Source of the DNA: an uncultured Gammaproteobacteria bacterium
GTDB taxonomy: Bacteria > Patescibacteriota > Microgenomatia > UBA8517
Assembly (NCBI GenBank): GCA_964540475.1
Contig: CAZIMC010000002.1
Location: 6,709-70,708 of the forward strand
Reading direction: 5' to 3'
DNA: 64,000 bases
In this document: positions 1 to 64,000 of the stretch, in pieces
Layout of the letters: the number at the start of each line of letters is the position of its first letter
Numbering within the stretch: position 1 is the first letter of the stretch
Translations under genes and position numbers: made by a program
Notes under the pieces: model-generated
The model's input: only the letters and a program-made list of their open reading frames with translations
Database searches by the model: none
Told to the model about the DNA's origin: nothing

Positions 1-1574
1 ATTGCCTGGCTATATGACTCTAAAGCAAACTGGTCGGCACCCTCAGCAAAGGCAATTATCGACTGATAAGTTTGTCCGAGAAGTTCCCAGTTACCGGCTC
101 GGAATTGATTGAGAAGTACTGTGGTCTTCGCTTCTCTAATTGCTTGCTGAATGAGTTGTGCAATTATGTTTCTATCTTCCTCTGTTATATTTTCATTTTG
201 CGCAATCACATTTGCCAATGCCAAGTTTATTTGAGTGTAGCTCGCATGGTAACGATCAACATATGGATTAAGCGTTATTGCCTCGCGCATTAAGTCGTAA
301 GTAAGCCTGCCATCATTTGTGGCTGCCGCATCAAGTGCTTGCTTAAACTTATTTTCAGCATAGACGGCTCTTGATCCAAAACCCAAGAAAAGTACTACGA
401 GGACTAATGCAGGAGCTGCAATCAAAAATGAGGGAGCCTTTGACGACTTGGTGGATGACTGACTATACATAAAAGCTGAAAGTTGTATAGCTACTGGTTC
501 TACTTTCATATTTATCGCCAGAACCACAAAAAGGACAAATAAAAGCGATAAGTTCGCAGGAAAGAGAAGTAGCAGTACAGAAATTAGAGCCAAGGAGACA
601 AGGGGTAATTCATTCCTTCCTAACTGATATCCAACCCTTTCTTTAAAAAGGCTTCTGACCATCTTGAAAACCTTGAAAGCAATAAGAAGAAATGCTGCAA
701 ATCCCAGTAACCCAACTTCAGTGAGAAGGGTAAATGGCCAATTTCTTGCAGTCGTAAATCTAACTCCCCACATATCGGTGGAATTATAGGTAAAAGGTCT
801 AAACCTGTTAAAAGCAGTAAGATAGTTTCCTGGTCCAACTCCTAATACAGGAGTTTCTTTCAACGCATCAACTGATACACTCCAGGAGGTTTGAAAACTT
901 GCCAAGGCGGGTGTAGCACTTTTTCCGGGTAGCATATTAAATACCGAGAGAGCCAGACTTCCTGCAACTAAAATCATTGAAAGTGCGGCAACAGTCTTTT
1001 TGATAGGAGTTTTTTCCCTTAATACGATTTGAACCCCGAAAGGTATTATTGTTGCAAGAAATATTGCTTCGGGCAACTTACCTTCAAACAAGCTAAACTG
1101 TGGACTTCGTAAAAAAGCGGGTAGCTGGGGAATAGCAGAAAAGACATTAAAATATGTAAATATCGAGACTAACGAAACAAGTGCACCTGAGAAGAAAAGA
1201 AGAGTGGAAATCTTTTCTTTGGTAGCGGTGGCATTTAAAAGGAAGTATAGAAGTATTAGTGAAATAATTGCAGTTGCCGTCCCTGGGAACAAAAATGCCT
1301 CCATTTTGTTTGGAGTCCTTAGTAACGCTGAAATGATATAGGAGACCGCAAGAAGTAAGAGGGGGAAATCTATCGGACTTGTGCCAATCTTAAACTCTCC
1401 TTTTCTTAAGGTTATTATAGCTTTTGCTAATACGGCCAGGCTGACACCAAAGCTCAAAAGTACAAGCTTGGGGAATTCAAGAAAATTAGTGAAGGCAGTG
1501 CTAACAAACAAAGGAAGCAAAAAAACAATTGCTAAAAGTATATACTCCTGGACAGTTTCAAGTATTTTAGTCAT
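1..1574 (-). CDS. O-antigen ligase-like (Wzy_C) polytopic membrane protein with C-terminal TPR-like region. C-terminus runs off the window start. It is missing from the ORF track because there is no in-window stop.
   Basis: Hand translation of the minus strand from ATG at 1574 gives an uninterrupted frame of about 525 aa. It has around 12 hydrophobic segments and the Wzy_C-like motif ARNWPFTLLTEVGLLGFAAFLL, and is a paralog of 58436..60484. Confidence 0.6.
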   Translation of the reverse strand, partial: MTKILETVQEYILLAIVFLLPLFVSTAFTNFLEFPKLVLLSFGVSLAVLAKAIITLRKGEFKIGTSPIDFPLLLLAVSYIISALLRTPNKMEAFLFPGTATAIISLILLYFLLNATATKEKISTLLFFSGALVSLVSIFTYFNVFSAIPQLPAFLRSPQFSLFEGKLPEAIFLATIIPFGVQIVLREKTPIKKTVAALSMILVAGSLALSVFNMLPGKSATPALASFQTSWSVSVDALKETPVLGVGPGNYLTAFNRFRPFTYNSTDMWGVRFTTARNWPFTLLTEVGLLGFAAFLLIAFKVFKMVRSLFKERVGYQLGRNELPLVSLALISVLLLLFPANLSLLFVLFVVLAINMKVEPVAIQLSAFMYSQSSTKSSKAPSFLIAAPALVLVVLFLGFGSRAVYAENKFKQALDAAATNDGRLTYDLMREAITLNPYVDRYHASYTQINLALANVIAQNENITEEDRNIIAQLIQQAIREAKTTVLLNQFRAGNWELLGQTYQSIIAFAEGADQFALESYSQA

Positions 1575-1691
1575 TAGATCAGTTTATATTTTTAGTTTCT
1601 TTTTTCAATATGTCAATAGGTATATGCTACGAAATAATATTATATATATGAAATTATATAAATTGACATATTTATATAAGGTAATGAATCA

Positions 1692-4600
1692 CTATTCTTC
1701 CGCCGAGTCTAGGTCAATTACCCACCAATTAAATTCCACATCTACATCAAGAACGTTGCTAAAGCCTACAATGAAAAAGCCTTCGCCCTTGGCTTTTACA
1801 TATAGTACTCGGTTTTTTGTCGTAGAGGTGGGAGTTACATAGACTAGGGTTTTATCACTGACGTTTTCGTTTCTTACGATAATTTCATTAAGGCCGGCTG
1901 CGACAGTTGCTTTTCCGGCGGATGCATTACTTTCTATGATTTGTTTTGTGGCCAGGGAGGCAGAGGGGCTAGCAATATCGGCCGCAATAATGAGTTTTTG
2001 GGTCTGAACTTGTCTGAATTCAGCAGAACCGGAAGCATCGATTGCTGCATCGGTCCCAAAGAATGCATTCTGTGCATGGATATTTCCGGTTAAGTATAGA
2101 TTGCCAAAGATTTCTACATCACCATTTGTGTTTATTCTTACCTTACCTGCCATAAGGTCGATTGGAGCAAGAGCCAGGGATTGTAGTGATAAGGGAGCAA
2201 AAAGAGTATTAATACTATTGTCCTGTGAACTTATTACCATATCCGTACCGAAGGCTAGTGAAGTAGAAACTGACATACTGAAAAAAGCCGCCTGATCTGT
2301 AACAAAGAGGTGGTTGAGTGATAAGCTTGATAAATTGTTATATGTAGAATCAAGGTTGTTGTCGGTTGCAACCTCGTCAGTACCCACTTCAGTGGTTTGT
2401 GCCAATCCAGACAGAAGTTTTTGATTAAATTCTATCTCCTTCAGTAGATTTTCGATCTCCAATATTTTCTCCTTGGTAAGACCATCTGGGCTTTCAACAA
2501 AATTTGCAATAACCCTGTCAGCATAAATTGTTCCCGCAATTGTGGCGTCGTTACTTACTGCTAACTGGTTACTGTTTACAGTTCCGGAAAGTGTCGCGTC
2601 GGCTGCGGATATGCTACCCGCAAAATAGGCGTTACCCCGTGTGTCTATGCTAGATACCTCCACTTGGTCAGTATTTTGAACTACAAACCTTGACTCAGGC
2701 TCTAGTTCAGAAGATTCCAATCTGACTACCAAATCCTGACCACTGTTGGGGGTTATGAGTGCTGTTTTAACACTTGGCGTAACAAGACCGGAGGAAATAA
2801 GCAGATTATCAACTGTTGCCGTTGCTATATAAGAAGACTCGGCCACTAATTTTTTTGTCACCAAAGTTCCCGCAGTTATATTGGTGGTTATGATATCCAG
2901 AGCAATCAGGCTTTCTTCAATCGCTATTTTGGTTGCGGTGATTGTGCCAGCCTTAATGTTCTCAGCAATAAGATTCGCCGCAACCACGCTTGCAGCGATT
3001 ATCTTTTCTGTGAATATGTGAGAGGAAGCTATCACTCCCTTTTCCACCTTCTCATCCAGCTCCTGAACTGCTTTTACTAATGGGACTACTAAAGACGCAT
3101 AATCAACCCCCTTTATATCGTGAGCTATATATTGGACTGCTTCCGGGAAAACATTTTCTACATTTTGGGCAATAAGCCCTAGATTGCTTCGTTGGTTTCG
3201 TGTGGGATCTATCCAGCTATAAGTAACTGCTTCCAAAGACTTAATTTTGGTTAGAGCATCCTCCACGGGTGCAATATTTTGCTTAAGCCTGGAATCCGAG
3301 GCACAAGTAACTCCAGCCCCATCTCCAATTACGCAAGTTGTTCCCGAACCATAAAAATATGCATCTCCGTTATTTTTTATTTCGAACTTTGTCTCACCGG
3401 CTACCGAGGCGGTTAGGGGAGAGTTACTCCCAGTTTCATTAAAGACAGCCAGTGCAATGCTTTGTGTGGCAGTTCCCTCTATTGTGATCGGGTTTAGAAA
3501 GCTGGAAGTTGCTCTTATAGTAAAGTTGTTCTCGATTGAATTTCCCAAAGTCACATTTCCGTTTGCCTTGAATGTTTCGCCAACTGTCAGGTTATCTCTT
3601 ATTAATACATTACCTTTGGGAACATAGATGGCATAGGAGTCAGGCAAACCACCACTTCTTGTTACCACCAAAGTGTTAGTTGCAGAACCCGCTTCCTGTT
3701 CAATCTCATTTAGATCAAGAACTAGAAGGTCGGATGTGGAGGGGTTCATATCCTTTGTTATATTTTTACGTATTAAAGCATAGTCGTCAGCCAGTTGATT
3801 TATTTCAAACCGCCCCTGGGTTTGGTTATAGCCGGTAATATTTGCCAGCCCGCCACCGCTATCGAAGCGAACACTTTCTCCAATTCTCAGATCTCCAGTA
3901 AGGTTGACATCAAAAACTCCTAGGATGCTACCAGCCATACTCGTGTTTCCATTAGCATCGATTTGAAACTTCGTTTCGGGATCTGACCCGGTTTGGAATA
4001 CTAAGAGATCGTATGTACCACTGTCGTTGCCAACATATCCATAAAATAAGCTTCCGGAATTAAGATTTGCCGCTGCAGCTCCAAATAGATTACCTTCTTC
4101 ACCCTCTAAAATAACATTCAGTTTACCCTTCCCATCTGGGTTTAACGTAATATCACCGTCCGAAGCATCAGGGGTTGACAGAACGAGTTCTTGCCCTTGA
4201 AGAAGAAGGGCTTGATCGCTTACAATTCCGGGAGCATCACCTTCTAATTTGATTACACCTGCCTCAGAATAAACCCTAGTAAGCGCTTCTTGGTATGCAC
4301 CCAAAACACTTGTAGACCCAGACGGTATTTGCTCAGAGCTTAGGATGTCTTCAGGTAGAGTGGGTGTTGGCGTGAAGAAATTTTCGTTATCAAGGAGTAT
4401 AATTCCGGTTCCAACAATCAGCACCAAAACCCCGCCGCTAAAAAGAGCCTTAAATAAGCTTGACGCCTTTTTCCTGCTTTCCGGAAATACCACTGTGGCT
4501 TGTGGTGTAAGCTCAGGTTTAATTACCGCGTCTCTTGCGGTTATTTGAAGTGTAATGTGATTTTTTCGTGCCCAATCTAGGAACTTTTTGATGGACACGG

Positions 4601-5165
4601 CTTTTCGTTGGGCGGTCGAAGCAGAGAAGCTGTTTTCAAGATATGCCCTGTAAGCTGTAAGCGTCCCCTCTGATACTTTCAGATGACCCAGCCAGGCGAG
4701 GAAGTGGCGCACATCCGAAACGTAATTTTTAATTGTATTTTTAGAAACACGAAGTAGAGTTAAGTGGGTCTTAAAGCTGCCGATAATGCTCTCAAAGTCG
4801 TTTTTGTGCGGCAAGACGCTTAGGTTTTGTAGTCCTTGCGTAAAATCTGTATCCACCAACTGTCTGTTTACCAAAAATCGGGACAAAGCTCTTAGGGTTG
4901 AAAGTCTCCGGTTTATGGTTTTAATGGGGGTGTTAAGTGTAAGTAAGTGCTGCTTGTAATCCTTTGATATGTTTGGGTGTATAAAGGGAATACTTTCAGT
5001 AAAACTGTCTACAAAGACGCCATCCTGTCTTATTTTGTCAACAAACCACTGGGCGAAATGGTTTGCGTCCGACTTGTAATTTTTAAGTGTCATAAAACTT
5101 CTACCCGAGTTATCCAAGTCGAGGATAAAGTTTGTTAGTGTGGGGTCAATTGCTGAATTTTTCAT
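1692..5165 (-). CDS. Giant membrane-anchored surface protein. It has two N-terminal tyrosine-recombinase-type core-binding (SAM-like) domains, one TM helix, a beta-rich fibre-like ectodomain, and an internal Peptidase_S74 (intramolecular chaperone / autoproteolysis) motif.
   Basis: 1157-aa ORF. N-terminal repeats LKNYKSDANHFAQWFVDK and IKNYVSDVRHFLAWLGH resemble the phage-integrase N-terminal SAM-like domain. TM helix GGVLVLIVGTGIILL. SDSRLKQNIAPVEDALTKIKSLEAVTYSWID...GLIAQNVENVFPEAV matches the S74 self-cleavage consensus. Confidence 0.7.
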   Translation of the reverse strand: MKNSAIDPTLTNFILDLDNSGRSFMTLKNYKSDANHFAQWFVDKIRQDGVFVDSFTESIPFIHPNISKDYKQHLLTLNTPIKTINRRLSTLRALSRFLVNRQLVDTDFTQGLQNLSVLPHKNDFESIIGSFKTHLTLLRVSKNTIKNYVSDVRHFLAWLGHLKVSEGTLTAYRAYLENSFSASTAQRKAVSIKKFLDWARKNHITLQITARDAVIKPELTPQATVVFPESRKKASSLFKALFSGGVLVLIVGTGIILLDNENFFTPTPTLPEDILSSEQIPSGSTSVLGAYQEALTRVYSEAGVIKLEGDAPGIVSDQALLLQGQELVLSTPDASDGDITLNPDGKGKLNVILEGEEGNLFGAAAANLNSGSLFYGYVGNDSGTYDLLVFQTGSDPETKFQIDANGNTSMAGSILGVFDVNLTGDLRIGESVRFDSGGGLANITGYNQTQGRFEINQLADDYALIRKNITKDMNPSTSDLLVLDLNEIEQEAGSATNTLVVTRSGGLPDSYAIYVPKGNVLIRDNLTVGETFKANGNVTLGNSIENNFTIRATSSFLNPITIEGTATQSIALAVFNETGSNSPLTASVAGETKFEIKNNGDAYFYGSGTTCVIGDGAGVTCASDSRLKQNIAPVEDALTKIKSLEAVTYSWIDPTRNQRSNLGLIAQNVENVFPEAVQYIAHDIKGVDYASLVVPLVKAVQELDEKVEKGVIASSHIFTEKIIAASVVAANLIAENIKAGTITATKIAIEESLIALDIITTNITAGTLVTKKLVAESSYIATATVDNLLISSGLVTPSVKTALITPNSGQDLVVRLESSELEPESRFVVQNTDQVEVSSIDTRGNAYFAGSISAADATLSGTVNSNQLAVSNDATIAGTIYADRVIANFVESPDGLTKEKILEIENLLKEIEFNQKLLSGLAQTTEVGTDEVATDNNLDSTYNNLSSLSLNHLFVTDQAAFFSMSVSTSLAFGTDMVISSQDNSINTLFAPLSLQSLALAPIDLMAGKVRINTNGDVEIFGNLYLTGNIHAQNAFFGTDAAIDASGSAEFRQVQTQKLIIAADIASPSASLATKQIIESNASAGKATVAAGLNEIIVRNENVSDKTLVYVTPTSTTKNRVLYVKAKGEGFFIVGFSNVLDVDVEFNWWVIDLDSAEE

Positions 5166-5721
5166 TTATTATTGTCAGGCACGAATTACACAGATTACAC
5201 TGCTTATACCATTAAAAATTGACGGCTTAGTTATGTCAATGGTATTTTACACGCACGGGGCTAGCTTGGACTAATTACTGTTTTCATGCATCCTTATAAC
5301 ACAATTACCGCATAAATGTCACGCACGAGTAGGCTATTTTTACCATGACAGATTCGTCCTATAAGAACGTAAGATTGCAAAAGTGAGCTAATGTTTTCGT
5401 GCCTATTTCTACCATTGCGGAATATTGCGGTAAATGATTTCCGCAGGCATGTTGAAGCTGCAATCCGATAGCTATGCTACTAATTGGTGTGCTAAAGTGT
5501 AATTAGCAGACTGCTAATTTGAGTGATAGGAATTTTAACCAGTATTTTGGCCCGTGTGGTGGGCTATTTGTATTGCTGCTAGTTACTTATATTTTATTAC
5601 ACTAAAGACGTTTGCTTGAAGAGTTTACAGAACCTGGCTACTGGTCAAATAGTCACTATAATTGCTATTATTATTTTAATCCAGGCTCTACACTTTCTAA
5701 TTGCCAGCTAATAATCATACT

Positions 5722-5729
5722 TGTATAAT
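5722..5729 (+). promoter_or_regulatory. Extended -10 (TGtTATAAT) 8 nt upstream of the leuS ATG, suggesting a leaderless or near-leaderless leuS transcript.
   Basis: tgtataat at 5722-5729 and ATG at 5738. No SD sequence lies between them. Confidence 0.3.
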
Positions 5730-5737
5730 TTACAAGT

Positions 5738-8659
5738 ATGGTGAGCAAAAATATTACCTACGATCATAGGTCAGTTGAGGCTAGATGGCGGGATTACTGG
5801 GACAATTCAGGACTATACAAAACTGATCTGAATGCTTCGAGGGGACGTTTTTACAATTTATGGATGTTCCCGTATCCTTCCGGGGAGGGTCTACATGCCG
5901 GGCACGCTTTTGCTTCAACAGGTAGCGACATTTACGGCCGTTTTATGAGAATGAAAGGTAGAGAAGTGTTTCAGCCAATCGGCTACGACTCATTTGGCAT
6001 TCATTCTGAAAATTTTGCGATCAAGACAGGTGAAACGCCTCAAATAATGCTTACACGCACAACTAAGCACTACGAAGCACAGTTAAGAAGCCTGGGCCAC
6101 GGCTATGATTGGAGTAGAGTGTTGAGTACTTCTGATATAGATTATTATAAATGGACACAGTGGCTATTTGTCGAAATGTTTAAGGCTGGCCTTGCATACA
6201 AGAAAAAAGCTAGCGTTAATTATTGTCCTTCGTGCAAGACGGTGTTGGCAGACGAGCAGGTAATGACGCCAAAGCAGGCTGGGAAAGAACCCAAAGACGC
6301 AAGGGGTAATAGGGTTTCTGGAACTGATGATACCCGAGTTTGCGAGCGATGTGGTACGGTGGTCCAAAAAAAAGAATTGGATCAGTGGTTTTTTAGGATT
6401 ACCGACTATGCAGACCGGCTACTTTCTGGTTTAGATAAAATTGATTGGAGCGAGCGCGTTAAGATTGCTCAAAGAGAGTGGATAGGGCGGTCCGAGGGGC
6501 TTCGGATCCAATTCCAAATTACAAATTCCAAATTACAAATTCCGGTGTGGACTAAGTTTTGGGAAACAATATATGGGGCTACTTTTCTGGTTGTTGCACC
6601 CGAATACGCACAAAACGAGCTTGTCCACTTGATTCCCCAGGAAAATAAAAAGAAAGTTCTTGAATATATCAAAATGTCTCTTAGTAAGTCAGAACAGCGG
6701 AGGAAAGAAGAGGCAAAAGAAAAAACCGGAGTGTTTACAGGAATTTACGCTGTAAATCCGGCAAATGGTCAAAAGATCCCTGTTTGGGTTACCGACTATG
6801 TGTTATTGGGTGTTGGAACGGGTGCTGTAATGGGAGTTCCTGCGCACGACAAGCGCGACTTTGAATTTGCAAGAAAATTCAACTTGAGACTTCTCCCTGT
6901 TGTCAAACCTAAAGATAGCGCATATAGAAGCTATTTGATGGGTGCAAAAGATATATCAGATAAAGATCTGGAAGATATCAAAGTAATGCTTGTCGAGACC
7001 GATAAAGACGGAGACAAAAAGCTTATCATACCTTCGGATTCACTTGCTGAATATAAAAAGCTTATAAAAGAGAAGTTAGACTTTGGATTTTGGAATGAAG
7101 TGGTGGGAGATACTGTATGGTTTTGCTTTAAAGATAAAACTGGTAATACAACAGAATATATATTATCAGAAAATAATATGTCAGAAATTGCTAAAAAATG
7201 TTCTGAGTTTAACAACGATCCGCTTGAAAAAACAGAGAACCTGTGGCTCTATTTAGCAGAGAATGATTGGTATCAGCCACTCATTGTTCAAGAAAATGGC
7301 GGGGAGTTAATTAACTCAGGGCGGTTTGATGGCATGTCCGCCTGGGGAGAGGGTAAGAAAAAGATGGCTGAGTGGATGATTAAGGAAAGTTTTGCCGAGT
7401 GGAGCACGACTTACCATTTACGAGATTGGTTAGTAAGCAGACAGCGCTACTGGGGGCCTCCGATTCCAATGATCTACTGCCCGAAATGCGCCAAGGAGGG
7501 CAGGAGCTGGCTTAGTCAAAATGAAGCTAACGTTAGGAAAGATCAGACAGACTGGACTCATGCGGGTTGGTACCCTGAAGAAAATTTACCTGTCATCTTG
7601 CCAGAAATGGATAACTATCAGCCCTTAGGTACCGGCAAAAGTCCTTTGGCATCTGTGCCTGATTTTTATGAGGCTAAATGTCCTTACTGTGATGGCGATG
7701 CTACTCGCGAGACAGATGTTTCAGATACATTTGTTGATTCCGCGTGGTATTTCTTAAGATATCCGAGTGTTAATGCAGAAAGTAATAGTAAATTACCCTT
7801 TGATCCAGGAATAACAAAGAAATGGTTACCAGTTTCACTATACTTTGGCGGTGCCGAACATTCAGTGCTGCATTTGATGTATGCCCGTTTTGTAACAATG
7901 ATGCTTTATGATTTGAAGCTAGTTGATTTCGAGGAGCCTTTCCCGAAGTTTTTTGCCCACGGTTTAATGATCAAGGACGGTGCAAAGATGAGTAAATCCA
8001 GAGGAAATGTGGTTAACCCGGATGAGTATATTGAAAAATATGGCGCAGACACCTTGAGACTTTACACCATGTTTATGGGGCCAATGGATGGATATCCGGA
8101 TTTTCGTGACAGTGGGATTGAGGGCATGAGGAGATTTATTAATAAGGTTTATAAACTTTTCGGTGAAGCATTGGTGGAGGAAGAAGCGAATGAAGTAATC
8201 ACAAAACTGCATCAAACCATAAAAAAGACTACCGAAGATATTCAAGGTTTTAGATACAATACCGCAATTGCGTCAATTATGGAATTGGTAAATCTTATCC
8301 AGGTCAAAGGTACTTCAGAAAATACACTAAATGTACTAGCCAGACTCCTGGCGCCATTCACCCCGCACTTAGCCGAGGAATTATGGCAAGAAGTGTTGAA
8401 GCAGAGCGGGTCAGTTCACAATGCAAGCTGGCCAGAACACAATCCTGAATTGATAAATGTGGATCAAGTTGAGCTTGTAGTTCAGGTAGACGGAAAAGTT
8501 CGTGCCCAATTAATGGTAGGCATTAATCATTCCAAGGATCGTGACTTTGTATTCGATTTAGCCAGAAGGGAGCCTAAAGTCGTTAAATGGCTAGAGGGTA
8601 AAGAGGTCAAAGATGAGATATTTATTCCTGAAAAGCTCATTAACTTTGTTACTAAATAA
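5738..8659 (+). CDS. leuS: Leucyl-tRNA synthetase
   Basis: HAGH (HIGH) motif near the N-terminus and KMSKS motif (KMSKSRGN), 973 aa, class I LeuS architecture with editing insertion. Confidence 0.95.
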   Translation: MVSKNITYDHRSVEARWRDYWDNSGLYKTDLNASRGRFYNLWMFPYPSGEGLHAGHAFASTGSDIYGRFMRMKGREVFQPIGYDSFGIHSENFAIKTGETPQIMLTRTTKHYEAQLRSLGHGYDWSRVLSTSDIDYYKWTQWLFVEMFKAGLAYKKKASVNYCPSCKTVLADEQVMTPKQAGKEPKDARGNRVSGTDDTRVCERCGTVVQKKELDQWFFRITDYADRLLSGLDKIDWSERVKIAQREWIGRSEGLRIQFQITNSKLQIPVWTKFWETIYGATFLVVAPEYAQNELVHLIPQENKKKVLEYIKMSLSKSEQRRKEEAKEKTGVFTGIYAVNPANGQKIPVWVTDYVLLGVGTGAVMGVPAHDKRDFEFARKFNLRLLPVVKPKDSAYRSYLMGAKDISDKDLEDIKVMLVETDKDGDKKLIIPSDSLAEYKKLIKEKLDFGFWNEVVGDTVWFCFKDKTGNTTEYILSENNMSEIAKKCSEFNNDPLEKTENLWLYLAENDWYQPLIVQENGGELINSGRFDGMSAWGEGKKKMAEWMIKESFAEWSTTYHLRDWLVSRQRYWGPPIPMIYCPKCAKEGRSWLSQNEANVRKDQTDWTHAGWYPEENLPVILPEMDNYQPLGTGKSPLASVPDFYEAKCPYCDGDATRETDVSDTFVDSAWYFLRYPSVNAESNSKLPFDPGITKKWLPVSLYFGGAEHSVLHLMYARFVTMMLYDLKLVDFEEPFPKFFAHGLMIKDGAKMSKSRGNVVNPDEYIEKYGADTLRLYTMFMGPMDGYPDFRDSGIEGMRRFINKVYKLFGEALVEEEANEVITKLHQTIKKTTEDIQGFRYNTAIASIMELVNLIQVKGTSENTLNVLARLLAPFTPHLAEELWQEVLKQSGSVHNASWPEHNPELINVDQVELVVQVDGKVRAQLMVGINHSKDRDFVFDLARREPKVVKWLEGKEVKDEIFIPEKLINFVTK
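6509..6544 (+). repeat. In-frame tandem repeat (about 14-nt unit caaattccaaatta x2.5) inside leuS, encoding IQFQITNSKLQIP.
   Basis: ccaattccaaattacaaattccaaattacaaattcc read directly from the sequence. Confidence 0.8.
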
Positions 8660-8703
8660 TACCGATTGCGTGGGCTTAAATCTTTCCTATATGATGATAG
8701 TTG

Positions 8704-9357
8704 ATGGGAAGTTCCGAATCGGGCTTGAGTGAACTTTGGGAAAAGCTTCAGGGTATATTCTTCAAATTCAGGTTCTCCATCATTGTAACATTCATGGGGC
8801 TTATCTTGGTGGGTTTGGGGACGTTTTTCGTGAAAACTGAGGGTGAAGTATCGGGCGACCGTGTAGAGGTCCTTAAAAGTGCCACAGAAAGTCAAGAGAG
8901 GCAAATATTCGTTGAGGTTTCCGGTGCTGTTCAAAAACCTGGCGTTTACAGTTTTGACGGGTTGGCTAGAGTAGAGGATGCATTGGTGGCAGCGGGCGGG
9001 TTTTCAGAGAAAGCCGACCGGCAGTGGGTTGATAGAACTTTGAATCGAGCAAGTAAGTTGGTAGATGGTCAAAAGATCTACATACCTCATGTTAGCGAGC
9101 AGTCTTTGGTTTCAAGTGCTAATAATCAGGTGGTATATCAAAATGGATCATCCACTTTTGGAGCTTCCGATGGAGGACTAATCAATATTAACACTGCGAG
9201 CTCAAGTGAATTACAATCATTGAATGGAATTGGCCCTGCCTACGGCCAAAAGATCATTGATCAAAGACCTTACTCAAATATAGATGAGCTGTTAACTAAA
9301 AAGGTTATCCCTAAAAATACTTACGAAAAGATAAAGGATAGAATTTCTGTTTACTGA
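8704..9357 (+). CDS. comEA: ComEA-like competence protein (TM anchor plus SLBB and helix-hairpin-helix DNA-binding domain)
   Basis: C-terminal ININTASSSELQSLNGIGPAYGQKIIDQRP is a HhH motif. There is an N-terminal hydrophobic segment. Confidence 0.8.
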   Translation: MGSSESGLSELWEKLQGIFFKFRFSIIVTFMGLILVGLGTFFVKTEGEVSGDRVEVLKSATESQERQIFVEVSGAVQKPGVYSFDGLARVEDALVAAGGFSEKADRQWVDRTLNRASKLVDGQKIYIPHVSEQSLVSSANNQVVYQNGSSTFGASDGGLININTASSSELQSLNGIGPAYGQKIIDQRPYSNIDELLTKKVIPKNTYEKIKDRISVY

Positions 9358-9416
9358 TTGCAGTTTGCTGTTTTAATTGAGTAAGTGATAGCCAGCCGAC
9401 AGTTAATAAGTATATT

Positions 9417-10478
9417 ATGTACCGCATTTTCTTCTATGCATTTTTACTTACTATCATTGTAGTCAGATTTATAATGGTTCGGCCGGTTTATAAGGACGGT
9501 GATTTTGTGCGAGTTACCTCAAAGGTTAGGACACCTCCGACATACTATGAGGATTTTCAAGGCGTGTCTGTCGCCGGGTTAAGGACCTATCTGCCGCTGG
9601 ATCAGGAAATTTCATATGGCGACTTTATAGTGATAGAAGGTTTAGTAGAAGATAACAAAATCAAAAAGCCTCAAGTAATTAGCATTAGAAAGGCCGAAGG
9701 ATTTTTAGTTGGCTTAAGAAGCTTAATTCTTAACTTTTTTAACAAATATTTGCCGCAGGATCATGCGGCATTAATTGCAGGCATAGTATTGGGGGATAAA
9801 GGAGGCCTAAGTGAGGGTTTTTCCGACAAACTAAAAGCAAGTGGCACCATACATGTAGTTGTAGCATCAGGTCAAAACGTCACATTTGTGGCAGCATTTC
9901 TTGTTGCAATAATAACAATTGCACTAAAAAGAAGCATTGCTATACCTTTTGTTATAGGCGGGATTTTTATCTACAGTGTTTTGGCGGGTTTTGAACCACC
10001 AATTGTTAGAGCTGCCATTATGGGAACCTTTGCCTTTGTTGCTCAGGAATTCGGGCGTATATATACAACTTGGCACGCGCTTGTTTTGACCGCATTGGGT
10101 ATGTTGGTAATAAACCCGCTCTGGTCAGTCGATCTTGGTTTTATCCTTTCGTTTGTGGCTACAGTGTCAATTTTACTGTTCCATTCACGAATTAATAAAA
10201 AACTACTTGGACTGCCCAACTTCTTTCGAGAAGGTCTATCATCATCTTTTGCTGCTCAAATTGGGGTAACACCAATTCTTTTTGTCACTTTCGGTAACTT
10301 CAACATTCTTTCGCCAATAATCAATGCGCTTATTCTTTGGACTATTCCACTGATAATGAGCCTCGCAGGTTTGGCAGCCTTAACTTCTTTGTTGTCGGGT
10401 AGGTTGGCTAGTCTAATTCTATATTTAACATATCCTCTGACAAGCTGGTTTATATTTATTGTTGAACTGTTTAGCTAG
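9417..10478 (+). CDS. comEC: ComEC/Rec2 N-terminal competence (membrane channel) domain. It is in the same frame as the next ORF, separated only by an in-frame TAG.
   Basis: DHAALIAGIVLGDKGGLSEGFSDKLKASGTIHVVVASGQNVTFVAAFL competence-domain signature. Polytopic. Confidence 0.8.
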   Translation: MYRIFFYAFLLTIIVVRFIMVRPVYKDGDFVRVTSKVRTPPTYYEDFQGVSVAGLRTYLPLDQEISYGDFIVIEGLVEDNKIKKPQVISIRKAEGFLVGLRSLILNFFNKYLPQDHAALIAGIVLGDKGGLSEGFSDKLKASGTIHVVVASGQNVTFVAAFLVAIITIALKRSIAIPFVIGGIFIYSVLAGFEPPIVRAAIMGTFAFVAQEFGRIYTTWHALVLTALGMLVINPLWSVDLGFILSFVATVSILLFHSRINKKLLGLPNFFREGLSSSFAAQIGVTPILFVTFGNFNILSPIINALILWTIPLIMSLAGLAALTSLLSGRLASLILYLTYPLTSWFIFIVELFS

Positions 10479-10481
10479 AGA

Positions 10482-11369
10482 ATGGAGAGATATTGGAAAA
10501 TTGTCTTTGGGTTATTATTGCTCACGGCCAGTATGGTCTGGATTTCAGTATTAGTAGTTCCAGACAAAACATTTAAACTTATTGCCTGCGATGTAGGACA
10601 GGGTGATGCCATTCTTGCTGTTTACGGAGCAAATCAAATATTAACAGATGGGGGGCCGGGGAGTAGCGTAATTTCTTGTCTAGAAAAATACATGCCGTTT
10701 TATGATAGAAAAATCGAGCTTGTGGTTTTAACACACGCAGACCGTGACCATTACGGGGGATTGGTACATGTGTTTAAAAGATATGAGGTAAATACTTTAG
10801 TGGTAAGTAGTGTTGATTCTGGCAGTAGTGGATATGAAGTGCTAAAAAATGCCGTAGGGGGTAGTGCTACGCGAGTTATATACCCGGAAGAAGGGATTAC
10901 TGTCAGGTTGGGAAAGATGCATTTAGATATAGTCTATCCAAATGATTTGGCGTTGCGAGAAGAATATTCGCAAGTATTAGGTGCATCAGTACTTGAAGGA
11001 AAAACAAACGAAAATTCGATAGTTACTTTACTCTCATTCGGGGATTTTGATGCCTTATTAACAGGGGATATTGGTCCCAATGAAAACGATATGGTTGCCG
11101 ATAGAATCTTAAATAAGTATGCAAGCAAAACGCTCGAATATATCAAAGTGCCTCACCATGGCTCTAAAAATGGTTTGACTATCAAACTACTAGATGCAGT
11201 GAAGCCTAAACTAGCAGTAATTTCATCTGGTAAGGGAAACTCCTACGGTCATCCACACGCGGAGATTGTGGATATGTTAACCAAACATAGAGTTCAGATA
11301 TTAAGAACAGATGAACTTGGCGAAATTGTGTTGGAATCTGATGGAAGGCGAGTTTGGCTATCAAATTAA
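10482..11369 (+). CDS. comEC: ComEC C-terminal metallo-beta-lactamase domain
   Basis: CDVGQGDAILAV and HADRDHYGG MBL motifs. Same reading frame as 9417..10478. Confidence 0.8.
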   Translation: MERYWKIVFGLLLLTASMVWISVLVVPDKTFKLIACDVGQGDAILAVYGANQILTDGGPGSSVISCLEKYMPFYDRKIELVVLTHADRDHYGGLVHVFKRYEVNTLVVSSVDSGSSGYEVLKNAVGGSATRVIYPEEGITVRLGKMHLDIVYPNDLALREEYSQVLGASVLEGKTNENSIVTLLSFGDFDALLTGDIGPNENDMVADRILNKYASKTLEYIKVPHHGSKNGLTIKLLDAVKPKLAVISSGKGNSYGHPHAEIVDMLTKHRVQILRTDELGEIVLESDGRRVWLSN

Positions 11370-11861
11370 TTACCCACCCTCCAATCTTTACGGGAAATAG
11401 AAACATTTTTGCTAAATTGCTTCCTTTACACCTCTCTTTCGACTTAATTGTTTCGTTTCTGTATATAAACTGCTGGCTATCCAGGCTGACATATATTAAA
11501 ATATCTATTATGGGGGAGCGAAAGGAATATTTTATTTCAGATCTGACTGATTCAGAAATTGAAAGGTTAAGAGGCGTGTTAAGCAAGAATTGGGTGAGAG
11601 CGAGCCCCTGCCGTTTCGTGCTACTGATGAGGCAGCGGCACCGGCTGTGGGGGAGGCTGATATTTGGCAACCGGACGAGAGGTGTGTAACAATTTACAAA
11701 CAAACCAGCGCAGTTCACGCAAGCGAAATTGATATTGACTCCCGGCTGGGAGTTCTTCTTGAAGAACTTTCAAAGCTGCATCCTTCTAACGACTAACAGT
11801 AACACCAGGCTGTTTTAGCGGTTTGTTTAAACAAAGATTAATTTGATGTAAAATTGGTTAA

Positions 11862-13610
11862 ATGCCAAAGAAAGCTATTGAAAAAGCAATAAAAGATGTG
11901 ACTGGAGTTACCGACATTGAACTTTCTATTCCTGAAAATGAACTGCATGGGGATTACACGACAAACATCGCCATGATCATGTTTGCAAATTTTCAAAATC
12001 CAAATTCCAATTTTCAATCAAGCACCAATAATCAATTTTCAAAATACAAAAACCCAAGAGAACTTGCGAACGAATTAGTGACGGAACTTCAAAAAGACAA
12101 AGAGCTTTATAAAGTTGTTGAGAAAATTGATGTAGCAGGACCTGGGTTTGTTAACTTCTGGCTCAAGAAAGATGTGCTGTTTGATACTCTACTTAATATT
12201 AACTCACATATTGATACATTTGCAAAAGTAGATGTATTGGCTGGCAAGCGGATAATGATTGAGTTTGGTCAGCCTAACACTCACAAGCTTCCTCACATTG
12301 GGCATTTGTTTTCTTATATTTATGGTGAGAGTGTGGCTAGGCTACTTGAGGCTAACGGAGCCGAGGTGTTTAGAGCCAATTATCAGGGCGATGTAGGGTT
12401 ACATGTTGCAAAATGTCTTTGGGCCATAAGAGAAATTGGGATGGAAGAGTTTAGGAAAGTGGAAGCCAAAAGCTTACCAGAAAAGGCAGCCTATCTACAA
12501 AAAATGTATCAGGAAGGCAGTAAAGCTTATGATGAAAATGAGAACGCAAAAACTGCGATTCAGTCGTTAAATAAACAAATTTACGAAAAAGACGTTGAAG
12601 CTTTTCCATTATGGGAGGTGACTCGTGGTTGGAGTGTTGAATATTATAAAGAATTCGAAAAACGTTTGGAGATTAATTACGACCGGTATTTTTACGAATC
12701 TCAAGTCTACAAAGAAGGTGTTGAAATAGTTGAGCGTAATTTAAATAAAGTATTTAAGAAAAGCGAAGGGGCAGTAATTTTTGAAGGGAGCAAGCGCGGC
12801 CTTCATGATCGGGTTTTTGTAACGCGGTATGGAACTCCTACTTATGAGGCCAAAGACCTCTATCTTGAACAGCTGAAATATAAAGAGTGGCCGTTTGATC
12901 TTTTGATAATCACGACTGCCAATGAACAATCCGACTACTTTAAGGTGGTATATAAGGCGATTGAGGAAGTGGAGCCAAACCTCACAGGGAAATTAAAGCA
13001 TATAGGGTTTGGAATGGTTAACTTAAAGAGCGGAAAGATGAGCTCCCGAACGGGTAATATCATTAGTGCTATTGAACTGGTTGATGCAGTAGTTGATAGA
13101 GTGAGACAGTTAGGTAGTACTGGCGAAACTACAGAGATAGTCGGGATCGGGGCAGTTAAATATTCATTCCTGAAGAACAATCCTTTGCAGGATACCAGAT
13201 TTTCCCTGGAAGAAAGTATTGCAGCAGAAGGAAACAGTGGACCTTACCTTCAGTATACATACGCTCGTACGCATAGCGTACTGGCAAAAGCAAGGGCAAA
13301 TGGCAAATGGCAAATGACAAATTCAGCATTTAGCGTTGAGCATTTAGCGTTGAGCGCAGAAGAACTCGTTCTTGTGCGAATTTTATCCCAATTTCCTGAG
13401 ATTATTGCCGCTGCCGCCAAAAATTACTCACCAAACACACTCTGCAATTATCTTTTTAATTTAGCCCAAAAATACAACTCTTTCTATAATAGCAATAAAA
13501 TTCTCGGGGGTGAAAATGAGGAATTTCGGTTAATACTAACTTCGGCAGTGGCAAATATTCTTAAAAAAGGGCTTTATCTTCTTGGGATTTCGTCGCCTGC
13601 GAAAATGTGA
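11862..13610 (+). CDS. argS: Arginyl-tRNA synthetase
   Basis: HIGH motif (PHIGHLFSY), KMSSRTG (KMSKS-like), anticodon-binding C-terminus. 582 aa. Confidence 0.9.
   Translation: MPKKAIEKAIKDVTGVTDIELSIPENELHGDYTTNIAMIMFANFQNPNSNFQSSTNNQFSKYKNPRELANELVTELQKDKELYKVVEKIDVAGPGFVNFWLKKDVLFDTLLNINSHIDTFAKVDVLAGKRIMIEFGQPNTHKLPHIGHLFSYIYGESVARLLEANGAEVFRANYQGDVGLHVAKCLWAIREIGMEEFRKVEAKSLPEKAAYLQKMYQEGSKAYDENENAKTAIQSLNKQIYEKDVEAFPLWEVTRGWSVEYYKEFEKRLEINYDRYFYESQVYKEGVEIVERNLNKVFKKSEGAVIFEGSKRGLHDRVFVTRYGTPTYEAKDLYLEQLKYKEWPFDLLIITTANEQSDYFKVVYKAIEEVEPNLTGKLKHIGFGMVNLKSGKMSSRTGNIISAIELVDAVVDRVRQLGSTGETTEIVGIGAVKYSFLKNNPLQDTRFSLEESIAAEGNSGPYLQYTYARTHSVLAKARANGKWQMTNSAFSVEHLALSAEELVLVRILSQFPEIIAAAAKNYSPNTLCNYLFNLAQKYNSFYNSNKILGGENEEFRLILTSAVANILKKGLYLLGISSPAKM
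13295..13357 (+). repeat. Two adjacent in-frame tandem duplications inside argS (ggcaaat x3; gcatttagcgttgag x2). A second low-complexity caaatt-rich tract lies at about 11984-12060.
   Basis: gcaaatggcaaatggcaaatgacaaattcagcatttagcgttgagcatttagcgttgagc encodes ANGKWQMTNSAFSVEHLALSAEE. Confidence 0.8.
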
Positions 13611-14039
13611 TTACTTAAAGGTTACTGTTTCATCTGTTTTGACAGTTATCTTCTTGCCACGGCTTTTAAGCTCTTTGTGATATTTATGGTGAAGGTTCTT
13701 AAATTGCTGATGGAGTTCTTCAAGTTCGTCGTCGGAGACATCCTCAATGTTTACAAGGCTGGTTCTTGCCCCCTTAACACCTTTTAAAAGTTCATCGAGT
13801 TTGATGTGGATTGCTTTGGCGTCTCTATTTTGCGTGTTCTGAATTAAAAAAACCATTAAGAACGTGACTATTGTTGTCGAAGTGTTAATTATTAGTTGCC
13901 AAGTGTCTGAAAAGTTAAAAAGTGGGCCGCTTCCTGCCCAGACCAAAATTATTAAAATTGCACCCACAAATGCCGCTGGCGTGCCTACAGTTGTAGAAAT
14001 TTTCTCAGAAACCTTGCGAAAAATGTCGGACAGAGACAT
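13611..14039 (-). CDS. Low-affinity iron permease family small membrane protein (PF04120-like)
   Basis: FSDTWQLIINTSTTIVTFLMVFLIQNTQNRD is a close match to the conserved core of that family. Convergent and abutting the argS stop. Confidence 0.7.
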   Translation of the reverse strand: MSLSDIFRKVSEKISTTVGTPAAFVGAILIILVWAGSGPLFNFSDTWQLIINTSTTIVTFLMVFLIQNTQNRDAKAIHIKLDELLKGVKGARTSLVNIEDVSDDELEELHQQFKNLHHKYHKELKSRGKKITVKTDETVTFK

Positions 14040-14148
14040 GACCTAAATATAGACCTAAAATTTTTCCTTGCCAAGGGGATTTTATTACCGGTTTTGCCTT
14101 TTACACTTACTGCCACTTCTGTTAGAATCACAATATTACTTGTAAACC

Positions 14149-15423
14149 ATGAAATTTGAGAAGAGCAATCTTAAAAACGGCCTCACAATTCTAACTGTTC
14201 CCATGCCATCCCTCGAATCTGCAACTGTGACAGTATGGGTAAATACAGGTTCCAGAAAAGAAGAAAGGAAAACAAATGGCATTTCGCACTTTTTAGAGCA
14301 TATGACCTTCAAGGGTAGCAAAAAGCGCCCCAGCGCGAGGGCTATAGCGGAAGCTGTTGATTCATTTGGCGGAGAATTTAACGCAAGTACCTCTAAGGAG
14401 TGGACAAACTTTTATATAAAATCCCGAGCCGCGAATTTAAATGTTGCCTTTGATGTACTTTCCGATATGGTTTTAAACCCTATTTTGGACCCAACCGAAA
14501 TTGAACGGGAAAAGGGAGTGATTGTTGAGGAGATAAACATGTATGAAGACACACCACTTTGGAAAGTATGGGAGGTGTTTGAAACACTTATATTTGCAGG
14601 CAATAAGCTTAGCTGGGATATAGCAGGAAGTCCTGAGACAGTTCGCGCCACAAAGCAAAAAGACTTTATTAATTATAGGCAAACGCATTACTATCCTAAA
14701 AACATGCTCGTTAGCGTTGTAGGGAGTGTTACCCAAAAACAGGTTACTGCACATGTCGAAAAATACCTAAGCAATCTTAAAAACGGAAGAAGCAAGTCCG
14801 AGCCTCAAAAATTTGTGAGTAAGCAAAAAGGGGCCCAACTTAGGCTTCATGCGAAAAAGAAAGAACAGGCGCATTTTGTCCTAGGGTTCCCAAGCAGCCC
14901 CTTGGGTGATAAGAATAGATTTAAAGAAACTTTGATCGCAGCAATTCTTGGCGGCGGAATGAGTAGTAGGCTTTTCACTGAAGTACGCGAGAGACGGGGA
15001 CTAGCATATTCTGTTAAAACAGACGTAGAGCGGCTTACAGATACTGGTTATATTGCAGGTTATGCCGGGGTTGATCCTAAAAAAGCAGAAGAAGCTATAA
15101 AAGTAATGCTTGATCAATTTTATGGGTTAGCTGAAGGCCGATATGATATTGGAGAAATCGAGCTTAAAAAAGCAAAGGAGTATGTTAAGGGGCATTTAGC
15201 ACTTTCACTTGAAGACACACACGATGTTAGCAGGCTTTTTGGTGCAAGACAACTTCTGACAGGTAAAATCGATGCACCTGAAGATCTTTATACAGGAATT
15301 GATGCAGTTACCAAAGATGAGATTGTTGCCCATGCCAAAAAACTATTTGTGCATGAGAAGCTAAATTTAGCTATAATTGGGCCATACAAATCCGAAAGCA
15401 AGTTTGAGAAATTGATTAAATGA
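14149..15423 (+). CDS. M16 family zinc peptidase (insulinase-like)
   Basis: HFLEHMTFKGS inverted zinc-binding HxxEH motif. 424 aa. Confidence 0.85.
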   Translation: MKFEKSNLKNGLTILTVPMPSLESATVTVWVNTGSRKEERKTNGISHFLEHMTFKGSKKRPSARAIAEAVDSFGGEFNASTSKEWTNFYIKSRAANLNVAFDVLSDMVLNPILDPTEIEREKGVIVEEINMYEDTPLWKVWEVFETLIFAGNKLSWDIAGSPETVRATKQKDFINYRQTHYYPKNMLVSVVGSVTQKQVTAHVEKYLSNLKNGRSKSEPQKFVSKQKGAQLRLHAKKKEQAHFVLGFPSSPLGDKNRFKETLIAAILGGGMSSRLFTEVRERRGLAYSVKTDVERLTDTGYIAGYAGVDPKKAEEAIKVMLDQFYGLAEGRYDIGEIELKKAKEYVKGHLALSLEDTHDVSRLFGARQLLTGKIDAPEDLYTGIDAVTKDEIVAHAKKLFVHEKLNLAIIGPYKSESKFEKLIK

Positions 15424-16040
15424 AAACAAAACTACACGAGCAAACTTTGGTTCTTCTAAAGCCCGATTCCGTACAAAGAGGATTGGTGGGTGAGATAATT
15501 GGTCGTTTTGAAAGGAAGGGCTTAAAGATTGTTGCAGCAAAACTTGTAATGGCAGATACCAAACGTGCACGAGATCATTACGACATGCCAGAAGAGGATA
15601 AAATTAAGCTTGGAATGAAGTCGATCGAAAGCTATAAAGAACGCGGTATAACTATTGAAAAATCGCCAATGGAAATTGCGCAAGATATTCAAAAAAGGTT
15701 AGTGAGATATTTAACGAGCGGCCCAGTTTTGGCACTGGTTATTGAAGGCGCCCATGCCATTGAGCATGTAAGGAAAATACGTGGCAATACAAGTCCGTTG
15801 TCTGCTGATGTAGGAACAATAACGGCAGACCTAACAATTGACTCATACTTTCTATCCGACCCTGATGAGCGGGCTGTTAGAAACCTTGTTCATGCTTCCG
15901 GAAGTAAAGAAGAAGCAGAAAGAGAGATAAAGCTATGGTTTAAACCCGATGAGATATTGGAATATGACTTGGCGATTGAAAAGATCCTATACTCCAAGGA
16001 GTGGGAAGAAACCCGAAAAGAGCTTACTAAGCCTGAATAA
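15420..16040 (+). CDS. ndk: Nucleoside diphosphate kinase with an internal insertion of about 40 aa
   Basis: LVLLKPDSVQRGLVGEIIGRFERKGLKIVAAK N-terminus and HASGSKEEAEREIKLWF C-terminus. It is 206 aa against about 140 typical. 4-bp overlap with the upstream gene. Confidence 0.85.
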   Translation: MKTKLHEQTLVLLKPDSVQRGLVGEIIGRFERKGLKIVAAKLVMADTKRARDHYDMPEEDKIKLGMKSIESYKERGITIEKSPMEIAQDIQKRLVRYLTSGPVLALVIEGAHAIEHVRKIRGNTSPLSADVGTITADLTIDSYFLSDPDERAVRNLVHASGSKEEAEREIKLWFKPDEILEYDLAIEKILYSKEWEETRKELTKPE

Positions 16041-16138
16041 CTATCTTCTAGGGAGGAAAGCAGAGCTTGGCCATTATCAAGGCTAATGGTAAGGAAACCT
16101 TAGCCATTCTCAGTAGAGAATGGTAAAATACATCTTAA

Positions 16139-16210
16139 GCCCTCGTAGCTCAATGGACAGAGCATACCCGTCCTAAGGGTGTGATGTCAGTTCGATTCTG
16201 GCCGAGGGCA
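16139..16210 (+). tRNA. tRNA-Arg (anticodon CCT). The anticodon call depends on a fold with G at position 32.
   Basis: Hand-folded cloverleaf: acceptor GCCCTCG/CGAGGGC, T-loop TTCGATT, anticodon loop GTCCTAA. Confidence 0.6.
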
Positions 16211-16275
16211 CTAAAAAATCGTAGATTTTCAGTGTAAACACTAAAGTTCTTAATAGCATTTTAGAAGTAAGATTT

Positions 16276-16347
16276 CGGGATGTAGTGAATCGGTATCACG
16301 CTGCTTTCGGGTAGCAGAGACACTGGGTTCAATTCCCAGCATCCCGA
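16276..16347 (+). tRNA. tRNA-Pro (anticodon CGG)
   Basis: Acceptor CGGGATG/CATCCCG, anticodon stem CTGCT/AGCAG with loop TTCGGGT, T-loop TTCAATT. Confidence 0.75.
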
Positions 16348-16401
16348 CCCTGGGAGAATAACCCTCGATATGATCGATGTTAATTCCTGAGTACCGACCC
16401 A

Positions 16402-17613
16402 TTACTTCACAGTCAAAGAATACAAATTCGGGGGGTTTGAGTTTGCGCCGAGATTGGTCAGTATAAGTAGCCTATTGGTATTTACAAACGGATATGCAAA
16501 AGGTGCTGAATAGACCCCAGAATAAACCACTTGGCTGTTGGTGCCATCATAATCGGCAATTGCAACTTTGTCAGGTTCGGTAATTACTACATGCCTGGAA
16601 GTAGGGAACCAGCGAATTGCCAAGCTTTCTCCTTGCGGTTGGTCAGAAATGAGAAAATTGCGATCCTCTTTGATATCGTACACATAGGTGTTACCAGGTT
16701 TGATATCCCTGTCTTGGCGTTGAGTTGAAGAGCCAGGAAGCTGTTTTACCAGGTCCTCCTTAAGCGAAGCGGATGAGCTGGCGATATATAAAATCTTATT
16801 TTCGTCTGGTGAGAAACTTATACTTGTAGCGTTATTGGTGAATATTTCTATGAGCTCGGGATGGAGAGGCCTGAGTTGAGCAGTTAACTTGTTGAGTTTT
16901 TCCTCTTCCCATAAATCTAGCGTTTCCTGCTTTTTTACGGCGGACAGGCCCGTGAGTTGAGCCTGTGGGGTAAATGTGGTTGCATCTAGAAGGTATGAGA
17001 CTTCGGTTGCTGCTAATGTGCGCGTTCCTGCTGTGGTTTTGGTAAGCATAATTTGCCTGCCATTGGGTGAAAATTCATAAGTTGTATTTGACAGGTCACC
17101 ATCTGTAATTCTTCTCGGGTCTCGGGAAAAACCAAGTGGAAGGTTGATGGTCTCAATTACCCACAAGCCACCTTTTTCGGGATCTTCCTGGTTAAACGGA
17201 ACTGTGTATGCAATTTTTGTGTAGTCTGATGTTGTAATTGGGTTAATACTTGGCGAGAAGGTGGCAGGGGAAAGGGCCGGTGCTGTTCTAAAAAGTGTTA
17301 TGTTTGCTTCAGTAACAATTTCTTTTTCAATCACTAATGTTTTTTCCCAAGTAAAATATCCGTCTTTTCGTATGCTAATCTCATATTCACCCGGAGGGAG
17401 AGAAAGCGTTGCATTTGTGGCTGTCTTAAGCTCGCCGTCTATAAATATTTGTGCTGCTTCGGGATCACTCCTTATAACCAGGATACCATTCGGGGCGAAT
17501 TTAAATGTTTTAGGATCGAATCGGTATCCTCTGGCATAAAAGCCAAATAGAGTGCCAAAAGTGATAACCACAATGATGGTTAGAAAGAATACAAGTACGC
17601 GAAGCCTGGTCAT
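16402..17613 (-). CDS. Membrane-anchored PEGA-domain protein with TolB-like beta-propeller region
   Basis: N-terminal TM. PEGA-like DPEAAQIFIDGELKTATNATLSLPPGEYEISIRKDGY. Repeated beta-propeller-like blades follow. Confidence 0.6.
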   Translation of the reverse strand: MTRLRVLVFFLTIIVVITFGTLFGFYARGYRFDPKTFKFAPNGILVIRSDPEAAQIFIDGELKTATNATLSLPPGEYEISIRKDGYFTWEKTLVIEKEIVTEANITLFRTAPALSPATFSPSINPITTSDYTKIAYTVPFNQEDPEKGGLWVIETINLPLGFSRDPRRITDGDLSNTTYEFSPNGRQIMLTKTTAGTRTLAATEVSYLLDATTFTPQAQLTGLSAVKKQETLDLWEEEKLNKLTAQLRPLHPELIEIFTNNATSISFSPDENKILYIASSSASLKEDLVKQLPGSSTQRQDRDIKPGNTYVYDIKEDRNFLISDQPQGESLAIRWFPTSRHVVITEPDKVAIADYDGTNSQVVYSGVYSAPFAYPFVNTNRLLILTNLGANSNPPNLYSLTVK

Positions 17614-17796
17614 TCGTATATTATATAACAGACTGCAGAACTGATAAACTGTGTAACTAGTTTATAACTGAGCGAACTCAACAGTTTTCCAGTCAATCCG
17701 CTTCTCAATTAGTCAGTTGTCAATAGTTTTGTGCTAAAATGAATTCTTAGGATATGTCGAATAGTATATCAAAATATCTAACTAATATATAAGAGT

Positions 17797-18807
17797 ATGT
17801 CACTTCGTAAACGGATTGCTATAGATTTGGGTACAGCCAATACAGTAGTGTGGTTGGCCGGCGAGGGGATAGTCGCAAACGAGCCTACGGTTGTCGCCAT
17901 ATCGGCTGATGACAATAAGGTTGTTGCCGTTGGCGAAGATGCCAAAAAGATGCTTGGAAGAACCCCTGAAACGTTAATTGCAAGCAGGCCAATGCGTGAT
18001 GGAGTTATTGCCGATTATCAAGTAACCGAGGCAATGCTTCGCTATTTTATTGGCAAAGTAACTGGCAGATTCCAATTTATTAAGCCTGAGGTCATGGTCT
18101 GCGTGCCTGCAGGCTGCACACAGGTTGAAAGGCGGGCTGCGCTTGAGGCAACGCTTGCTGCAGGAGCAGGACATGCATATCTAATTGACGAGCCCCTGGC
18201 TGCGGCAATAGGAGCAGGAATTCCGGTTTCGGCTCCTTCCGGCCATATGATTGTTGATATTGGTGGTGGTTCAAGTGAGGCAGCCGTAATTTCACTGGGA
18301 GGCGTTGTAATACACCGCTCTGTTCGTGTTGCGGGTAATAAAATTGACGAAGCAATACAAAACTACATGAAGAAAAAGCACAACCTGATTATTGGCGACC
18401 AAACAGCAGAGGAACTTAAAATTAAACTTGGATCAGCTATAGATCTTCCTAAAGCGGAAACAATGGAGATTTCAGGCAGAGATCAGGTTTACGGATTGCC
18501 CCGTACTCATATGGCAACTTCAAAGGAGGTTACAGAAGCAATACGACCCATATTATTACAAATGATAGGCGCAGTTAAGGCTGTGCTTGAAGATACACCT
18601 CCGGAGCTTGCTGCTGACATTATTGATAAGGGGATAGTTATGAGCGGGGGGACAAGTAGCCTACGGAATTTTGAAAAGCTGATGACCGAAGAAACTGGTG
18701 TCCCTGCCCATGTTGCAGAAGATCCACTGTTTTGTGTGGTTAAAGGTACAGGTTTGGTACTTGAGAACCTGGAGCTTTGGAAAAGAAGCGTGACCACAAA
18801 GGGCTGA
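17797..18807 (+). CDS. mreB: Rod-shape-determining actin homolog MreB (paralog 1)
   Basis: IDLGTANTVVW phosphate-1 motif. 336 aa. About 45% identical by eye to 60549..61601. Confidence 0.9.
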   Translation: MSLRKRIAIDLGTANTVVWLAGEGIVANEPTVVAISADDNKVVAVGEDAKKMLGRTPETLIASRPMRDGVIADYQVTEAMLRYFIGKVTGRFQFIKPEVMVCVPAGCTQVERRAALEATLAAGAGHAYLIDEPLAAAIGAGIPVSAPSGHMIVDIGGGSSEAAVISLGGVVIHRSVRVAGNKIDEAIQNYMKKKHNLIIGDQTAEELKIKLGSAIDLPKAETMEISGRDQVYGLPRTHMATSKEVTEAIRPILLQMIGAVKAVLEDTPPELAADIIDKGIVMSGGTSSLRNFEKLMTEETGVPAHVAEDPLFCVVKGTGLVLENLELWKRSVTTKG

Positions 18808-19158
18808 ACCTACGCACCTTATCAATCCCAATAACGCTTATCTGTAAACTTTAAATAGATCCTATATTTATATCTACTATAATTAATATTATTTGAGGAC
18901 ACATTGAGGATAAATGAAATTTAATGAAGCTGTTAAATGAATCAATAATTTATACAAAATGTGTGTAATATTATCAAAAAAGTTACATCGCGGAGTCCTG
19001 TAGTAAATTTGACAAAATCAACTGTTTTACTGGTAAACAGAAATACTAACCAAACTGGCTGTTATAAGAGTAACCTTTCAGTTTAACTGCGTTTCAGTCA
19101 TTCAGTTGTTGTATTTTTTCTGCTAATATGGGTTCTAAGGATAATTCAGTAGCCTCAA

Positions 19159-19947
19159 ATGAAAAATCAATTGTATAAAACGTCCCAAGATATAGCCACT
19201 ATATTGGGAGTAAGAGTTGATAGCACTTCGACAATCAAAGTGCTAGATAAAATAATTGAAAAATTGCGCTTTAGCCACGAAAATAGCAAGTTTTATGTTG
19301 TTACGCCCAACCCGGAGATAGTGTTACAGGCACAAACCGATGAAAAATTAATGGACGTAATCAATAAAGCGGATGTAAGTGTGCCTGACGGGGTGGGTTT
19401 AAAACTTTTTGGTGATTTTACAATTAATATTATTCCAGGTAGGAAGCTTATGCTTAGTCTTTGTAGAGTGGCTACGGAGCATGGTTACCACTTATTTCTA
19501 CTTGGTGGTAGCAAGAAAGCAAATAGAAAGGCAGTTATTAACCTCCAGACGCGTTTTCCTGGATTACAAATTGAAGGATATGAGGGGCCGGTTTATGACA
19601 GTGAAGCAAATCCTGTATCAGAAGTTGATCTTGCGAGACACTTTGATACAGTTGAGAGAATAAATAAGTTTAAACCTCACTTAATCTTTGTAGCATTGGG
19701 TGCACCCAAGCAGGAAAAGTGGATTGATAAATACTTGCCGGTTGTAAACGCCCGGGGTGCGATGACCGTTGGCGGAGCAGTTGATTATTTATCAGGCGAG
19801 GCGAGCTTGCCGCCAGCTTGGATGGAAAACTTGAAACTGGAATGGCTCTGGCGTTTTGTGTCTCAGCCCTGGAGAGTTGGGAGAATACTAAATGCCACGT
19901 TGGTTTTCCCAGTACGGGTACTACTTAAAAGATACAAATTTGCATAG
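19159..19947 (+). CDS. WecB/TagA/CpsF family glycosyltransferase (N-acetylmannosaminyltransferase-like)
   Basis: LLGGSKKANRKAV...LIFVALGAPKQEKWI family signature. Confidence 0.8.
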   Translation: MKNQLYKTSQDIATILGVRVDSTSTIKVLDKIIEKLRFSHENSKFYVVTPNPEIVLQAQTDEKLMDVINKADVSVPDGVGLKLFGDFTINIIPGRKLMLSLCRVATEHGYHLFLLGGSKKANRKAVINLQTRFPGLQIEGYEGPVYDSEANPVSEVDLARHFDTVERINKFKPHLIFVALGAPKQEKWIDKYLPVVNARGAMTVGGAVDYLSGEASLPPAWMENLKLEWLWRFVSQPWRVGRILNATLVFPVRVLLKRYKFA

Positions 19948-19965
19948 GCATAATATAATTTTAGA

Positions 19966-20823
19966 ATGCCTGAGAAATTAAGTTACGTACCAGATTCACA
20001 CTCTTCGCTTTTAAGGGCTGAAAAAGTATTGAAGCCACTAAGAGGCTTGTATAGCTGTGTACCTCTTTCAATGCGCCAACCTATTGCCAGAATACTGCGA
20101 GGAGGTAATTTGCGCTTAAATACGGTAAGGCACATATCATTTGGTGGTGCAGAGGCCGATTTCCTTGTAAGAAGACATATTGAAGCTTTGCGTGTGCAGG
20201 TCAACTACGAACCAGAGTTGTTGCAGTCAATCCTAGTAACACTTAAAGATTATAAAGACGCGGGTTGTGATTGCAATTTTGTTAATGTTGGAGCAGCCGA
20301 GGGGCTTTATACAGTTTTAGGGGCAAGGTTTGCCAGCAAGGTTTACTCGTTTGAGCCTGATATCGAATGTCTAGCCTCTTTGTATCACAATGTAGAGCTT
20401 AACCGGTTGAATAATGTTACTATCTTCCCGTTCGCTTTGGGATCTTATGATGGTGAAGCTAGGTTTTACATCGACCCAAAACGGGGAAATGCAGCAAGCC
20501 TTCAAAGAACTTATGATCAGGATTGCGAGACACTGGTTGCCGTAAGAAAATACATTAGTCTCAACTGTGAAGGTGTTATAGAAACTCCCGACGTAATGTT
20601 AATTGATGTAGAAGGTGCCGAAGCGGAGGTATTAAAGGGGATGGGCGAAGTTAGGCCGAATCACTTGTTTATTGAACTGCACCGAGATTATTTGCCAGTT
20701 TTTGGAAGTTCAGTGGATGAAGTTATGGATATAGTTGGCAATTTGGGCTATTCAGCGGACTTTGCTGTCCGCAGGAAAGCAGAGTTGCAAGTGCATTTTG
20801 TACACAGAAATGGTTGCAATTGA
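19966..20823 (+). CDS. FkbM-family SAM-dependent methyltransferase
   Basis: NVGAAEGLYTVLGARFASKVYSFEPD...NVTIFPFALGSYDGEARFY matches the FkbM domain pattern. Confidence 0.7.
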   Translation: MPEKLSYVPDSHSSLLRAEKVLKPLRGLYSCVPLSMRQPIARILRGGNLRLNTVRHISFGGAEADFLVRRHIEALRVQVNYEPELLQSILVTLKDYKDAGCDCNFVNVGAAEGLYTVLGARFASKVYSFEPDIECLASLYHNVELNRLNNVTIFPFALGSYDGEARFYIDPKRGNAASLQRTYDQDCETLVAVRKYISLNCEGVIETPDVMLIDVEGAEAEVLKGMGEVRPNHLFIELHRDYLPVFGSSVDEVMDIVGNLGYSADFAVRRKAELQVHFVHRNGCN

Positions 20824-20875
20824 TGATTGTGTCAAAGCGCGTCTACCAATCTTAGCAACTGATTAATACCAAGAG

Positions 20876-21325
20876 CTAATCGCTCTCAATCACTTTCAAT
20901 AGTCGTACTGATTTTAAGTTGGATGGTTTTTGAGTTAAGGCCAACATTAGCGATTCTTTAAGAAACGCTTTTCTTAAAGGGTATTTATCTGCCATCAAGT
21001 TTTCCAAGGAAGCCCAAGCAAAGTTTCTGACTTCAGATTCTTGAATCGTTATTTTACTTTCATCATCAATTTCAGCATAGAAAAAGGCTATTACATAGTC
21101 ATTGTCTTTGTAGTGTGCGATATTGGTTTGCACAAGGCCAGTGAGATTTACTTCTAAGCCTGTCTCTTCTTTTATTTCGCGTCTTGCGCAGTCAATTAAG
21201 CTTTCTCCTGGTTCTGCGTGGCCAGAAGGCGGTCCCCATTTGTTTGGTTGTTTGCTTTCTTTTGTGGTTTGGAGAAGGAGGATTTTATTGTCTTTAACAA
21301 TACAACCTCCGGCGATAAATATCAT
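20876..21325 (-). CDS. NUDIX hydrolase
   Basis: Nudix box GHAEPGESLIDCARREIKEETGL. Confidence 0.85.
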   Translation of the reverse strand: MIFIAGGCIVKDNKILLLQTTKESKQPNKWGPPSGHAEPGESLIDCARREIKEETGLEVNLTGLVQTNIAHYKDNDYVIAFFYAEIDDESKITIQESEVRNFAWASLENLMADKYPLRKAFLKESLMLALTQKPSNLKSVRLLKVIESD

Positions 21326-21367
21326 TATGGTAATGATTATACAGGGTGTGATACAATTTTTCTCACT

Positions 21368-22642
21368 GTGGGTACTAAATTAAGCCTGCCAAAAGGCACA
21401 CAAACACCCAATCACATAGCCATTATTCCAGACGGGAACAGGCGTTGGGCCAGGGCTCGCGGCCTTCATACGCTAAGGGGACACAAAAGAGGCTTTGAAG
21501 CTGCTGTCAAAATTGGTAGGGCAGCACGCGATTTGGGGATTCACACCATCACTCTCTGGGGGTTCTCGACCGAAAATTGGGACAGGGATAAATCAGAAGT
21601 TGACTACTTAATGCGCCTGTATGTAAAGCTAGTGGACGACTATTTAAAAGAAGCAATGGAGAACAAGGTTAAAATAGTACATTTAGGAAGAAAGGATAGG
21701 CTACCAAAATTCCTTTTAAAAAAGCTTTCATACGCAGAAGAAAAGACAGCCCATTTTGACAAATTTATAATGAATATCGCCATAGATTATGGGGGGCAAG
21801 ATGATATTATTCGAGCAGTAAAGGCCATGATTGCAGAAGGGGTGAGTGGGGATGAAGTGGAAAAAGAACTGTTTGACAGATTTGTAGATACAAAAACCCA
21901 GCCATATCCATATGTAGATTTAATGATCAGGACTTCGGGCGAGCAACGCACAAGTGGGTTTTTATTATGGCAATCTGCATATACTGAGTATTATTGGGAG
22001 AGAGAACATTTCCCGGATTTTACTCCTGAAAAGTTTAAAGAGGCGATAATGGATTACTCACGGAGAAGAAGGAGGTTTGGTGGTAACGATGCCGTTGAGC
22101 ACTTTACATTTAAACCGGAAATTGCTGCTAAGTTTGAGCTTGCGTGGTGGCGTCTTGCTAAAATCCCGGAAGGAACAAAGTTCGTTGACTATGCAGTTAA
22201 CCATTTAAAGGAGCAGTACGGCCTTAGCAAGAAATTTGCTAAAGAGGCGGCTAAATTAATGCTCGAGGCAGCACTTCATGAAGAAGATGACAAATGGGAG
22301 AAAGCTAGAATCAAGCTTAAGAAGTTCTACGGCATAATTAAAGAGGAAGTTCAGCTTGCGTTTGAGCCGGAACTGGTCGCTCACCTAGAAGTTAAGTTAA
22401 GGCGGGAGATTGAAGGGAAAACTGAAGTTGAGGGGGTCGGGGAAGCTGAGGAGACTGCAAAAAGCTTATACGCAGAGGTTTACAGGATTTCGCTTTTCCA
22501 GGCTGCCAAACTGGCGCACCTTCGAGTTTTGGCTTCAGTTGAGCGTAATTTAGCAAGACGGGGTTTTGGAGATCATCATTGGGACCGCGCTCAGGACTAC
22601 CTCGAAAAATTCTACTATGCGCTGAAGGAACGCGTAGCGTGA
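21368..22642 (+). CDS. uppS: Undecaprenyl-diphosphate synthase (cis-prenyltransferase) fused to a helical K/E-rich C-terminal extension of about 200 aa. The start is uncertain. The ORF is open from 21218 but overlaps the NUDIX gene; a GTG at 21368 is proposed.
   Basis: HIAIIPDGNRRWA and MIRTSGEQRTSGFLLWQSAYTEYYW UppS motifs. The extension carries RRRRRFGG and has no recognisable domain. Confidence 0.75.
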   Translation: MGTKLSLPKGTQTPNHIAIIPDGNRRWARARGLHTLRGHKRGFEAAVKIGRAARDLGIHTITLWGFSTENWDRDKSEVDYLMRLYVKLVDDYLKEAMENKVKIVHLGRKDRLPKFLLKKLSYAEEKTAHFDKFIMNIAIDYGGQDDIIRAVKAMIAEGVSGDEVEKELFDRFVDTKTQPYPYVDLMIRTSGEQRTSGFLLWQSAYTEYYWEREHFPDFTPEKFKEAIMDYSRRRRRFGGNDAVEHFTFKPEIAAKFELAWWRLAKIPEGTKFVDYAVNHLKEQYGLSKKFAKEAAKLMLEAALHEEDDKWEKARIKLKKFYGIIKEEVQLAFEPELVAHLEVKLRREIEGKTEVEGVGEAEETAKSLYAEVYRISLFQAAKLAHLRVLASVERNLARRGFGDHHWDRAQDYLEKFYYALKERVA

Positions 22643-22752
22643 CGACTGCGCAGAGCCAAGCTACGCTTACCACGCACTCAAAGAGAGAGTTGCTTAAAGA
22701 TAATGCGTGGCCAAGCTCTGCTTACTATGCGCTGAAGGAACGAGTAGCCTAG
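22613..22752 (+). repeat. Direct repeat of the uppS 3' terminus (30 bp, synonymous variants only) flanking an insert of about 80 bp. The insert carries two copies of the GGCCAAGCT(NN)GCTTAC motif and a tRNA-Thr-5'-end-like fragment.
   Basis: tactatgcgctgaaggaacgcgtagcgtga occurs at 22613-22642 and tactatgcgctgaaggaacgagtagcctag at 22723-22752. Motif copies at 22654-22670 and 22707-22725. Confidence 0.8.
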
Positions 22753-23020
22753 GTAAAAACTTCAATATCCAAACTTCAAGAAACAAACAAATTCCAATTA
22801 CTTAAAATCCAATCCACTGGCATTAGTAGTTATGAATTACTTGTAACTTGGTGCTTGGTTATTGGAATTTCCCTTGAAAGGGGCTTGACACTCTTGTACT
22901 GCTTTGATATGTTGTGATTAACATAGTTAGCAAATACGCTCAAGGTAATATAAAAGAGCATACAAATGCTTAAAAGTATATCAGCGTGAAAACTAACTCA
23001 GTTTAGATAACAGCTAGACA

Positions 23021-23239
23021 ATGGACGAAAATAAAAAGAAAAAAGTACGGCTTGAGGACCTTCCAGACCTTTTGACAGTTCGTGAGGTCTCAGACCTGCT
23101 CCGAGTATCTCCGCTCACAATAAAAAGATGGGGAAAACGCGGCAAACTTCCCGCAATTCGAATAAATTCTAGGGGCGACAGAAGATACAAGAAAGAGGCA
23201 GTACTTTGGCTTCTCGGAATGCAAGAAAAATCTTCTTAA
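23021..23239 (+). CDS. Excisionase-family / AlpA-like helix-turn-helix DNA-binding protein (72 aa). No integrase is nearby.
   Basis: LTVREVSDLLRVSPLTIKRWGKRGKLPAIRI fits the HTH_17/excisionase DNA-binding domain pattern. Confidence 0.65.
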   Translation: MDENKKKKVRLEDLPDLLTVREVSDLLRVSPLTIKRWGKRGKLPAIRINSRGDRRYKKEAVLWLLGMQEKSS

Positions 23240-23282
23240 ACGATTTTTGTTTTCTCGCTGCTATTTTGATAATATATTATTG

Positions 23283-23563
23283 TTGACAGCTAAATAAATG
23301 CGTTAATATCGGAGTCGCGATCCGAGAGCAGCGGTAATAAATAACCGACGGATGCAAACCGTAAAAAGTTGCTAGAGTGTGTCGGAAACGGAGCACTCGA
23401 AATAATTGAGGGTTTAGCCCGCGTTTCGAGTCCCGCTTAGGCGGGTTTTTTAATGGGATAAACTAATAAAGGGTGGTACCGCACGTAAGAAGTGCCCCTT
23501 CAACGGCTTAAATAATTAGGCAGTTGGAGGGGCTTTTTTGTTGCCTTAAAGGGAGTATGTTAG
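23283..23563 (+). promoter_or_regulatory. Structured non-coding leader element L1. It has a sigma70-like promoter, a hairpin containing GCAAACC, two tandem intrinsic terminators and a GGTGGTACCGC box. It is a paralog of 25620..25911.
   Basis: TTGACA 23283-23288 and TAATAT 23304-23309. Terminator cccgcttaggcggg+U6 at 23432-23451. Terminator gccccttcaac...gttggaggggc+U6 at 23494-23538. ATG at 23564. Confidence 0.55.
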
Positions 23564-24385
23564 ATGGAAAGAGAAACAACAAGAACAGAATATGCAAACC
23601 AGGACTTATGGTCATTGATGGAATCTTCATGGCCGGGAGCCGTTGTAAAGAATAAGGAAAATTTTAAATTTGGACCAGTATCTAATGTATGCATTGTACT
23701 CTGTCCTTTATACAAAAAAGGCGATATTAAGAGAACCGACATTCTTGATGTCGGTGAGAGCTTGGAAGAATCGCGGGTTTTTGGTAAGACGAAAGCATAT
23801 GAAGCTGCTTTACGAGCGTTGAGTTTTTCTTTACAAAAAACGAGCTCGTCGTTAAGGGTGAATTTTGTTATTGCCAACAAAGGAGTTTTGCTTGAAAGAA
23901 ACCCTGTTGCTGAAGATTACGAAAAGCTTAAGTACCACAACGAACTTTATACCAGATTGATTGACGAATGGGCTCAAATAATGGGATTTGAGTATATCTT
24001 GACTGATTATTTTGAGAGAGGGATTGATTTCCCAGAGTTTGTGAGGGTGACCCAAAAGATCCCGAAAAATACTGAACACAGTGAAGATATCAATAAAAAT
24101 GAACCCTTTTTGCTGATAGAATATCTTAATAGATATCTGAAGCCAGTTGAGCTGATTCAAAACAATGGCAATAATAGGCATGTTGCAAAAAGTCTCATTA
24201 AGGCGTTCGGATTGAATGCAGCCTTTTGGCTGACTGCCGGATATTTGGTATTTGACCATAAAATCCCCGAAATCATTGGAGAAAATGGAATTTACATTGT
24301 GTCGGAGAGATTTGACCCTTTATATTCCATTGTTAAGTTTACACCAAACCTTGAGAAACTAACCAGAATCCAGTTAAAAGCATGA
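23564..24385 (+). CDS. Hypothetical protein (273 aa), no recognisable domain
   Basis: Long ORF directly downstream of the L1 leader, translationally coupled (ATGA) to the next gene. Confidence 0.6.
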   Translation: MERETTRTEYANQDLWSLMESSWPGAVVKNKENFKFGPVSNVCIVLCPLYKKGDIKRTDILDVGESLEESRVFGKTKAYEAALRALSFSLQKTSSSLRVNFVIANKGVLLERNPVAEDYEKLKYHNELYTRLIDEWAQIMGFEYILTDYFERGIDFPEFVRVTQKIPKNTEHSEDINKNEPFLLIEYLNRYLKPVELIQNNGNNRHVAKSLIKAFGLNAAFWLTAGYLVFDHKIPEIIGENGIYIVSERFDPLYSIVKFTPNLEKLTRIQLKA

Positions 24386-25170
24386 AGTTCAAATTTTTCT
24401 CATTCAACAAGATAGGGGGCACATTTTATGATAGTGAGTCAGGAAGTAAAACCTTGGTTATTTATGCCATGGGGGCACCGACAGTGCCTGACAATGGCAC
24501 GCTTACCATCGCACCTTATATTTTAGATAAGAAAATTGACTTGTTTGTTCCCGATTATATTGGATTTGGCAGAAGCTATGGAAAGTTTACTCCGAAAGGT
24601 TGCATTCGAACACTCCTCCTTCTTTATAACAGTTTTAAGAGAGGGGTGTTTGGGGTCAATCATTATGAGCTTGAGAAAAGGTTTTTCAAATACAAAAGAA
24701 TAATTTTTGTAGGCAAAAGCTTGGGTGCTGTTTATGTTGTCCTCCTTCCAAAATATAAAAGGGAAATTAAGGAGATTGGAATATTTTGTGGGTCTATGGA
24801 TCAAAGCGAGCAAGGGAAAATTAAAGGTGAAGAAAGCAATAAGAGTTTTATTGAAGGCCTCTCAAAGGATTTTACCTTCTTATACAGGGGAATGAATCCC
24901 GGCATTTGGTGGAAGCATGTTGAGGATGGGGATGGACTATCGCCAATGGATAATATAGGTTATCTCGAGAATACAAGGGTTTTTATCGCTCATGGCGCAA
25001 AAGATACATGTGTTCATTACTCAAAATCAGTAAAATTTTACGAAAAGTTAGTGAAAACATTTCCCAACAAAGTATCCAGTTTTAAGCTTAGACTTTACAG
25101 AAATGGTGACCACGGAGCCTCTACCACAGACAACGCGATTAATGATTTTCTTAAGTGGATTTCAGTTTAA
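24382..25170 (+). CDS. Alpha/beta-hydrolase fold protein
   Basis: Nucleophile elbow GKSLG, downstream acidic and HG motifs (FIAHGAKD, NGDHG). 262 aa. Confidence 0.6.
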   Translation: MKFKFFSFNKIGGTFYDSESGSKTLVIYAMGAPTVPDNGTLTIAPYILDKKIDLFVPDYIGFGRSYGKFTPKGCIRTLLLLYNSFKRGVFGVNHYELEKRFFKYKRIIFVGKSLGAVYVVLLPKYKREIKEIGIFCGSMDQSEQGKIKGEESNKSFIEGLSKDFTFLYRGMNPGIWWKHVEDGDGLSPMDNIGYLENTRVFIAHGAKDTCVHYSKSVKFYEKLVKTFPNKVSSFKLRLYRNGDHGASTTDNAINDFLKWISV

Positions 25171-25242
25171 AGTAATTGATTTTGACTTATTGCTTTACAA
25201 TAATGTTGCAGAAAATAGTTAACTATCATTCATTGGGACTCT

Positions 25243-25578
25243 ATGATTGAAATTAAATTTAACCAGATGGTTTCAGGGCTAACTACTGAAGATGAGGTTA
25301 ACAGGTATGCACAAGAAGGTCATTGCAGACTTTGGGTACTTCATGCTGCCGAAACATTGATGCGCGAGTTTGGTATAACTAAAAACGAGATAGAGTTTAG
25401 GGAGGTGGAGGTTTCGCCTATGTTTTTCCACACCTTTTTAAAAGTGAGTATTGGAGAAGACAATTATTTTTTGGATGGAGCGGGAGTCAACGGTTCAGGT
25501 AGTTACTTCGGTTTAGAATGTGAGGCGCCTGTTTACTTGCAAAACAGTAGGCAGGATAGTCTCAATTTCTATATTTGA
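25243..25578 (+). CDS. Hypothetical small protein (111 aa)
   Basis: ORF only. Confidence 0.4.
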   Translation: MIEIKFNQMVSGLTTEDEVNRYAQEGHCRLWVLHAAETLMREFGITKNEIEFREVEVSPMFFHTFLKVSIGEDNYFLDGAGVNGSGSYFGLECEAPVYLQNSRQDSLNFYI

Positions 25579-25619
25579 CAATTAATACCTGTTGCAAGTA
25601 GAATAGTTTTACTTTAAAA

Positions 25620-25911
25620 AGTTAATAGGATTGCTGAGAAGGAGCACAGTAGGTTTTTCTGGTGGCCATAGAGAGAACTGGTGGTTGGTGCAAACCAGTC
25701 GTACAGAAAAAAGCGAATTACACTCTGGAGCTGGTTTAAAGTAAATTAAACCCGGGTCGCCCGTAATAGCAAAAGGCGTGTCGCGCGAGTGATAAGCCCG
25801 AAAAGGTTAAGATGGTAACATTTTAACGAATCAAGGTGGTACCGCCTTAGAATGAAGGCCCTTGTTTGAACCTAGCATGTGGGTTCAAACAAGGGCCTTT
25901 TTTGATTTTAT
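25620..25911 (+). promoter_or_regulatory. Structured non-coding leader element L2, paralog of L1. It shares the GCAAACC-containing hairpin, the AAGGTGGTACCGCC-TTAGAA box, and a terminator hairpin of different sequence but the same position (covariation).
   Basis: ggtggtaccgcc at 25836-25847. Hairpin aaggcccttgtttgaacc...ggttcaaacaagggcctt plus U5 at 25855-25903. ATG at 25912. Confidence 0.55.
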
Positions 25912-26841
25912 ATGCCAGAAAGAATAAAAGACAAACAGGAACTGAAAGATATGTTTGTGTCTCAACCGACAATTGGGACAATTCTGCGTGTGTTGGATAA
26001 TGAAGTATACAGAAATTCGCATTTAGAAGAGCGTTTGGGATGGGTGGGAATATCTGGTAGTAAGGCTAGACATGCTGGGCTTGAAGGAAAGAACGGGGTG
26101 GTGAGTGACGAAGACTTGGTTATTATCCTAAAGGGATCTTCACAAAATGACCCATTAAACATGCAAGCTTATGAACAAGTCCTTGATTGTATTAATCAGG
26201 CAACGAAAATTATGGTTGAGGAAAAGGGTATTATTCCTGTATATGCATCAACAATCAGACTGGAAGATGCGCAAATGGCGCTTGCTAGACTGATTCATGC
26301 AAGTGGTCAGATAAGGATGATACACTCTCTAATTTATCCGTCTCCTGAGGCAGTGGTTGCGTTTGAACCGCCGCTTCTGGCACGCAATCTAGTAGGCCAA
26401 GCCCTGACTCTTTGGGGTGATGAAAGAATAGCAGAGGATGTAAACCGATCAGCCAGAAATGGTGCACGCGTAGAAAACATAAACTTGACGATAGGTGGAC
26501 TTGATGGAATCAGTGATAATTTTAGAATGCTCAGAACAAATAGACATGTCCTGCCGGCTCTATTCTTGGGCCCGCAGGCCGTGCATGTTCTTGACTACAG
26601 TGTAAAATGGGCAATGGCTCAAGTTGTAGAAAAAGCTGGTGGAGCAGAATGCGCAACTTGGGGTGAAATAATAGATAATTTTCCCTCTGAGGAGGGCGGT
26701 CAATTGTTGATAGAGGTAGTAAAAAAGATTAGACTGCTTCGGGCCCAAGAGGAACATGTCGATTTGGATGAATTAGAAAATCTATATAGAGAGGTAATTT
26801 CCTTGTGGCCACTATTTACCTCTATTAGAAGCGGAAAGTGA
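25912..26841 (+). CDS. Pol-beta-superfamily nucleotidyltransferase domain protein (309 aa). It resembles the ANT/AadA-like or CD-NTase-like GS...DxD architecture. Substrate unknown.
   Basis: GISGSKARHAGLEGKNGVVSDEDLVIIL fits the hG[GS]-x9-13-[DE]h[DE]h NTase active-site motif. Confidence 0.55.
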   Translation: MPERIKDKQELKDMFVSQPTIGTILRVLDNEVYRNSHLEERLGWVGISGSKARHAGLEGKNGVVSDEDLVIILKGSSQNDPLNMQAYEQVLDCINQATKIMVEEKGIIPVYASTIRLEDAQMALARLIHASGQIRMIHSLIYPSPEAVVAFEPPLLARNLVGQALTLWGDERIAEDVNRSARNGARVENINLTIGGLDGISDNFRMLRTNRHVLPALFLGPQAVHVLDYSVKWAMAQVVEKAGGAECATWGEIIDNFPSEEGGQLLIEVVKKIRLLRAQEEHVDLDELENLYREVISLWPLFTSIRSGK

Positions 26842-27608
26842 AGATAACTTTTCTTGGAACAGGTGGTGACGGGGGTATCCCGCAAATCAACTGCAGGTGT
26901 ATAAACTGTCGTAAAGCTCTCAATAACACCAGGCTTCGACGTTTACGTAGCTCGCTTATGGTTGTCCGAGATAGCAAAATGATAGTGATGGATTGTGGTC
27001 CAGACTTTAGACAACAGCTATTAAATGCTAATATATGGCTTAAAGATATCGCCCTTATTGTGATAACACATTTACATTTTGACCATGTAAATGGACTGAT
27101 GGAGCTGTCAACTGGAGCGCCTTATAACACCCCTTTGTATACATCAGAAAAGAACAAGAATTTACTTCTTCAAATGTCTAACATTTCATATCTTGTAAAA
27201 GCAGGATATGCCAGATTTGTTACCCCCAAGCAAGCATCGGAATTTGGAGTAAGTTTGTTTGAAATTCCGCATAGCAAAAGTTTTCCCACAAGCGCGGTAA
27301 TAGTAGCAGAGAAAGATAAGTCAGTTTGGTATTCACCGGATATATCGGATATTACACAAGAGATCAATAATAAGCTGACAAAAATGTCCCTGGTCATATT
27401 TGACTCCACTTTTTTGAATGAAGATAATCTACCAGCGCATAAGTTGGGTCACATAACCGTGGAGAATTCCTCTATAGTACTTTCCAATCTAGGAAGAAAA
27501 GTTTTGTATACACACATTAATCATACAGAGGATCAACGTGACCTAAATAGATATTTGGAAAAATTTGGATTCAGGCTTGCCCATGACATGTTATCATTAG
27601 AAGTTTGA
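26838..27608 (+). CDS. PqqB-like MBL-fold metallo-hydrolase
   Basis: N-terminal LGTGGDGGIPQINCRCINCR resembles PqqB (LGSAAGGGFPQWNCNCxNC). HxHxDH motif ITHLHFDHVNG. ATGA overlap with the NTase gene. Confidence 0.65.
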   Translation: MKITFLGTGGDGGIPQINCRCINCRKALNNTRLRRLRSSLMVVRDSKMIVMDCGPDFRQQLLNANIWLKDIALIVITHLHFDHVNGLMELSTGAPYNTPLYTSEKNKNLLLQMSNISYLVKAGYARFVTPKQASEFGVSLFEIPHSKSFPTSAVIVAEKDKSVWYSPDISDITQEINNKLTKMSLVIFDSTFLNEDNLPAHKLGHITVENSSIVLSNLGRKVLYTHINHTEDQRDLNRYLEKFGFRLAHDMLSLEV

Positions 27609-27734
27609 CAGAACGATACCCCGGGGTTTATGCAATTATTGACAAGAATGATTGGTTAGTTTATCATCACTTCAATAACTTGAATTGATAATGACAATTC
27701 TTTATACATATTTAATTTCGAAAGCGGAGAGATA

Positions 27735-27759
27735 AACGCGCCACAAGCGCGTTTTTTTT
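27735..27759 (+). terminator. Rho-independent terminator (acgcgcc-acaa-ggcgcgt plus U8) ending 5 nt before the ATG of the next gene
   Basis: aaacgcgccacaagcgcgtttttttt. Confidence 0.7.
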
Positions 27760-27764
27760 GTTTT

Positions 27765-29009
27765 ATGGCAGTTGAGATTGATATACATCCACAATCAAAC
27801 GGAGTTGTTGATAGGACGGATTGGGCTCGAGAAAACCTTCCGTTTCTTGATGCAAGAGGGGAGCTTGTTTATTTGAAGGAATGGCGAGATTCAAAAAGCT
27901 CCGCAGTGGGGTGGTTGGCAAGATGGGGTGACCCAGAAGTAAATGTTTCTGGTGGAGGTGTGCGTATGAAAATAGGTGGACAACCTCATGAAGCTGTATT
28001 TCTTGCATCAACAATGTATGAAAAATTCGGCATAGCAGGACCTCAGATTAACGGATCGAAATTTGTTATAGATTATGATCCCACTGCACCAGACAAGTTG
28101 GATGTACTGGACAGATTTCTCACAGCATTTTTGCTGGATCTTGAAAATGTGGGCACTGCTGGCGACTTAAATGTTTCTGAAAGTGAGGTGGCAGGTGTTT
28201 TGGGAAGGCACGGTATAGGCAATCCACAGCAAGGAATTCTTAAGTCCTTGGGTATTGAAGGCAACCTGGGAAGGTTGACTCAACTTATGAGAATGCCTTT
28301 TTCTGAAAGTTTTAGTCCAAAGCACAGTCACCTAATGGATGTTACGGCGGGTTGGAGCACGTACATTGCTACTGAAACGTACTTTAGAAAAATGGGTATG
28401 GATTTGCATGGTCGCACAATTGCAATTCAAGGGATAGGAGCGGTTGGGGGTAGCGCGGCTTACTTTTTCGAAAAAGCTGGCGCAAGGGTCGTTGCCGCTG
28501 CTGATGCACAAGGATCCTTCCGTATCGGCCCCGGGGGATTAACGTCTTGCCTTAGAAACATAGATACGGTAACAGGATGTGTGCCTCGAGAGAAAGGGCT
28601 AGAGGTTGCGGGAGATTCTCAGGCAATTCTTCAGATTCCAGTGGACGTTTTAGTGCTCGCTGCGAAATCGGAAGTTGTGGGCCTAGAAGAAGCAAGATGT
28701 ATACAAGCCCCGCTTATAGTAGAAGGAGCAAATCATCCCATCCTGCGTGATGCCGAAAAGTATCTCACACAGCGGGGGGTAAAAGTTTTGCCAGACTTTA
28801 TTGCTAATGCGGGCACCGCTGAATTTTTCACTATTGGTATGTTGGGAAGCGAGGAACTTTCCGAACAGGGCGTATTAGACCAGGTTGCGCAGATTACTAT
28901 AAACGCTATGACAGAAACCATTGAAACCGCTGACAATTCGGGATTAACGTATAGACAGGCAGCTCAGATAGTATCTACCAATAACTTGTGGCAGAAAGTT
29001 GTGAGATAA
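27765..29009 (+). CDS. Glu/Leu/Phe/Val-dehydrogenase-family amino-acid dehydrogenase-like protein. It is visibly more G+C-rich than its neighbours.
   Basis: Rossmann GIGAVGGSAAYFFEKAGARVVAAAD and C-terminal VLPDFIANAGTAEF resemble the family. The N-terminal catalytic Lys/GGG box is not clearly conserved. Confidence 0.55.
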   Translation: MAVEIDIHPQSNGVVDRTDWARENLPFLDARGELVYLKEWRDSKSSAVGWLARWGDPEVNVSGGGVRMKIGGQPHEAVFLASTMYEKFGIAGPQINGSKFVIDYDPTAPDKLDVLDRFLTAFLLDLENVGTAGDLNVSESEVAGVLGRHGIGNPQQGILKSLGIEGNLGRLTQLMRMPFSESFSPKHSHLMDVTAGWSTYIATETYFRKMGMDLHGRTIAIQGIGAVGGSAAYFFEKAGARVVAAADAQGSFRIGPGGLTSCLRNIDTVTGCVPREKGLEVAGDSQAILQIPVDVLVLAAKSEVVGLEEARCIQAPLIVEGANHPILRDAEKYLTQRGVKVLPDFIANAGTAEFFTIGMLGSEELSEQGVLDQVAQITINAMTETIETADNSGLTYRQAAQIVSTNNLWQKVVR

Positions 29010-29012
29010 TTT

Positions 29013-30278
29013 ATGACAAAAGAGATTTTAGCTTCCTTACTTTCTCCAGAGAGGGCTGCCACTTCCATAAATGACGCATTGACAAGGGGTGTGGTGGAAA
29101 TCTTACCCGATAGGGAGAGTTTGGAAGCTGTTATGCGTGGGAATAAAATCCGGCTTTATTTAGGAATCGATCCCACAAGCCCCGATCTTCATATTGGCCA
29201 CACAGTACCCCTTCGAAAGCTTAGGCAGTTTCAGGATCTTGGACACGATGTAATCCTTTTGTTTGGTACTTTTACTGGTATGATAGGCGATCCTACTGAC
29301 AAATCTGCTTCCAGGGTCCGACTAACTCGAGAGCAAATTGAAGGAAACGTGAGTAGTTATGCTGACCAGGCAAGTAGAATATTGGACATGTCAAAAGATG
29401 CTCCCAACCCGGTTACCATACTATATAACCACGAATGGCTGGGTGAATTGAAATTTGAACAAGTTGTAGATATTGCTTCGAATTTCACAATTTCTGAAAT
29501 GCTTGATCGATCCATGTTTCAGCGGAGGTTAGAAGAAGGTAAACCTCCCAGATTGCATGAAATTTTATATCCATTGATGCAGGGCTACGACTCTGTTGCT
29601 ATGAATGTAGATTTAGAAGTGGGAGGCAGTGACCAAACATTTAATATGCTTGTAGGGCGCGATCTAATGAAAGTTTATGGTGGAAAAGAGAAGTGGGTTA
29701 TGGCAACACGACTAATTTCTGACCCTGCTGGAAACAAGATGGGTAAAACCGAGGGAAATATTGTAAACGTTCGTGATTTGCCGGAGGTTAAATACGAAGC
29801 CATTATGTCTTGGCCAGATACTGCAATTGGTGTCGGGTTTGAGCTATTAACAAATGTTCCTATGTCAGTTGTAAAAAGAATACAAGACGAAATTTTGCCA
29901 CAATCGATTGAAGGAGGTTCTGAGATTGGCATCGTTGCATTAAAGGAGGCGTTGGCTTTTCGGGTGGTAGCTGAATTGGATGGGGAGCCTGAGGCTCGTT
30001 TTGCAATGGAGGAGTTTGATCGCGTAAAAAGAAAGAAGAAGTTCCCAAGGCGAATGAGGGAGATCAGTGTACCTCGTGGATCACTAGTTGAAGATATATT
30101 AGTTGCGTCAGGTTTAGTAAAAGATGTTGATGAAGCGAGGGCTCGCATAGCCCAAGGCTCTGTTGTCCTTGGTGAGCAGCCGGTTAGAAGGAGTATGTAT
30201 GCTAATTTTGATTCGGCGATAATCTCAATCGGTAAAAACCCTATACGCTTAATAGCGCGTGTGAACACAAAGAAATAG
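29013..30278 (+). CDS. tyrS: Tyrosyl-tRNA synthetase with C-terminal S4 domain
   Basis: GIDPTSPDLHIGHTVPL (HIGH), GDPTDKS, KMGKTEGN (KMSKS). 421 aa. Confidence 0.9.
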   Translation: MTKEILASLLSPERAATSINDALTRGVVEILPDRESLEAVMRGNKIRLYLGIDPTSPDLHIGHTVPLRKLRQFQDLGHDVILLFGTFTGMIGDPTDKSASRVRLTREQIEGNVSSYADQASRILDMSKDAPNPVTILYNHEWLGELKFEQVVDIASNFTISEMLDRSMFQRRLEEGKPPRLHEILYPLMQGYDSVAMNVDLEVGGSDQTFNMLVGRDLMKVYGGKEKWVMATRLISDPAGNKMGKTEGNIVNVRDLPEVKYEAIMSWPDTAIGVGFELLTNVPMSVVKRIQDEILPQSIEGGSEIGIVALKEALAFRVVAELDGEPEARFAMEEFDRVKRKKKFPRRMREISVPRGSLVEDILVASGLVKDVDEARARIAQGSVVLGEQPVRRSMYANFDSAIISIGKNPIRLIARVNTKK

Positions 30279-30314
30279 CTTTGTTTATTGTGAGGTTTTA
30301 TTTTAGATACAAAT

Positions 30315-30926
30315 CTATTTAACGAGCCTTGAGAAAACGACCAGGCGGTCGGTGTAGTTTCTTTCAGTTCTGTCAAAAACTCCCTCGCAGGTAATTAGAA
30401 TTACATTTGACTCGTTGTTTGGGCCAAACACCAAATCTAAGGGAAAACTTCTGTCTTCAAAAATAGAAACTCTATAAACTTCATATGTCAATGTGTTGCC
30501 CGAAGTATCGGTGACCTGAATAGCATCGCCGATTGCTATCCGGTCAAGGTTATAAAACACAGCAGCACCACCCGAGCTGGTATCTAAGTGTCCGGCGAAA
30601 ACGGCATTTCCTGCTTCACCCGGTTTTGCGCCGTACATATACCAGCCAACATTCTCATTCAGTTTTGGTACATCCATCTTTTTTTCGGAATCTAACCCCA
30701 CTTCCTCAACTGTTGCCGAAACGTTTATCTTTGGAATAGTAAGTTGCCCAGGATTTGAAAAAACTACCTCTGGTGATGGGGTCGGGAGGGGAGTTTGGAT
30801 TTGTGTAACCTGCGCGGTTTTTGGGATTGAGGATGGGGAAAATTGCGCCAAGACAACACGAAAAGCCAAAAAGGCTGATATTAGTGCAATTGGGATCAAA
30901 AGAAATATTTTTTTCATCTTACACAT
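30315..30926 (-). CDS. Sortase-family transpeptidase (class E/F-like)
   Basis: N-terminal anchor. Catalytic His in NAVFAGHLD, Cys in VILITCEG, Arg in TDRLVVFSRLV. Confidence 0.85.
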   Translation of the reverse strand: MCKMKKIFLLIPIALISAFLAFRVVLAQFSPSSIPKTAQVTQIQTPLPTPSPEVVFSNPGQLTIPKINVSATVEEVGLDSEKKMDVPKLNENVGWYMYGAKPGEAGNAVFAGHLDTSSGGAAVFYNLDRIAIGDAIQVTDTSGNTLTYEVYRVSIFEDRSFPLDLVFGPNNESNVILITCEGVFDRTERNYTDRLVVFSRLVK

Positions 30927-30996
30927 GGCAAGTGCCTAAGCGTGTTGTACCCAGACACTTGCCTCCTCGGTGATCTTCAATTTTACCACTCGCCTG

Positions 30997-31167
30997 CTAC
31001 ATTCCCCCAAAGCCGGTTGCCGGTGCTCCCGCTGGTGTAGGGGAAGCTGTTGGGCTAGGCGAAGGCGACGGGGATGGCGACGGGGATTGCGCGTACGCAA
31101 CTCCGGTCATTAAAACTACCGCACCCATAATAAGTGAAACAATAAACACTGCTATTTTCTTCTGCAT
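30997..31167 (-). CDS. Small secreted peptide (56 aa): signal peptide plus a (SP)n / Pro-rich tail. It sits immediately upstream of the sortase on the same strand and is below the ORF-track cutoff.
   Basis: Hand translation: MQKKIAVFIVSLIMGAVVLMTGVAYAQSPSPSPSPSPSPTASPTPAGAPATGFGGM. Confidence 0.4.
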   Translation of the reverse strand: MQKKIAVFIVSLIMGAVVLMTGVAYAQSPSPSPSPSPSPTASPTPAGAPATGFGGM

Positions 31168-31279
31168 ATTATTCACCCCCTTCCAATAAAGAAACTACTA
31201 GGGAAATGTTATGTCGGAAGAAAAATAGGGTAAGAGAAAAGTAAGATGTAGATCTAAACATGCCCATCGGGTGTTGGGG

Positions 31280-33070
31280 TTAAGTTAAATCAACTTGAAG
31301 GTCCCAGAGATGCTTATATAAGCCATTTTCCTTCATAAGTAATTCTTTGTGTGAACCAATTTCCTTTATTTTTCCATCCTGCATGACAACAATTTTGTCC
31401 GCCTTCATGATTGTTGAAAGACGGTGGGCGATAACAATTGTTGTTTTGTTTTTAGCCGTTTTCCAGAAAGACTCCTGAATAAGGCGCTCAGATTCAGAAT
31501 CAAGGTGGCTTGTTGCCTCGTCAAAAATGATTATAGAAGGATCCGCCAAAATTACTCTTGCGATTGCAAGACGTTGTTTTTGGCCGCCAGAGAGCTTAAC
31601 TCCACGTTCGCCAACTTCTGTTTTATACTTCTTGGGTAGACTTTCAATAAACTCATCAATATTTGCAAGCTTGGTCGCCGCTTTTATTTCTTTTAAGCTA
31701 GCTTCCGGCTTGGCGTAGCCGATGTTATAAGCAATAGTGTTGTTAAAAAGTATTGGCTCCTGGGGGACAAGGCCAATGAAGCTTCTTAAATTGCTTTTTG
31801 TAACATCCTTAATGTTAACGCCGTCGATAGTAATTTCTCCCTTTTGTGGATCGTAAAAGCGCATTAAAAGCCGAATCATCGTAGTTTTACCGGAACCAGA
31901 TCTTCCAACAAGTGCAACGGATTGTCCCTGGCGGATATTTAGAGATAGGCCATTGATCGCATGTTTGGTACGCTCTTTATATGAAAAGGAAATATTTTTA
32001 AATTGAATTTCACCACGAACTTGCTCCAAACCGACCGGATTGTCAGGATCTTTAACAGATATGTTATAGTCCAATACACCGAAATATTTCTCTATATCCG
32101 AGTAATTTTTAGCAATCTCTCTAAAGCCCCATACCATGTCCCACAGTCTAGGGTAGAAAATCCCAATAAAACCCGTAACTAGAACAAAGTCTGCGATAGT
32201 CATTGTACCCGTGACGGTCTCCCTAAGACTTAATAGAAGTATCGCAAACATACTAATGTTTATTATTGAGAAAACATCAATATCGATATATCTGAATGAA
32301 TATGTATATCCCCAAAGTGCTTTAAGCCAGGGGACGAGGCTACCACTCAAACGGTTTCTTTCCCAGGATTCTTTTGCAAAATATTTAACAGTGTCAAAGT
32401 TTATTAGATTATCAACGATTACTCCTGAGACCTTATCCTCCTCGGAATTAAATTCATCGCGACGTTGAACATTTTTCTTGATTAGAAACTTCATACTTAC
32501 AATAGTTACGATGAATGAAAGCAGTACAATTCCAGCAACCATAATGTTAAGGCTTACGAAAAAACCGAACATTACAATGAAGCCAACCAGAACGTTTAAT
32601 AAATTGTGGTGAATTGAGTGAAACAAGTTATAATATGCCCCATCGCCTCGTTTGAAAGTTGAGATCAGTGAACCGGTGCTTTTTGATGAATGAAAAGCAA
32701 AATCAAGGTCCTGGACGTGGTTAAAAATTTCTCGTCTAGCGTCGGTTGCCGCGCTAAAGAGAACCTTGTCTCCAACTAAAAACGAACCAATATCCAAAGC
32801 TTGACCAACGATGCGAACCCCCATAAAAACTAAAAGAATACCAACAAGTTTTTGGTAATCTAAGGAAGGGATGTTTTCTACAAAGAGCTTATAAAAGTAT
32901 GGGTTTAATGAAAATATAACTGCGGTTCCAATAACCATAAAAAGGAAGACAATAAAAATTGCCTTTTTCTTAAAAACAAAGCTATAAAATACTTTTAGAA
33001 CTTTAAACATAATTTTTTTATTGTTACTTTCTTGCGTCTCCAAGAAAGTAACCAAAGAAAGAGCCGCCAA
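31280..33070 (-). CDS. ABC transporter, fused permease/ATPase (MsbA-type exporter)
   Basis: Walker A GRSGSGKTT, signature LSGGQKQRLAIAR, Walker B IIIFDEATSHLD. Six N-terminal TM helices. Confidence 0.9.
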   Translation of the reverse strand: MAALSLVTFLETQESNNKKIMFKVLKVFYSFVFKKKAIFIVFLFMVIGTAVIFSLNPYFYKLFVENIPSLDYQKLVGILLVFMGVRIVGQALDIGSFLVGDKVLFSAATDARREIFNHVQDLDFAFHSSKSTGSLISTFKRGDGAYYNLFHSIHHNLLNVLVGFIVMFGFFVSLNIMVAGIVLLSFIVTIVSMKFLIKKNVQRRDEFNSEEDKVSGVIVDNLINFDTVKYFAKESWERNRLSGSLVPWLKALWGYTYSFRYIDIDVFSIINISMFAILLLSLRETVTGTMTIADFVLVTGFIGIFYPRLWDMVWGFREIAKNYSDIEKYFGVLDYNISVKDPDNPVGLEQVRGEIQFKNISFSYKERTKHAINGLSLNIRQGQSVALVGRSGSGKTTMIRLLMRFYDPQKGEITIDGVNIKDVTKSNLRSFIGLVPQEPILFNNTIAYNIGYAKPEASLKEIKAATKLANIDEFIESLPKKYKTEVGERGVKLSGGQKQRLAIARVILADPSIIIFDEATSHLDSESERLIQESFWKTAKNKTTIVIAHRLSTIMKADKIVVMQDGKIKEIGSHKELLMKENGLYKHLWDLQVDLT

Positions 33071-33404
33071 TAAAAATTTGAGTTCCTTCAGCTTCGTTCA
33101 TGCCCTGCAAAATAACTTCCTTCGATACATATCTCAGTCGAACATATTTTGCTCTGATAGAGTATTCACTCAGCCAAATGAAAGCAAATTTTTAAAGGCG
33201 ATAAAGCACTAACCCATTGCTGACTCGCGTGCTCGGAACACTATTTGTGGCCGCGATCGCTAGTCAGCAGGGACCCGCAAAAGTGGACGCCGACGCGAGA
33301 GGCAGTAAACGTCTGCCATTTGATTGCTAAGGGAAGGCTAATTATTGCATATTTAAAACTTAAATTGCTAGAGGTGGCGGAAAGCGCACTGAAAATAGTA
33401 TAAT

Positions 33405-34268
33405 ATGGCTACTTTCTTTAACTTAAATCCCATGCGTAAACCTTTCATATTATTGGCGTTTTTAGTAAGTCTTTTCGGTAGCTTTTTTGCAAGTACGGCA
33501 GTTTTTGCGCAAGCTCAGGTTACTGAGGAGAAAGTAGAATTACAGCAGCAGGTTACAGGATTAGAATTGCAACTTGAAACTCAAGAATTAGGGCCAGTGC
33601 TGCCATTTAACCCAGTTAAATACGCTATACGCCGTGCGGTGTCTGCAGGTGTTCCAGCAAACACAATTGTAATGCTACTCCTTTTACCATTAGTAGCTGC
33701 CATCATAGCTGCAACACGGCATATTGTGGGGCTTCGGGGGTTTGGGATTTTTCTTCCTGCCGCTCTGGCCGTAACATTTCTGGCGATTGGTCCGCTTTTG
33801 GGAATAGGGTTATTTTTAATAATTGTTACTGTTTCAACAATTTCAAGAATTACACTCAGGCGTCTCAAGTTAAAGCTTCAGTACTTGCCCCGCATGGCAT
33901 TAATTTTATGGTTCGTGTCATTTGCCGTTTTGGTGGTACTGTTCGCTGCACCACTGGCTCCGCTTTTGGGGTTAGCGAACATTTCTATCTTTGCTGTTCT
34001 AATATTAGCCCTGTTGGCCGAAGACTTCACCCGGGTTCAGTTAGGCAAGAGTGCCAAGGTGGCTGTGAATTTAACGATTGAGACTATTATTCTGGCTTTA
34101 ATCTCATTCTTCTTCTTGACCTTGCCTGCTATCCAAGCATTTGCACTTCTGCGACCAGAAATTATGTTACTTGGCATATTTGCTTTCAATCTATTACTTG
34201 GTCGTTACACGGGTCTTCGACTTTTGGAAATTTGGCGGTTCAGGAAAATGATTTTTAACTTGAAATGA
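33405..34268 (+). CDS. Signal peptide plus 7TM membrane protein of the type that partners RimK-like ATP-grasp ligases (7TM_transglut-like). No transglutaminase-like domain is present.
   Basis: Seven hydrophobic helices after a coiled N-terminal segment. ATGA overlap with the downstream ATP-grasp gene. Family assignment is by architecture and context, so this is an inference. Confidence 0.5.
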   Translation: MATFFNLNPMRKPFILLAFLVSLFGSFFASTAVFAQAQVTEEKVELQQQVTGLELQLETQELGPVLPFNPVKYAIRRAVSAGVPANTIVMLLLLPLVAAIIAATRHIVGLRGFGIFLPAALAVTFLAIGPLLGIGLFLIIVTVSTISRITLRRLKLKLQYLPRMALILWFVSFAVLVVLFAAPLAPLLGLANISIFAVLILALLAEDFTRVQLGKSAKVAVNLTIETIILALISFFFLTLPAIQAFALLRPEIMLLGIFAFNLLLGRYTGLRLLEIWRFRKMIFNLK

Positions 34269-35584
34269 AGTTAGCTAATGTCCTTGGTCTAAACGCAAGA
34301 TCGCAATTGTTTGCCTACAAATACAATAATCTGCGTAGTAAAAAGGTGGCAGATTCAAAAATCCAAACTGCACGGATATTGGCAAACGCCGGTGTTCCGA
34401 CCCCTCAACTTTATCAGAAGTTCAGAAATGCAAGAGAAATATTTAATTTTGATTGGCTTACATTACCTGATTCGTTTGCTCTAAAGCCAAGTAAAGGCTT
34501 GGGAGGGGAGGGTATCATTGTCATAAAAAAACGTAGCGAAGGCGGAGAAGGCTATATAACTACACAAAGGAAAAAAGTTACTCCAGATGACTTGAAACTT
34601 CACGCATTGGATATAGTAGAAGGTGCATTTAGTATGACGAGTGAGCCGGATGTTGCTTTGGTTCAGGAGTATGTGGGAAGACATAAGGCGTTTAGAAAGT
34701 ACGCCTATCGCGGCACTCCGGATATAAGAATTATAGTTTTTAATAAAGTGCCTGTTATGGCTATGCTTCGGCTTCCAACTAAAGAATCAGGGGGTCGGGC
34801 GAATATGTTTCAAGGAGCAATTGCGGTTGGTGTTGATATAGCCACGGGAATTACCACCAGGGCAGTTCTTCATGGTGATTTAATTACCTATAAACCTGGA
34901 ACTAAACGTAAACTGCGAGGAATTAAAATACCCAACTGGACAGAAGTATTAGAAACCGCAGTTAAGGCCCAGATTGCATCGGGACTGGGATACTTGGGTG
35001 TTGATATCGTATTGCACCCGGAGAAGGGACCCCAGGTTTTAGAATTAAATGCCCAGCCGGGGCTTAAGATTCAACTTGCGAATATGGCAGGGCTAAAGAA
35101 GCGTTTAGAAAGAGTTGAAGATTTAGAAGTACGCGATGCCGAGCATGGTGTTAAAATTGCAAAAGCTCTTTTTGCCTCTTCATTTGCCACCAAGGTAAAG
35201 CCGGATGAGTCACTGAAGATAATAGAGCCAGTTGAAACTGTAAAAGTTTTGTCGGCCAGCGGGAAGAAGGAAGGTGTTTTGGCGAGGATTGATACTGGCG
35301 CTGTAAGAAGTTCAATAGACAAAGGCTTAGCAGATAAGCTTGGACTAATGACTAAGGAGAACATACTTTGGAAAGATAGATATGAGTACAGGTCGGCAAC
35401 AGGTTTACAAACTCGTCCAGTAATCGGTATAACCTTTTGGTTAGGAGGAAAGAAAAAAGTTACAAGCGCTTCGGTTGCCGACAGATCGAAAATGCAATAC
35501 AAGATGTTGATTGGAAGAAGGGATATGAGTGGTTTTCTTGTAAAGCCGGAATTTACCGGCCAATCTCCTCTAGGTAGTCAATAA
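34265..35584 (+). CDS. RimK-like ATP-grasp ligase (alpha-L-glutamate-ligase-related) fused to a C-terminal retropepsin-like 'putative ATP-dependent Zn protease' domain
   Basis: ATP-grasp core (ALKPSKGLGGEGIIVIKK...VLELNAQPG). C-terminal RIDTGAVRSSID...MLIGRRDMSGF resembles the PF05618 aspartyl-protease-like domain. Confidence 0.7.
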   Translation: MKLANVLGLNARSQLFAYKYNNLRSKKVADSKIQTARILANAGVPTPQLYQKFRNAREIFNFDWLTLPDSFALKPSKGLGGEGIIVIKKRSEGGEGYITTQRKKVTPDDLKLHALDIVEGAFSMTSEPDVALVQEYVGRHKAFRKYAYRGTPDIRIIVFNKVPVMAMLRLPTKESGGRANMFQGAIAVGVDIATGITTRAVLHGDLITYKPGTKRKLRGIKIPNWTEVLETAVKAQIASGLGYLGVDIVLHPEKGPQVLELNAQPGLKIQLANMAGLKKRLERVEDLEVRDAEHGVKIAKALFASSFATKVKPDESLKIIEPVETVKVLSASGKKEGVLARIDTGAVRSSIDKGLADKLGLMTKENILWKDRYEYRSATGLQTRPVIGITFWLGGKKKVTSASVADRSKMQYKMLIGRRDMSGFLVKPEFTGQSPLGSQ

Positions 35585-36389
35585 TCCTGGAAGCAACATT
35601 TATACCGGTAGTCTTTGTAAAGCCTTCCCATTGCGGAATACTGTTTGTCTCGATCATATAAACCTTTTCTTTGTTTTGCATAAAATCTACGCCTGCAATT
35701 TCTAGGTCAAGATTTTTACATATTAGTTCAGACATGTTAAAAAGTCTCATTCTCAGGTCGGCATTTTCGACTTTCTCACCGAAACCTCCGAGGGATATAT
35801 TGGCCCTAAATTCTCCCTGTTTCGGCCTACGCTTAAAAGTACCCACCGCCTTGCCCCCCACAACTATAACCCGATAATCTCCGTCGTTTTCAAGGAATTC
35901 TTGAAGGATAAAACTTGTCAGGTTTGTGGATTCTATTGTAGCTTTAAGTTCATCATTATCTTTACAGAGGAAAACGCCTTCTCCTTTAGCGCTTATATTA
36001 CTTTTAACGACGAGGGGAAAGCCTAGAATTTTGGAAGCATTTTCAATTGCATTTCTCGAAGATTTAATGAAAAATGTTTTAGGGGTCGGTATACCCAGCT
36101 TTTGTGCTTCCGAGATTTGGTAATATTTCCTTCCTATTAAAGGTTTCGTGGCATACGCAGTGTTGATAAACGGAATACTGCGCAAGAGTGCCTCCTTTGC
36201 AACAACACTTCTTTTTTCTGGATGCCCAACGCGCCAATATATAGCCTGGTGTGACTCAAAAAAATTGCCAAAGGGCACTGGGATGATATCGGAATTGATA
36301 ACATCCAAGACATGACTCCTTCTCTTTGCCACTTCAAAGAGATTTTTGTCTTGGAAAAACTGACCCGTCGAGATTAGTGCGAATTTCAT
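35553..36389 (-). CDS. RimK-family ATP-grasp ligase (paralog 2). Start assigned to MKFALIS; the ORF track extends to 36425.
   Basis: KGEGVFLCKDNDEL and LDLEIAGVDFMQ...YMIETNSIPQWEGF ATP-grasp motifs. Confidence 0.75.
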   Translation of the reverse strand: MKFALISTGQFFQDKNLFEVAKRRSHVLDVINSDIIPVPFGNFFESHQAIYWRVGHPEKRSVVAKEALLRSIPFINTAYATKPLIGRKYYQISEAQKLGIPTPKTFFIKSSRNAIENASKILGFPLVVKSNISAKGEGVFLCKDNDELKATIESTNLTSFILQEFLENDGDYRVIVVGGKAVGTFKRRPKQGEFRANISLGGFGEKVENADLRMRLFNMSELICKNLDLEIAGVDFMQNKEKVYMIETNSIPQWEGFTKTTGINVASRIIDYLEEIGR

Positions 36390-37351
36390 ATCGTAAGTTT
36401 TGGTCCGGAAAACAAGCCGTTCCACTCCGCCAGTAGCATTATAACTAAAGTATTGGCGTGCTCAAATAAGGCGTCCTTTGATTCATTCAGATCGAGTAGT
36501 CCAGTATCCTCGTTAACTTTTTGGTAAATTAGCTCTTTATAACCTTCTAGCTCCGTCTCGTAGTCTGGATTTAACTTAAACACTACGCCGGTTTCAGCAA
36601 TCAGGTCAAGATTTTGTGAATTAAAGATATAAGACCTATTAGATTTAAAGTATTCATAAACCCAGCAATACTCTTTGTTGTTAGGGTATTTTTGGTAATA
36701 ACCAGAATCAGCAATAAGGATGTGTGTGTACGCATAAATGTTATTCAAAAAATTAAATTCTGAGGTGGTATTAATTTTAGTGGCAGGGTAAAGGAGTTTG
36801 AGAGATTTTATAACGCTATCGGTAATATTGGTTATTTCCAAATCTTTTAACCAGAATGCTAAATTTATATTCTGAACAGGATCAAAAAATAGTAGATCAT
36901 TATCTGAGAATATTTTTTTCCAATCAATTCTGCCTAATCTTGTGATGGCCACTTTATATCCTTGTGAGTTAAGATATTTGCTAACTTGGTAATCTGAAAT
37001 TTTTAGCATTAAATAAATCAAACTTTGATAATATTTTATTTCTGGATGTTTTTCGTAATACTCCCATCGTATTTTTTTGAGGGGGGATAGATCTTTAAGA
37101 AGATTTAGTTTTTCTAACCCTTCCCGTTTCTCTTTACTTATATCTCCGGCAATTTTAGCTTTGTTCTCAAAATCCCGCATTAATTCCTGGAAAGCACTGG
37201 AAAGTGGAGGAATAAACCGTGCTTGACCTGTGACTCTATACATACGCTCATAAAAGTGAAGTTTTCTGTTAGGCCTAAAGCTTTCTATTCTTTTGGCTAG
37301 ATTGGTTATGGCCCGCTCTGAAGCTTTCTTGTAAATTGGGTTTGCTGTCAT
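36386..37351 (-). CDS. Conserved hypothetical protein (321 aa) embedded between two ATP-grasp genes with overlapping stop/start codons
   Basis: ORF only. Translational coupling on both sides. No domain recognised by eye. Confidence 0.6.
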   Translation of the reverse strand: MTANPIYKKASERAITNLAKRIESFRPNRKLHFYERMYRVTGQARFIPPLSSAFQELMRDFENKAKIAGDISKEKREGLEKLNLLKDLSPLKKIRWEYYEKHPEIKYYQSLIYLMLKISDYQVSKYLNSQGYKVAITRLGRIDWKKIFSDNDLLFFDPVQNINLAFWLKDLEITNITDSVIKSLKLLYPATKINTTSEFNFLNNIYAYTHILIADSGYYQKYPNNKEYCWVYEYFKSNRSYIFNSQNLDLIAETGVVFKLNPDYETELEGYKELIYQKVNEDTGLLDLNESKDALFEHANTLVIMLLAEWNGLFSGPKLTI

Positions 37352-38187
37352 TAAAGTTGTGAAAGCCTTGCCACGATTTTTTTAGCCACACTGACTCCGG
37401 TTATTTCTTCTAAAGTTTTAAAACCAGCGTCTATGTTTATCTCCAATATCCTGGGCTTTCCGCCAATATGGATGATATCAACACCCAGACAGTCAGCTTC
37501 TAGATGTTTTGAGGCAGAAAGAGCAAGAGAGACCTCTTCATTTGTGGGGGTATAGTTTTCTGAAATACCGTCAATGGCAGATTTAAAACTATTAGTTGCA
37601 ATCCTCTTATACGAGGCAACAACGCTTTCTCCTACAACAAAAATTCTTAAATCATACCCAGTATCAATAAATGGTTGTATAAACACATTTGCTAAACGAT
37701 GTTTTTTTAACTCAAGACTTAAATCTTTTTCGGAATTAACTTTCCAAACCTTCTTGGACCTATTTCCTTTGGTTGCTTTTAATATTACAGGAAAATCAAA
37801 AGGGGATTTGAAATTAGATTTTAAGGATTGAAAGCTTGGAACAACAGGAATCCCGGCCTCTTCAAGTACTAAATACTCGATTAGTTTGTTGTAATCAGGT
37901 AATTTAAGAATTAAGTTTTTGTTAAATGTCTTTACCCCAAGCTCATCTGCTTTTCTCACAAGGATTGTTCGTTGATTATAATATCCGTCGCTTATTCTGG
38001 TTAGCAGGTGTGTATATTCCCTGAGTGGTTTTTCCCCAAGCTCGATTTGTAAACCGTTTTCTCCCCAGTGAAAGCAGACCTCTTTCCAGTTATATATGTC
38101 AATTACCTGAAAATTTTCTCTTGCCTCTTGGCAGATTCTCTTGATTGAATATAAGCTTTTTTTATTACCAATAATAGCCAACTTCAT
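37351..38187 (-). CDS. RimK-family ATP-grasp ligase (paralog 3)
   Basis: DLRIFVVGESVVASYKR and GVDIIHIGGKPRILEINIDAGF ATP-grasp motifs. Confidence 0.75.
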   Translation of the reverse strand: MKLAIIGNKKSLYSIKRICQEARENFQVIDIYNWKEVCFHWGENGLQIELGEKPLREYTHLLTRISDGYYNQRTILVRKADELGVKTFNKNLILKLPDYNKLIEYLVLEEAGIPVVPSFQSLKSNFKSPFDFPVILKATKGNRSKKVWKVNSEKDLSLELKKHRLANVFIQPFIDTGYDLRIFVVGESVVASYKRIATNSFKSAIDGISENYTPTNEEVSLALSASKHLEADCLGVDIIHIGGKPRILEINIDAGFKTLEEITGVSVAKKIVARLSQL

Positions 38188-38242
38188 GATGAGTTGTTAA
38201 ATTATATCAAAGAAGCTATTCATTTGGTAAAATAGGTAAGAT

Positions 38243-39133
38243 ATGAAGTTATTGGTATTAAACCGGAGTAGGAACGATTACGCAAAAGGGAGGTTTTTAA
38301 GTGAAGCGAGAAATTTAGGAATTGAGGCAAATGTTATAAACTATTCGCATCTTCATATTTTTCTAAAGGAAGGCCGGTTAAGCGTCACTGCGATGGATGG
38401 ACAGAACTTAGAAGACTTTGACTTGATGGTTGTAAGAAGCCCGGGTTTGACCAACCGTTATACTTGGCAGGAAAGAGTAATTATCGAGTGGATGCATGGT
38501 TACGGGAAAAGAGTTCTTAACTATGATTCTTTAACAACTTACCCGGGAGAATTTGATAAGCTTTTGCAAACGCATATATTCCTAAAAAACGGTATTCCTT
38601 TTGTTGAAACCCACAGTTTGGGCACTTCCACCTTTTTGGAACAGAATGTACTTACATATCCATTTATTTTAAAACGAACAATGGGAAGTTTGGGTCGCGA
38701 CTTTATAGTGGTTAGAAGCAAAGTCCAGTTAGATGAGTTTTTAAGAGATAAGAGTTTGTTCGAGTTTATTGCGCAGCCATTTTTGCCTACAGGCGCGGAC
38801 TTTCGGGTTATTGTTCTGGGGGGGCAAGTTCTGGGAGCAATGAAACGAAGTACCGATTCTCCCGACAAGCCAACAAATGCCGCGGCAGGCGGACGAGTTG
38901 AAAAGGCAGAATTAACTCCCAAGCTTGAAGAACTCGCCCTAAGAGCGGCAAAAAGCCTGAGTTGTGAATTTTGCGGGGTTGATATTATGCATGACCTGGA
39001 AGGAACTGCATACGTATTGGAGGTTAACAGATATTCTGTCTTTAAAGAGTTTGAAAAAGTTACCGGAGTTAATGTTGCAGGGAAAATCATTGAGTATTTA
39101 ATTGCAACTGTTAAAAATGACGGAAAATCCTAA
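38243..39133 (+). CDS. RimK-family ATP-grasp ligase (paralog 4)
   Basis: DFRVIVLGGQVLGAMKR and CGVDIMHDLEGTAYVLEVNRYS ATP-grasp motifs. Confidence 0.75.
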   Translation: MKLLVLNRSRNDYAKGRFLSEARNLGIEANVINYSHLHIFLKEGRLSVTAMDGQNLEDFDLMVVRSPGLTNRYTWQERVIIEWMHGYGKRVLNYDSLTTYPGEFDKLLQTHIFLKNGIPFVETHSLGTSTFLEQNVLTYPFILKRTMGSLGRDFIVVRSKVQLDEFLRDKSLFEFIAQPFLPTGADFRVIVLGGQVLGAMKRSTDSPDKPTNAAAGGRVEKAELTPKLEELALRAAKSLSCEFCGVDIMHDLEGTAYVLEVNRYSVFKEFEKVTGVNVAGKIIEYLIATVKNDGKS

Positions 39134-39860
39134 ATCACCGGAAGTTTTGTCGCGGGGGAAAGTTTTAATAATAAATGCTTCACCCGGCAGAAACGCCCAT
39201 TTTGAAATAGCCGAAAGACTTTTTGATATCAAATCCGATACATTTGATAGTTTCGGAAACGCTGTAGTAAATCAGATAAAATCTCCGCCAAAAGAGGCTG
39301 GAATAACAAATACTCAAAGGTCAAATCAATCAGAGCTTGCTTTACCAGATTCCGTCGATGACTTTAAAGCCATAATTGTTAGCGGGAGTCCATATTCAGC
39401 CTATCCTTATGAAAGGAAAGAAGGGGGATATAAGCTTGCTTGGTGGAAACACGATCTTTTGCAGTTTGTATCACAGGCTGTTCGTTCTGGTAAACCCTAT
39501 TTTGGCATATGTTTTGGTGCGCAGATTCTAGCCGAAGCAACCGGTGGAAGGGTAGTTGAAATGCGCTCCGTAATGGGTAAAAAGCTAATCGAAAAGGGCT
39601 ATAGCATGGTCAACAAGTCTGCGGGTGCATTTAGTGATTCTGTGATGCGCGAATTGCCTGATAACTTTGTTGTAGACCAGAATCACTGGTCAGTTGTTGC
39701 AAACCTTCCCCCTGGTGGTGTTTTACTTGCTGAGAATAAATATGGAGTACAGGCCTTCAAAGTGGGGAATGCATATGGGGTGGAATTTCACCCAGAAAGG
39801 GGTACGCCCGTTACAGACTCACTGTTTAGGAATTTTCTCCAACTGGCTTGGAAAGAGTAG
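39102..39860 (+). CDS. Class-I glutamine amidotransferase-like / peptidase C26 (gamma-glutamyl hydrolase-like)
   Basis: Nucleophile Cys in YFGICFGAQILAEA, His in VEFHPE. 252 aa. Confidence 0.7.
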   Translation: MQLLKMTENPKSPEVLSRGKVLIINASPGRNAHFEIAERLFDIKSDTFDSFGNAVVNQIKSPPKEAGITNTQRSNQSELALPDSVDDFKAIIVSGSPYSAYPYERKEGGYKLAWWKHDLLQFVSQAVRSGKPYFGICFGAQILAEATGGRVVEMRSVMGKKLIEKGYSMVNKSAGAFSDSVMRELPDNFVVDQNHWSVVANLPPGGVLLAENKYGVQAFKVGNAYGVEFHPERGTPVTDSLFRNFLQLAWKE

Positions 39861-39874
39861 TGCTTTAAACCAAA

Positions 39875-39905
39875 AATCCGAACCTTGAGGTTCGGATTGC
39901 TTTGG
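39875..39905. terminator. Bidirectional hairpin terminator between convergent genes
   Basis: aatccgaacc-ttga-ggttcggatt followed by gcttt. Confidence 0.65.
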
Positions 39906-39966
39906 GCACTTAAATGAGTTTTATCCTCACTTAAGTTCAACTGTGGTTTACTGCGTAGATTGAGGT

Positions 39967-40431
39967 TTACTTCAACTCTACCGTAGCACCCGCAGCTTTG
40001 AGTTTCTCTTCAGCAGCTTTTGCATCTTCAGCTTTTGCATCTTTCAAAACCTCTGCAGGAACTGCTTCGGTCATTCCCTTGGCATCCATAAGAGTTAAGT
40101 TTTGATTAATCTCACGAAGTGCTTTGATAACAGCAATTTTGTTAGCTCCTGCATTGGTCATAACAACTGTTTGGTTTGCGCCTCCAGCTGTTTCAGCTGC
40201 AGGTGTGTCACCATTTGCTGCAGGTGCTGCAACGGTAGGAGCGGCTACTGGCATCGCAGAAACTCCAAGTTTGTCTTGGAGCGCATTAACCAATTCTGAA
40301 AGCTCCAAAACTGAAAGTTCTGAAATTGAGTCTACTAATTTAGAAACATTTGAAGAAAGCTTTTTCTCCTCTTTTGATTCTTCCTTAGCTACTTCTTTTA
40401 CTTCTTCTTGATTTGTTGGTTCATCAGCCAT
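39967..40431 (-). CDS. rplL: Ribosomal protein bL12 (L7/L12) with an E/K-rich N-terminal extension of about 25 aa
   Basis: ANKIAVIKALREI...AEEKLKAAGATVELK C-terminal domain. Confidence 0.9.
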   Translation of the reverse strand: MADEPTNQEEVKEVAKEESKEEKKLSSNVSKLVDSISELSVLELSELVNALQDKLGVSAMPVAAPTVAAPAANGDTPAAETAGGANQTVVMTNAGANKIAVIKALREINQNLTLMDAKGMTEAVPAEVLKDAKAEDAKAAEEKLKAAGATVELK

Positions 40432-40436
40432 TATTT

Positions 40437-40961
40437 TTATTCACCGCCTCTCGACTTCTGATCTAAAATATAAACTAATTTCTGCAAATTTCCATTAAGC
40501 GTTCCCACTAGACCATAAGTGGGGGACATTAAGGCCCCTAAGACTTGGCCAAGTAGAGCATCCCGTCCTGGTAACGTTGAAAGTTTGGTTAGCCCTGCTT
40601 CGTCCTGGAACATTCCTTCGACAATGCCAATTTTAAATTTGGGAATTTCGTTTTCCTTGGCAAATTTACCTAATACTTGAATTGGAGCAATTGGGTCTTC
40701 ATCTGCCAAAATTAAAGCGGTCTGGCCGGAAAGAACTGTATCTGCAAAATTAGTTGTATCCAATTTTGCTTCCTTTGCTGCAAGTTTTAGCAGTGTGTTT
40801 TTAACCACCAGCATACGCCCATTGGCTTCTTTAAGCTTTTTTTTAAGATCCTGTTGAGATTTAACTGAAAGCCCTGCGTAGTTAACCAATACGAGAGCTT
40901 TAGAACCTTTTAATTCCTCTCTTAAATTTTCCACAAAAGCTTGTTTGTCTGTTTTGTTCAT
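40437..40961 (-). CDS. rplJ: Ribosomal protein uL10
   Basis: Position upstream of rplL and a typical L10 N-terminus (MNKTDKQAFVENLREELKGSKALVLVNYAGLSV). Confidence 0.9.
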   Translation of the reverse strand: MNKTDKQAFVENLREELKGSKALVLVNYAGLSVKSQQDLKKKLKEANGRMLVVKNTLLKLAAKEAKLDTTNFADTVLSGQTALILADEDPIAPIQVLGKFAKENEIPKFKIGIVEGMFQDEAGLTKLSTLPGRDALLGQVLGALMSPTYGLVGTLNGNLQKLVYILDQKSRGGE

Positions 40962-41158
40962 TTTTACATTAAAAAAGGCACCATCGAGGTGCCAAAATCT
41001 AGTGCCTAGTTTCTACCGGTGAAACCGGCCAAGCTTAGCTTATTGCCTAGTGCCTAGTTTTTTACCCTCGGTACGACTTATGAATGCGTACTGTCTTCGG
41101 ACAACTGTTAATATATCAAAACTCTAATATAAACGCAAATACGCCAAATACCCTAAAC
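40962..41158 (-). promoter_or_regulatory. rplJ 5' leader region (expected L10(L12)4 autoregulatory leader). It contains a hairpin and one copy of the GGCCAAGCTTAGCTTA motif.
   Basis: ggcaccatcgaggtgcc hairpin. Motif at 41026-41041. Confidence 0.4.
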
Positions 41159-41959
41159 TTATTTGACCTCTACCTTAACAGACGGACCCATTGAGGCCTT
41201 GGTGTAAACGCTAATAATCTGCTTATTGCCCCCCAAAGCCTTGAAAATGCTTTCTGCATTTTCCACCAACTTTCCGGTCTCCTGGCTTACTTTACCAATT
41301 GCAGTGTGAATTAGGGGAGCTGACTTTTCGGTTTTCAGAGTTACCGAATTAGCAGAATAATTTTTAGCTTTAGAGGGGTCAGAAATAAGAGTTTCATTTT
41401 TTGGATTTGGCATCATACCCCTGGGGCCTAGGATTCTTGCAAATGGGACTAATTTTGGCATCATGTCAGGGGTTGCCAAAAGTACGTCAAAGTCAACTTT
41501 TCCTTCGCTTAATTTTTTAATTGTTTCATCGGTCGCAACCTCAACTCTTTTTTCTTTTCCTGTTGAGTTGGGGAGAGTGACGTTTGCGCTCGTACCAACC
41601 CTCTTAACCATTATATGAAGCTCAACTGAGCCGTCAAAACTTGAATATGATGTTTCCTGAGCCAGTTTTATTGCCTCAGGGAGATTATATGCCTTGCCTT
41701 GCGCGACTTTGGCCTTTGCTTCATCGTATTTCTTTGAGCGGGTTCTTGGCTTCGTAGCTTCTTTGGTTTTCTTGGTATCTTTATCACCCAGTTTCTCAGT
41801 ATCTTCTGGTAGTTGTTCAGCTTCTACAATCTTAACCCTCCTTTGTCCGCCTTTCAATCCTGCCACGCGAACCCTTCGGCTTTGCTCAGGGCCTTTAGCC
41901 TTATCCTTATTTTTATCTTGCGTTTCTTCGCCAATGAATGCGGTTTTAGTTTTTCCCAT
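41159..41959 (-). CDS. rplA: Ribosomal protein uL1 with a K-rich N-terminal extension. Start set at MGKTKTAF, 2 nt after the rplK stop.
   Basis: L1 core (ATPDMMPKLVPFARILGPRGMMPNPK). The ORF-track start at 42004 would overlap rplK by 44 nt. Confidence 0.85.
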   Translation of the reverse strand: MGKTKTAFIGEETQDKNKDKAKGPEQSRRVRVAGLKGGQRRVKIVEAEQLPEDTEKLGDKDTKKTKEATKPRTRSKKYDEAKAKVAQGKAYNLPEAIKLAQETSYSSFDGSVELHIMVKRVGTSANVTLPNSTGKEKRVEVATDETIKKLSEGKVDFDVLLATPDMMPKLVPFARILGPRGMMPNPKNETLISDPSKAKNYSANSVTLKTEKSAPLIHTAIGKVSQETGKLVENAESIFKALGGNKQIISVYTKASMGPSVKVEVK

Positions 41960-41960
41960 T

Positions 41961-42386
41961 TTATTCTGTCTTGACCCCCATGCTTCTTGCCACACCTTCA
42001 ACAACCCGTTTGGCAGATTCTAAATTGTCTGTATTAAGATCGTCAATTTTGTCCTTAGCGATGGCTTCAACCTGATCTCTGGTAAGTGTTCCAACAATTT
42101 CTTTGGGAGTTGAACCTGAACCCTTCTCAAGACCCAGTGTTTTCTTAATCATGTCCGCAATTGGTGCTTTTTTGATCTCAAAATCAAATGTCCTGTCTTC
42201 ATAGATTGTGATAACAGCAGGTACGACTTGCCCGCGCATATCGGCGGTTTTGTCGTTATACGCCTTAACAAAATCCATAATTGCAACACCGTGCTGCCCC
42301 AATGCCGTTCCTACCGGAGGAGCGGGAGTTGCTTCTCCTGCTTTAAGATTAATTTTTACGACTGTTTTTATTTTTTTAGCGGCCAT
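41961..42386 (-). CDS. rplK: Ribosomal protein uL11
   Basis: MAAKKIKTVVKINLKAGEATPAPPVGTALGQHGVAIMDF. Confidence 0.95.
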   Translation of the reverse strand: MAAKKIKTVVKINLKAGEATPAPPVGTALGQHGVAIMDFVKAYNDKTADMRGQVVPAVITIYEDRTFDFEIKKAPIADMIKKTLGLEKGSGSTPKEIVGTLTRDQVEAIAKDKIDDLNTDNLESAKRVVEGVARSMGVKTE

Positions 42387-42819
42387 ATATTAAAGAATTA
42401 TAAATTACATATGCTAAATTAAGAGCAAGAAGAAATGATAGAAGAAATTCTAAAGATTTCGACTTGCGTCTCCCTCGCAATTTACGAGGTATAGAAATTA
42501 TAACACCTGACTGACAAAAAGTGAATAGTTGACACGGTGATTTCTACAAACTAACATAACTGTATGGGTATCGAGGGTGACAGCGGTTCGACAGACGATA
42601 AATCACCGCGTGCAAATTGGGAGACGCCACCTAGGCACGTCAGAGATATTTCGCAAGTTCCAGTTGGGAAATTGGAGGATGCTTATAATCGCAGGGGTAC
42701 TCAAGTAAATTTTGGTGCTCCCCAGAAGGACGGCAGTATTCCTGCAGATGTAAATAGGGTGAGTGTTGAGGGAATGCCCACCAAACGTTGGTGGCAGTTT
42801 TGGAAAAAGTAACCGCTCA

Positions 42820-43020
42820 CTATTCTTCCGCACCTTCTGGGTATCTAGCGGCAATTACTCCGTCCATGAATGCGTTTACAACTTCTGGAGGAGTCCGTGG
42901 GTCTTGAAGCAGTCTCTTCATGTTATCGCTTACCTGATTTAGCGAACCAGCTATTCGGCCGGCGATTGTCGCTCCCGCAATTATGTGGTCTGATTTTCCT
43001 GGGTTATCTTCTATTGACAT
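42820..43020 (-). CDS. Small ORF (66 aa) translationally coupled to the nusG stop (TAATG), inserted between nusG and rplK
   Basis: The ATG overlaps the nusG TAA by 1 nt. No recognisable domain. Confidence 0.45.
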   Translation of the reverse strand: MSIEDNPGKSDHIIAGATIAGRIAGSLNQVSDNMKRLLQDPRTPPEVVNAFMDGVIAARYPEGAEE

Positions 43021-43625
43021 TAAACCTTCTGAATTTGCAAAAAGTCTAGTTCTACCGGAGTCTCTCTTCCGAAGATGCTAACTAAAACCTTAACTTTTCC
43101 TTTTTCCTCATCAATTTCATGAATTGTTCCAAGAAAGTCTGCAAAAGGACCATCTGTGATTTTGATTGCCTCTCCAGTTGAAAACTTAGTTTTAAATCTT
43201 GGTGCCGGTGCTGAAATAAACTTTTGAATATTTAAAACCTCAGCTTCTGAAAGGGGGGTTGGTTTATTGCCAACGCCAACGAAACCGGTTACTCCCGGAG
43301 TAGTGCGCACAGCTAGCCATGCCTCATCGTCAAGGATCATCTTAACTAAAAGGTATCCGGGGAAAATTTTATCTTTAACTGTAGCTTTTTTACCGCCCCG
43401 AATGACAACTTTGTCTTGAGTGGGGACAAGAAGCTCAAAAACTTTGGCTTTGTAACCCATTGTCTCAACTCTTTGCCTTAATGTTTCAGAAACGCGGGCC
43501 TCGTGACCGGAAGCTGTATGCACAACATACCATTTTGCATTTGGGTCTTCAGTTTTACCTATAACGATGTGGCCCGGAATTTTCTTTTTTCCGGTTCCGC
43601 GTTCATTTACTGATTCAGGGTTCAT
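43020..43625 (-). CDS. nusG: Transcription antitermination factor NusG
   Basis: NGN and KOW domains (WYVVHTASGHEARV...GEAIKITDGPFADFLGTI). Confidence 0.9.
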   Translation of the reverse strand: MNPESVNERGTGKKKIPGHIVIGKTEDPNAKWYVVHTASGHEARVSETLRQRVETMGYKAKVFELLVPTQDKVVIRGGKKATVKDKIFPGYLLVKMILDDEAWLAVRTTPGVTGFVGVGNKPTPLSEAEVLNIQKFISAPAPRFKTKFSTGEAIKITDGPFADFLGTIHEIDEEKGKVKVLVSIFGRETPVELDFLQIQKV

Positions 43626-43807
43626 ATTGATAATATAGTTTCTAAAAGCTTTGTAAGTGTAAAATCTACAGCTCCGATATAACTACCAACTATTGCTGCG
43701 ATTAATACAACCACGAAAGTAAGCCTAACGACTTCCTCTCTCTTGGGCCAAGTTACTTTGGAAAGTTCTAACCTAACCTCAGAGAAGAATGAGATTACTT
43801 TGTTCAC
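43622..43807 (-). CDS. secE: Preprotein translocase subunit SecE
   Basis: 61 aa, FFSEVRLELSKVTWPKREEV followed by a single TM. 4-bp overlap with nusG. Confidence 0.85.
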   Translation of the reverse strand: MNKVISFFSEVRLELSKVTWPKREEVVRLTFVVVLIAAIVGSYIGAVDFTLTKLLETILSI

Positions 43808-43832
43808 AGAATGAAATTATATCAGATATTTT

Positions 43833-44263
43833 TTGGGATTGCGAATGTGGTGTAAATCGAGTGATATAATTTCTATTATGCCCAAAGAAAGGCTATTTAA
43901 TAAAAGATTTGGTTTTGAAAGGAGGGCGACATACCTTCCTCCCGAAGGTACTTTTGAATCCGCATTAATGGTGGTGAAAGAAGTTTTTCCTGATCAAACC
44001 CTGGTGTGTCGGACACTTCATTTTGGTCAGAGTTTGAAAACAAAGCCACAATGGATCCCAGGGCTGCTTGCCTTCAATATTTTCTGGCAGGTAAGGGTCA
44101 TAGGAAATTAGCGTCTGAACTTTTAAATCACTTTGCAATGTTTAGAGAGGGAGTTCAAACTGGAAAGATTAGTAGATCAGAGAAGGATGAAATGACAGGC
44201 AGGCTTTCTAATAGACTATATCGTTATTATCCTGTTAGGTATAAGGAAAAAATAAAAAGATGA
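43833..44263 (+). pseudogene. Two overlapping ORFs in different frames (43833..44111 and 44006..44263) upstream of rnhB. Possibly one gene disrupted by a frameshift, or two small genes.
   Basis: The frames overlap for about 100 nt. No domain recognised. Confidence 0.3.
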
Positions 44264-44946
44264 ATTCTCCAACTTTTTCTTTCGAACAAGGACTTTGGGA
44301 AAAAGGCTTCAAGCATATTTGTGGGGTAGATGAAGTGGGAAGGGGAAGCTTTGCCGGTCCGGTGTTTGCGGGGGCGGTTGTTTTTGCTCCCTTTAGTAGT
44401 TTTCAGTTTCCAATCTTCAATAAATTTTCAAAAAGGATATTAATCAATGATTCAAAAAGATTAACTGCAAAGCAAAGGGAAGCTGCAGCCAGCTGGATCA
44501 AGGAAAATGCGATTGGCTGGGGAGTGGGGAGTGCAAGCGTTGGGCAAATAAATCGGTTGGGCATCAAGAAAGCCACGGAAGTTGCATACCGGCGAGCTAT
44601 TAGAGGTGTTGATGTTTTAGTCTCAAATATCGAATATCTGCTAATCGATGCTTTTTATATCCCCAATGTGCGCGGACTAGGTAGGGGTAAACAGCTTCCG
44701 ATTGTTAAGGGAGACAACTTAAGTTTTACAATCGCCGCAGCATCAATCATTGCCAAAGTGGCAAGAGACGAGTATATGTCTGAACTTGGGAAACAAGCAG
44801 AATACCGGAATTATTATTGGGGCAAAAATAAAGGTTATGGAACAAGGGATCACCGAACCGCCATAAACTGTAATGGGGCCACGGTGCATCATAGAACCCA
44901 ATTTATAAATAATTATTTACCAGATTCCAAAAGTCGAAGAAATTAA
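44260..44946 (+). CDS. rnhB: Ribonuclease HII
   Basis: ICGVDEVGRGSFAGPVFAGAVVF and INDSKRLTAKQRE motifs. Confidence 0.9.
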   Translation: MNSPTFSFEQGLWEKGFKHICGVDEVGRGSFAGPVFAGAVVFAPFSSFQFPIFNKFSKRILINDSKRLTAKQREAAASWIKENAIGWGVGSASVGQINRLGIKKATEVAYRRAIRGVDVLVSNIEYLLIDAFYIPNVRGLGRGKQLPIVKGDNLSFTIAAASIIAKVARDEYMSELGKQAEYRNYYWGKNKGYGTRDHRTAINCNGATVHHRTQFINNYLPDSKSRRN

Positions 44947-44949
44947 ATA

Positions 44950-45144
44950 TTAATAGCTTCTTTTCTTTTCCATCTCCCTGAGGTATTGAATTCTGTATTT
45001 TTTCTCTTTCCTTTTCTCCGCAGGCTTTTTATAGCGTTCGCGGTCTTTAAGCTCCAGCAGAATCCCCTCGTTTAAGACCTTTTTCTTGAAACGAGCTATC
45101 AACTTGTCGTCTGACTCTCCCTTTTTCTTTTTGACAAAAAACAT
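44950..45144 (-). CDS. rpsU: Ribosomal protein bS21
   Basis: 64 aa, basic. LIARFKKKVLNEGILLELKDRERYKKPAEKRKEKK matches the S21 pattern. Confidence 0.75.
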   Translation of the reverse strand: MFFVKKKKGESDDKLIARFKKKVLNEGILLELKDRERYKKPAEKRKEKKYRIQYLREMEKKRSY

Positions 45145-45255
45145 AATTTGTCATCGCCTCCTTCCAGATTGTATATGTAGTGAGTTTATTAAAATAAACC
45201 ATTTAAAATCACCAGACCTATATTTTATCAGGTTACTGCAATATATTAAAGTGGA

Positions 45256-45501
45256 TCAGCTAGTATTAGGTTGCTTATTTCTAAACGAGAAGCCTGTTGT
45301 CTTATTAAGCTTATTTGCCTCACGTTTTGCCCGTTCTTGCTCTAGCTGTTTGTCTAATTTTTTCTGACAAAGCGGGTCTTCACACCTCATCTCCCTGCTT
45401 GTAACCAAACTGTTCCCGATAAGTTCCTCCGTTTCCGATACAACAATACGTTGTTTACCGCAAAGAGAGCAGGTATTGGAAACACTGTCTGGTTTTACCA
45501 T
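45256..45501 (-). CDS. Small zinc-ribbon protein (CxxC...CxxxxC)
   Basis: CSLCGK and CEDPLC pairs. Confidence 0.5.
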   Translation of the reverse strand: MVKPDSVSNTCSLCGKQRIVVSETEELIGNSLVTSREMRCEDPLCQKKLDKQLEQERAKREANKLNKTTGFSFRNKQPNTS

Positions 45502-45860
45502 CGCTTAGACCTCCCGCCTCGGCTAAAACCACCTCTTCGGTTGTCATCTCGTCTTCCGCCACCTCCGTGACCACCTCGACCTCCTCCATGAAAGTCGTTT
45601 CTGGGCCTTTCTTCTAATGGTCTTGCTTCGTTAACGATGATTTTTCTTCCGTCAACTTCGGTGTCGTTAAGTTCGTCAATCGCTTTTTGAGCTTCTTCTT
45701 CGGTTGACATTTCAACAAACCCAAAGCCCTTGCTGCGTCCGGAAAATTTGTCAATTATTACATTAGCAGAAACTACTGTACCAACTTTAGCGAAGATTTC
45801 GTTTAATTGCTGATCATTTACTGCCCAGGGAAGTCCGCCTACAAATAATCTTTTATTCAA
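45495..45860 (-). CDS. RRM-type RNA-binding protein with Gly/Arg-rich tail
   Basis: RNP2 LFVGGL and RNP1 KGFGFVEM. C-terminal GGGRGGHGGGGRR. Confidence 0.85.
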   Translation of the reverse strand: MNKRLFVGGLPWAVNDQQLNEIFAKVGTVVSANVIIDKFSGRSKGFGFVEMSTEEEAQKAIDELNDTEVDGRKIIVNEARPLEERPRNDFHGGGRGGHGGGGRRDDNRRGGFSRGGRSKRW

Positions 45861-46001
45861 TTTAAATCACCACCATTCATATCTCTTGCTAACCAGTTAG
45901 TGGTAATAATAAAGTCTTTTGAGAAGTTTTATTAATTAACCGATACCGTTTATGCAAACACGCTTATTGCGTAATTTATTTTACCACAATATGGCTTAAA
46001 A

Positions 46002-46967
46002 CTAAATCGGTAAATATTGATGAAGAATCTGGGTAGTTAAAAAGACCAGATAGACAGCCATAAGGATTAAGCCTTCTTTGCGCGAAATATCTCTATGTGA
46101 TCTGGAAAACCGGTAAAATATTGTTAGGCCTACAATTGCTAGAATTATTGTAAAGAGAAATCCGTTTTCTGCTTTTACGTCACCATTATTTATAAGTGTT
46201 AATACTCCAAAAAGAAAAGTGGTGGACGAGGCTGCGCCAATATAATCACCAAAGGCAATATCCTTTTTTCTAAGATATATCGATCTTATCGCAAGTGATA
46301 ATTCTGGCAGGTTAGTCCCGACAGAGAGGAAAAGCAGGCTTATTAAAAAGGGGGAAATGCCAAGAACGATTGAAAATTCTATTGTCTTATCAACGATAAT
46401 GTGCCCCGAAACGAAAACGATTGCAACACCGGCCATTGTTTTAAATATATCCCAAAGTGAGTATGAACGGATTTGTAGAAGTTTGTGATTTGAATTGTCA
46501 AAGATGCCCTTATCAAGCTGAATCACAACAAACAGAATCAGGTACAAAACTATACAGATAATACCTTCTGTATTTGTTACCTTCCGGTCAAGCACAAAAA
46601 ACAAAGGAGCTGTTGCAACAACGAGCGCGAGAATTAGTTGGTGGCCTTTGAGATCCTGGCCAATCTTTATCCCACCTCCCAGAATAGCTAGAATTGGTAT
46701 AACCAGAAAAAACAGCACTATTTTTCCGCCTATCAAATTTCCAATAAATATTTCTGGCAAACCTTCGGAAATTGACGTAAGCCCAACAGCAAGTTCCGGT
46801 ATAGAAGTCAAAATTCCTAAAATAAAAAATGAAATTGCAAACGCCGAAAGCTTAAGTCGCCGAGCAAAATCATCAACTGCATTGACTATCAAACCCGCAC
46901 CAATCCAAATGGCGAAGAATGAGCCTATATAAATGACAGCATCCTGGGCAAGCATAATATCCAGCAC
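46002..46967 (-). CDS. Ca2+/cation antiporter (CaCA family, YrbG-like)
   Basis: Two alpha-repeat signatures (G-SIPELAVG, GTNLPELSLAIRS). 10 TM. Confidence 0.8.
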   Translation of the reverse strand: MLDIMLAQDAVIYIGSFFAIWIGAGLIVNAVDDFARRLKLSAFAISFFILGILTSIPELAVGLTSISEGLPEIFIGNLIGGKIVLFFLVIPILAILGGGIKIGQDLKGHQLILALVVATAPLFFVLDRKVTNTEGIICIVLYLILFVVIQLDKGIFDNSNHKLLQIRSYSLWDIFKTMAGVAIVFVSGHIIVDKTIEFSIVLGISPFLISLLFLSVGTNLPELSLAIRSIYLRKKDIAFGDYIGAASSTTFLFGVLTLINNGDVKAENGFLFTIILAIVGLTIFYRFSRSHRDISRKEGLILMAVYLVFLTTQILHQYLPI

Positions 46968-47003
46968 AACAAAGTATATATGAACGGTGTAAGTTTGTAA
47001 TCC

Positions 47004-47453
47004 GTGAATTTGATTGTTATACTACGGGCTATGTCAGAAAGAATAGCACGGTTAGCGGCACTTGGTGCTTTTGCAATTGGTACATCAGCCTGTAGGGCAG
47101 GGGTTGACATAGAAGCAACTCAAACACAGCAATGGGACTGGGTTGAAGGCACTGCTACTCAACTAGTACTTTCCAGGACTCCTACACCAACTATTACACC
47201 TACTCCAACACCAGATATGACAATGGTTGCAGAGGTCAACAACCGAGTAATAAGAGCATTAGCTGCCTCAACTGGAACACAAATGAGAACTAACACAATT
47301 GCCACAGCCACGCAAGTTGCAAAAATTCATGCACAGCAAGTGCGTAACGAACGAAGTAAAGATATGCTTGTTAAAGGAGCCTTGGCAACAGCCATCCTCG
47401 GAGGAGCTGGTTACATAGTTAATCGCAGGATGCGAGTAGGCAGAAAGAAGTAA
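47004..47453 (+). CDS. Hypothetical secreted/membrane protein with a (TP)n linker
   Basis: ORF, signal-like N-terminus, C-terminal TM. Confidence 0.45.
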   Translation: MNLIVILRAMSERIARLAALGAFAIGTSACRAGVDIEATQTQQWDWVEGTATQLVLSRTPTPTITPTPTPDMTMVAEVNNRVIRALAASTGTQMRTNTIATATQVAKIHAQQVRNERSKDMLVKGALATAILGGAGYIVNRRMRVGRKK

Positions 47454-47483
47454 CCTTCAATAACAGCTTTGTTATGACTAAAT

Positions 47484-47505
47484 ACGCCACACGCGTGGCG
47501 TGTTT
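47484..47505 (+). terminator. Rho-independent terminator
   Basis: acgccacacgcgtggcgt followed by gttt. Confidence 0.6.
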
Positions 47506-47924
47506 GATATAATACCTGAACCAATCTGATAATTATGTCACAAGTTGAAGTAATATTTTATTTTGATCCTAAAATTCAAGAGCATGCCAATGAACGGTTA
47601 ACAAAGGCAGAAGACATATTAAGTAATCATGGGACAATAACAGGTGGAAGCTACAGATTGCTTAAGAGGGGAATTGAAGAGGTCACACTGCTTTCGAAAG
47701 CAAGCTAAACAGAGCCTGGCCTGAGGGCTGTGGTGCAGGCATTGTTCAGGAAGCTTAGGGTATAGAACAGCAAGACATAGAACTTAACACTGCACTCCTC
47801 GTTTACGAAGCATTTGATAATAGTACCCACAATCCTCACGGCTTAAATAATACCGAAACCATTATGGTTGAGAGAAAACAGGTGCGAGGATTAAAAACGA
47901 GCACAACACAATAAAGTATGTTTT

Positions 47925-48194
47925 TTACTGCCTAAAATATAGCATAAGGATCGCAGCAGTAAGGAGGATTAGTAGTACTACAATTCCAGCAAAAATTAAA
48001 GTAAGCAGTGTAGAAATTTTGTTCAATGAATTAGTAAAGTTGTTAAACCAACGAAGCACCGCTTCCATCTTCGGATAGTTTTTCTCCATCCCAGATAGTC
48101 TGGTGCGCAGTTTGGGTAGGAGAAGTGGGCCCAAAAGGGCAGCAGCAATGATTACTAATATCTTCATCACAATATAATTATAACATTGGGTCAT
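47925..48194 (-). CDS. Small membrane protein (89 aa, 2 TM)
   Basis: ORF with two hydrophobic helices. Confidence 0.45.
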   Translation of the reverse strand: MTQCYNYIVMKILVIIAAALLGPLLLPKLRTRLSGMEKNYPKMEAVLRWFNNFTNSLNKISTLLTLIFAGIVVLLILLTAAILMLYFRQ

Positions 48195-48272
48195 AGAAGT
48201 TTTTGTATTTTAATTAATATGTAGACAAGCTGCTTATTGACAAATGCAACCCTGTTGCATTAGTATATTCGA

Positions 48273-49052
48273 ATGATAAATTTGGTTCAACCAAGCCGAA
48301 TTGAGCAAATTTACACAAGCATATTAGCTTTTAAGTCGTTAAAGCCTAACAACGAGGTAAACACAGCGTTTGAAAACTTAGTTAGATACTCACTTAGTCA
48401 ACATAAAATTGAACTAGATGTTAGAAAAATAAGTCGCCTTCAAAAAATATGCAGCAAAGCAGAATATGAGCTTGAGCTGCACTGGAGTAAATTAATAGCA
48501 AAAAGTGATAATTCCTGGGAAAAACTGCGACAGTTTCCATACCACAAGAACTATCAAGGTCTGACGAAAATGGAATGGCTCAGTTTACTTGGTTGTACGA
48601 ACCATAAAAGTCATTCTGTACTTTTTATTGGTGGCGGGCCACTTCCGCTTACAGCAATTGAATTAGCTAAAAACTACAATATTCCAGTCACAGTCCTCGA
48701 GAGAGTAAAAGAGGCTGCAGTTTTATCTAATAAATTAATTACCAAGTTGCAGCTTGGCGACAGAGTTAAGATATTACAAAGAGACGCGGCACGTTTTCAG
48801 GATTATTCAAAGTACAACGTCATATTTTTGGCTGCATTAGCGGGGGTTAAGGCAGATGAAAAAACTAGAATATTATCGCTTTTTAAAACACATGCAAAAT
48901 CCGGGACACATATTTTAGCAAGAAGTAGTTGGGGTAATCGCAAGCTACTTTATAAACCACTCAACGTTCGGGAAATAATGATGCTTAAGCCGATTTTGGA
49001 AGTCAGGCCTCATAATGACGTGGTCAATTCTGTAATAATTTTCCAAGTATGA
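48273..49052 (+). CDS. Nicotianamine-synthase-like (NAS/CntL-like) SAM-dependent aminobutyryl transferase
   Basis: LFIGGGPLPLTAIELA and VIFLAALAGVKADEKTRIL...GTHILARSSWGNRKLLYKP match conserved NAS blocks. Confidence 0.7.
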   Translation: MINLVQPSRIEQIYTSILAFKSLKPNNEVNTAFENLVRYSLSQHKIELDVRKISRLQKICSKAEYELELHWSKLIAKSDNSWEKLRQFPYHKNYQGLTKMEWLSLLGCTNHKSHSVLFIGGGPLPLTAIELAKNYNIPVTVLERVKEAAVLSNKLITKLQLGDRVKILQRDAARFQDYSKYNVIFLAALAGVKADEKTRILSLFKTHAKSGTHILARSSWGNRKLLYKPLNVREIMMLKPILEVRPHNDVVNSVIIFQV

Positions 49053-49534
49053 GAATTATTATTCCATCTGAAATGAAACTCTCACTTGTGAGGGATTTTA
49101 TGTTGTTTATAGTTGAGGACGATTTTAATTATAAGTTTAACCCGGAATGGCACTGGGATATTGCGTCACTTAAGGAGACTTACTTAAATTCCAAGAGCTT
49201 ACTGTTGGCAGCAGAAGAGAAAGGTGAGATTATTGCAACTATTGCCGGGCGGCCATACGACCGGGATTATAGAAAACTAAAAGGAAAATATGATAATAAT
49301 ACGTTGGGAGTTTGGAGGCACTATGTTAAAAAAGAGTTACGCGGCAACGGAATTGGGACAAAATTATTAGATGAGTTTGAGAAACAAGCAAAGAATAAGG
49401 GCTATAAAAAGCTATACCTTCATACACAAAAAACAATACCTGGTTCACTTGAATATTGGCTCGCCAAGGGTTACCTGATTACAAATGATACTAATGATCG
49501 GTTTAAGACCGTTCACTTAGAGAAAACTTTTTAA
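49049..49534 (+). CDS. GNAT-family N-acetyltransferase, ATGA-coupled to the NAS-like gene
   Basis: Acetyl-CoA binding motif RGNGIGTKLLDEFEKQAKNKGYKKLYLHT. Confidence 0.75.
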   Translation: MRIIIPSEMKLSLVRDFMLFIVEDDFNYKFNPEWHWDIASLKETYLNSKSLLLAAEEKGEIIATIAGRPYDRDYRKLKGKYDNNTLGVWRHYVKKELRGNGIGTKLLDEFEKQAKNKGYKKLYLHTQKTIPGSLEYWLAKGYLITNDTNDRFKTVHLEKTF

Positions 49535-49537
49535 GGT

Positions 49538-50116
49538 TTAGTTTTCGTATCGAAAGCTTTCCAGAAGTCGATAATAAATTTCTCTGTCGGAATCTAAACT
49601 ATCTGGAGAAGAAAAGAGCCTGAACCAGAAAGTTTGGTTGTTTGCTGTAGCTACGAATTCAAGTTGGCTTTCTGGCATTTCCGGGTTATGGGAGGTTTCT
49701 TGCGTGGTTGCTATAAACAATTTCCCTGTTAAATTGCCGAACTCTCGTTCTTCTTCCAGTTGTCCATCAAACTCAGTTATAATTTTATCTTCAATCGACT
49801 GGGGTGATTCTTCTGTCATAATGACTGCAATGCTTGAAGCGGTGAAGTTGTTTTCTTCAGTTTGCTCAACAACATCAACCCGGTTAACTACTGGAGGGGT
49901 GGGGGGTTGGCCAATGGTCAATATCCAGTCTGCAGGGTACAAGAACGAAAAGCCGTCTTCGTGGCCATACTGTTGCCATTCATTCTGGGATTCGGGTGTT
50001 GGTGCGGGGGCGGTTGGTGCAAGGAAGTTTCGGAGTCCGCCTGTCCTGGCTGCAAAACCTACCAGTATTATGAGAAGTATTCCAGTTACGATAATTAATA
50101 TTCTATTCCTGTTCAT
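49538..50116 (-). CDS. Hypothetical membrane-anchored secreted protein
   Basis: N-terminal TM, Pro/Thr linker. No domain recognised. Confidence 0.5.
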   Translation of the reverse strand: MNRNRILIIVTGILLIILVGFAARTGGLRNFLAPTAPAPTPESQNEWQQYGHEDGFSFLYPADWILTIGQPPTPPVVNRVDVVEQTEENNFTASSIAVIMTEESPQSIEDKIITEFDGQLEEEREFGNLTGKLFIATTQETSHNPEMPESQLEFVATANNQTFWFRLFSSPDSLDSDREIYYRLLESFRYEN

Positions 50117-50257
50117 ATAAAAGGATTATTTCAGAAGCTTGCTACAATATCAAGCGCTAGAGCTGGAAGTGTGCAGCCTGCGAGTTAGCTAGGAAGCGTA
50201 GGATCCGTATGCACAAAATGCTCCCTTGCTTGTCACGCAGCTCTCCTAGAAAAGCGG

Positions 50258-50328
50258 CAGGCTCGCTAGGATTCGAACCTAGAAAAGCGGTTTTGGAGAC
50301 CGCTGTGATACCATTTCACCACGAGCCT
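50258..50328 (-). tRNA. tRNA-Trp (CCA)
   Basis: Hand-folded cloverleaf: acceptor AGGCTCG/CGAGCCT, anticodon loop CTCCAAA, T-loop TTCGAAT. Confidence 0.75.
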
Positions 50329-50440
50329 ATGGAAGTATTATATCAGGAAGAGACTAGGAAGAAAAAAATCGGGCGCTTCTTGTGTCTGGTGTTACTGGTT
50401 GTCGCGGATGCGACTGACACAAAAAGCGCCCTTGATTTGG

Positions 50441-50716
50441 CTAGAGTCGGATGTTTAAAAACTTGAGCAGAGCTTGAGTGTCAACGTTTGACCCCTCGTA
50501 AGCCTTTTTGATGCGCTTTTTAAGCATCTCCAAGGCTTCCTTAGCCAGCTGCTCTTCCGTCTTGGCCGAATTGGTGGTCTCAGCTTCAGCCCGAAACGGT
50601 GTGCCATTACGATTGAAATCGGCGATGGCTCTCCGTACCGGACCCAAAGAAGTCGTTCTCACGATGAGCACGACATCCTTTCCACCAACATTTCCCCTCT
50701 TGCTCTTGTCAAGCAT
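50441..50716 (-). CDS. Hypothetical small protein (91 aa). Start placed at the ATG preceded by AAAGGAGG.
   Basis: Strong SD taaaggaggcaaagcaATG. The ORF track extends further upstream to 50773. Confidence 0.5.
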   Translation of the reverse strand: MLDKSKRGNVGGKDVVLIVRTTSLGPVRRAIADFNRNGTPFRAEAETTNSAKTEEQLAKEALEMLKKRIKKAYEGSNVDTQALLKFLNIRL

Positions 50717-50827
50717 TGCTTTGCCTCCTTTAAGGCTGGTATGGGGGATGATACGGTAGACTTTTGAGCGCAATTGCTCTTAGTCGATCAATTATACATT
50801 AACTATTCAAGTCTTTTGAAGAAATGC

Positions 50828-50999
50828 TACTTTAACTTCGAAGATTCTTTGTGTAGCTGAACCTTTTTGCAAACATTGCAGAACTTTTTGGTTTCGAGCT
50901 TTTTTTCCATGTTAACCTTGTTCCTGGTTGTAATGTAATTTTGGCTTTTACAAACGGAACAGATTAAAGCAACGTATTCTCGTGCGCCCTTTTTTGCCA
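50828..50999 (-). CDS. rpmG: Ribosomal protein bL33 (56 aa; below the ORF-track cutoff)
   Basis: Hand translation: MAKKGAREYVALICSVCKSQNYITTRNKVNMEKKLETKKFCNVCKKVQLHKESSKLK, with two CxxC pairs typical of L33. Confidence 0.8.
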
Positions 51000-51042
51000 T
51001 ATTTAGTTATTAGTTACTTAGTTATTGGTTACTTAGAAATGC

Positions 51043-51387
51043 TTAAACTTTGGATTTAAGTTTGCTAAGCTGTTTTGCCAGGATAACCAGTTGATTATAC
51101 CAGAATTGATATTGATTTCCAGTAATTAGATTATTTGTATGTGCTAGCTTTAACAGTGGCACACATTCGTAAACAGACCCTCTTGCAATTCCAATAAACC
51201 GCTTAAATTCAATTTTAGTTCTACTACTGCCTTCGGCGATGTTAAGTGAGATTGATAAAGATGCTCTTCTAAGTTGATCTGCAAGGGAATACTGGTACTT
51301 AGAAGGCCACTTTATAGTGTTTTTATATATATCATCTGCGAATTTCAAGGAAGAGTTGTAAACATCCAGTTTTTCAAAATTAAACAT
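51043..51387 (-). CDS. Four-helix-bundle protein (23S rRNA IVS-encoded protein family)
   Basis: FEKLDVYNSSLKFADDIY...ISLNIAEGSSRTKIEFKRFIGIARGSVYEC matches the TIGR02436-type family. Confidence 0.75.
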   Translation of the reverse strand: MFNFEKLDVYNSSLKFADDIYKNTIKWPSKYQYSLADQLRRASLSISLNIAEGSSRTKIEFKRFIGIARGSVYECVPLLKLAHTNNLITGNQYQFWYNQLVILAKQLSKLKSKV

Positions 51388-51470
51388 AATTAATTTTACT
51401 TACTATGTTTGGAGTTTCCAAGTAACCAATTAACCAAGGACGAAATAACCATTGCATTCAATATTTCAAA

Positions 51471-52715
51471 TTGACTAATATAAATGCAATTGTGAAGGTT
51501 TTTATATTGGCTACGCGTGTGGCGGGAAATGATGGCGTGTCTCTTGAAGCAGTTCGTTGGGAAGAAGTGCTTACAAGAATGGGACACAAAGTGAGTTTCA
51601 TTGCAGGACAGTTAGATAGAAAAGGAGTACTTCTTCCAGATCTTCATTTCCAAAATTCAAAGATTGTTAGGCTTCATGACAGCGTCGTGTATGGAAAAAA
51701 CAATTATCGTGATATCGAAAAAGAAATATTTACCATTGCAGGAAAAATTGAAGGGCAATTGAGAGAGATTTTTAATTCAAATGGAAAGATTGATCTATTA
51801 ATAGTTCCCAACGTGTTATCTTTGCCTGTGCACTTTCCACTAGCAGTTGCATTAGCACGGGTTATCGAAGAAAAAAATATTAAAACAATTGCCAGGCATC
51901 ACGATTTCTGGTGGGAGAGACAAAGATTTCTTAAGTCCAATTTATTTCCCTTTTTTAAGAAATGGTTTCCGCCGGATCTACCCAGTATATCGCATGTAGT
52001 TATTAATTCAGAAAGTCAGAGTGAGCTAAAAAGGAGAACTGGTTTGGATGCAGAAATAATTTGGGACTGCTTTGATTTTAATGCTGACAAGAGCATTGAT
52101 TCGTACTCCAGGAATTTCAGGAAAGACTTTGGGATCGCAGTGGAAGATTTTGTTTTTCTTCAGGCAACACGGATAGTTCCAAGAAAGAGAATTGAGCTTG
52201 CAATTGAGTTAGTTAAGAAATTAAACGACCCCAGGGTGGTATATGTTGTTGCAGGAAGAGCTGGAGATGAGGCGGGGGATTATGAAAAGTATGTTCGCAG
52301 ATTGGCAAAAGAGAGCGGTATTAGATATAAATTCATAGGAAACAGGATTAATTCCCACAGAAAAATTATAGATGGCAGAAGAATTTATACGCTTTGGGAC
52401 GCGTTTTTAAATTGCGATTTTGTGACATATCCAACGGAACTTGAGGGGTTTGGTAATCAATTTGTTGAAGCGGTATATTTTAAAAAACCAGTAATTATTA
52501 CTCCTTACCCTGTATACGAAAAAGATATTAGACCTTTGGGTTTTCAATCGATCGAAATGACTGAAAAGATTTCTGGCAGTGTCATCCAAAAAGTGCGGGA
52601 TTTAATGGAGGATAAAGCCAAAAGAGAATCACTAGCCTTGCACAACTTTGAATTGGGAAGAAAATATTTCTCCTACGAGTGGGTGCAAAATAAACTCGAG
52701 AAACTTTTAAAGTGA
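51471..52715 (+). CDS. GT-B fold glycosyltransferase (GT4-like)
   Basis: C-terminal E-x7-E region ELEGFGNQFVEAVYFKKPVI. 414 aa. Confidence 0.65.
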   Translation: MTNINAIVKVFILATRVAGNDGVSLEAVRWEEVLTRMGHKVSFIAGQLDRKGVLLPDLHFQNSKIVRLHDSVVYGKNNYRDIEKEIFTIAGKIEGQLREIFNSNGKIDLLIVPNVLSLPVHFPLAVALARVIEEKNIKTIARHHDFWWERQRFLKSNLFPFFKKWFPPDLPSISHVVINSESQSELKRRTGLDAEIIWDCFDFNADKSIDSYSRNFRKDFGIAVEDFVFLQATRIVPRKRIELAIELVKKLNDPRVVYVVAGRAGDEAGDYEKYVRRLAKESGIRYKFIGNRINSHRKIIDGRRIYTLWDAFLNCDFVTYPTELEGFGNQFVEAVYFKKPVIITPYPVYEKDIRPLGFQSIEMTEKISGSVIQKVRDLMEDKAKRESLALHNFELGRKYFSYEWVQNKLEKLLK

Positions 52716-52821
52716 TCCTGAGATGGGAATATGAATTGCAAATTCATATGACTTAGCTTGCTTTATTTCAATTCTTAAGAATTTTCAAGTCGCAAGATGC
52801 GTCATTGAACCCATATTGTTT

Positions 52822-52898
52822 GGGAGCCTGGATCGGGAGTCGAACCCGAGACCTCATTCTTACCAAGAATGCGCTCTGCCAACTGAGCTATCCAGGCT
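52822..52898 (-). tRNA. tRNA-Thr (GGT), CCA encoded
   Basis: Acceptor GCCTGGA/TCCAGGC, anticodon loop TTGGTAA, T-loop TTCGACT. Confidence 0.75.
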
Positions 52899-52953
52899 TA
52901 TCTCTTCTAAGGCGCAGGGAAATTATACCAGAAAACACTGCTATAATTTAAGC

Positions 52954-53865
52954 GTGAGAAGGGTAATTCCTTTACTAATTATCGGGTTCATGCTCATTGG
53001 TGTTGGGGTAGAATTTTTAGCTTCGCGATATACCAAGCAAACAGGCGGTATTACTACAAGTCGTAAACCCAAAGCGGAGGTCGAAATTATTTTAGCCGGG
53101 GATGTGATGCTTGGAAGAACGGTTATGAGCCGGAGCTTGGATATGAGCGATCCTGTTTACCCATTCAGAAAAGTAGGGGAGGTGCTTTCTCAAGCTGATA
53201 TTGTTTTTGTGAACCTAGAAAATCCAATTCTTGAAAATTGCCCTAGGCATTATACGGGATTTACTTTTTGCGCAGAACCCAAAATGATCGAAGGACTGGA
53301 ATTTGCGGGTGTAGATGTGGCGACTTTGGCTAATAATCGCTCAAGAAATTATGGAGAGCGAGGGTTGTTACGAACAAAAGAGCTATTGGAAGAAAAGGGA
53401 ATTTTGGTTACCGGTTTGGGGAATTTGGCAGTAATTGAGAAAAGTGGAGTCAAATTTGGCTTTTTGGGATTTGATTATGTAGATAAAAACATAACTGATG
53501 AAGATTTGGAGTTAGTGCGTGAATCAGATAAAAGGGTGGATGTTTTGATTGCCGGAGTACATTGGGGGGCGGAATACCGGGACACGGCATCGGCGAAGCA
53601 AAATGAAATTGCCAAGAAATTGGTAGAAAACGGAGTAGATCTAATAGCTGGTCACCATCCACATTGGGTGCAAAATCAGGAGACCATAAACGGGAAGCCA
53701 GTTTATTATTCACTAGGAAACTTTATTTTTGACCAGATGTGGAGCGCAAAGACTCGCGAAGGGTTGGCAATTAGGATTATTTATAACGAAAAAGGCGAGA
53801 TTGTGAGGGAAGAAGATCTGCCAGTCTTTATGTACAGCTGGGCCCAACCCGAATGGGTAGAGTAG
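52954..53865 (+). CDS. CapA-family metallophosphatase (poly-gamma-glutamate capsule biosynthesis CapA-like). The start is uncertain; the ORF-track N-terminus is a translation of the antisense tRNA.
   Basis: ILAGDVMLGR, VHWGAEY and GHHPH metallophosphatase/CapA motifs. GTG at 52954 is preceded by TATAAT. Confidence 0.7.
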   Translation: MRRVIPLLIIGFMLIGVGVEFLASRYTKQTGGITTSRKPKAEVEIILAGDVMLGRTVMSRSLDMSDPVYPFRKVGEVLSQADIVFVNLENPILENCPRHYTGFTFCAEPKMIEGLEFAGVDVATLANNRSRNYGERGLLRTKELLEEKGILVTGLGNLAVIEKSGVKFGFLGFDYVDKNITDEDLELVRESDKRVDVLIAGVHWGAEYRDTASAKQNEIAKKLVENGVDLIAGHHPHWVQNQETINGKPVYYSLGNFIFDQMWSAKTREGLAIRIIYNEKGEIVREEDLPVFMYSWAQPEWVE

Positions 53866-53868
53866 AAT

Positions 53869-55296
53869 CTAGAAATCTTCACCTCGTTGAGTACTCAAAC
53901 GGAACCTCTCGAAAGCTGCCTTTCTGGATCTATTAACTTGCCCACCCAGCAAGGTGATTCTGTCGAATATATCATGGTAGGTAGGCATTGGAGAAGGAAT
54001 TGTAGCAGGGAGGTTTCTTCGATCCCATAATTGTGGTTTATGGCGAAGCTCATTTATAGACTTGTGATATTCATCTGCCATAAGCAAGCAGTAGTTGCCA
54101 ATGGTTACCACATCTTCCTCGATGCGTATTCGGGTTTGTTCGGATAAATTAGAACCACTTAACAATTTTAATGCTTGCATAAGAGGTTTAGTAAAAAGAT
54201 TAATTTTTTGATTTTCAAAACTCTGTGAGGGATTGTACTTTGGTGCGGCTTTAAGCAGTTCATCGATTTGTTCATTGCTAAACCCTCCCCGTGTTGTAAT
54301 GTAGTTCATCAGCACGTCTCGGACATGCTCATAGACTTTTCCCGGCATGTAAAAAATTTTATCAGCCGGAAATTTTTTACCAGATTCTGCCACTGCTGGT
54401 ATACTTTCTGCGTAGCTAATAAAACTGGCAACCATTTCTGGCAGATATAATATTGTGGGCCAGTTCTCTTCAGTTTTGGTGCCGGGAAATTTTTTCTCGA
54501 CTTGATGAATTATTCCTAATGGGTATGGGTTAGTAAATGTTCCAGGATTTCGAGACCTTTCCAAGGCCAGCTCACTAAGCCATGACGCGACTCTCGAGAA
54601 GAATATGTCAATATCAAAATTAGAACCAGTATTTACAGAAGACAGGTCTTTAAAAATCTTTTCATCTACGAGCAACAAAAATCCACCGTATAACGCTTTG
54701 ATGTTTAAATCTAAACCATTTCGTTGTGTATGCTCTTTAAGTATGTGAAGATTTGAGGCGTTGTGCTGAAAGCTTTTGTCTGTTACTAACTTATATGCCA
54801 GAAGAGCATTCATAAAATTATCAACAAAGCTTTCCGGCCCAAATGGATCGTATGCAGTACGCGTATCGACTACTTTATCGTGTTCGTCAAAATGTTCTGC
54901 GAATATGCTATATGAGTATACTTTTAAGGGATCAGTACCGATTATTCGGCGTATATCCGGTATGACTTTGTGACCTTTAGACAAGAGTAGTTTTGATCTT
55001 TGTCTCCATACAAGTTCGCGAAGACTGGTGCTATTGTCATTAAGTAATGCAAGAAAGTCTTCGCGAGATAAAGTCGAGAACTTATATACCAAAGCGGAAT
55101 ATTCTCTTTGTTCGCGGGGTGACAGGGAATTAAAAGTAGCTCTTATATCGGGTCTGGATGAAAATATTGATTCTAAGATTTTAGACTCGGCTAATACAGT
55201 ACCTCTATGAGGTGCGATTGGCAGTTTTGCCGAGAGAGTAGAGTTTTCGAACTCACGCCAAAAATTGAATGGTTTATTGTCTCTTTCTGTAGTCAT
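53869..55296 (-). CDS. Hypothetical protein (475 aa)
   Basis: Long ORF. No domain recognised. Confidence 0.55.
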   Translation of the reverse strand: MTTERDNKPFNFWREFENSTLSAKLPIAPHRGTVLAESKILESIFSSRPDIRATFNSLSPREQREYSALVYKFSTLSREDFLALLNDNSTSLRELVWRQRSKLLLSKGHKVIPDIRRIIGTDPLKVYSYSIFAEHFDEHDKVVDTRTAYDPFGPESFVDNFMNALLAYKLVTDKSFQHNASNLHILKEHTQRNGLDLNIKALYGGFLLLVDEKIFKDLSSVNTGSNFDIDIFFSRVASWLSELALERSRNPGTFTNPYPLGIIHQVEKKFPGTKTEENWPTILYLPEMVASFISYAESIPAVAESGKKFPADKIFYMPGKVYEHVRDVLMNYITTRGGFSNEQIDELLKAAPKYNPSQSFENQKINLFTKPLMQALKLLSGSNLSEQTRIRIEEDVVTIGNYCLLMADEYHKSINELRHKPQLWDRRNLPATIPSPMPTYHDIFDRITLLGGQVNRSRKAAFERFRLSTQRGEDF

Positions 55297-55431
55297 TTAT
55301 CATATTGGCAGGTAGTAAAGCAGTAAGTTGATAATGTTGAGGCAAGCCTGCTTACGCAGGCAGGAATACGCCTTAAAAAACTATTCCATCTTGGCACTAT
55401 CGAACCTAAGCTCAAAGCACAAGTTTTCGTG

Positions 55432-55516
55432 TGCTGGGGGAAGGATTCGAACCTTCGTAGCCCTTTCGAGCGACAGTTTTACAGACTGTTGCAATTGTCC
55501 ACTCTGCCACCCCAGC
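55432..55516 (-). tRNA. tRNA-Tyr (GTA) with long variable arm
   Basis: Acceptor GCTGGGG/CCCCAGC, anticodon loop CTGTAAA, long variable arm, T-loop TTCGAAT. Confidence 0.7.
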
Positions 55517-55529
55517 TAATAATATTTAT

Positions 55530-55605
55530 TGGGAGCCGTCTTAGGGACTCGAACCCTAGACCTGCTGTTTACAAAACAGCTGCTCTACCACTGAGCTAAG
55601 ACGGC
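55530..55605 (-). tRNA. tRNA-Thr (TGT), CCA encoded
   Basis: Acceptor GCCGTCT/AGACGGC, anticodon loop TTTGTAA, T-loop TTCGAGT. Confidence 0.75.
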
Positions 55606-55679
55606 TAAGTTCAAAATGCTCGGTGGCCAAGCTTTGCTTACCACTGAGCTAAGACAGCAACGTTTTGGAAATTATACCA
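55606..55679 (-). repeat. Leader of the tRNA-Thr(TGT) transcript. It contains the GTGGCCAAGCTTTGCTTAC motif, a duplicated 17-nt copy of the tRNA-Thr 5' end (one mismatch), and the tRNA promoter -10.
   Basis: Motif at 55623-55641. ccactgagctaagacAgc at 55641-55658 against the tRNA's ccactgagctaagacGgc at 55588-55605. -10 ggaaattatacca at 55667-55679, reverse complement TGGTATAAT. Confidence 0.75.
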
Positions 55680-55905
55680 AAAATGGGGCATTCCGTGAAG
55701 CTAAAATGGTTTTGCCAAGGAATGACCCTGCTTCAGGATCGAGCAAACTTTCCTGGAAAATCCAGGTGGGTGAGCTGATTTTAACCCCACGGGGCCAAAA
55801 TACTTCGCCCTCCCAGTAAACTCAACTAGTCAGGAGAGTTTACCTCGAATCCCTTTAAACAGGGTCATATATATTCTAACAAAGCGGGTCAAGCAAATAA
55901 AAGCA

Positions 55906-56559
55906 CTAAATTAACGGGTTTCCGGGGACTAAAAGATTTAAAAGGAAATTGATTATGGGGGAGATAATCATAAAGACAGGCGATACTCCTCCTAAAATTG
56001 GGAAAATAAGGAAAAATAACATTATTATTCCAAACTGTCTCAAAAACATGTCAACCTGGTGCGATTCTTTTGGTGGTAATATTCCAACCAATATTTTTCC
56101 TCCATCAAGTGGGTGAATAGGGATTAGGTTAAAAACCGCCAGAACAACGTTAAGTAGAATGAATGGGTAAACAACATTTGTAAGCGCGTTAATAGGTGAG
56201 AAAGGTGTTGAAAATACTCTCACCAAAACAGAAAGAACAGTCGCCAATATAATATTAGCAGCTGGCCCGGCAAGTGAAATCAAGGCTGCGTCTCGCCTTG
56301 GATTAGTTAAATTGTACGGGTCAAATCTAACTGGTTTTGCCCAACCGAAAGGTATAACCGGGACACCTAAAGACCTTAGAATTACGAGTACAAAAAGAAG
56401 CGTTGTACCGACAGGGTCATAATGCACAAGAGGATTTAATGACAACCTTCCTTCCATCCGCGGTGTGGGGTCACCGAGCCTGTCAGCCGCCCAAGCGTGC
56501 GCTGCTTCGTGAATCGTTATAGCCACTGCAAAAGCTAAAAGCCAAAAAACTATTACCAT
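55906..56559 (-). CDS. Site-2 protease family (M50) zinc metalloprotease
   Basis: HEAAHAWAA (HExxH) and LNLIPIHPLDGGKIL. Confidence 0.85.
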   Translation of the reverse strand: MVIVFWLLAFAVAITIHEAAHAWAADRLGDPTPRMEGRLSLNPLVHYDPVGTTLLFVLVILRSLGVPVIPFGWAKPVRFDPYNLTNPRRDAALISLAGPAANIILATVLSVLVRVFSTPFSPINALTNVVYPFILLNVVLAVFNLIPIHPLDGGKILVGILPPKESHQVDMFLRQFGIIMLFFLIFPILGGVSPVFMIISPIINFLLNLLVPGNPLI

Positions 56560-56618
56560 AAGTTTGATAATCTCTCTCTTTATTAGTATAATCTACCAGA
56601 GCTAAAAGCTCAAAATAT

Positions 56619-56870
56619 ATGGCATATATGTGCGAAAACTGCGGTAAAACTTTAAGTGTAGGGCGAACCCAACGCCATGGACGTGGTGTTGCCGGAAAAC
56701 GCTGGAGGAAACGTGCCCAAAAGACAGTCAAGATTATTAAACCAAATATCCAAAAGATTGGGGTTTTGGTTGATGGTAAGAAAGTTTCCCTTAACCTTTG
56801 CACAAGCTGCATCAGAAGATTTAAAAAAGACGGGAAGTTAGGCTTTTATTCCTCGGTATCTGCTTCATAA
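56619..56870 (+). CDS. rpmB: Ribosomal protein bL28
   Basis: MAYMCENCGKTLSVGRTQRHGRG...LCTSCIRR. Confidence 0.75.
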   Translation: MAYMCENCGKTLSVGRTQRHGRGVAGKRWRKRAQKTVKIIKPNIQKIGVLVDGKKVSLNLCTSCIRRFKKDGKLGFYSSVSAS

Positions 56871-57835
56871 AAAACGCTTTCTGGATAGGCATCTTTGAAT
56901 TGTCCCCAGGAAACTGGGTTTTTGCCTTCAAGCTGTACAGTATCCAATACTAAGCTCACAGCAGACGGACTACTGTCTTCCGTGTGAGACTTTAAGAGTT
57001 TAATTCTCTTTTGAGCAGTAGCCTGTAGACTGTTACCTCTAAGCGAAACATGTGTCCACGCAACAGGCCAAGGTTGCATAGCACGAATAAATTGCTCAAG
57101 GGAATAGGCACTAGGCACAAGTGAACAGTTTTTAATAAAAGAAATTTCTAACTCGTCTTTAATAGATTTTCCTTGAAGGGCGGCATTTAATAATTTAGGT
57201 TTAATGAATGCGTGCTCTTTTTTAACCAGAATGGTGAAGGTTGCTTTTGTGTCGTCCTGCGGTTTGGGTCTGACCTTGCCTTTTATATACGGGGTTAAGA
57301 GTTCTGAAAGTACGTCAGCGGATCGTTCGAATAATCTGTTCCTTAATGTTTCGGTAGTGTCAGAATGCAAAATATCCTCTTTAAATTGAGTTATTATGGG
57401 GCCGTGATCAAGTTTCTCGTCAAGTTTGATTATTGTTGCTCCGGTTGTTTTTTCTCCCGAGGCAATAGCTGCCTGGACCGGCGAAGCTCCCCTGAACTTG
57501 GGAAGAAGTGAAGGGTGGATATTTAATATGCCGTGTGGAAAAAGGTTTAATACTTCTTTGGGGATAATTTCGCCAAAGCTCGCAAGAATTCCTAGATCGG
57601 CCTCAATATCGCTTTTAAGAATCTCACGGCTTGAATAAAAAACTGGTATGTTCCTGTCATGTGCCCATTCGTCAATTGGGCTAAATTGCCTGTATTTTTT
57701 TCTTCCAACTGGCTTGGGGCTTTGAGTGACAACGGCAACAATAGGAGACTTACCTGGGCCTGTCACGAATCTTTTGTGGATTTCATGAATAACAGGTACA
57801 ACGTATGCTGGTGTTCCAAAAAAGACTATTTTCAT
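56846..57835 (-). CDS. fmt: Methionyl-tRNA formyltransferase
   Basis: MKIVFFGTP, ILNIHPSLLPKFRGASPVQ. Confidence 0.9.
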   Translation of the reverse strand: MKIVFFGTPAYVVPVIHEIHKRFVTGPGKSPIVAVVTQSPKPVGRKKYRQFSPIDEWAHDRNIPVFYSSREILKSDIEADLGILASFGEIIPKEVLNLFPHGILNIHPSLLPKFRGASPVQAAIASGEKTTGATIIKLDEKLDHGPIITQFKEDILHSDTTETLRNRLFERSADVLSELLTPYIKGKVRPKPQDDTKATFTILVKKEHAFIKPKLLNAALQGKSIKDELEISFIKNCSLVPSAYSLEQFIRAMQPWPVAWTHVSLRGNSLQATAQKRIKLLKSHTEDSSPSAVSLVLDTVQLEGKNPVSWGQFKDAYPESVFYEADTEE

Positions 57836-57872
57836 ATTAATATAATTCTTCGACTTCGCTCAGGATTTCGCT

Positions 57873-58418
57873 CTATACGAGCTCAACCTCCTCCCAGTCT
57901 TTGCCTTCAAACTTGTATAACGGCTTTTTTTGCTCAAGGAGTCTGTCAATAAAAAGTATCCCATTTAGATGGTCAATTTCATGCAGAATAATTTGGGCAT
58001 ATAAATTATTAAACTCTTCTTCTTGGGTCATACCTGCTTCATCCATATATTTAATCTTTATATAATTTGGTCTTTTTATCGGTCCATAATAGTTGGGAAG
58101 CGAGAGACAGCCTTCCAATATATCCTGATTTTTCGGCTTTTTAACAGCCGCAACTTCTTTAATTTCTATTACTTCAGGGTTGATAACGACCTTTTTTACA
58201 TCTTTATGGTCTACAACAAATATTCTTACATTTTTGCCAATTTGCGGAGCGGCAAGCCCAACTCCTTCCGGATCTTTTTGAACAACCAATGTGTCTTTTA
58301 GATCCTGAATAACTTCAAGCACTTTCTTGTCAATTTTTTCAATGGGCCTACTAACTTCTCTAAGTTTCGCATCGCCGGAGTGGAGTACTTTTCTAATCAT
58401 ATCAATATTATATCCCAC
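57873..58418 (-). CDS. def: Peptide deformylase
   Basis: GVGLAAPQIG, EGCLSLP, HEIDHLNG. Confidence 0.95.
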   Translation of the reverse strand: MGYNIDMIRKVLHSGDAKLREVSRPIEKIDKKVLEVIQDLKDTLVVQKDPEGVGLAAPQIGKNVRIFVVDHKDVKKVVINPEVIEIKEVAAVKKPKNQDILEGCLSLPNYYGPIKRPNYIKIKYMDEAGMTQEEEFNNLYAQIILHEIDHLNGILFIDRLLEQKKPLYKFEGKDWEEVELV

Positions 58419-58435
58419 CTATAGTTATGATTCCA

Positions 58436-60484
58436 TTACATATTTTTAATTTCTTCCAAAAAATCTTTAATGCCTGTATCTTTTGGATCAATCTCTGTTA
58501 GCACATATTCAAGAAGTTTTATGGCTTCAGCCCTTTCTCCTTTATCGGCAAGCAAGGCAGCAAGAGTGAAATATCCCTCTTTATAATTAGGTTTAATAGT
58601 AATAACTTCACGAAGTAATGGTTCGGCAGTATCATTTTGTCCAATCCTTAAATAACTTAATGCCAGGTTAAACTTAATTTTTGCATCGGTCGGTGCTAAT
58701 CTATCAGCCTCCACCAATGTGCGATTGGCTTTTAGAAGATATGAGTTATCAACCATCGCGAGTTTGGTGAGCGAACCGGCTGTGTCTCTTTTGATATTCA
58801 AGTTGCGGGACGAAAGCCTTTGGGCGGTACTCATGTGCCTCTCAGCTAATTGGGCCAGTTCACTTGCCTCATCGCTTCTCTCGTTTTCGTGAAGGATCAA
58901 GGCAAGGTTTGTGTCTGCTTTTGCTAGCTCACTTATGTAAAGAGCCTCCCGGGGAGACAAATAAATTGCTTTTGTGAGAAAATTTCGTGCAGCCAGGTAA
59001 TTTTGGCGCTCGTTTTCAAGTTTACCCTTGGCATACAAAGTGTCTGCATACCAGTATTTTGAAATTGCGAATAGTGCATAGAGCATAGTGCATAGGACGA
59101 TAAGCAAGAAGGACTTTTGAGAGGCAGCCAAGCTGGAAATATTATTACTCTGCGCTATGGGCTTTGCGCTACTTTCTATAGTCGATGACATTGCCGGGAA
59201 AAGGAAAAACATTAGAGCTACGGTCACGACGGAGAAACCGAAAAAATTGGTAATTAAGATGCTCGCAAATCCCGCCAATAATCCTGCCTTCCAAATTTGC
59301 GAATCTTCCGAAGGATTGGTTGCAGATGGTTGTTGTTTCTTTCCTTTACTAATCTGGTATAGGCAAAATATTATTAATAATATGTAGCTTATAATTCCAA
59401 CCGTGCCTGTTGTAGCTGCGAAGTTTAAGTATTCGTTATGGGCTTTGTTGTATAAGAAGTCCCACTCAGACACCAGGTTATGTTTTACTGGTCTGAACTG
59501 ATAATAAGAAAAGGCAAAGGTTTCAAGGCCACTCCCGAAAATCGGATAGTTTTTCCAGACATCAATTGCTCCTTTCCATACAATTTTTCTTATTTCACCG
59601 GATTCGGTTCCGCCGGTTTCAAGAACTGTACCGGAAATTGGAGTAGCGGGCTGTTGTTTGTTTGTGACATTTGTAATTGATGGTGTCCAGGGGGTACCTA
59701 TTAACAGTATAAGAATTATGAATGATGAATTATGAATGATGAAAGATTTGAACGCATGTATTTTGTCTTTCCAAATTACATACGGCCAGAATATAAGCCA
59801 TGCCGCGGTTAAACCCAACATTCCGGAGCGGGACTTGGTGTATAAAAGTGTCAGAAAAAAAACTGCAGATAGAACTGTCCAGAGGTAATGCTGAATTTTC
59901 TTTTTGGAGCTCTTCATTGAAAACACCCAAGCAACAGGAATCAAAGAGACCAGCCAAGCAGCAAGCCAGTTAGGCTGACCCATGGTAGAAAAAATTCTGT
60001 TTTGTACGTCCTGAACCCACAAATTTTTATCTATACCAAAATGTTGTAGAACTCCATATGCACACACAACAAATCCTGATGCCAAAAGTGTCTTAAGCCC
60101 GGTTGTAGTTTTTTGCCTGTCGATATTACTTACATAAGCCCAGTATAGAAGGGAATAGACAATTACTGATGCGAGTCCGCCATGGAATCTGGAGTAATAT
60201 CCTAAAAATGACGTGCGCGTGTCTATTGATAAAATAGCTGATATAAATTGAGAGACTAAAAATAGTAATAAAGGTATATCCAATATTGTGCGACGAAATA
60301 CGAATTTATTCTCAATAACCATTATTCCTACCCAAGAAGCAACAATAACTGAAGTAAATGCATAAACAAGAACCAGTTTATTGAATTCAAAAATTTCAGA
60401 GCTAAAGGGATACAAAATTAAGGGAACAAAAAAAAATATACCCAGGTAGCAATAAGTAATTACCTTTTTGAATAACATTACCAT
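58436..60484 (-). CDS. O-antigen ligase-like (Wzy_C) polytopic membrane protein with C-terminal TPR repeats. It contains two in-frame tandem duplications.
   Basis: NKAHNEYLNFAATTGTVG Wzy_C motif. TPR-like C-terminal third. Repeats at 59043-59095 and 59712-59750. Confidence 0.75.
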   Translation of the reverse strand: MVMLFKKVITYCYLGIFFFVPLILYPFSSEIFEFNKLVLVYAFTSVIVASWVGIMVIENKFVFRRTILDIPLLLFLVSQFISAILSIDTRTSFLGYYSRFHGGLASVIVYSLLYWAYVSNIDRQKTTTGLKTLLASGFVVCAYGVLQHFGIDKNLWVQDVQNRIFSTMGQPNWLAAWLVSLIPVAWVFSMKSSKKKIQHYLWTVLSAVFFLTLLYTKSRSGMLGLTAAWLIFWPYVIWKDKIHAFKSFIIHNSSFIILILLIGTPWTPSITNVTNKQQPATPISGTVLETGGTESGEIRKIVWKGAIDVWKNYPIFGSGLETFAFSYYQFRPVKHNLVSEWDFLYNKAHNEYLNFAATTGTVGIISYILLIIFCLYQISKGKKQQPSATNPSEDSQIWKAGLLAGFASILITNFFGFSVVTVALMFFLFPAMSSTIESSAKPIAQSNNISSLAASQKSFLLIVLCTMLYALFAISKYWYADTLYAKGKLENERQNYLAARNFLTKAIYLSPREALYISELAKADTNLALILHENERSDEASELAQLAERHMSTAQRLSSRNLNIKRDTAGSLTKLAMVDNSYLLKANRTLVEADRLAPTDAKIKFNLALSYLRIGQNDTAEPLLREVITIKPNYKEGYFTLAALLADKGERAEAIKLLEYVLTEIDPKDTGIKDFLEEIKNM

Positions 60485-60548
60485 ACAATCTTTAAGCAGA
60501 TTTCGTATATACTGTGCTTGCTATACTACTCACTACTTAGCTTAACAA

Positions 60549-61601
60549 ATGAAAATAAAAATTGTAGACAAATTGTTCGGACTTTTTTCCCACGATGTGG
60601 GTATAGATTTGGGTACTGCCAACACATTGGTGTGGGTTTCCGGCAAAGGTGTTGTAATACGCGAGCCTTCCGTCGTTGCTAGACACAAAAAAACAAAGGA
60701 GATTCTGGCAATTGGTGCGTCAGCTAAAAAGATGCTTGGACGGGCCCCTGCGACAATTGAAACCATCAGGCCCCTTCGGGATGGTGTGATTGCGGATTTT
60801 GATGCTACTGAAGCAATGCTTACAAAATATATTAAGAAGGTTCATGAAAGTGGGACTATGTTACCCAAAATTCCCAAGCCAAAAGTGGTTATTGGTATAC
60901 CCTCGGGTGTAACAGAAGTAGAAAGAAGAGCTGTTTCTGATGCAGCAGTAGGAGCAGGAGCTCGGGAAGCGTACCTAATAGAAGAACCATTGGCAGCTGC
61001 AATTGGAGCAGGCTTACCAGTTGAATCGGCAGAAGGGGTTTTTATTGTTGATATTGGTGGAGGAACTTCGGAAATCGCTGTTATATCTCTTGGCGGTATT
61101 GTTTTGGGGCGCTCTGTAAGGACCGCGGGAGATGAGATGGATGAGGCGATAATTAATTATGTAAGACTTAAGTACTCACTACTTTTGGGGCAGCCGACAG
61201 CTGAAAGTATTAAAGTCAATATAGCTTCTTTGACAGGTGGTAAGGAAAAATTTACTGTTGTAAGGGGGCGAGATTTAGAGAGTGGGCTACCTAAATCTGT
61301 AAAACTGGAGAGTTCTGAAATCCGTGAGGCTTTGGCCCCAACCATTCAAGAAATAATTGTGAATATTGCACAAGTTCTAGAAGAGACTCCGCCAGAACTG
61401 GCTTCAGATATAATGGAAAAGGGAATATACTTGGCAGGAGGTGGGGCTCTCCTTCCGGGCATTGACAAGATGGTATCAGAAGAGACCAAAATGGATGTGT
61501 GGATTGCGGATGATCCACTAACATGCGTAGTGAGAGGCTGCGGGAAAGTCTTGGATGATTCTACCCTGGTTTCCAGAATAAAACTTACAAAAAATTATTA
61601 G
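60549..61601 (+). CDS. mreB: Rod-shape-determining actin homolog MreB (paralog 2)
   Basis: IDLGTANTLVW. 350 aa. Confidence 0.9.
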   Translation: MKIKIVDKLFGLFSHDVGIDLGTANTLVWVSGKGVVIREPSVVARHKKTKEILAIGASAKKMLGRAPATIETIRPLRDGVIADFDATEAMLTKYIKKVHESGTMLPKIPKPKVVIGIPSGVTEVERRAVSDAAVGAGAREAYLIEEPLAAAIGAGLPVESAEGVFIVDIGGGTSEIAVISLGGIVLGRSVRTAGDEMDEAIINYVRLKYSLLLGQPTAESIKVNIASLTGGKEKFTVVRGRDLESGLPKSVKLESSEIREALAPTIQEIIVNIAQVLEETPPELASDIMEKGIYLAGGGALLPGIDKMVSEETKMDVWIADDPLTCVVRGCGKVLDDSTLVSRIKLTKNY

Positions 61602-61603
61602 CT

Positions 61604-63232
61604 ATGCAGACCTTAGGGACAACCAATAAAGGAGGATGGCTTTCATGGTTCTTAAGGGGTGTTTTGTTTCTGGGTTTTATTATACTGGTTGGCAGACTTG
61701 GTGAACTTCAAATAATAAAGGGAGAGTATTATAAAAACCTATCTGAGGGTAACCGTGTAAGAAGAGTTCCTCTACCTGCCCCGAGGGGTCAAATTCTGGC
61801 ACGAGGCGGCGAGGTATTAGTTGGGAACACGAAAGTAATGAGTAGAGTTAAATATGATCCGGCCAGGGGATATGAATTAACAGATGATTTGGCAGAAGCA
61901 AGCGACGACGAAATAATTATTGATTGGTCGCGGGATTACAAATTGGGAGACGCAGCCGCACACGTAACCGGGTATTTGGGGGCGGTTTCAGAAAAAGAAG
62001 TTGGGAAAGTTGATCCATTATGTCCCGACAAAGGTCCACGTAAAGCATATTCCCTGGTGGGCAGAATGGGGTTGGAAGAAAAATATAATTGTTTATTATC
62101 AGGGGTAGATGGAGAGGAACTTATAGAGGTTGATACTGTGGGGAGAAAGGTGCGAACCATTGGGAGGAGAGACCCATTACCAGGTGCTGATATACGTGTA
62201 GCCATTGATGCTGGGTTACAAGAGACTGCATATAAGAGTTTGGAAGGAAGGAAGGGTGCTGTGGTTATAACTACTCCTAGAGGAGAAGTGATCGCGTTAG
62301 TTTCATCCCCTTCATTTGATCCTAACGAATTCAGCCGTAGGCCTGATGCCAATAAGGTCGCAGAAATTTTTGAGAATAAAGATTTACCGCTTTTTAATAG
62401 GGCAATAGGTGGCCTTTATCACCCTGGATCTGTTTTTAAGCCGGTAGTAAGCATTGCTGCCCTTGAAGAGGGTAAGATTAGTAGGGATTTTATATATCAT
62501 GATACAGGGATTATTACAGTTAATGATTTCTCTTATACGAACTGGTATTTAACACAGTATGGTGGAGTGGAGGGTGATATAGAACTAACTCGTGCACTTG
62601 CACGTTCAACAGATACATTTTTTTACAAAGTGGGTGAATTTTTGGGACCTAATAAACTAGCAGAGTGGTCTAGCAAGTTTGGCTTTGGTAAAAAGACTGG
62701 CATAGATATACCGGGGGAGGTTTTTGGTCTAGTACCTTCACCTGAATGGAAGCGGGAAGTTAAAAAAGAAAACTGGTTTTTGGGTAACACATACCATTAC
62801 GCTATTGGGCAAGGGGATTTGGCTGTGACGCCACTTGAAGTGAATATGGCAATTGCTTCTTTGGCTTCAGGGGGCTGGTATTGCACTCCCACTTTGGTCA
62901 TTGGCGAAGCGAAAACACATTGCAATGACCTGCACATTAGTGCAGCAAATATAAATCTAGTTGAGCTAGGTATGAAAAAGGCTTGTGAGGAAGGTGGAAC
63001 CGGATTTACCTTTTTTGATTTTGAGCCGCAAGTTGCCTGTAAGACTGGAACAGCTGAAACAGATGAAGAAGGGGCAAACCATGCCTGGTTTACACTATAC
63101 GGCCCCGTCGCGGAAGGATATGAGACGGAGTTGGTTATAACCGTCTTGGTTGAAAAAGCCGGAGAAGGATCTCGGGAGGCAGGGCCTGTGGCAAGAAAAA
63201 TTATGGACTTTTGGAAATCGCGTCTTCCATGA
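61604..63232 (+). CDS. mrdA: Penicillin-binding protein 2 (class B transpeptidase)
   Basis: SVFKP (SxxK), KTGTAE (KTG). N-terminal TM plus dimerisation domain. Confidence 0.9.
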   Translation: MQTLGTTNKGGWLSWFLRGVLFLGFIILVGRLGELQIIKGEYYKNLSEGNRVRRVPLPAPRGQILARGGEVLVGNTKVMSRVKYDPARGYELTDDLAEASDDEIIIDWSRDYKLGDAAAHVTGYLGAVSEKEVGKVDPLCPDKGPRKAYSLVGRMGLEEKYNCLLSGVDGEELIEVDTVGRKVRTIGRRDPLPGADIRVAIDAGLQETAYKSLEGRKGAVVITTPRGEVIALVSSPSFDPNEFSRRPDANKVAEIFENKDLPLFNRAIGGLYHPGSVFKPVVSIAALEEGKISRDFIYHDTGIITVNDFSYTNWYLTQYGGVEGDIELTRALARSTDTFFYKVGEFLGPNKLAEWSSKFGFGKKTGIDIPGEVFGLVPSPEWKREVKKENWFLGNTYHYAIGQGDLAVTPLEVNMAIASLASGGWYCTPTLVIGEAKTHCNDLHISAANINLVELGMKKACEEGGTGFTFFDFEPQVACKTGTAETDEEGANHAWFTLYGPVAEGYETELVITVLVEKAGEGSREAGPVARKIMDFWKSRLP

Positions 63233-64000
63233 CCGAAAAAGAGACACTGCTTGCACTAACGACTTTCGTACCCTTTGGTCCTGCAAGGCTGGGCTTGCTT
63301 ATTAATTATTTTGGCTCTGCCAAACGAGTGTGGAAAGCTTCTCGTACACAGTTACTTAAAGTTGGGTTGAGCCCCAAAATTGTCGAAACATTTCTGAAAC
63401 ATAAAGAAAATTTCCCGCGCGACTATTTTGATAGTTTAAGATTGAAGAACATTAGCTATATTACACAAGCGGATGATGCGTATCCGGAGAAATTAAAAGC
63501 GCAAAATGGCTCACCCGTTACTCTATATCTAAAGGGAAATGTAGATTGCCTCTTAGAAAAGTCTGTTGCAATCGTGGGAAGTAGAAAAATGACATCCTAC
63601 GGAAAGGAAGTGGCCGATATTTTTACACGGGACCTGGTTTTGGCTGGTGTGGCAATTATTTCAGGTCTTGCTCGTGGTATAGATACTGTTGCGCACAGGT
63701 CAACTGTTGATAGCGGTGGAAAAACTATTGCAGTGTTGGGTTGTGGTCTAGATAGCATTTATCCTCCTGAAAACACCAATTTAGCTCGCGAAATTGTCGA
63801 AAAAGGTGGGTCGCTAATTTCGGAATACCCCTTAGGATATCCGGCTTTCCCTGTAAATTTTGCAAATCGAAATAGAATAGTATCGGGGCTATCAGATGCG
63901 GTACTAGTAATTGAAGGTGCTGAAAAGAGCGGCACACTATTAACTGCTTCCCACGCGGCGGATCAAGGAAAAACTGTCTTTGCGGTACCCGGGCAAATAA
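63229..64000 (+). CDS. dprA: DNA-processing protein DprA/Smf (partial; runs off the window end, so it is absent from the ORF track)
   Basis: Hand translation: IVGSRKMTSYGKEVADIFTRDLVLAGVAIISGLARGIDTVAHRSTVDSGGKTIAVLGCGLDSIYPPEN. ATGA overlap with mrdA. Confidence 0.8.
   Translation, partial: MTEKETLLALTTFVPFGPARLGLLINYFGSAKRVWKASRTQLLKVGLSPKIVETFLKHKENFPRDYFDSLRLKNISYITQADDAYPEKLKAQNGSPVTLYLKGNVDCLLEKSVAIVGSRKMTSYGKEVADIFTRDLVLAGVAIISGLARGIDTVAHRSTVDSGGKTIAVLGCGLDSIYPPENTNLAREIVEKGGSLISEYPLGYPAFPVNFANRNRIVSGLSDAVLVIEGAEKSGTLLTASHAADQGKTVFAVPGQI

Follow-up and report, generated by a model that had tools for sequence, protein, structure and literature searches.

The feature-complete archetype of the T-box riboswitch is the tyrS leader of Bacillus subtilis (PMC7583486). 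The ileS T-boxes of actinobacteria have an ultrashort Stem I, act on translation and are placed in 'class II' by TBDB (Sherwood et al. 2015, as cited in PMC7583486 and PMC7778990); according to a review, T-boxes that act on transcription generally require a long Stem I. Two leaders in the window analysed here, by which is meant the whole 64 kb stretch of DNA, can be set beside these systems: L2, which precedes a nucleotidyltransferase-MBL gene pair and has a long Stem I, and L1, which has an ultrashort one (Table 1).

Table 1. Positions of the leaders, their elements and the associated genes in the window.
Feature	Position	Strand	Basis
L1, T-box of different build	23297..23539	+	Partial RF00230 match, class-wide comparison
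Sigma-70-type promoter, TTGACA-18-TAGAAT	25575..25604	+	11/12 consensus matches
T-box leader L2, RF00230	25627..25866	+	Covariance-model score, alignment to model
L2 long Stem I	25633..25731	+	Model alignment, orthologue invariance, covariation of helices 1-4
L2 specifier codon UAC (Tyr), context GAA-U-UAC-A	25719..25721	+	Specifier-loop position, GAATTAC invariant 8/8, tRNA-Tyr GUA in window
L2 Stem II (25733-25752) and Stem IIA/B element CGGGUCGCCCGUAA (25753-25766)	25733..25766	+	Model alignment, covariation
L2 Stem III hairpin	25806..25827	+	Model alignment, folding, helix 8 covariation
L2 antiterminator	25832..25864	+	Same architecture in 8/8 leaders
L2 intrinsic terminator, 19-20 bp, -33.5 kcal/mol, and U6	25854..25903	+	Hairpin search, folding, helix 9 covariation
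309-aa protein, Pol-beta-type nucleotidyltransferase fold (ANT(4')/AadA-like)	25912..26841	+	Invariant motif, predicted structure (pLDDT 88.3), structural matches
MBL-fold hydrolase (PqqB/PhnP-like)	26838..27608	+	Start overlaps upstream stop codon by 4 nt
Leader-like module L3	27639..27762	+	Promoter-like site, mini-ORF, terminator; same module in L009
Glu/Leu/Phe/Val-dehydrogenase-family gene	27765..29009	+	Without counterpart at this position in seven related loci
tyrS, tyrosine--tRNA ligase	29013..30278	+	TIGR00234, 281.5 bits (cut-off 113.8); PF00579
tRNA-Tyr(GUA), discriminator A73, inferred L2 ligand	55431..55516	-	Encoded in same window

A probable tyrosine T-box upstream of the nucleotidyltransferase-MBL pair

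The Rfam T-box model, RF00230, matches L2 over its full length (model positions 1-219) with a score of 105.4 bits, compared with a gathering score of 93 (E = 3e-22). An earlier sequence-only reading had proposed a previously unrecognised class of leader, which this Rfam scan contradicts. L2 is very probably an ordinary, canonical and well-conserved transcription-attenuating T-box riboswitch specific for tRNA-Tyr; the analysis establishes its family membership, its codon and the invariance of that codon, the fit to the tRNA discriminator, the mutual exclusivity of its helices, its covariation and its conserved link to tyrS. From the promoter-like site upstream, transcription would be expected to start near 25611, and the fold of the leader surpasses those of shuffled sequences (z = -5.98).

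The base of Stem I resembles a K-turn (GC-UGAGAA / GGAGC), and the specifier loop carries the flanks AGUA ... GAA, with the UAC codon followed by a purine. The middle helix contains several non-canonical pairs, helix 3 being 84% paired across the leaders. Distally, an AG bulge (AGAGA, 25672-25676) is followed by the hairpin ACUGGU/ACCAGU (25677-25699), the loop of which includes TGCAAACC at 25689-25696. The distal loop itself is GGUUGGUGCAA (25683-25693), the alignment to the model showing the distal GGUUGGUG; AGAGA and GG..GGUG.AA are invariant in all eight leaders compared and would constitute the elbow-binding motif. Beyond this lie AAAAAG (25707-25712), the CCCG-rich segments (25751-25763 and 25797-25801), the CCGUAA element present in the RF00230 alignment, and the box AAGGTGGTACCGCC-TTAGAA (25833-25852). 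The hairpin, AAAAAG, CCCG segments, box and terminator had all been picked out in the sequence-only reading, and each was found in place.

The antiterminator consists of helices A1 (CAAGG/CCUUG) and A2 (GCCUU/AAGGC) and a 7 nt bulge, UGGUACC (25837-25843), of which UGGU (25837-25840) is complementary to the tRNA 3' end ACCA and fits the discriminator base, A73, of the window's tRNA-Tyr(GUA). The sequence of A2 varies among the eight leaders with pairing kept. The folding energy of this structure is -8.6 kcal/mol (about -9), and its 3' half is overlapped for about 9 nt (25855-25864) by the 5' arm of the terminator, such that the two helices are mutually exclusive. The terminator hairpin extends from 25854 to 25900 and its U6 tract (25898-25903) is separated by 8 nt from the ATG at 25912, in front of which no Shine-Dalgarno sequence is visible.

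Conservation and covariation of the leader

Seven independent related loci, all from related metagenomic genomes, have an L2-type leader ahead of the nucleotidyltransferase-like and MBL genes; invariance was counted over these seven and L2 itself. Further homologues of L2 therefore exist. The proposal that L2 is related to L1 is supported as well. The orthologous leaders score 80.9-98.2 bits with the T-box model (E = 1e-16 to 1e-20), the gathering score of 93 being reached by one of them, L010 (98.2 bits). An Rfam scan of the relatives at the gathering threshold found no T-box; as the other six leaders score 80.9-92.2 bits, just under the cut-off, this negative is a threshold effect. The sequence CAAGGUGGUACCG is unchanged in all seven orthologues and CAAGGTGGTACCG is invariant in all eight leaders, as is the heptamer GAAUUAC (GAATTAC in the DNA), the flanking positions of which vary.

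Across the leaders, 93.3% of cells in the proposed helices are paired compared with 79.4% in shuffles, none of 500 of which reached the observed value, and sliding the pairing partners as a control lowers the proportion to 36-54%. Changes on both sides are found in 37 of 67 pairs, with covariation in every helix: all six pairs of the distal Stem I helix, five of six in helix 5, seven of nine in helix 8 (Stem III) and seven of 18 in terminator helix 9 are altered on both sides, whilst helix 6 is 100% paired and helix 9 is paired in 97% of cells. The earlier suggestion that L2 is a selected RNA structure with a terminator is upheld, and cis control of the downstream operon is predicted.

The downstream operon and its enzymes

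The conserved order of the operon is T-box, ANT-like nucleotidyltransferase (309 aa), PqqB/PhnP-like MBL hydrolase and TyrRS. The gene call of the sequence-only reading was correct, in that the first gene has a nucleotidyltransferase fold and an MBL gene comes next; its description of the genes as simply uncharacterised overlooked that the conserved operon ends in tyrS. TyrRS adjoins the gene pair in five of the seven related loci, and in L009 one inserted gene, encoding a PF00282 PLP decarboxylase, lies between MBL and tyrS. The third gene of L010 was considered as a candidate tyrS and rejected; it has no Pfam family. The presence of tyrS in the window cluster, and of TyrRS in six of the seven related loci, agrees with the tyrosine specifier.

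The 309-aa protein belongs to a family of 17 members without a Pfam or NCBIfam match. It carries the catalytic motif G-S...D-x-D on a nucleotidyltransferase fold, with S48, G49, S50, D66 and D68 invariant, and its best structural matches are ANT(4'), AadA and MntA (probability 0.95-1.0), with low TM scores (0.22-0.28) and 12-15% identity. The predicted structure points to membership of the nucleotidyltransferase superfamily, an assignment that implies no specific family or substrate. Profile searches of both unannotated protein families against PDB sequences gave no significant match, and a reading of the nucleotidyltransferase-MBL pair as a defence system was dropped after PADLOC returned nothing meaningful. 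The first two genes regulated by L2 have no known link to tyrosine.

L1, a putative arginine T-box with an ultrashort Stem I

L1 scores 41.1 bits with RF00230, below the gathering score of 93, and 76 Stem I positions of the model are replaced by 7 nt; without a long Stem I, members of its class such as L011 and L013 similarly score 31.4 and 30.7 bits. Its ultrashort Stem I is the hairpin UCGGA-GUCGCGA-UCCGA, which presents CGC, an arginine codon. Stem II and the IIA/B pseudoknot (GACGGAUGCAAACCGUAA) are retained, followed by an internal hairpin with U6 (23432-23451), the T-box core (23469-23484) and a terminator (23494-23533) with a further U6. Judged on its sequence, L1 is an arginine T-box, its CGC specifier sitting in the ultrashort Stem I. 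It has the features of a working member of the T-box superfamily: the core with its UGGN bulge, the IIA/B pseudoknot, a terminator, and a codon in keeping with the genes downstream.

The class comprises L1 and 22 relatives, in which the elbow-binding distal Stem I is absent. Evidence on it came from per-sequence hairpin detection and a permutation test, a MAFFT alignment of the 5' domains, in which the three shortest were mis-registered, having been left out. The sequence of the IIA/B loop is not fixed in the class (NNNN) but covaries with a segment further downstream; complementarity between the two is found in 20 of the 23 leaders, and none of 1000 permutations reached the observed mean. The codon tracks the downstream genes, CGC occurring with arginine genes and CCC or CCU with proline genes. 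In the window, L1 precedes genes for a cyclodipeptide-synthase/TyrRS-like Rossmann protein (273 aa) and an alpha/beta-hydrolase, a pair linked to argS, and in some relatives ArgRS follows this pair. The window ArgRS gene (11862-13610) has no T-box of its own: no core was found nearby and Rfam gave no match. The ribosome-binding site sequestration of TBDB class II is not seen in L1, where the G+C-rich hairpin leads into a U-run and the AGGGAG ribosome-binding site comes after it. Because the leaders of this class end in an intrinsic terminator and U-tract, they are predicted to act on transcription and not by sequestering the ribosome-binding site. The internal hairpin and U-run before the discriminator core, conserved in the class, is possibly a programmed pause.

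Comparison of L1 with L2 separates them further. Two copies of the 11-mer GGTGGTACCGC, and no more, are present in the 64 kb window (23472 and 25835); rather than the chance match that the sequence-only reading had allowed for, this sequence is the T-box core common to both leaders. Of the parallels drawn in that reading, this core and the position of the terminator and U-tract stand, whereas the remainder shows no significant similarity: a global alignment of the 5' parts has a z-score of 1.5, and two identical stretches of 8 nt or longer were observed outside the core and U-tract with 0.55 expected (p about 0.12). The supposedly common loop with TGCAAACC is the Stem I apical loop in L2 and the Stem IIA/B pseudoknot loop in L1; likewise, the CCCG segments correspond to Stem IIA in L2 and to the internal hairpin and U-run in L1. 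The terminator stems of L1 and L2 differ, which had been read as a covariation signature; any two T-boxes would be expected to differ in this way, and between different riboswitches such a difference is not strictly covariation. Homology between the first genes of the two operons (309 aa and 273 aa), which would have made the operons paralogous, was rejected (E = 0.88; the predicted folds differ).

Proposed mechanism and alternative explanations

Knowledge of the T-box family suggests that L2 would bind tRNA, sense its charging state and turn the operon on when tyrosine is scarce. The nascent leader, transcribed from the upstream promoter, would fold into the long Stem I, the specifier loop of which is predicted to offer UAC to the GUA anticodon of tRNA-Tyr. 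Decoding may be supported by Stem II and the IIA/B pseudoknot, with the distal Stem I loops stacking on the tRNA elbow. When an uncharged tRNA is bound, its free A73-C-C-A would pair with the UGGU of the bulge and stabilise the weak antiterminator, blocking the terminator, such that polymerase could enter the nucleotidyltransferase-like and MBL genes and, ancestrally, tyrS. With charged tRNA the far more stable terminator would form, and transcription would stop just ahead of the first ATG.

The idea that L1 and L2 are copies of one new riboswitch class sensing a shared small-molecule ligand or signal drew on the exact 11-mer and the terminator near the start codon in both, and L1 does fall short of the gathering score. 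We consider it hardly credible, as L2 matches the full T-box model, the 11-mer is the T-box core, similarity elsewhere is at chance level, and the codons differ, UAC (Tyr) in L2 and CGC (Arg) in L1, each fitting its linked synthetase (TyrRS and ArgRS). It is also highly unlikely that L2 recognises another tRNA through a codon in a different register (AUU, UUA or ACA), or has decayed and lost the ability to switch. Specifier calls made from sequence can slip by one register, and the lack of a known tyrosine connection in the first two downstream genes would suit such a view; nevertheless, UAC and the conserved purine after it stand directly before the closing helix, as in the model, GAAUUAC is invariant amid variable flanks, tyrS is the conserved third gene and the discriminator fits tRNA-Tyr. 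Decay is hard to reconcile with the strong covariation, which extends to all helices.

A more substantial question is how far the control exerted by a tyrosine T-box at L2 would reach. Read-through from L2 to tyrS in this window is uncertain, because between the MBL gene and the dehydrogenase and tyrS genes lies a region (27639-27762) with a site resembling a promoter and a hairpin resembling a strong terminator. L2 might control just the nucleotidyltransferase-like and MBL genes here, with dehydrogenase-tyrS under a separate promoter and attenuator in L3, possibly a leader peptide with two tyrosine codons and a stop codon abutting the terminator; we regard this as conceivable, though doubtful. 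In its favour, L3 has a promoter-like site matching the consensus at 11 of 12 positions (TTGACA-17-TATCAT, 27639-27667), a 14-codon mini-ORF (27691-27735, MTILYTYLISKAER) whose TAA overlaps the stem base, and a terminator-like hairpin (AAACGCGCC/GCGCGUUU, 27734-27762) of 8 bp, five of them G-C pairs, with U8, ending 2 nt before the next ATG. The same layout precedes a different inserted gene in L009 (TTGACA-17-TAATAT, a 20-codon mini-ORF with two Tyr, and a TAA abutting a nearly identical terminator), and related loci free of an insert have no such module. However, these are two examples, their mini-ORF peptides are dissimilar, and two Tyr in 14-20 codons is statistically weak. An antiterminator alternative was looked for in L3 and not found, Rfam gave no family match in the gap 27600-27780 beyond sub-threshold terminator-like hits (Trp_leader, 22 bits compared with 41), the ancestral order places tyrS directly under the T-box, and terminator strength is not readable from sequence alone.

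Comparison with known systems

As a tyrosine T-box callable by any Rfam-based pipeline, L2 is itself mainly a matter of clean annotation; the more novel leads are the architecture of L1 and the regulated enzymes. The UAC specifier assigns a predicted tyrosine-starvation response to the ANT-like nucleotidyltransferase and MBL hydrolase, providing a concrete handle for the biochemistry of both conserved proteins, and the enzyme pairs linked to synthetases could act on the amino acid, the tRNA or aminoacyl-tRNA during starvation. Patescibacteria/CPR are host-dependent for amino acids, and a description of T-boxes in them was not found in the searchable literature; the present leaders document canonical tRNA-sensing T-boxes in probable Patescibacteria/CPR genomes. 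We suggest, tentatively, that L2 and L1 jointly represent an undescribed repertoire of this group, combining terminating T-boxes that lack the elbow platform with unannotated enzyme pairs before the cognate synthetase.

The tyrS leader of B. subtilis, the founding member of RF00230, shares with L2 a long Stem I bearing the specifier loop, the AG bulge and the distal loops, as well as Stem II, IIA/B and Stem III, the antiterminator with a 7 nt UGGN bulge opposed to an intrinsic terminator, the UAC specifier and the link to tyrS. The systems differ in that the host of L2, judging by the closest named homologue and by the taxa in which L1-class leaders occur, is probably a member of the Patescibacteria/CPR rather than a Firmicute, and in that two unannotated enzyme genes lie between L2 and tyrS; in the window, L2 and tyrS are further separated by a dehydrogenase gene that has a leader-like module of its own, and no Shine-Dalgarno sequence is visible. 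In lactic acid bacteria, tyrosine decarboxylase clusters link a tyrS gene under a tyrosine T-box to the decarboxylase. The present loci similarly have tyrS under a tyrosine-responsive leader beside an amino-acid enzyme (the PF00282 decarboxylase in L009, the dehydrogenase in the window), but differ in gene order, in the nucleotidyltransferase and MBL accessory genes, and in phylum.

Like the actinobacterial ileS T-boxes, the L1 class lacks the distal part of Stem I, uses a short terminal hairpin to expose the codon and keeps Stem II, the IIA/B pseudoknot and the discriminator core. It is unlike them in having an intrinsic terminator and U-tract, arginine and proline specifiers and an extra internal hairpin with a U-run, and in its occurrence in Patescibacteria. 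If the class works as read here, it contradicts the general rule that transcriptional T-boxes have a long Stem I, and bears on the kinetic capture of tRNA during transcription.

A tyrosine T-box upstream of the nucleotidyltransferase and MBL genes

When the entire window was scanned against Rfam 15 at curated thresholds, the sole non-tRNA match was to the T-box leader family, RF00230, on the forward strand at 25627-25866 (105.4 bits against a gathering score of 93; E = 3e-22; model positions 1-219). This match falls in L2, the structured leader (25620-25911) upstream of a gene encoding a 309 aa protein. Every feature of L2 named by the sequence-only reading was found in the sequence, and the alignment to RF00230 identifies its "box", AAGGTGGTACCGCC, as the T-box sequence proper; the loop carrying TGCAAACC is the apical loop of Stem I. 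The terminator and its U tract end 8 nt before the start codon. The 300 nt leader has a minimum free energy of -104.8 kcal/mol, equalled by none of 200 dinucleotide shuffles (z = -5.98). The earlier view of L2 as a selected, terminator-containing leader was right, but L2 belongs to an established class whose kind of ligand is known, and the idea of a ligand shared with a second leader was wrong.

At the specifier position stands UAC (25719-25721), a tyrosine codon followed by the conserved purine, here A. The discriminator base of the tRNA-Tyr encoded in the same window is also A, complementing the fourth base of the UGGU in the antiterminator bulge (25837-25840). Hence both of the tRNA contacts that define a T-box pair (PMC7778990) can be made by a tRNA encoded in the window. 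The antiterminator (25832-25864; -8.6 kcal/mol) consists of an A1 helix, CAAGG/CCUUG, a 7 nt bulge, UGGUACC, and an A2 helix, GCCUU/AAGGC; its 3' half (25855-25864) doubles as the beginning of the 5' arm of the terminator, which has a free energy of -33.5 kcal/mol. The two cannot form together, with the terminator as the default, and such competition is the arrangement reported for transcriptional T-boxes (PMC7583486; PMC7778990). In every testable respect, L2 is a T-box.

Table. Features of the L1, L2 and L3 regions, in window positions (a, assigned by alignment to RF00230)
Feature	Position	Strand	Remarks
L1 leader	23297-23539	+	Exact T-box core GGTGGTACCGC, antiterminator, terminator
273 aa protein gene	23564-24385	+	First under L1; no family match
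S9-like alpha/beta-hydrolase gene (262 aa)	24382-25170	+	After 273 aa gene
L2 promoter	25575-25604	+	Strong sigma-70-type, TTGACA-18-TAGAAT; just 5' of leader
L2 Stem I base		+	K-turn-like GA motif (a)
L2 AG bulge	25672-25676	+	AGAGA (a)
L2 hairpin ACUGGU/ACCAGU	25677-25699	+	Loop includes TGCAAACC
L2 distal loop	25683-25693	+	GGUUGGUGCAA (a)
L2 specifier loop		+	5' side AGUA, 3' side GAA-U-UAC-A (a)
L2 A-rich strand		+	Terminates in AAAAAG
L2 Stem II and Stem III		+	(a)
L2 CCCG-rich segments	within 25620-25911	+
L2 IIA/B element		+	CGGGUCGCCCGUAA (a)
L2 box	within 25620-25911	+	AAGGTGGTACCGCC-TTAGAA
L2 T-box core		+	AAUCAAGGUGGUACCGCC (a)
L2 terminator hairpin	25854-25900	+	19-20 bp; then U6 (25898-25903)
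309 aa protein gene	25912-26841	+	No Pfam or NCBIfam family
MBL-fold hydrolase gene	26838-27608	+	4 nt overlap with 309 aa gene
L3 promoter-like site	27639-27667	+	TTGACA-17-TATCAT; MBL-dehydrogenase gap
L3 mini-ORF	27691-27735	+	14 codons, two Tyr; MTILYTYLISKAER; MBL-dehydrogenase gap
L3 terminator-like hairpin		+	AAACGCGCC/GCGCGUUU + U8; ends 2 nt before dehydrogenase ATG
Glu/Leu/Phe/Val dehydrogenase family gene	27765-29009	+	156 nt gap after MBL gene
tyrS	29013-30278	+	3 nt after dehydrogenase; TIGR00234, 281.5 bits (cut-off 113.8)
tRNA-Tyr	55431-55516	-	Anticodon GUA

Conservation and covariation among orthologous loci

Homologs of the 309 aa protein gene were compared in seven independent genomic contexts. 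In L001/L002, L003, L004/L005, L006/L007 and L008, a gap of 360-640 nt is followed by the homolog, an MBL gene (256 aa) and the TyrRS gene, with spacers of 0-20 nt or overlaps between them. The closest relative with context, L009 (64% identity), has a PLP-dependent decarboxylase (PF00282) between the MBL and TyrRS genes, and a prephenate dehydrogenase/dehydratase fusion adjoins the cluster; in L010, the third gene encodes a different, unannotated protein, within which the contig stops. All seven gaps contain a T-box (E = 1e-16 to 1e-20), scoring 98.2 bits in L010, 92.2 in L008, 90.2 in L004, 89.6 in L001, 87.2 in L009, 86.4 in L003 and 80.9 in L006; six of these fall slightly under the gathering score, and were hence missed in the first, gathering-threshold scan. 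The pairing of the nucleotidyltransferase and MBL genes, which overlap or adjoin, is strictly conserved behind the tyrosine T-box in 8/8 contexts; TyrRS follows in all but L010 (7/8). The ancestral unit is clearly T-box, nucleotidyltransferase, MBL and tyrS.

In the alignment of eight leaders, mean column identity is 66%, whilst GAATTAC, comprising the specifier and its context, and CAAGGTGGTACCG are invariant. RNAalifold regains the T-box helices, with compensatory changes in 39 of 82 predicted pairs. When pairs were counted on a cleaned structure in the terminator form, 93.3% of cells were paired, compared with 79.4 +/- 1.1% in shuffles, and 37 of 67 pairs showed double-sided changes (17.6 +/- 2.9 in shuffles); no observed pairing measure was attained in any of 500 shuffles, and sliding the partner strands by 1-3 columns reduced pairing to 36-54%. 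Every helix contributes covariation except the 4 bp base of Stem I, double changes affecting all six pairs of the distal Stem I helix and 7/18 pairs of the terminator. The geometry of the antiterminator is identical in all eight leaders, with differing A2 helix sequences. A covarying terminator had been proposed from the comparison of L2 with L1, the leader upstream of the 273 aa protein gene. The covariation is real amongst the orthologs of L2, but the difference between the L1 and L2 stems is not an instance of it, because these are different riboswitches.

Other tRNA genes lie close to these operons. L001 (5463-5534) and L002 contain a 72 nt tRNA-Tyr(GUA)-like gene without the long variable arm expected in bacterial tRNA-Tyr; its score with the Rfam tRNA model is just 40 bits. 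This gene has its own promoter-like site and is situated approximately 125 nt upstream of the tyrosine T-box of the locus. Directly after tyrS in L003, L004, L006 and L008 are convergent tRNA-His(GUG) (8096-8169, 8982-9056, 8954-9027 and 7847-7919, respectively) and HisRS genes, a further clustering of aminoacyl-tRNA synthetase and tRNA genes.

Genes downstream of L2 and the L3 module

Among 5.8 billion clusters, just 17 belong to the family of the 309 aa protein, and of their names only "Patescibacteria group bacterium" and "bacterium" are informative; a G-S...D-x-D motif is invariant in the family alignment. The confident AlphaFold model (pLDDT 88.3) best matches ANT(4')/kanamycin nucleotidyltransferase, AadA, ANT(9) and MntA-type minimal nucleotidyltransferases in the PDB, with probabilities of 0.95-1.0, yet TM scores of just 0.22-0.28 and 12-15% identity; on this basis the earlier label "nucleotidyltransferase-MBL" is reasonable at the level of fold. 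The best partial matches of the MBL hydrolase are PqqB and PhnP, its nearest solved structures being 6b9v, PqqB (4z7r) and PhnP (3g1p). No defence-system match was found for the pair. Neither the ATG at 25912 nor that at 27765 is preceded by a Shine-Dalgarno-like sequence (25904-25911; 27755-27764), unlike the first gene under L1, which has AGGGAG; the spacers after the terminator are only U/A-rich, as in the orthologous leaders.

The gap between the MBL and dehydrogenase genes holds L3, a leader-like module (27639-27762) in which the TAA of a mini-ORF overlaps the base of the terminator-like hairpin. L009 has the same module (2154-2285) before its decarboxylase gene: TTGACA-17-TAATAT, a 20 codon mini-ORF, MLQDIFEYKICSYPFRKGDL, with two Tyr codons and ending in TAA, and a terminator, AACGCGCC-AUA-GGCGCGUU plus U6, nearly identical to that of L3. 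The next gene begins 2-8 nt after the terminator in both loci, and the module matches no family in Rfam. With two examples, L3 is a candidate second attenuator, which may act through a leader peptide or ribosome masking; its presence makes it uncertain whether read-through from L2 extends as far as tyrS in this genome.

L1 represents a class of T-box-like leaders with ultrashort Stem I

L1 scores only 41.1 bits against RF00230, because 76 Stem I positions of the model are replaced by a 7 nt loop. Outside the core and U tract, its similarity to L2 is at the level of shuffled sequence (z = 1.5). Only eight homologs of the 273 aa gene were found. Both L011 and L012 have a leader followed by the 273 aa homolog, an S9-like hydrolase and ArgRS; L013 shares the first two genes. 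L1-type truncated T-boxes are present in L011 (4707-4990; 31.4 bits) and L013 (1-200; 30.7 bits), and the hairpin CGGA-GUCGCGA-UCCG is common to L1 and L011; L012 has a T-box-like core further upstream, its leader having no Rfam match at E <= 1.

Scanning 185,579 species genomes for the signature GACGGA-N4-AACCGTAA-N85-115-GGTGGNACC yielded a further 20 leaders. Fourteen are labelled as Patescibacteria lineages (Amesbacteria, Gottesmanbacteria, Daviesbacteria, Levyibacteriota, Paceibacterota, Saccharibacteria, Dojkabacteria or plain "Patescibacteria group"), four as Gammaproteobacteria, one as Sulfotelmatobacter and one as "bacterium". In gene content and leaders, L015, L019, L028, L031 and L032 resemble Patescibacteria loci, so their titles, as uncultured Gammaproteobacteria or Sulfotelmatobacter MAGs, may reflect mislabelled bins.

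Without exception these leaders start with AAAAGCGUUUGA, after which come a 5-7 bp hairpin with covarying stems and then AAGCUGC. The specifier is a triplet in the 4-7 nt hairpin loop, followed by a purine, and tracks the downstream genes: CCC or CCU precedes ornithine cyclodeaminase, ArgZ-like_C, ProB/ProA/ProC and ProRS, whilst CGC precedes Lyase_1 (ArgH-like), GNAT with an M20 deacetylase-like gene, or the 273 aa/S9 pair, which ArgRS follows in L011 (and in L012, unmatched by the signature). L1 is accordingly an arginine (CGC) T-box, as opposed to the UAC of L2, contradicting the proposal that the two are paralogs with the same ligand; the occurrence of TGCAAACC in both is coincidental, the elements concerned not being homologous. 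In 20 of 23 leaders, the 4 nt variable loop of GACGGA-NNNN-AACCGUAA is matched by a complementary stretch 4-7 nt downstream, through many differing sequence pairs, and none of 1000 permutations of the loops between leaders reached the observed mean; this pairing forms the Stem IIA/B pseudoknot.

Of these leaders, 22/23 have an internal G+C-rich, covarying hairpin followed directly by U5-8 (23432-23451 in L1), with 21-32 nt between its end and the T-box core further downstream; it occurs in none of the eight L2-class leaders. On sequence it looks like a terminator, or a hairpin-dependent pause before the discriminator; we hypothesise a programmed pause offsetting the missing elbow platform.

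The structures most similar to the predicted fold of the 273 aa protein (pLDDT 86.4) are those of cyclodipeptide synthases (6ez3, 9j61, 9i5m/9iaj) and TyrRS catalytic domains; the likeness is confined to the fold, a sequence-level search of the PDB giving no match. An enzyme resembling a cyclodipeptide synthase or class Ic aminoacyl-tRNA synthetase, as modelled, would be unusual beneath an arginine T-box. L011 has the order LeuRS, ComEA, ComEC, a 302 aa gene, leader, 273 aa gene, S9 hydrolase and ArgRS; the window retains LeuRS (5738-8659) to ArgRS (11862-13610), with L1 and its two genes approximately 10 kb downstream. The gap of about 490 nt before argS in the window has no T-box core, and the roughly 650 nt (22643-23290) between a prenyltransferase-like gene (21218-22642) and L1 contains only ORFs of up to 72 aa.

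Comparison with known systems

A literature search, of incomplete coverage and hence no proof of novelty, found no paper joining T-box riboswitches with Patescibacteria, CPR or Saccharibacteria, and a 2024 perspective on Patescibacteria names riboswitches only as prospective tools. In PMC7583486, PMC7778990 and TBDB, an ultrashort Stem I is reported only for translational actinobacterial T-boxes, and transcriptional T-boxes are said generally to require a long Stem I. L1 shares this reduction, but ends in an intrinsic terminator, and its class comprises at least 23 T-box-like leaders with that combination, mostly in Patescibacteria; at 31-41 bits against RF00230, far under the gathering score, they would be missed by standard annotation. 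The nearest functional relative of L2 is the founding T-box, that of Bacillus subtilis tyrS, with its UAC specifier and feature-complete architecture; L2 differs in its host lineage, and in having two unannotated genes before tyrS, plus an extra insert in this genome. The more novel aspects of the locus are the architecture of L1, the internal hairpin and U-run, the L3 module and the enzyme pairs under T-box control.

Follow-up and report, generated by a model that had tools for sequence, protein, structure and literature searches.

The window analysed here, that is the whole 64,000-nt stretch of DNA, contains two overlapping genes, X and Y, preceded by a T-box riboswitch leader and followed by the genes for an amino-acid dehydrogenase and a tyrosyl-tRNA synthetase (TyrRS, tyrS; Table 1). 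Homologues exist for both X (47-66% identity) and the MBL-fold protein Y (44-52%), and the two are thus real genes. X and Y are translationally coupled, as the initial annotation had proposed, through a 4-nt overlap that reads GTGA and not ATGA as first given (GTG start at 26838-26840, TGA stop at 26839-26841). The dehydrogenase scores below every NCBIfam cutoff, and the genome of the window is the only one in which such a gene lies between the MBL gene and tyrS.

Table 1. Positions of genes and predicted regulatory features in the window.
Feature	Position	Strand	Details
Putative sigma-70-like promoter of the T-box leader	25575..25604	+	TTGACA-18-TAGAAT; 11/12 consensus matches, best site of the region
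Predicted T-box riboswitch leader ("leader L2")	25627..25866	+	RF00230, 105.4 bits, E 3e-22
Predicted T-box specifier codon UAC (Tyr)	25719-25721	+	within GAAUUACA
Predicted T-box UGGU bulge (tRNA-acceptor-binding)	25837-25840	+	matches A73 of the window's tRNA-Tyr(GUA)
Predicted intrinsic terminator of the T-box	25854..25906	+	20-bp stem + T-run
Gene X	25912..26841	+	ATG start, 309 aa; predicted nucleotidyltransferase of a rare unnamed family
Gene Y (MBL)	26838..27608	+	GTG start, 256 aa; predicted PhnP/PqqB-clade MBL-fold phosphodiesterase
Promoter-like site between Y and the dehydrogenase gene	27639..27667	+	TTGACA-17-TATCAT
Candidate 14-codon leader ORF	27691..27735	+	MTILYTYLISKAER; two Tyr codons, stop abuts hairpin
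Terminator-like hairpin	27734..27762	+	ACGCGCC...GCGCGT + T-run
Divergent Glu/Leu/Phe/Val-type (ELFV) amino-acid dehydrogenase	27765..29009	+	PF00208, E 9e-34
Tyrosyl-tRNA synthetase, type B	29013..30278	+	TIGR00234, 281.5 bits (cutoff 113.8)
tRNA-Tyr(GUA)	55431..55516	-	predicted T-box ligand; discriminator A (A73); CCA not encoded

A tyrosine T-box leader upstream of X and Y

The leader noticed in the initial annotation is real. What was missed there is that it is a Tyr T-box and that tyrS belongs to the same cluster, and nothing else about the locus says as much on function. The match to RF00230 spans the full length of the model (positions 1-219) and scores above the gathering threshold of 93. 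A specifier loop, a UGGN bulge and a terminator/antiterminator are all present; the 5' arm of the terminator overlaps the 3' strand of the antiterminator, such that the two compete, and the terminator ends 6 nt upstream of the ATG of X. With these features, the leader of X-Y is predicted to be a complete, transcription-attenuating T-box with a Tyr specifier. The specifier reads UAC in the window and in 12 of the 13 relatives inspected, the remaining one (L019) having UUAACA there.

T-boxes control aminoacyl-tRNA synthetase, amino-acid biosynthesis or transport genes in 92% of cases, and their specifier codon is among the few sequence features that give genes of unknown function an amino-acid specificity (PMC2494555). 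The tyrS T-box of Bacillus is comparable: there, too, a leader with a Tyr specifier and a terminator/antiterminator switch precedes a cluster that contains tyrS. The tyrS-tdc tyramine cluster of Enterococcus is likewise a Tyr T-box-controlled tyrS operon (PMC3315439), and its group II PLP decarboxylase beside tyrS recalls some of the relatives described below. The window differs from the known T-box tyrS operons in that two uncharacterised enzymes come first after the leader, the T-box unit stops before tyrS and the host belongs to the Patescibacteria group. Full-text searches of the literature returned nothing relevant on T-boxes in Patescibacteria/CPR, and we found nothing relevant in the literature on tyrS paired with an MBL gene.

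In the window, a terminator parts X-Y from tyrS. The X-Y transcript probably ends at the hairpin located just beyond Y, which also belongs to the leader of the next transcription unit. The hairpin has the same sequence in two relatives (L008 and L012), where the TTGACA of the promoter-like site is also kept at the same place. Small ORFs analogous to the candidate 14-codon leader ORF are seen in both (two Tyr codons in L008, YYY in L012). We looked for an antiterminator fold alternative to the hairpin and none was evident, so that a classical attenuator based on this Tyr-codon ORF is a lead only.

Properties of the predicted enzymes

The nucleotidyltransferase motif that the initial annotation saw in X is genuine, with a spacing of 15 residues and not 13: G49-S50 is followed, 15 residues on, by D66-E67-D68 (GS-x15-DED). 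G49, S50, D66 and D68 are invariant in the X family; D66 and D68 do not vary in any of 23 sequences with identities as low as 17% (relatives at 17-29%), where G49, S50 and E118 are nearly invariant. The invariance of the motif both in the family and in its remote relatives means that it is no chance match. Candidates for the third acidic residue of the superfamily are E118 (at least 90% conserved in the close family) and D119 (invariant there), which fall just after a strand of the structural model (residues 107-112), and G49-S50, D66, D68 and E118 are our catalytic candidates. H138, E152 and Y229 are also conserved, as is the C-terminal helical domain with its motifs GLDxxSD and HxLDYxxKW, and D228-x3-K232 might be a counterpart of the general-base/Lys pair of KNTase.

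Proteins of this kind are extremely scarce. The X family amounts to 17 proteins among 5.8 billion and to 28 representatives among 1.84 billion, and is found in 1 of 185,579 GTDB species representatives. X has no match in Pfam or NCBIfam at E-values up to 0.1 and none in PADLOC; neither the single sequence nor the close-family profile retrieved anything from the PDB, and tblastn against 72,556 plasmids and 50,697 phages detected no homologue. A profile of the wider family does match the PDB nucleotidyltransferases 2rff, DrrA and KNTase across the GS...DxD region (E 9e-4 to 8e-3), and remote relatives of X weakly match PF01909 and PF18765. The AF2 model of X (pLDDT 88) was matched by Foldseek to ANT(4') with a probability of 0.96-0.99 and to AAD(9) and MntA with 0.75-0.96. 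Together, the model and the family profile place X in the Pol-beta nucleotidyltransferase superfamily with a predicted KNTase-like two-domain build, which bears out the earlier proposal of a Pol-beta enzyme of ANT-like size. X appears to be a very rare, unnamed branch with an intact GS/DxD/E catalytic set. The combination of X with an MBL gene is undescribed so far, in keeping with the remark in the initial annotation that it carried no annotation.

ANT(4'), AAD(9) and AadA, the group with the best Foldseek matches, share with X an N-terminal Pol-beta domain (GS, DxD), an all-helical C-terminal domain, a length of ~250-310 aa and an acidic character, and the profile match to KNTase has an E-value of 8e-3. 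However, global TM-scores are just 0.22-0.28, sequence similarity is confined to GS...DxD, and X has three extra N-terminal helices. X is also chromosomal, T-box-controlled and paired with an MBL gene, with neither a resistance neighbourhood nor plasmid copies. We rejected a standard ANT/AadA resistance enzyme on three grounds: no curated model is matched, the plasmid and phage searches found no homologue, and the neighbours are a T-box and tyrS. MntA (of MntA-HepT), DrrA/SidM and GlnE have the same catalytic core as X, and the first two are among its fold or profile matches. All three transfer AMP to a tyrosine hydroxyl, a chemistry thematically close to a tyrosine-regulated operon. They act, however, on protein tyrosines, and their HEPN, Rab and glutamine-synthetase partners are absent from the X locus; X is also roughly three times as large as MntA, with a helical domain of its own. 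An antitoxin of the MNT-HEPN type (~100-140 aa plus HEPN) was rejected in view of the 309 aa of X, its conserved C-terminal domain and its MBL partner. The suggestion that X is CD-NTase-like (CBASS) found no support either: there was no PADLOC match, no cGAS or DncV among 50 fold matches and no effector gene, and none of the loci examined lies in a defence-island context.

Y gives a confident model (pLDDT 95) with PqqB, 6B9V and PhnP as top fold matches; it matches PF12706 in Pfam (E 2.5e-23) and has 6B9V as its best sequence match (E 1e-21, 29% identity), and AMP/GMP-bound Brucella homologues are among its matches. The initial annotation had called it PqqB-like; the PqqB/PhnP clade was correct, but the Cys signature (C19-x-C21-x2-C24, invariant in the clade) is common to PqqB, PhnP and 6B9V, and the hydrolase centre is of the PhnP type, HxHxDH. 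The metal-centre residues H78, H80, D82, H83, H145, D168 and H226 (plus H205 and H229) are all invariant, and the catalytic and zinc-site residues follow the PhnP pattern. Y is thus predicted to be a PhnP-type binuclear metallo-phosphodiesterase with a Cys3(His) structural zinc site. Its clade stands apart, with identity falling sharply from 44% to 34%.

Y shares with PhnP and 6B9V (a PhnP-family diphosphatase, TM ~0.78) the MBL fold, the zinc site, HxHxDH and the downstream His/Asp ligands. It is nevertheless no PhnP equivalog, since it falls below the cutoff (TIGR03307, 75.6 bits against 272) and no phn genes are nearby. The best structural superposition is with PqqB (TMq 0.85), and the N-terminal zinc motif is the same; however, PqqB has N-G-D-V-D-H where Y has H-L-H-F-D-H, the TIGR02108 score is 88.1 bits against a cutoff of 245, and no pqq genes (pqqA, C, D or E) are among those annotated in the 8 kb around the pair. 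The different active-site motif and the lack of pqq genes led us to reject a PqqB-type hydroxylase. RNase Z was rejected as well: TIGR02651 gives 64.7 bits against a cutoff of 293, aligned over the HxHxDH stretch alone, and the 256-aa protein has no flexible-arm exosite insertion. With a median pI of 5.0 (X) and 6.2 (MBL protein), both are acidic, which suggests a small-molecule rather than an RNA substrate.

Conservation of the pair beside tyrS

In ~19 distinct Patescibacteria loci, X or a relative with ~28% identity is always followed by the MBL gene. The pairing is thus conserved elsewhere, and the grounds on which the initial annotation would have withdrawn its reading do not apply. The pair is nearly always flanked by a Tyr T-box and tyrS; TyrRS is encoded downstream in 12 of the ~19 loci. 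At least three very divergent TyrRS types have been swapped beside it, and one operon (L005) has two tyrS genes. Between L001 and L004, identity is 75% for X and 71% for the MBL protein and only 30% for the adjoining TyrRS; the adjacency of the pair to tyrS therefore outlives TyrRS replacement. One relative (L007) has an ORF of unknown nature after the MBL gene in place of tyrS. In this locus and in the window, the T-box is predicted to drive X-Y even with tyrS off the transcript.

Other genes in or beside these operons encode an ELFV dehydrogenase, an M20 ArgE/DapE-type deacylase fused to GNAT, prephenate dehydrogenase/dehydratase and a prephenate dehydratase (PDT), and some operons hold a PLP decarboxylase (group II, tyrosine-decarboxylase group). 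The cassette of X and its MBL partner is exchanged in L010: between flanks with 95-96% identity, its place is taken by genes for a HAD-IIB phosphatase, a GH10-like hydrolase and an MBL protein. In L010 and L014, tyrS is closely followed by a RelA/SpoT gene. No transporter was linked to the operon. The neighbourhood of tyrS in Patescibacteria is unusually plastic.

Possible functions of X and Y

Because the pair is under a Tyr T-box and nearly always beside tyrS, X and Y very probably serve tyrosine or tRNA-Tyr homeostasis in some uncharacterised way. Our best guess, to which we assign a probability of about 0.4, is that the locus is a tyrosine-starvation-inducible unit in which X-Y acts as a tyrosine-supply (salvage or 'unmasking') module; of the functions suggested in the initial annotation, the small-molecule pair comes nearest to it. 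Uncharged tRNA-Tyr(GUA) would stabilise the antiterminator and allow X and Y to be made, in most relatives together with TyrRS from the same transcript. X would then move an NMP from an NTP onto a hydroxyl or phosphate of a small, non-nucleic-acid substrate, and Y would cut the phosphodiester or diphosphate linkage made by X, or a related one. The net outcome would be the restoration of tRNA-Tyr charging, most likely by freeing tyrosine or a keto-acid precursor from a scavenged or conjugated form. This supply role is consistent with the usual targets of T-boxes (see above), with the amino-acid enzymes in or beside the operons (ELFV dehydrogenase, M20-GNAT, prephenate enzymes) and with the exchange of X-Y for the HAD-IIB, GH10-like and MBL cassette in L010. 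On the other hand, X resembles a transferase and not a hydrolase, a co-expressed nucleotidyltransferase and phosphodiesterase could form a futile cycle, the PLP decarboxylase of some operons would use up tyrosine, and a linked transporter is lacking; to our knowledge, no natural tyrosine conjugate requiring such a pair of enzymes has been described. The extreme rarity of the family and the cassette exchange among near-identical genomes also look more like accessory or arms-race functions than core metabolism. A broader proposal, that X-Y is a new two-step pathway (nucleotidyl transfer, then phosphodiester cleavage) and a dedicated member of the Tyr T-box regulon in Patescibacteria, serving either as a tyrosine route or as an antimetabolite-modifying system, has in our estimation slightly less than an even chance of being correct.

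The same exchange of cassettes and the very patchy distribution would fit a resistance system, in which a TyrRS inhibitor or tyrosine antimetabolite lowers charging and the T-box induces a nucleotidylating X, a cleaving Y and an extra or replacement TyrRS. The closest folds to X are the antibiotic nucleotidyltransferases ANT(4') and AAD(9), and X is acidic, as ANT enzymes are; members of the MBL clade bind nucleotide-linked compounds and cleave them (6B9V, the Brucella AMP/GMP complexes), GNAT and M20 deacylase genes are neighbours, very divergent TyrRS types have been swapped beside the pair, and L005 has two tyrS genes. We nonetheless consider resistance unlikely, since X matches no resistance-gene model and lacks homologues on plasmids and in phages, we know of no precedent for T-box control of drug-modifying enzymes, the ELFV dehydrogenase and prephenate enzymes suit a supply role better, and the strictness with which the translation of X and Y is coupled suggests successive reactions and not two independent detoxifiers. 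It is distinctly unlikely that X and Y are passengers, with a function unrelated to tyrosine, that merely share the tyrS leader in compact Patescibacteria operons, much as RNA-processing genes share the Bacillus cysES operon. All loci come from one candidate phylum, and some of the X-Y synteny is therefore inherited; the stretch between T-box and tyrS also takes insertions (ELFV dehydrogenase, PLP decarboxylase, M20-GNAT, HAD plus GH10-like). However, the adjacency is kept down to ~28% X identity and through the TyrRS type swaps, X occurs in no other context among the loci found, and the T-box is predicted to control X-Y by itself in the window and in L007.

That the T-box ties the operon to tRNA-Tyr, and that the tRNA-Tyr gene of the window has no encoded CCA, would also agree with a role in maintaining the 3' end of this tRNA, with X acting on the acceptor end as a CCA-adding-like or MenT-like enzyme and the MBL protein trimming or healing it as an RNase Z-like enzyme or 2',3'-cyclic phosphodiesterase. 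We regard this as very unlikely: both proteins are acidic, Y lacks the exosite insertion and falls far below the RNase Z cutoff, and X is unlike class I/II CCA enzymes and MenT/AbiEii by Pfam, PADLOC and fold search. End processing is, moreover, required by all tRNAs and not by tRNA-Tyr alone, and a HAD plus GH10-like replacement cassette would make no sense for an RNA substrate. Highly improbable, in our view, is a nucleotide second messenger, the possibility that the initial annotation had put first, with a cyclic or linear signal made by X in response to uncharged tRNA-Tyr and degraded by Y. The nucleotidyltransferase fold of X, the weak likeness of Y to Apyc1 (PF23023, E 0.004; 7u2r) and the RelA/SpoT genes of L010 and L014 point in this direction, but X has neither a CD-NTase, SMODS or PADLOC match nor a cGAS/DncV-like fold match, no receptor or effector gene is present, and the Apyc1 score is 17 bits against a cutoff of 50. 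Overlapping genes would, in addition, yield synthase and degrader at a fixed 1:1 ratio, so that the two would cancel each other out.

The Tyr T-box marks a conserved enzyme pair, one member of which has no family model at all, as linked to tyrosine. The metabolism of Patescibacteria/CPR is very poorly understood and a dependence on scavenging is supposed. If the pair does supply tyrosine, it would be a new tyrosine route for an auxotrophic episymbiont; if it confers resistance, it would be the first drug- or antimetabolite-modifying system sensed through a T-box that reports TyrRS inhibition; and if the two-step pathway is real, X would be the founding member of a functionally new family of Pol-beta nucleotidyltransferases. 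The analysis also documents T-boxes in Patescibacteria, among them variants with a short Stem I.

The T-box leader and the probable transcription units behind it

Our analysis showed that the element upstream of gene X, encoding a Pol-beta-type nucleotidyltransferase (NTase), is a T-box, a riboswitch that senses uncharged tRNA. This element, labelled leader L2 in the initial annotation, exceeds the gathering score of RF00230 (93 bits). The codon ahead of the conserved purine, on the 3' side of the specifier loop (GAAUUACA), is UAC (25719-25721) and names tyrosine; the acceptor-binding bulge reads UGGU, which predicts a tRNA with discriminator A, as found in the tRNA-Tyr(GUA) encoded in the window. 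The UAC specifier is present in all related leaders inspected but one. At the exception, a remote X-like operon (L019, about 5370-5390), the specifier position is GAAUUAACAC (UUAACA is read) versus GAAUUACAC elsewhere, which may reflect a one-base insertion or another specifier, though a tyrosyl-tRNA synthetase (TyrRS) gene comes after it.

Features of the window
Feature	Position	Strand	Details
tRNA genes	16139-16350; 50256-50328; 52821-55606		
Second, atypical T-box	23294-23502	+	RF00230, 41 bits, E 9e-7
ORF after second T-box	23564-24385	+	273 aa, no Pfam match
ORF after second T-box	24382-25170	+	262-aa alpha/beta hydrolase, weak Peptidase_S9 match
ORF 5' of T-box promoter	25243-25578	+	
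T-box promoter	25575-25604	+	near-consensus
T-box riboswitch	25627-25866	+	RF00230, full model, 105.4 bits, E 3e-22
T-box terminator	25854-25900	+	20-bp stem, then T-run stopping just 5' of X ATG
X	25912-26841	+	ATG start, 309 aa
MBL gene	26838-27608	+	GTG start, 256 aa
Promoter-like site	27639-27667	+	strong, 3' of MBL gene
Small ORF	27691-27735	+	peptide MTILYTYLISKAER, two Tyr codons
Terminator-like hairpin	27734-27754	+	directly 5' of dehydrogenase-tyrS pair
7TM_transglut, ATPgrasp_ST(+Zn_protease), RimK-like ATP-grasp cluster	33405-36425		few kb from tyrS region
tRNA-Tyr(GUA)	55431-55516	-	discriminator A

The T-box probably controls X and the following gene, encoding a metallo-beta-lactamase-fold protein (MBL), as a unit of their own, since a promoter-like site, a small ORF and a hairpin separate them from the dehydrogenase-tyrS pair, which would have its own leader. 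The same layout of TTGACA promoter, Tyr-codon-rich small ORF and hairpin recurs in the window (27639-27764) and at two related loci, L008 (2150-2288; peptide MLQDIFEYKICSYPFRKGDL) and L012 (5815-5930; MSCPLTYYYIN, with YYY), and the hairpin after the small ORF is nearly identical in all three (ACGCGCC...GGCGCGT, then a T-run). The small ORF and hairpin may form a tyrosine leader-peptide attenuator of the dehydrogenase or decarboxylase...tyrS unit; this is only a lead, because a search for an antiterminator fold alternative to the hairpin at 27734 found none. At another locus (L007) an uncharacterised ORF, not tyrS, follows T-box-X-MBL. Together with the separate unit in the window, this indicates that X and MBL are direct targets of the tyrosine T-box and more than passengers ahead of tyrS.

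In the second T-box of the window, a 7-nt loop (GUCGCGA) replaces nearly all of Stem I, while the GGGUGGUACCGC antiterminator core and the terminator are intact; GCG and CGC are the candidate codons for its amino-acid specificity. An ORF of 111-115 aa lies directly 5' of the T-box promoter in both the window and L012 (3373-3720); it has no Pfam match, the two copies are 29% identical, and its Cys/His residues (EGHCRLW...FFHTF) might point to a small thiol hydrolase. A 3' CCA is encoded in both tRNA-Thr genes of the window and absent from those of tRNA-Tyr, Arg, Pro and Trp, so the organism needs a CCA-adding enzyme; none was seen within the 64 kb.

Two coupled enzyme genes

The X and MBL ORFs share four bases reading GTGA, the start GTG and the stop TGA, and not the ATGA initially described. 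Both are real genes, as judged from their homologues (n=16 at 47-66% identity for X; n~20 at 44-52% for MBL). The GS/DED motif residues of X do not vary in the family, and the spacing of this motif (G49-S50, D66-E67-D68) is x15 rather than the x13 first counted.

X has no match in Pfam, NCBIfam or PADLOC, or in the PDB by sequence search. Its family comprises 17 proteins at E <= 1e-3 among 5.8 billion, none named and all from Patescibacteria or unclassified bacterial metagenome-assembled genomes; a profile search gave 28 representatives among 1.84 billion, and one locus was found among 185,579 GTDB species genomes. Modelled with AF2 from the family alignment, X folds with good confidence (pLDDT 88, pTM 0.88) into three helices at the N-terminus, an alpha/beta domain of five strands and a C-terminal domain made up of helices alone. 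The top Foldseek match of this model in the PDB is kanamycin nucleotidyltransferase ANT(4') (probability 0.99), followed by AAD(9), 3c18 (an NTase-like protein) and MntA, at low global TM-scores (0.22-0.28) that indicate recognisable domains in a different relative arrangement. Distant relatives found by profile (17-29% identity) match PF01909 and PF18765 weakly, and within the GS...DxD stretch the whole-set profile matches the PDB NTases 2rff, DrrA, KNTase and MNT (E 9e-4 to 8e-3). Across the whole set D66, D68, H138, L140, E152 and G169 are invariant, and conservation is 90% or higher at G49, S50, T114, E118, Y142 and Y229. These fold matches, profile matches and conserved residues make it very probable that X is an active nucleotidyltransferase and that its family is new. 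The helical domain carries the strongly conserved polar motifs GLDxxSD and HxLDYxxKW, as would be expected of a substrate pocket. X falls outside all named ANT families, and nothing ties it to the CD-NTases considered initially.

The closest solved relative of MBL by sequence is 6B9V (E 1e-21), a PhnP-family enzyme described as an FAD-photoproduct diphosphatase (PMC7599082), followed by PqqB, AMP/GMP-bound Brucella proteins and PhnP. Its AF2 model (pLDDT 95) superposes best on PqqB (TMq 0.85), 6B9V and PhnP, then on RNase Z, YhfI and Apyc1. The Cys-rich signature previously likened to PqqB is real and invariant (Cys-x-Cys-x2-Cys), but it is common to the whole PhnP/PqqB clade. MBL carries the canonical hydrolase site HxHxDH (H78-L-H80-F-D82-H83), like 6B9V, whereas the aligned PqqB reads NGDVDH; the downstream ligands H145, D168, H205, H226 and H229 are all invariant. 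Against the equivalog models of PqqB, PhnP and RNase Z, MBL scores far under the cutoffs, and its clade is separate, identity falling sharply from 44% to 34%. Our reading is a phosphodiesterase or diphosphatase of the PhnP type, probably with a nucleotide-linked substrate.

Association with tyrS across related loci

Among the 32 loci recovered, whose ORFs were classified, MBL lies immediately 3' of X or of its ~28%-identical relatives in every locus with enough sequence (~19 distinct loci), with overlapping stop and start codons in most. Upstream sequence, where available, shows a Tyr T-box ahead of X at every locus but L023, and a bona fide TyrRS gene (TIGR00234 above cutoff) follows the pair in 12 distinct loci. 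This adjacency is more than simple inherited synteny, judging from the sequences: three or more highly divergent types of TyrRS (26-39% mutual identity; L001, L004, L019, L005 and the window compared) adjoin closely related pairs, and identities are discordant (X 75%, MBL 71% and TyrRS 30% between L001 and L004; X 32% and TyrRS 53% between L004 and L019). In L005 a single operon includes two tyrS genes (2260-3465, 4776-6089), with an M20 peptidase gene between them. Genes inserted in or beside these operons encode a group-II PLP decarboxylase, an M20 (ArgE/DapE-type) deacylase fused to GNAT, a prephenate dehydrogenase/dehydratase fusion, prephenate dehydratase and, in the window, a divergent ELFV amino-acid dehydrogenase.

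Two near-identical genomes (L010 and L014, flanks 95-96% identical in DNA) differ by the cassette between the Tyr T-box and tyrS: L014 (4048-5775) carries X and MBL there, and in their place L010 (2646-5773) has a HAD-IIB phosphatase, a GH10-like glycosidase in which the catalytic motifs NE and SELG are present, and an MBL of only 51% identity. The GH10-like proteins form a small family (~25 members), and of the four loci inspected, L010, L031 and L032 have their gene beside tyrS or close to it. In three of the four (L031, L032 and the P0082 locus) it is paired with a gene for a 565-634-aa protein with a weak GT1 match. At L032 (198-6222) a UAC T-box drives unk565, the GH10-like gene, two uncharacterised genes and that of TyrRS; at L031 (4115-7461) the pair lies between tyrS and a prephenate dehydratase gene.

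Possible roles of the pair

We hold the regulatory and enzyme-class assignments with high confidence, and some role in tyrosine metabolism or tRNA-Tyr charging appears reasonably probable. Uncharged tRNA-Tyr would induce both genes, X would attach NMP to a small molecule, at a hydroxyl or phosphate group, and MBL would cleave the phosphodiester or diphosphate so formed or one related to it. As a specific role we tentatively favour tyrosine supply or salvage (probability about 0.3), because 92% of known T-boxes govern aaRS, biosynthesis or transport genes (PMC2494555), the neighbouring genes mostly encode amino-acid-releasing or -forming enzymes, and the replacement cassette is made of hydrolases. 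Against this role, X is a transferase, a tyrosine-consuming decarboxylase is sometimes in the same operon, and the system is very rare, with both cassette and TyrRS swapped. Such rarity and swapping fit an accessory arms-race function, for example one that inactivates an inhibitor of TyrRS sensed by way of the T-box, which is a doubtful though credible candidate. Repair of tRNA-Tyr ends is less well supported and quite improbable, since X and MBL are both acidic (median pI 5.0 and 6.2), which argues against tRNA as the substrate. Also less well supported are the notion that the two are unrelated passenger genes, which we regard as unlikely in view of their apparent direct control by the T-box, and that of a second-messenger pair, which seems very unlikely.

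The component superfamilies and the riboswitch class are already known. The X family, which has no model or annotation, appears undescribed, as does the unannotated T-box-X-MBL(-tyrS) arrangement, on which full-text literature searches returned nothing. The interest of the pair lies in the T-box, which gives a concrete, testable functional handle on it.

Genes for 7TM_transglut and/or ATP-grasp proteins, clustered near tyrS in the window, recur in L010 and L014 (9008-10768) and L012 (575-1705), and a RelA/SpoT gene directly follows tyrS in L010 and L014; this neighbourhood probably reflects lineage synteny.

Follow-up and report, generated by a model that had tools for sequence, protein, structure and literature searches.

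The window, a stretch of 64,000 nucleotides, carries seven contiguous open reading frames beside a group of ribosomal protein genes, each at the position that the initial annotation had given it. Families were assigned by Pfam and NCBIfam profile searches of each protein; matches are given in brackets in the list of features.

33394..33402, plus strand: -10-like box TAGTATAAT, conserved, upstream of the 7TM gene g1
33405..34268, plus strand: g1, signal peptide and 7TM, RloB-type 7TM module (PF14402 7TM_transglut 6e-24)
34265..35584, plus strand: g2, RloC-type ATP-grasp fused to retropepsin (PF14397 ATPgrasp_ST 2e-67, TIGR02291 8e-79, PF05618 2e-8)
35553..36425, minus strand: g3, RimK-family ligase, rare subfamily R6 (RimK 2e-38)
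36386..37351, minus strand: g4, DUF3541 protein of 321 aa (PF12060 1e-37)
37351..38187, minus strand: g5, RimK-family ligase, rare subfamily R7 (RimK 5e-22, Rimk_N 2e-7)
38188..38242: divergent g5/g6 spacer of 55 bp, with a promoter-like site for the g5-g4-g3 unit
38243..39133, plus strand: g6, RimK-family ligase, rare subfamily R9 (RimK 3e-27, Rimk_N 3e-7)
39102..39860, plus strand: g7, stand-alone class-I amidotransferase-like protein (GATase 9e-19, Peptidase_C26 2e-7, PRK09065 2e-22)
39875..39898: terminator-like hairpin with a 10-bp perfect stem, between the convergent genes g7 and rplL
39967-42386, minus strand: rplL-rplJ-rplA-rplK (rplL at 39967-40431)

The genes are contiguous, as first described, but they form three translationally coupled units (g1-g2, g5-g4-g3 and g6-g7) rather than one, with overlaps inside the units of 4, 1, 4 and 17-32 nt. 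The strand of g3-g5 is opposite to that of g1-g2, and g2 and g3 converge with an overlap of 32 nt. In the g5/g6 spacer a promoter-like TTACCA-18-(TG)TATAAT lies on the minus strand at 38230-38201. Two starts probably need correction: orthologs of g1 (41-66% identical) begin at its Met10, so that its true start is likely 33432, with the conserved box 30 nt ahead of it, and orthologs of g3 begin at its Met13, so that 36389 is its likely start, overlapping the stop codon of g4 in an ATGA. The stretch AAATAGTATAATAT stands directly 5' of the 7TM gene in the window and in two related loci, L001 and L005. For g7 the start is either TTG at 39102 or ATG at 39117.

Four of the seven genes encode ATP-grasp ligases, as the initial annotation had proposed from the reading frames, by profile scores and by GVD...ExN Mg/ATP motifs intact in all four (GVD/ELN at residues 245/260 of g2, GVD/ETN in g3, GVD/EIN in g5, GVD/EVN in g6). 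Calling all four members of the RimK family goes too far for g2, which falls in the RloC/"alpha-L-glutamate ligase-like" clade rather than with RimK proper. Its fusion to a PF05618-type protease-like domain was correctly recognized: the ATP-grasp domain spans residues ~5-291 and the retropepsin ~318-430, the latter with a DTGA motif whose putative catalytic D343 is encoded at 35291-35293. Residues D247, E260, N262, D343, G345 and A346 are invariant across 35 homologs. The homologs of g2 number more than 4,600, the best matches being 65-76% identical. The C-terminal domain aligns with the RloA structures 9g58/9g59, including the K/R-[IL]-DTGA motif, and a Foldseek search with the g2 model matched ArgX/RimK and RloA/Ddi1 at probability 1.0 each, from a full-length model of pLDDT 62 overall in which the ligase domain is of low confidence. 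Homology shows g2 to be a cytoplasmic protein that unites a predicted RloC-type ATP-dependent amide ligase and an RloA/RimB-type retropepsin in a single chain. The signal-peptide 7TM partner seen in g1 is borne out by PF14402 and by hydropathy (a signal peptide and multiple TM segments). Against NF052267 RloB the protein aligns over the C-terminal 7TM part alone, and it lacks the transglutaminase-like domain; by homology, g1, translationally coupled to g2, is classed as an RloB-type signal-peptide 7TM protein. Such a system had been thought unexpected in a reduced genome, but the core pair g1+g2 is widespread in the lineage, with 291 confirmed loci among species-representative genomes, of which 80 were kept for analysis.

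The same three modules, a TIGR02291/PF14397 ligase, a PF14402 7TM protein and a PF05618 retropepsin with DTGA, are encoded together in the Pseudomonas rlo operon (RloA retropepsin, RloB 7TM/inactive transglutaminase, RloC ATP-grasp; PMC12239564). Deletion of rloB or rloC there suppresses the defects of an rloA triple mutant (PMC12239564), which places 7TM protein, ligase and protease in one process. The window differs from rlo in that the protease forms the C-terminal part of the ligase protein and, as it lacks a signal peptide, is predicted to be cytoplasmic rather than secreted; in that the 7TM protein has no transglutaminase-like ectodomain; and in that this lineage adds 0-3 more ATP-grasp ligases and tailoring enzymes beside the core. 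A RimK-family ligase joined to a retropepsin is also found in RimK-RimB/RimBK, whose characterized retropepsins trim poly-alpha-glutamate (PMC11957791). Poly-Glu is a substrate of both RimB and RloA; RimB also stimulates synthesis of poly-alpha-Glu by RimK, and a RimB-RimK hybrid is active (PMC11957791). In RimBK, however, RimK proper follows an N-terminal protease, whereas here an RloC-type ligase precedes the protease; in addition a 7TM partner is present and a link to S6 is not seen.

A census of 71 related loci from the Woesebacteria/Microgenomates group shows that the locus has two layers, a conserved g1-g2 core (7TM plus ligase::retropepsin, 55-76% identical) and a variable island between that core and rplL. 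The island holds 0-3 RimK-like ligases per locus; 63 of the 71 have at least one, and the 110 copies, which fall into about 14 subfamilies, mostly overlap or directly adjoin g2. Three extra ligases occur beside the core in 7 of the 71, and so the four-ligase set is not peculiar to this window. Other island genes encode a methyltransferase, GNAT, amidotransferase, DUF3541 or HExxH protein, and these accessory enzymes are all of carboxylate-/amine-capping or peptidase-like type, a parallel to the making of NAGGN by ligase, acetyltransferase and amidotransferase (PMC8070244). The g2-rplL gap also carries unrelated genes (TrpR-like, EVE, PIN/antitoxin of toxin-antitoxin type, transposase); position alone is therefore weak evidence.

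The three island ligases of the window are ancient, specialized paralogs as judged from sequence, since three other contigs share its layout, their genes being one-to-one orthologs. The arrangement g1-g2 converging on g3-g4-g5, with g6 divergent, is found in L008 and L094, where the divergent g6/g5 pair is kept, and in L009, where no g5 ortholog was found and the layout is retained away from rplL. Identity to the orthologs is 43-48% for g3 (L008, L009 and L094) and 44-48% for g5 (L008 and L094); for g6 it reaches 57% in L008 and 50% in L094. A g3-type ligase also follows the DUF3541 gene in L007. Recent tandem duplication is ruled out, as the four ligases of the window share only 20-33% pairwise identity and each paralog has its own ortholog in other loci. 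While g3 lies just above the TIGR00768 subfamily cut-off (147.8 vs 143.4), it is below all equivalog cut-offs, and g3, g5 and g6 score 61-82 bits against an S6-ligase equivalog cut-off of 331. All three are RimK-family, with RimK the nearest solved structure (5zct/4iwx for g6, at 7e-17), and we infer that they are orthologous to no characterized member of that family.

The 321-residue protein encoded by g4, coupled between two ligases, had been described as unknown; the coupling holds, and the protein belongs to a named family, being a full-length PF12060 (DUF3541) member with all family-invariant residues retained. DUF3541 is a rare family. Structure prediction gives a confident (alpha/alpha)6 barrel that resembles LanC-like cyclase domains by fold, making g4 a candidate cytoplasmic (alpha/alpha)6-barrel enzyme, a reading of function drawn from fold class and conserved residues only. 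In seven CPR loci DUF3541 genes stand next to ligases, which belong to three subfamilies; in L091 one polypeptide carries both DUF3541 and an ATP-grasp domain, and two further ATP-grasp genes come after it. These CPR members are bare, cytoplasmic and inside ligase operons, whereas many relatives in other bacteria are longer by 30-60 residues at the N-terminus or end in a PF00144 beta-lactamase-type domain.

The g7 gene encodes a class-I amidotransferase whose catalytic triad is intact (Cys137 in GICFG, His230-Pro-Glu). The C26 gamma-glutamyl-hydrolase likeness put forward for it is the weaker part of that description, GuaA-type models scoring higher (GATase over Peptidase_C26), and among solved chains it comes nearest to the GMP synthase GATase domain (3e-10), TM1158 and gamma-glutamyl peptidase 1 (3e-6). 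In L081 and L068, g7 homologs that share these motifs come after different ligase cassettes. The amidotransferase was not found in the islands of L094 and L009, and an HExxH protein takes its place in L008, so that g7 is an optional accessory of the island and not a fixed member.

The neighboring rplL-rplJ-rplA-rplK genes invite a role in ribosomal protein tailing, in which the ligases would tail S6, L7/L12 or another ribosomal protein, the retropepsin and g7 would trim, and the position of the cluster would be explained. RimK/RimB offer a precedent (PMC11957791), g6 is closest in structure to RimK, the core locus lies tail-to-tail with rplL in about 70 loci, and the cluster in L009 is 2.8 kb from rpsF. 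The adjacency had rightly been noted, but it has no value as a sign of tailing, because it is synteny inherited vertically within one clade, because the genes are convergent and separated transcriptionally by what appears from its sequence to be a terminator, and because it is missing in L009. The low S6-ligase scores, a conserved L12 C-terminus of ...VELK, and an ending of ...INQE rather than Glu-Glu in the single S6 seen also speak against tailing; the dedicated 7TM partner, fused to a g2-type ligase in L010 and L085, points to the membrane, and a changing ligase complement fits poorly with a conserved ribosomal target. We consider such tailing improbable. The RimK family includes the small-molecule ligases MptN and CofF. 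These match g3, g5 and g6 at 1e-14 to 1e-30, as would suit a different arrangement, in which g1-g2 is one system, the gap is a tolerated insertion site, and g3-g4-g5 and g6-g7 make one or more free small molecules, such as an osmolyte or storage compound in the form of a capped di- to tetrapeptide, produced as NAGGN or N-acetyl-aspartyl-glutamate is. The unrelated genes in the gap and the separate divergent promoter region of g3-g5 and g6-g7 agree with independence, as does NAGGN itself, made by the Ngg acetyltransferase-ligase and the AsnO amidotransferase (PMC8070244). That likeness is an analogy only, of an ATP-dependent peptide ligase with carboxyl-/amine-capping enzymes (an amidotransferase in the window, GNAT or methyltransferase in sister islands), and the amidotransferase here is class I, of triad type, not asparagine-synthetase type. 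The island ligases nonetheless mostly abut g2, the L009 cassette moved along with g1-g2 to another site, and the R6/DUF3541 cassette occurs without g2 in no examined locus with a long enough contig; independence of the pathways is unlikely, if less so than ribosomal tailing.

Two further schemes deserve very little credence. A route to amino acids or cofactors, through LysX/ArgX and a LysW carrier or through F420/tetrahydromethanopterin glutamylation, likewise uses RimK-family ligases, which in LysX/ArgX act on the partner's C-terminal glutamate; ArgX is the best Foldseek match of the g2 model, and LysX, MptN and CofF models match g3, g5 and g6 at 1e-14 to 1e-31. Every score is far under its equivalog cut-off, however; neither a LysW-like small ORF nor LysZ/Y/J/K genes were found in or beside the cluster, and it has no intergenic room for a carrier gene. 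Maturation of a graspetide-type RiPP, in which ATP-grasp enzymes cyclize a ribosomal precursor peptide, would draw on weak RiPP maturase matches (TIGR04187, MvdC; 1e-5 to 1e-7), on PsnB among the Foldseek matches of the g2 model and on the LanC-like fold of the DUF3541 barrel. It is just as hard to credit: a precursor-sized ORF with a plausible core was not found in the tightly packed cluster, and affinity by sequence is much stronger to RimK than to graspetide ligases.

With about even confidence, we propose instead that Rlo has a compact Patescibacterial relative in this locus, which would both build and trim an acidic peptide at the membrane and whose tailoring ligases would be swappable. 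By analogy with Rim/Rlo, the g2 ligase would build a glutamate-rich (acidic) alpha-peptide, or such a tail on an acceptor, which its retropepsin would trim or prime, and the g1 7TM protein would set the process at the membrane by exporting or anchoring the product or by itself being the acceptor. The Pseudomonas model may not transfer, because the ectodomain is missing from g1 and the protease is cytoplasmic. Each of g3, g5 and g6 might add a further residue to the putative g2 product (extension, branching or priming); the predicted g4 barrel could supply a non-ligase step, with hydrolysis, cyclization and epimerization as candidates; and g7 may cap or trim, either by providing glutamine-derived ammonia with which g6 would amidate a carboxylate or by hydrolyzing a gamma-glutamyl or amide bond. 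The suggestion in the initial annotation of multi-step ligation and trimming, or of a short-peptide system, fits this modular census. Because the cassette at this site differs in other species (carboxyl-methyltransferase-like, GNAT, HExxH protein), what the cluster makes is probably not a fixed housekeeping molecule but a short acidic peptide or poly-amino acid, end-capped and variable between species.

The 33405-39860 region comprises seven genes, g1 to g7, all of which are present as open reading frames as initially annotated:

33405-34268, plus strand: g1, PF14402 "7TM_transglut" protein
34265-35584, plus strand: g2, ATP-grasp ligase ("alpha-L-glutamate ligase-like"; PF14397, 2e-67; TIGR02291, 8e-79), then a PF05618 domain
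35553-36425, minus strand: g3, RimK-family ligase
36386-37351, minus strand: g4, full-length DUF3541 protein (PF12060, 1e-37)
37351-38187, minus strand: g5, RimK-family ligase with a Rimk_N pre-ATP-grasp domain
38243-39133, plus strand: g6, RimK-family ligase with a Rimk_N pre-ATP-grasp domain
39102-39860, plus strand: g7, class-I glutamine amidotransferase (9e-19); Peptidase_C26 also matches, less strongly

The genes are coupled by overlaps, as had been proposed, but their junctions define three units rather than one. The g1/g2 junction is an ATGA overlap; g5 overlaps g4 by 1 nt, and g4 meets g3 at an ATGA once the start of g3 is corrected; g6 overlaps g7. The convergent g2 and g3 share 32 nt, a 55-bp spacer with a promoter-like site for g5-g4-g3 separates the divergent g5 and g6, and the convergent g7 and rplL are set apart by a 10-bp hairpin. 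Orthologs show the true start of g1 to be Met10 (33432), shortly 3' of a TAGTATAAT box that three genomes share, and that of g3 to be Met13 (36389). The window's own proteins are singletons in 90%-identity clustering. In the spacer between an ABC transporter and g1, about 120-170 nt rich in GC (33210-33330) fold better than their shuffles (z -2.8). Considered as a riboswitch, this segment gave nothing in Rfam, and it is missing from two related loci (L001 and L005), which places it outside the system; its candidate identities are an insertion, a small RNA and a leader of the minus-strand ABC transporter.

The pair g1-g2 is the core of the cluster, and its closest counterpart is the Rlo system of Pseudomonas, composed of RloA (retropepsin), RloB (7TM) and RloC (ATP-grasp). 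This three-module core is known already from Proteobacteria and its components are known families, named in NCBIfam as RloB, RloA1-3 and "alpha-L-glutamate ligase-like." Residues 5-291 of g2 form an RloC-type ATP-grasp domain (PF14397 at 227.7 bits, cut-off 31.4; TIGR02291 at 264.9 bits, E 8e-79); as the cut-off of TIGR02291, a "hypothetical equivalog" model, is 314.2, membership in RloC holds at the level of family, not of ortholog. The PF05618 domain follows with its retropepsin motif DTGA at residue 343, which bears out the ligase-protease fusion first described, and aligns to the RloA crystal-structure sequences 9g58 and 9g59, active-site motif included. Foldseek searches match the N-terminal part of a g2 model to ArgX/RimK and the C-terminal part to RloA, RloA2 and Ddi1 retropepsin domains, all at probability 1.0; the full-length model is confident in the protease domain only and low in the ligase domain, and is therefore used for domain-level matches only. 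Residues D343, G345 and A346 of the protease and D247, E260 and N262 of the ligase are invariant in 35 g2 homologs.

Two differences from Rlo stand out. RloA is a separate protein, secreted with a signal peptide, whereas here the retropepsin is fused behind a cytoplasmic ligase and has no signal peptide, and no free PF05618 gene occurs within the window. RloB carries a periplasmic inactive transglutaminase domain before its 7TM region, whereas g1 has no transglutaminase-like ectodomain; about 60 non-homologous residues lie between its signal peptide and TM1, and it matches only positions 312-506 of the 508 in the RloB model (62 bits against a cut-off of 900). These positions are the C-terminal 7TM portion of RloB, and g1 matches PF14402 besides, in keeping with the signal-peptide plus 7TM protein initially annotated. 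The Rlo protease is specific for glutamate-rich substrates. The triple protease mutant has osmotic, biofilm and shape defects, and loss of rloB or rloC suppresses them (PMC12239564). In the related Rim system, the protease RimB trims the poly-alpha-glutamate made by RimK and also stimulates RimK, and a RimB-RimK hybrid with activity has been described (PMC11957791).

Relatives of g2 number more than 4,600 below 1e-20 (the best 120 are 63-76% identical); nearly all have the same fusion, and where named they are Patescibacteria, Woesebacteria or Microgenomates. Scanning one genome per GTDB species with g2 confirmed 291 core loci, of which 80 were kept, mostly from Woesebacteria, plus Blackburn-, Woyke- and Shapirobacteria. 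In L010 (11801-13987, 728 aa) and L085 (8071-10191, 706 aa) the 7TM protein and the ligase-retropepsin form one ORF; L009 keeps the genes separate but is almost identical to L010 in all else, so a frameshift or assembly difference may affect one of these two contigs.

For a census of gene content, ORFs were called in 91 sequences and classed against the window proteins. In 71 non-redundant loci, the window conforming, g1-g2 is followed on the opposite strand by rplL-rplJ...rplA-rplK...nusG, and the gap from g2 to rplL ranges from 94 to 5,506 bp (median 2.7 kb) with variable content.

Content of the g2-rplL gap in 71 non-redundant loci
RimK-like ligases: 63/71 loci, 110 copies (one, two or three in 23, 33 and 7 loci)
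Larger ATP-grasp_3 proteins (AG3, 470-790 aa): 7 loci, 6 of these among the 8 without RimK-like genes
SAM methyltransferase (MT; best matches carboxyl O-methyltransferases): 23 loci
Family of about 203 aa (u203), no named family: 11 loci
Family of about 600 aa: 5 loci, plus L008
Family of about 200 aa (u200), no named family: 5 loci
GNAT: 2 loci
DUF3541: 3 loci, plus L031, L008, L009, L007 and L094
g7-like amidotransferase: 3 loci (window, L081, L068)
TrpR-like, EVE and toxin-antitoxin genes: probable bystanders

The island ligases fall into about 14 subfamilies (R0, R1 and so on) defined at 38% identity or more, and certain cassettes recur: R3-R2; R0-MT-(u203)-(R1/R4); R1-R5-(R4); and AG3. 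Neither u203 (e.g. L058:6663-7274) nor u200 (e.g. L042:13181-13783) has a Pfam or NCBIfam match; of the 11 islands with u203, 10 have it next to the methyltransferase. The family of about 600 aa (L008:4089-5834, L013:12674-14497, and in L015, L041, L047 and L080) combines an HExxH motif with a Glu that is invariant and lies about 28 residues further downstream, a gluzincin-like signature; its assignment as a MATCAP/DUF1704-type carboxypeptidase gained no support from Pfam, NCBIfam or PDB profiles. Insertions occur in the rplJ-rplA spacer too (at L002:16694-17581, L001:14283-15209 and several other loci, among them an IS1595 transposase and unknown ORFs), so the whole rplKAJL region is insertion-tolerant in this clade. 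The rplL gene of the window (39967-40431, minus strand) encodes an L7/L12 of 154 aa that is extended at its N-terminus by about 30 residues rich in Glu and Lys; L7/L12 length differs widely among relatives (135-173 aa).

The window's own cassette is rare yet conserved. All four ligases reported by the initial annotation match by profile and keep the GVD...ExN Mg/ATP ligands, but RimK-family membership extends to g3, g5 and g6 only, g2 being of the TIGR02291/PF14397 type. Scores for g3, g5 and g6 are 132, 79 and 96 bits to PF08443 (cut-off 21) and 147.8, 101.3 and 136.9 bits to the TIGR00768 subfamily model (cut-off 143.4). They represent subfamilies R6, R7 and R9, found among the census loci only in the window. 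The same arrangement, with one-to-one orthologs, is nevertheless seen on three other contigs (percentages are against the window genes):

L094 (JGI metagenome, 4.6 kb): end of g2, convergent with g3 (48%), g4 (40%), g5 (48%), divergent from g6 (50%), then an unrelated nuclease
L008 (9.5 kb): rplKAJL, two small genes, HExxH protein of 581 aa, g6 (57%), divergent from g5 (44%), g4 (36%), g3 (43%), contig end
L009/L010 (JGI): g6-like gene (34%), divergent from g4 (33%), g3 (46%), convergent with g2 (57%), g1 (41%); at a different genomic site, away from rplL

A further contig of 1.1 kb holds g4 (40%), then the start of a g3 ortholog. These contigs together define the conserved unit as g1-g2 / g3-g4-(g5) / g6, and the slot after g6 is variable, being taken by an amidotransferase, an HExxH protein, or nothing. 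Two objections that the initial annotation had raised against its own reading, want of synteny in relatives and recent tandem duplication, both fall: the cassette is syntenic elsewhere, and the four ligases are just 20-33% identical (g2 is hardly alignable with g3, g5 and g6) with one-to-one orthologs on other contigs.

The 321-aa protein g4, formerly described as unknown, is no orphan. It scores 129.7 bits against PF12060 (cut-off 28.2) over profile positions 11-313 of 330 and keeps all invariant residues. DUF3541 is a rare family that accounts for 244 clusters (50% identity) in a set of 1.84 billion representatives. Its invariant residues are an enzyme-like set (R36, N163, Y206, H210, Y219, D249, E253, H298), with H32, R39, T209, S216, Q220, E297 and N300 nearly invariant; all seven orthologs from the Patescibacterial CPR lineage keep the conserved residues but for one substitution each at T209 and S216. 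Some relatives are fused to a PF00144 beta-lactamase-type domain; one is joined to an ATP-grasp domain, with two further ATP-grasp genes behind it, and DUF3541 is embedded in operons with ligases of three different subfamilies. This evidence links the family functionally to ATP-grasp amide-bond chemistry, and the locus gives it a first functional context, as an obligate partner of ATP-grasp amide ligases. The LanC-like, six-hairpin glycosidase and AGE epimerase superfamilies were considered as possible relatives by fold and catalytic residues. A Foldseek fold search with a DUF3541 model returned nothing significant, exact look-up of g4 found no record, word-index searches with g4 or a DUF3541 alignment returned only the query and the beta-lactamase fusions, and DNA-pattern scans with DUF3541 alignments on genome and metagenome contigs returned nothing, in contrast to the productive scans with g2 and with a g6 pair alignment. 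The literature searched yielded no paper on DUF3541 or on ATP-grasp proteins of Woesebacteria, and the Pfam accession led to a single unrelated paper.

The earlier call of g7 as an amidotransferase or C26-like hydrolase stands in its first part, as a class-I amidotransferase (PF00117 at 68.3 bits, cut-off 22.8) whose triad is intact (nucleophile elbow G-I-C137-F-G, and H230-P-E), while the C26 match is present but weaker (PF07722 at 31.2 bits, cut-off 20.5). Among solved structures it is closest to the amidotransferase domains of GMP synthase (3e-10), to TM1158, and to gamma-glutamyl peptidase 1 of plants (9k7i, 3e-6). The homologs in L081 and L068 share its motifs and come after other cassettes (R3-R2 and AG3-AG3, respectively), so g7 is a recurrent but optional accessory. 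It may either donate ammonia to a ligase, amidating a carboxylate, or hydrolyze a gamma-glutamyl or amide bond; a putative metallopeptidase in its slot in L008 slightly favors trimming.

Other features of the window were also recorded. A Glu/Leu/Phe/Val dehydrogenase-family gene (27765-29009, plus strand), 4.4 kb upstream of the cluster, is a possible glutamate source or sink. A nicotianamine-synthase-family gene (48273-49534, plus strand; PF03059, 3e-52) and a GNAT acetyltransferase gene share a few bases and form a metallophore-type pair, which is unusual for a reduced Patescibacterial genome. A T-box leader (25627-25866, plus strand; 105 bits) precedes a 309-aa ORF (25912-26841) without a Pfam match and a metallo-beta-lactamase-fold gene, and may regulate a non-synthetase gene of uncertain family.

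On how the core and the island relate, the best-supported model, which we rate as about as likely as not, is that a membrane-coupled, Rlo/Rim-related ligase/protease engine would build and trim an acidic peptide, and that swappable tailoring ligases and capping enzymes would share and modify its product. Family assignments, motifs, fusions and synteny are observed; what the product is, how the steps follow one another and what g4 and g7 do are inferred. The island may instead encode independent small-peptide pathways that happen to occupy one insertion-tolerant site, which we think unlikely. Tailing of ribosomal proteins, a hint taken from adjacency to rplL, is improbable. The cluster converges on rplL in a terminated arrangement, across the hairpin, and the cassette lies off rplL in L009/L010; none of g3, g5 and g6 (82.1, 63.3 and 61.5 bits) reaches the cut-off of 331 for the S6--L-glutamate ligase equivalog (PRK10446); the L12 and S6 C-termini appear unsuitable (the sole S6 seen near a related cluster, in L009, ends in ...INQE rather than the Glu-Glu of the RimK acceptor; the window has no rpsF); and a 7TM partner and a variable ligase complement also argue against it.

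LysX/ArgX-LysW-type or cofactor pathways are unlikely as well, with ligase scores of only 73-107 bits to the LysX model (cut-off 275.6) and no LysW-type carrier or LysZ/Y/J/K neighbors found in or beside the cluster. So is graspetide maturation: a search of the cluster for small carrier or precursor ORFs produced none that was convincing. Anti-phage defense was considered too, and PADLOC component models matched none of the seven proteins. Four things appear undescribed in the searchable literature: a ligase-retropepsin fusion paired with a bare 7TM protein, the conservation of that arrangement in Microgenomatia, the variable ATP-grasp island on the core, and the DUF3541-ligase partnership.

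The Rlo system counts in Pseudomonas for envelope integrity, biofilm formation and antibiotic tolerance. Its minimal fused version, in at least 291 species-level Patescibacterial genomes, shows that the ligase-protease-7TM triad is ancient and kept in very small genomes, and the minimal fused proteins are simpler material for biochemistry. The analysis removes an attractive but unsupported inference from the rplL neighborhood to ribosome modification. The island is a natural experiment, in which comparison of cassettes should reveal the core product and its diversification. A broader reading, which we hold as doubtful, is that Microgenomatia use the conserved membrane engine, with interchangeable cassettes of stand-alone ATP-grasp ligases plus DUF3541, an HExxH protein, methyltransferase, GNAT or amidotransferase, to produce, on the cell envelope or across it, an end-capped peptide or branched poly-amino acid that is non-ribosomal and differs from species to species. 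If true, these episymbionts would carry a variable "peptide code," displayed at the surface or secreted, whose logic resembles that of O-antigen loci and which may bear on their osmotic balance or host attachment; DUF3541 would then represent a new family of (alpha/alpha)6-barrel enzymes that modify peptides.
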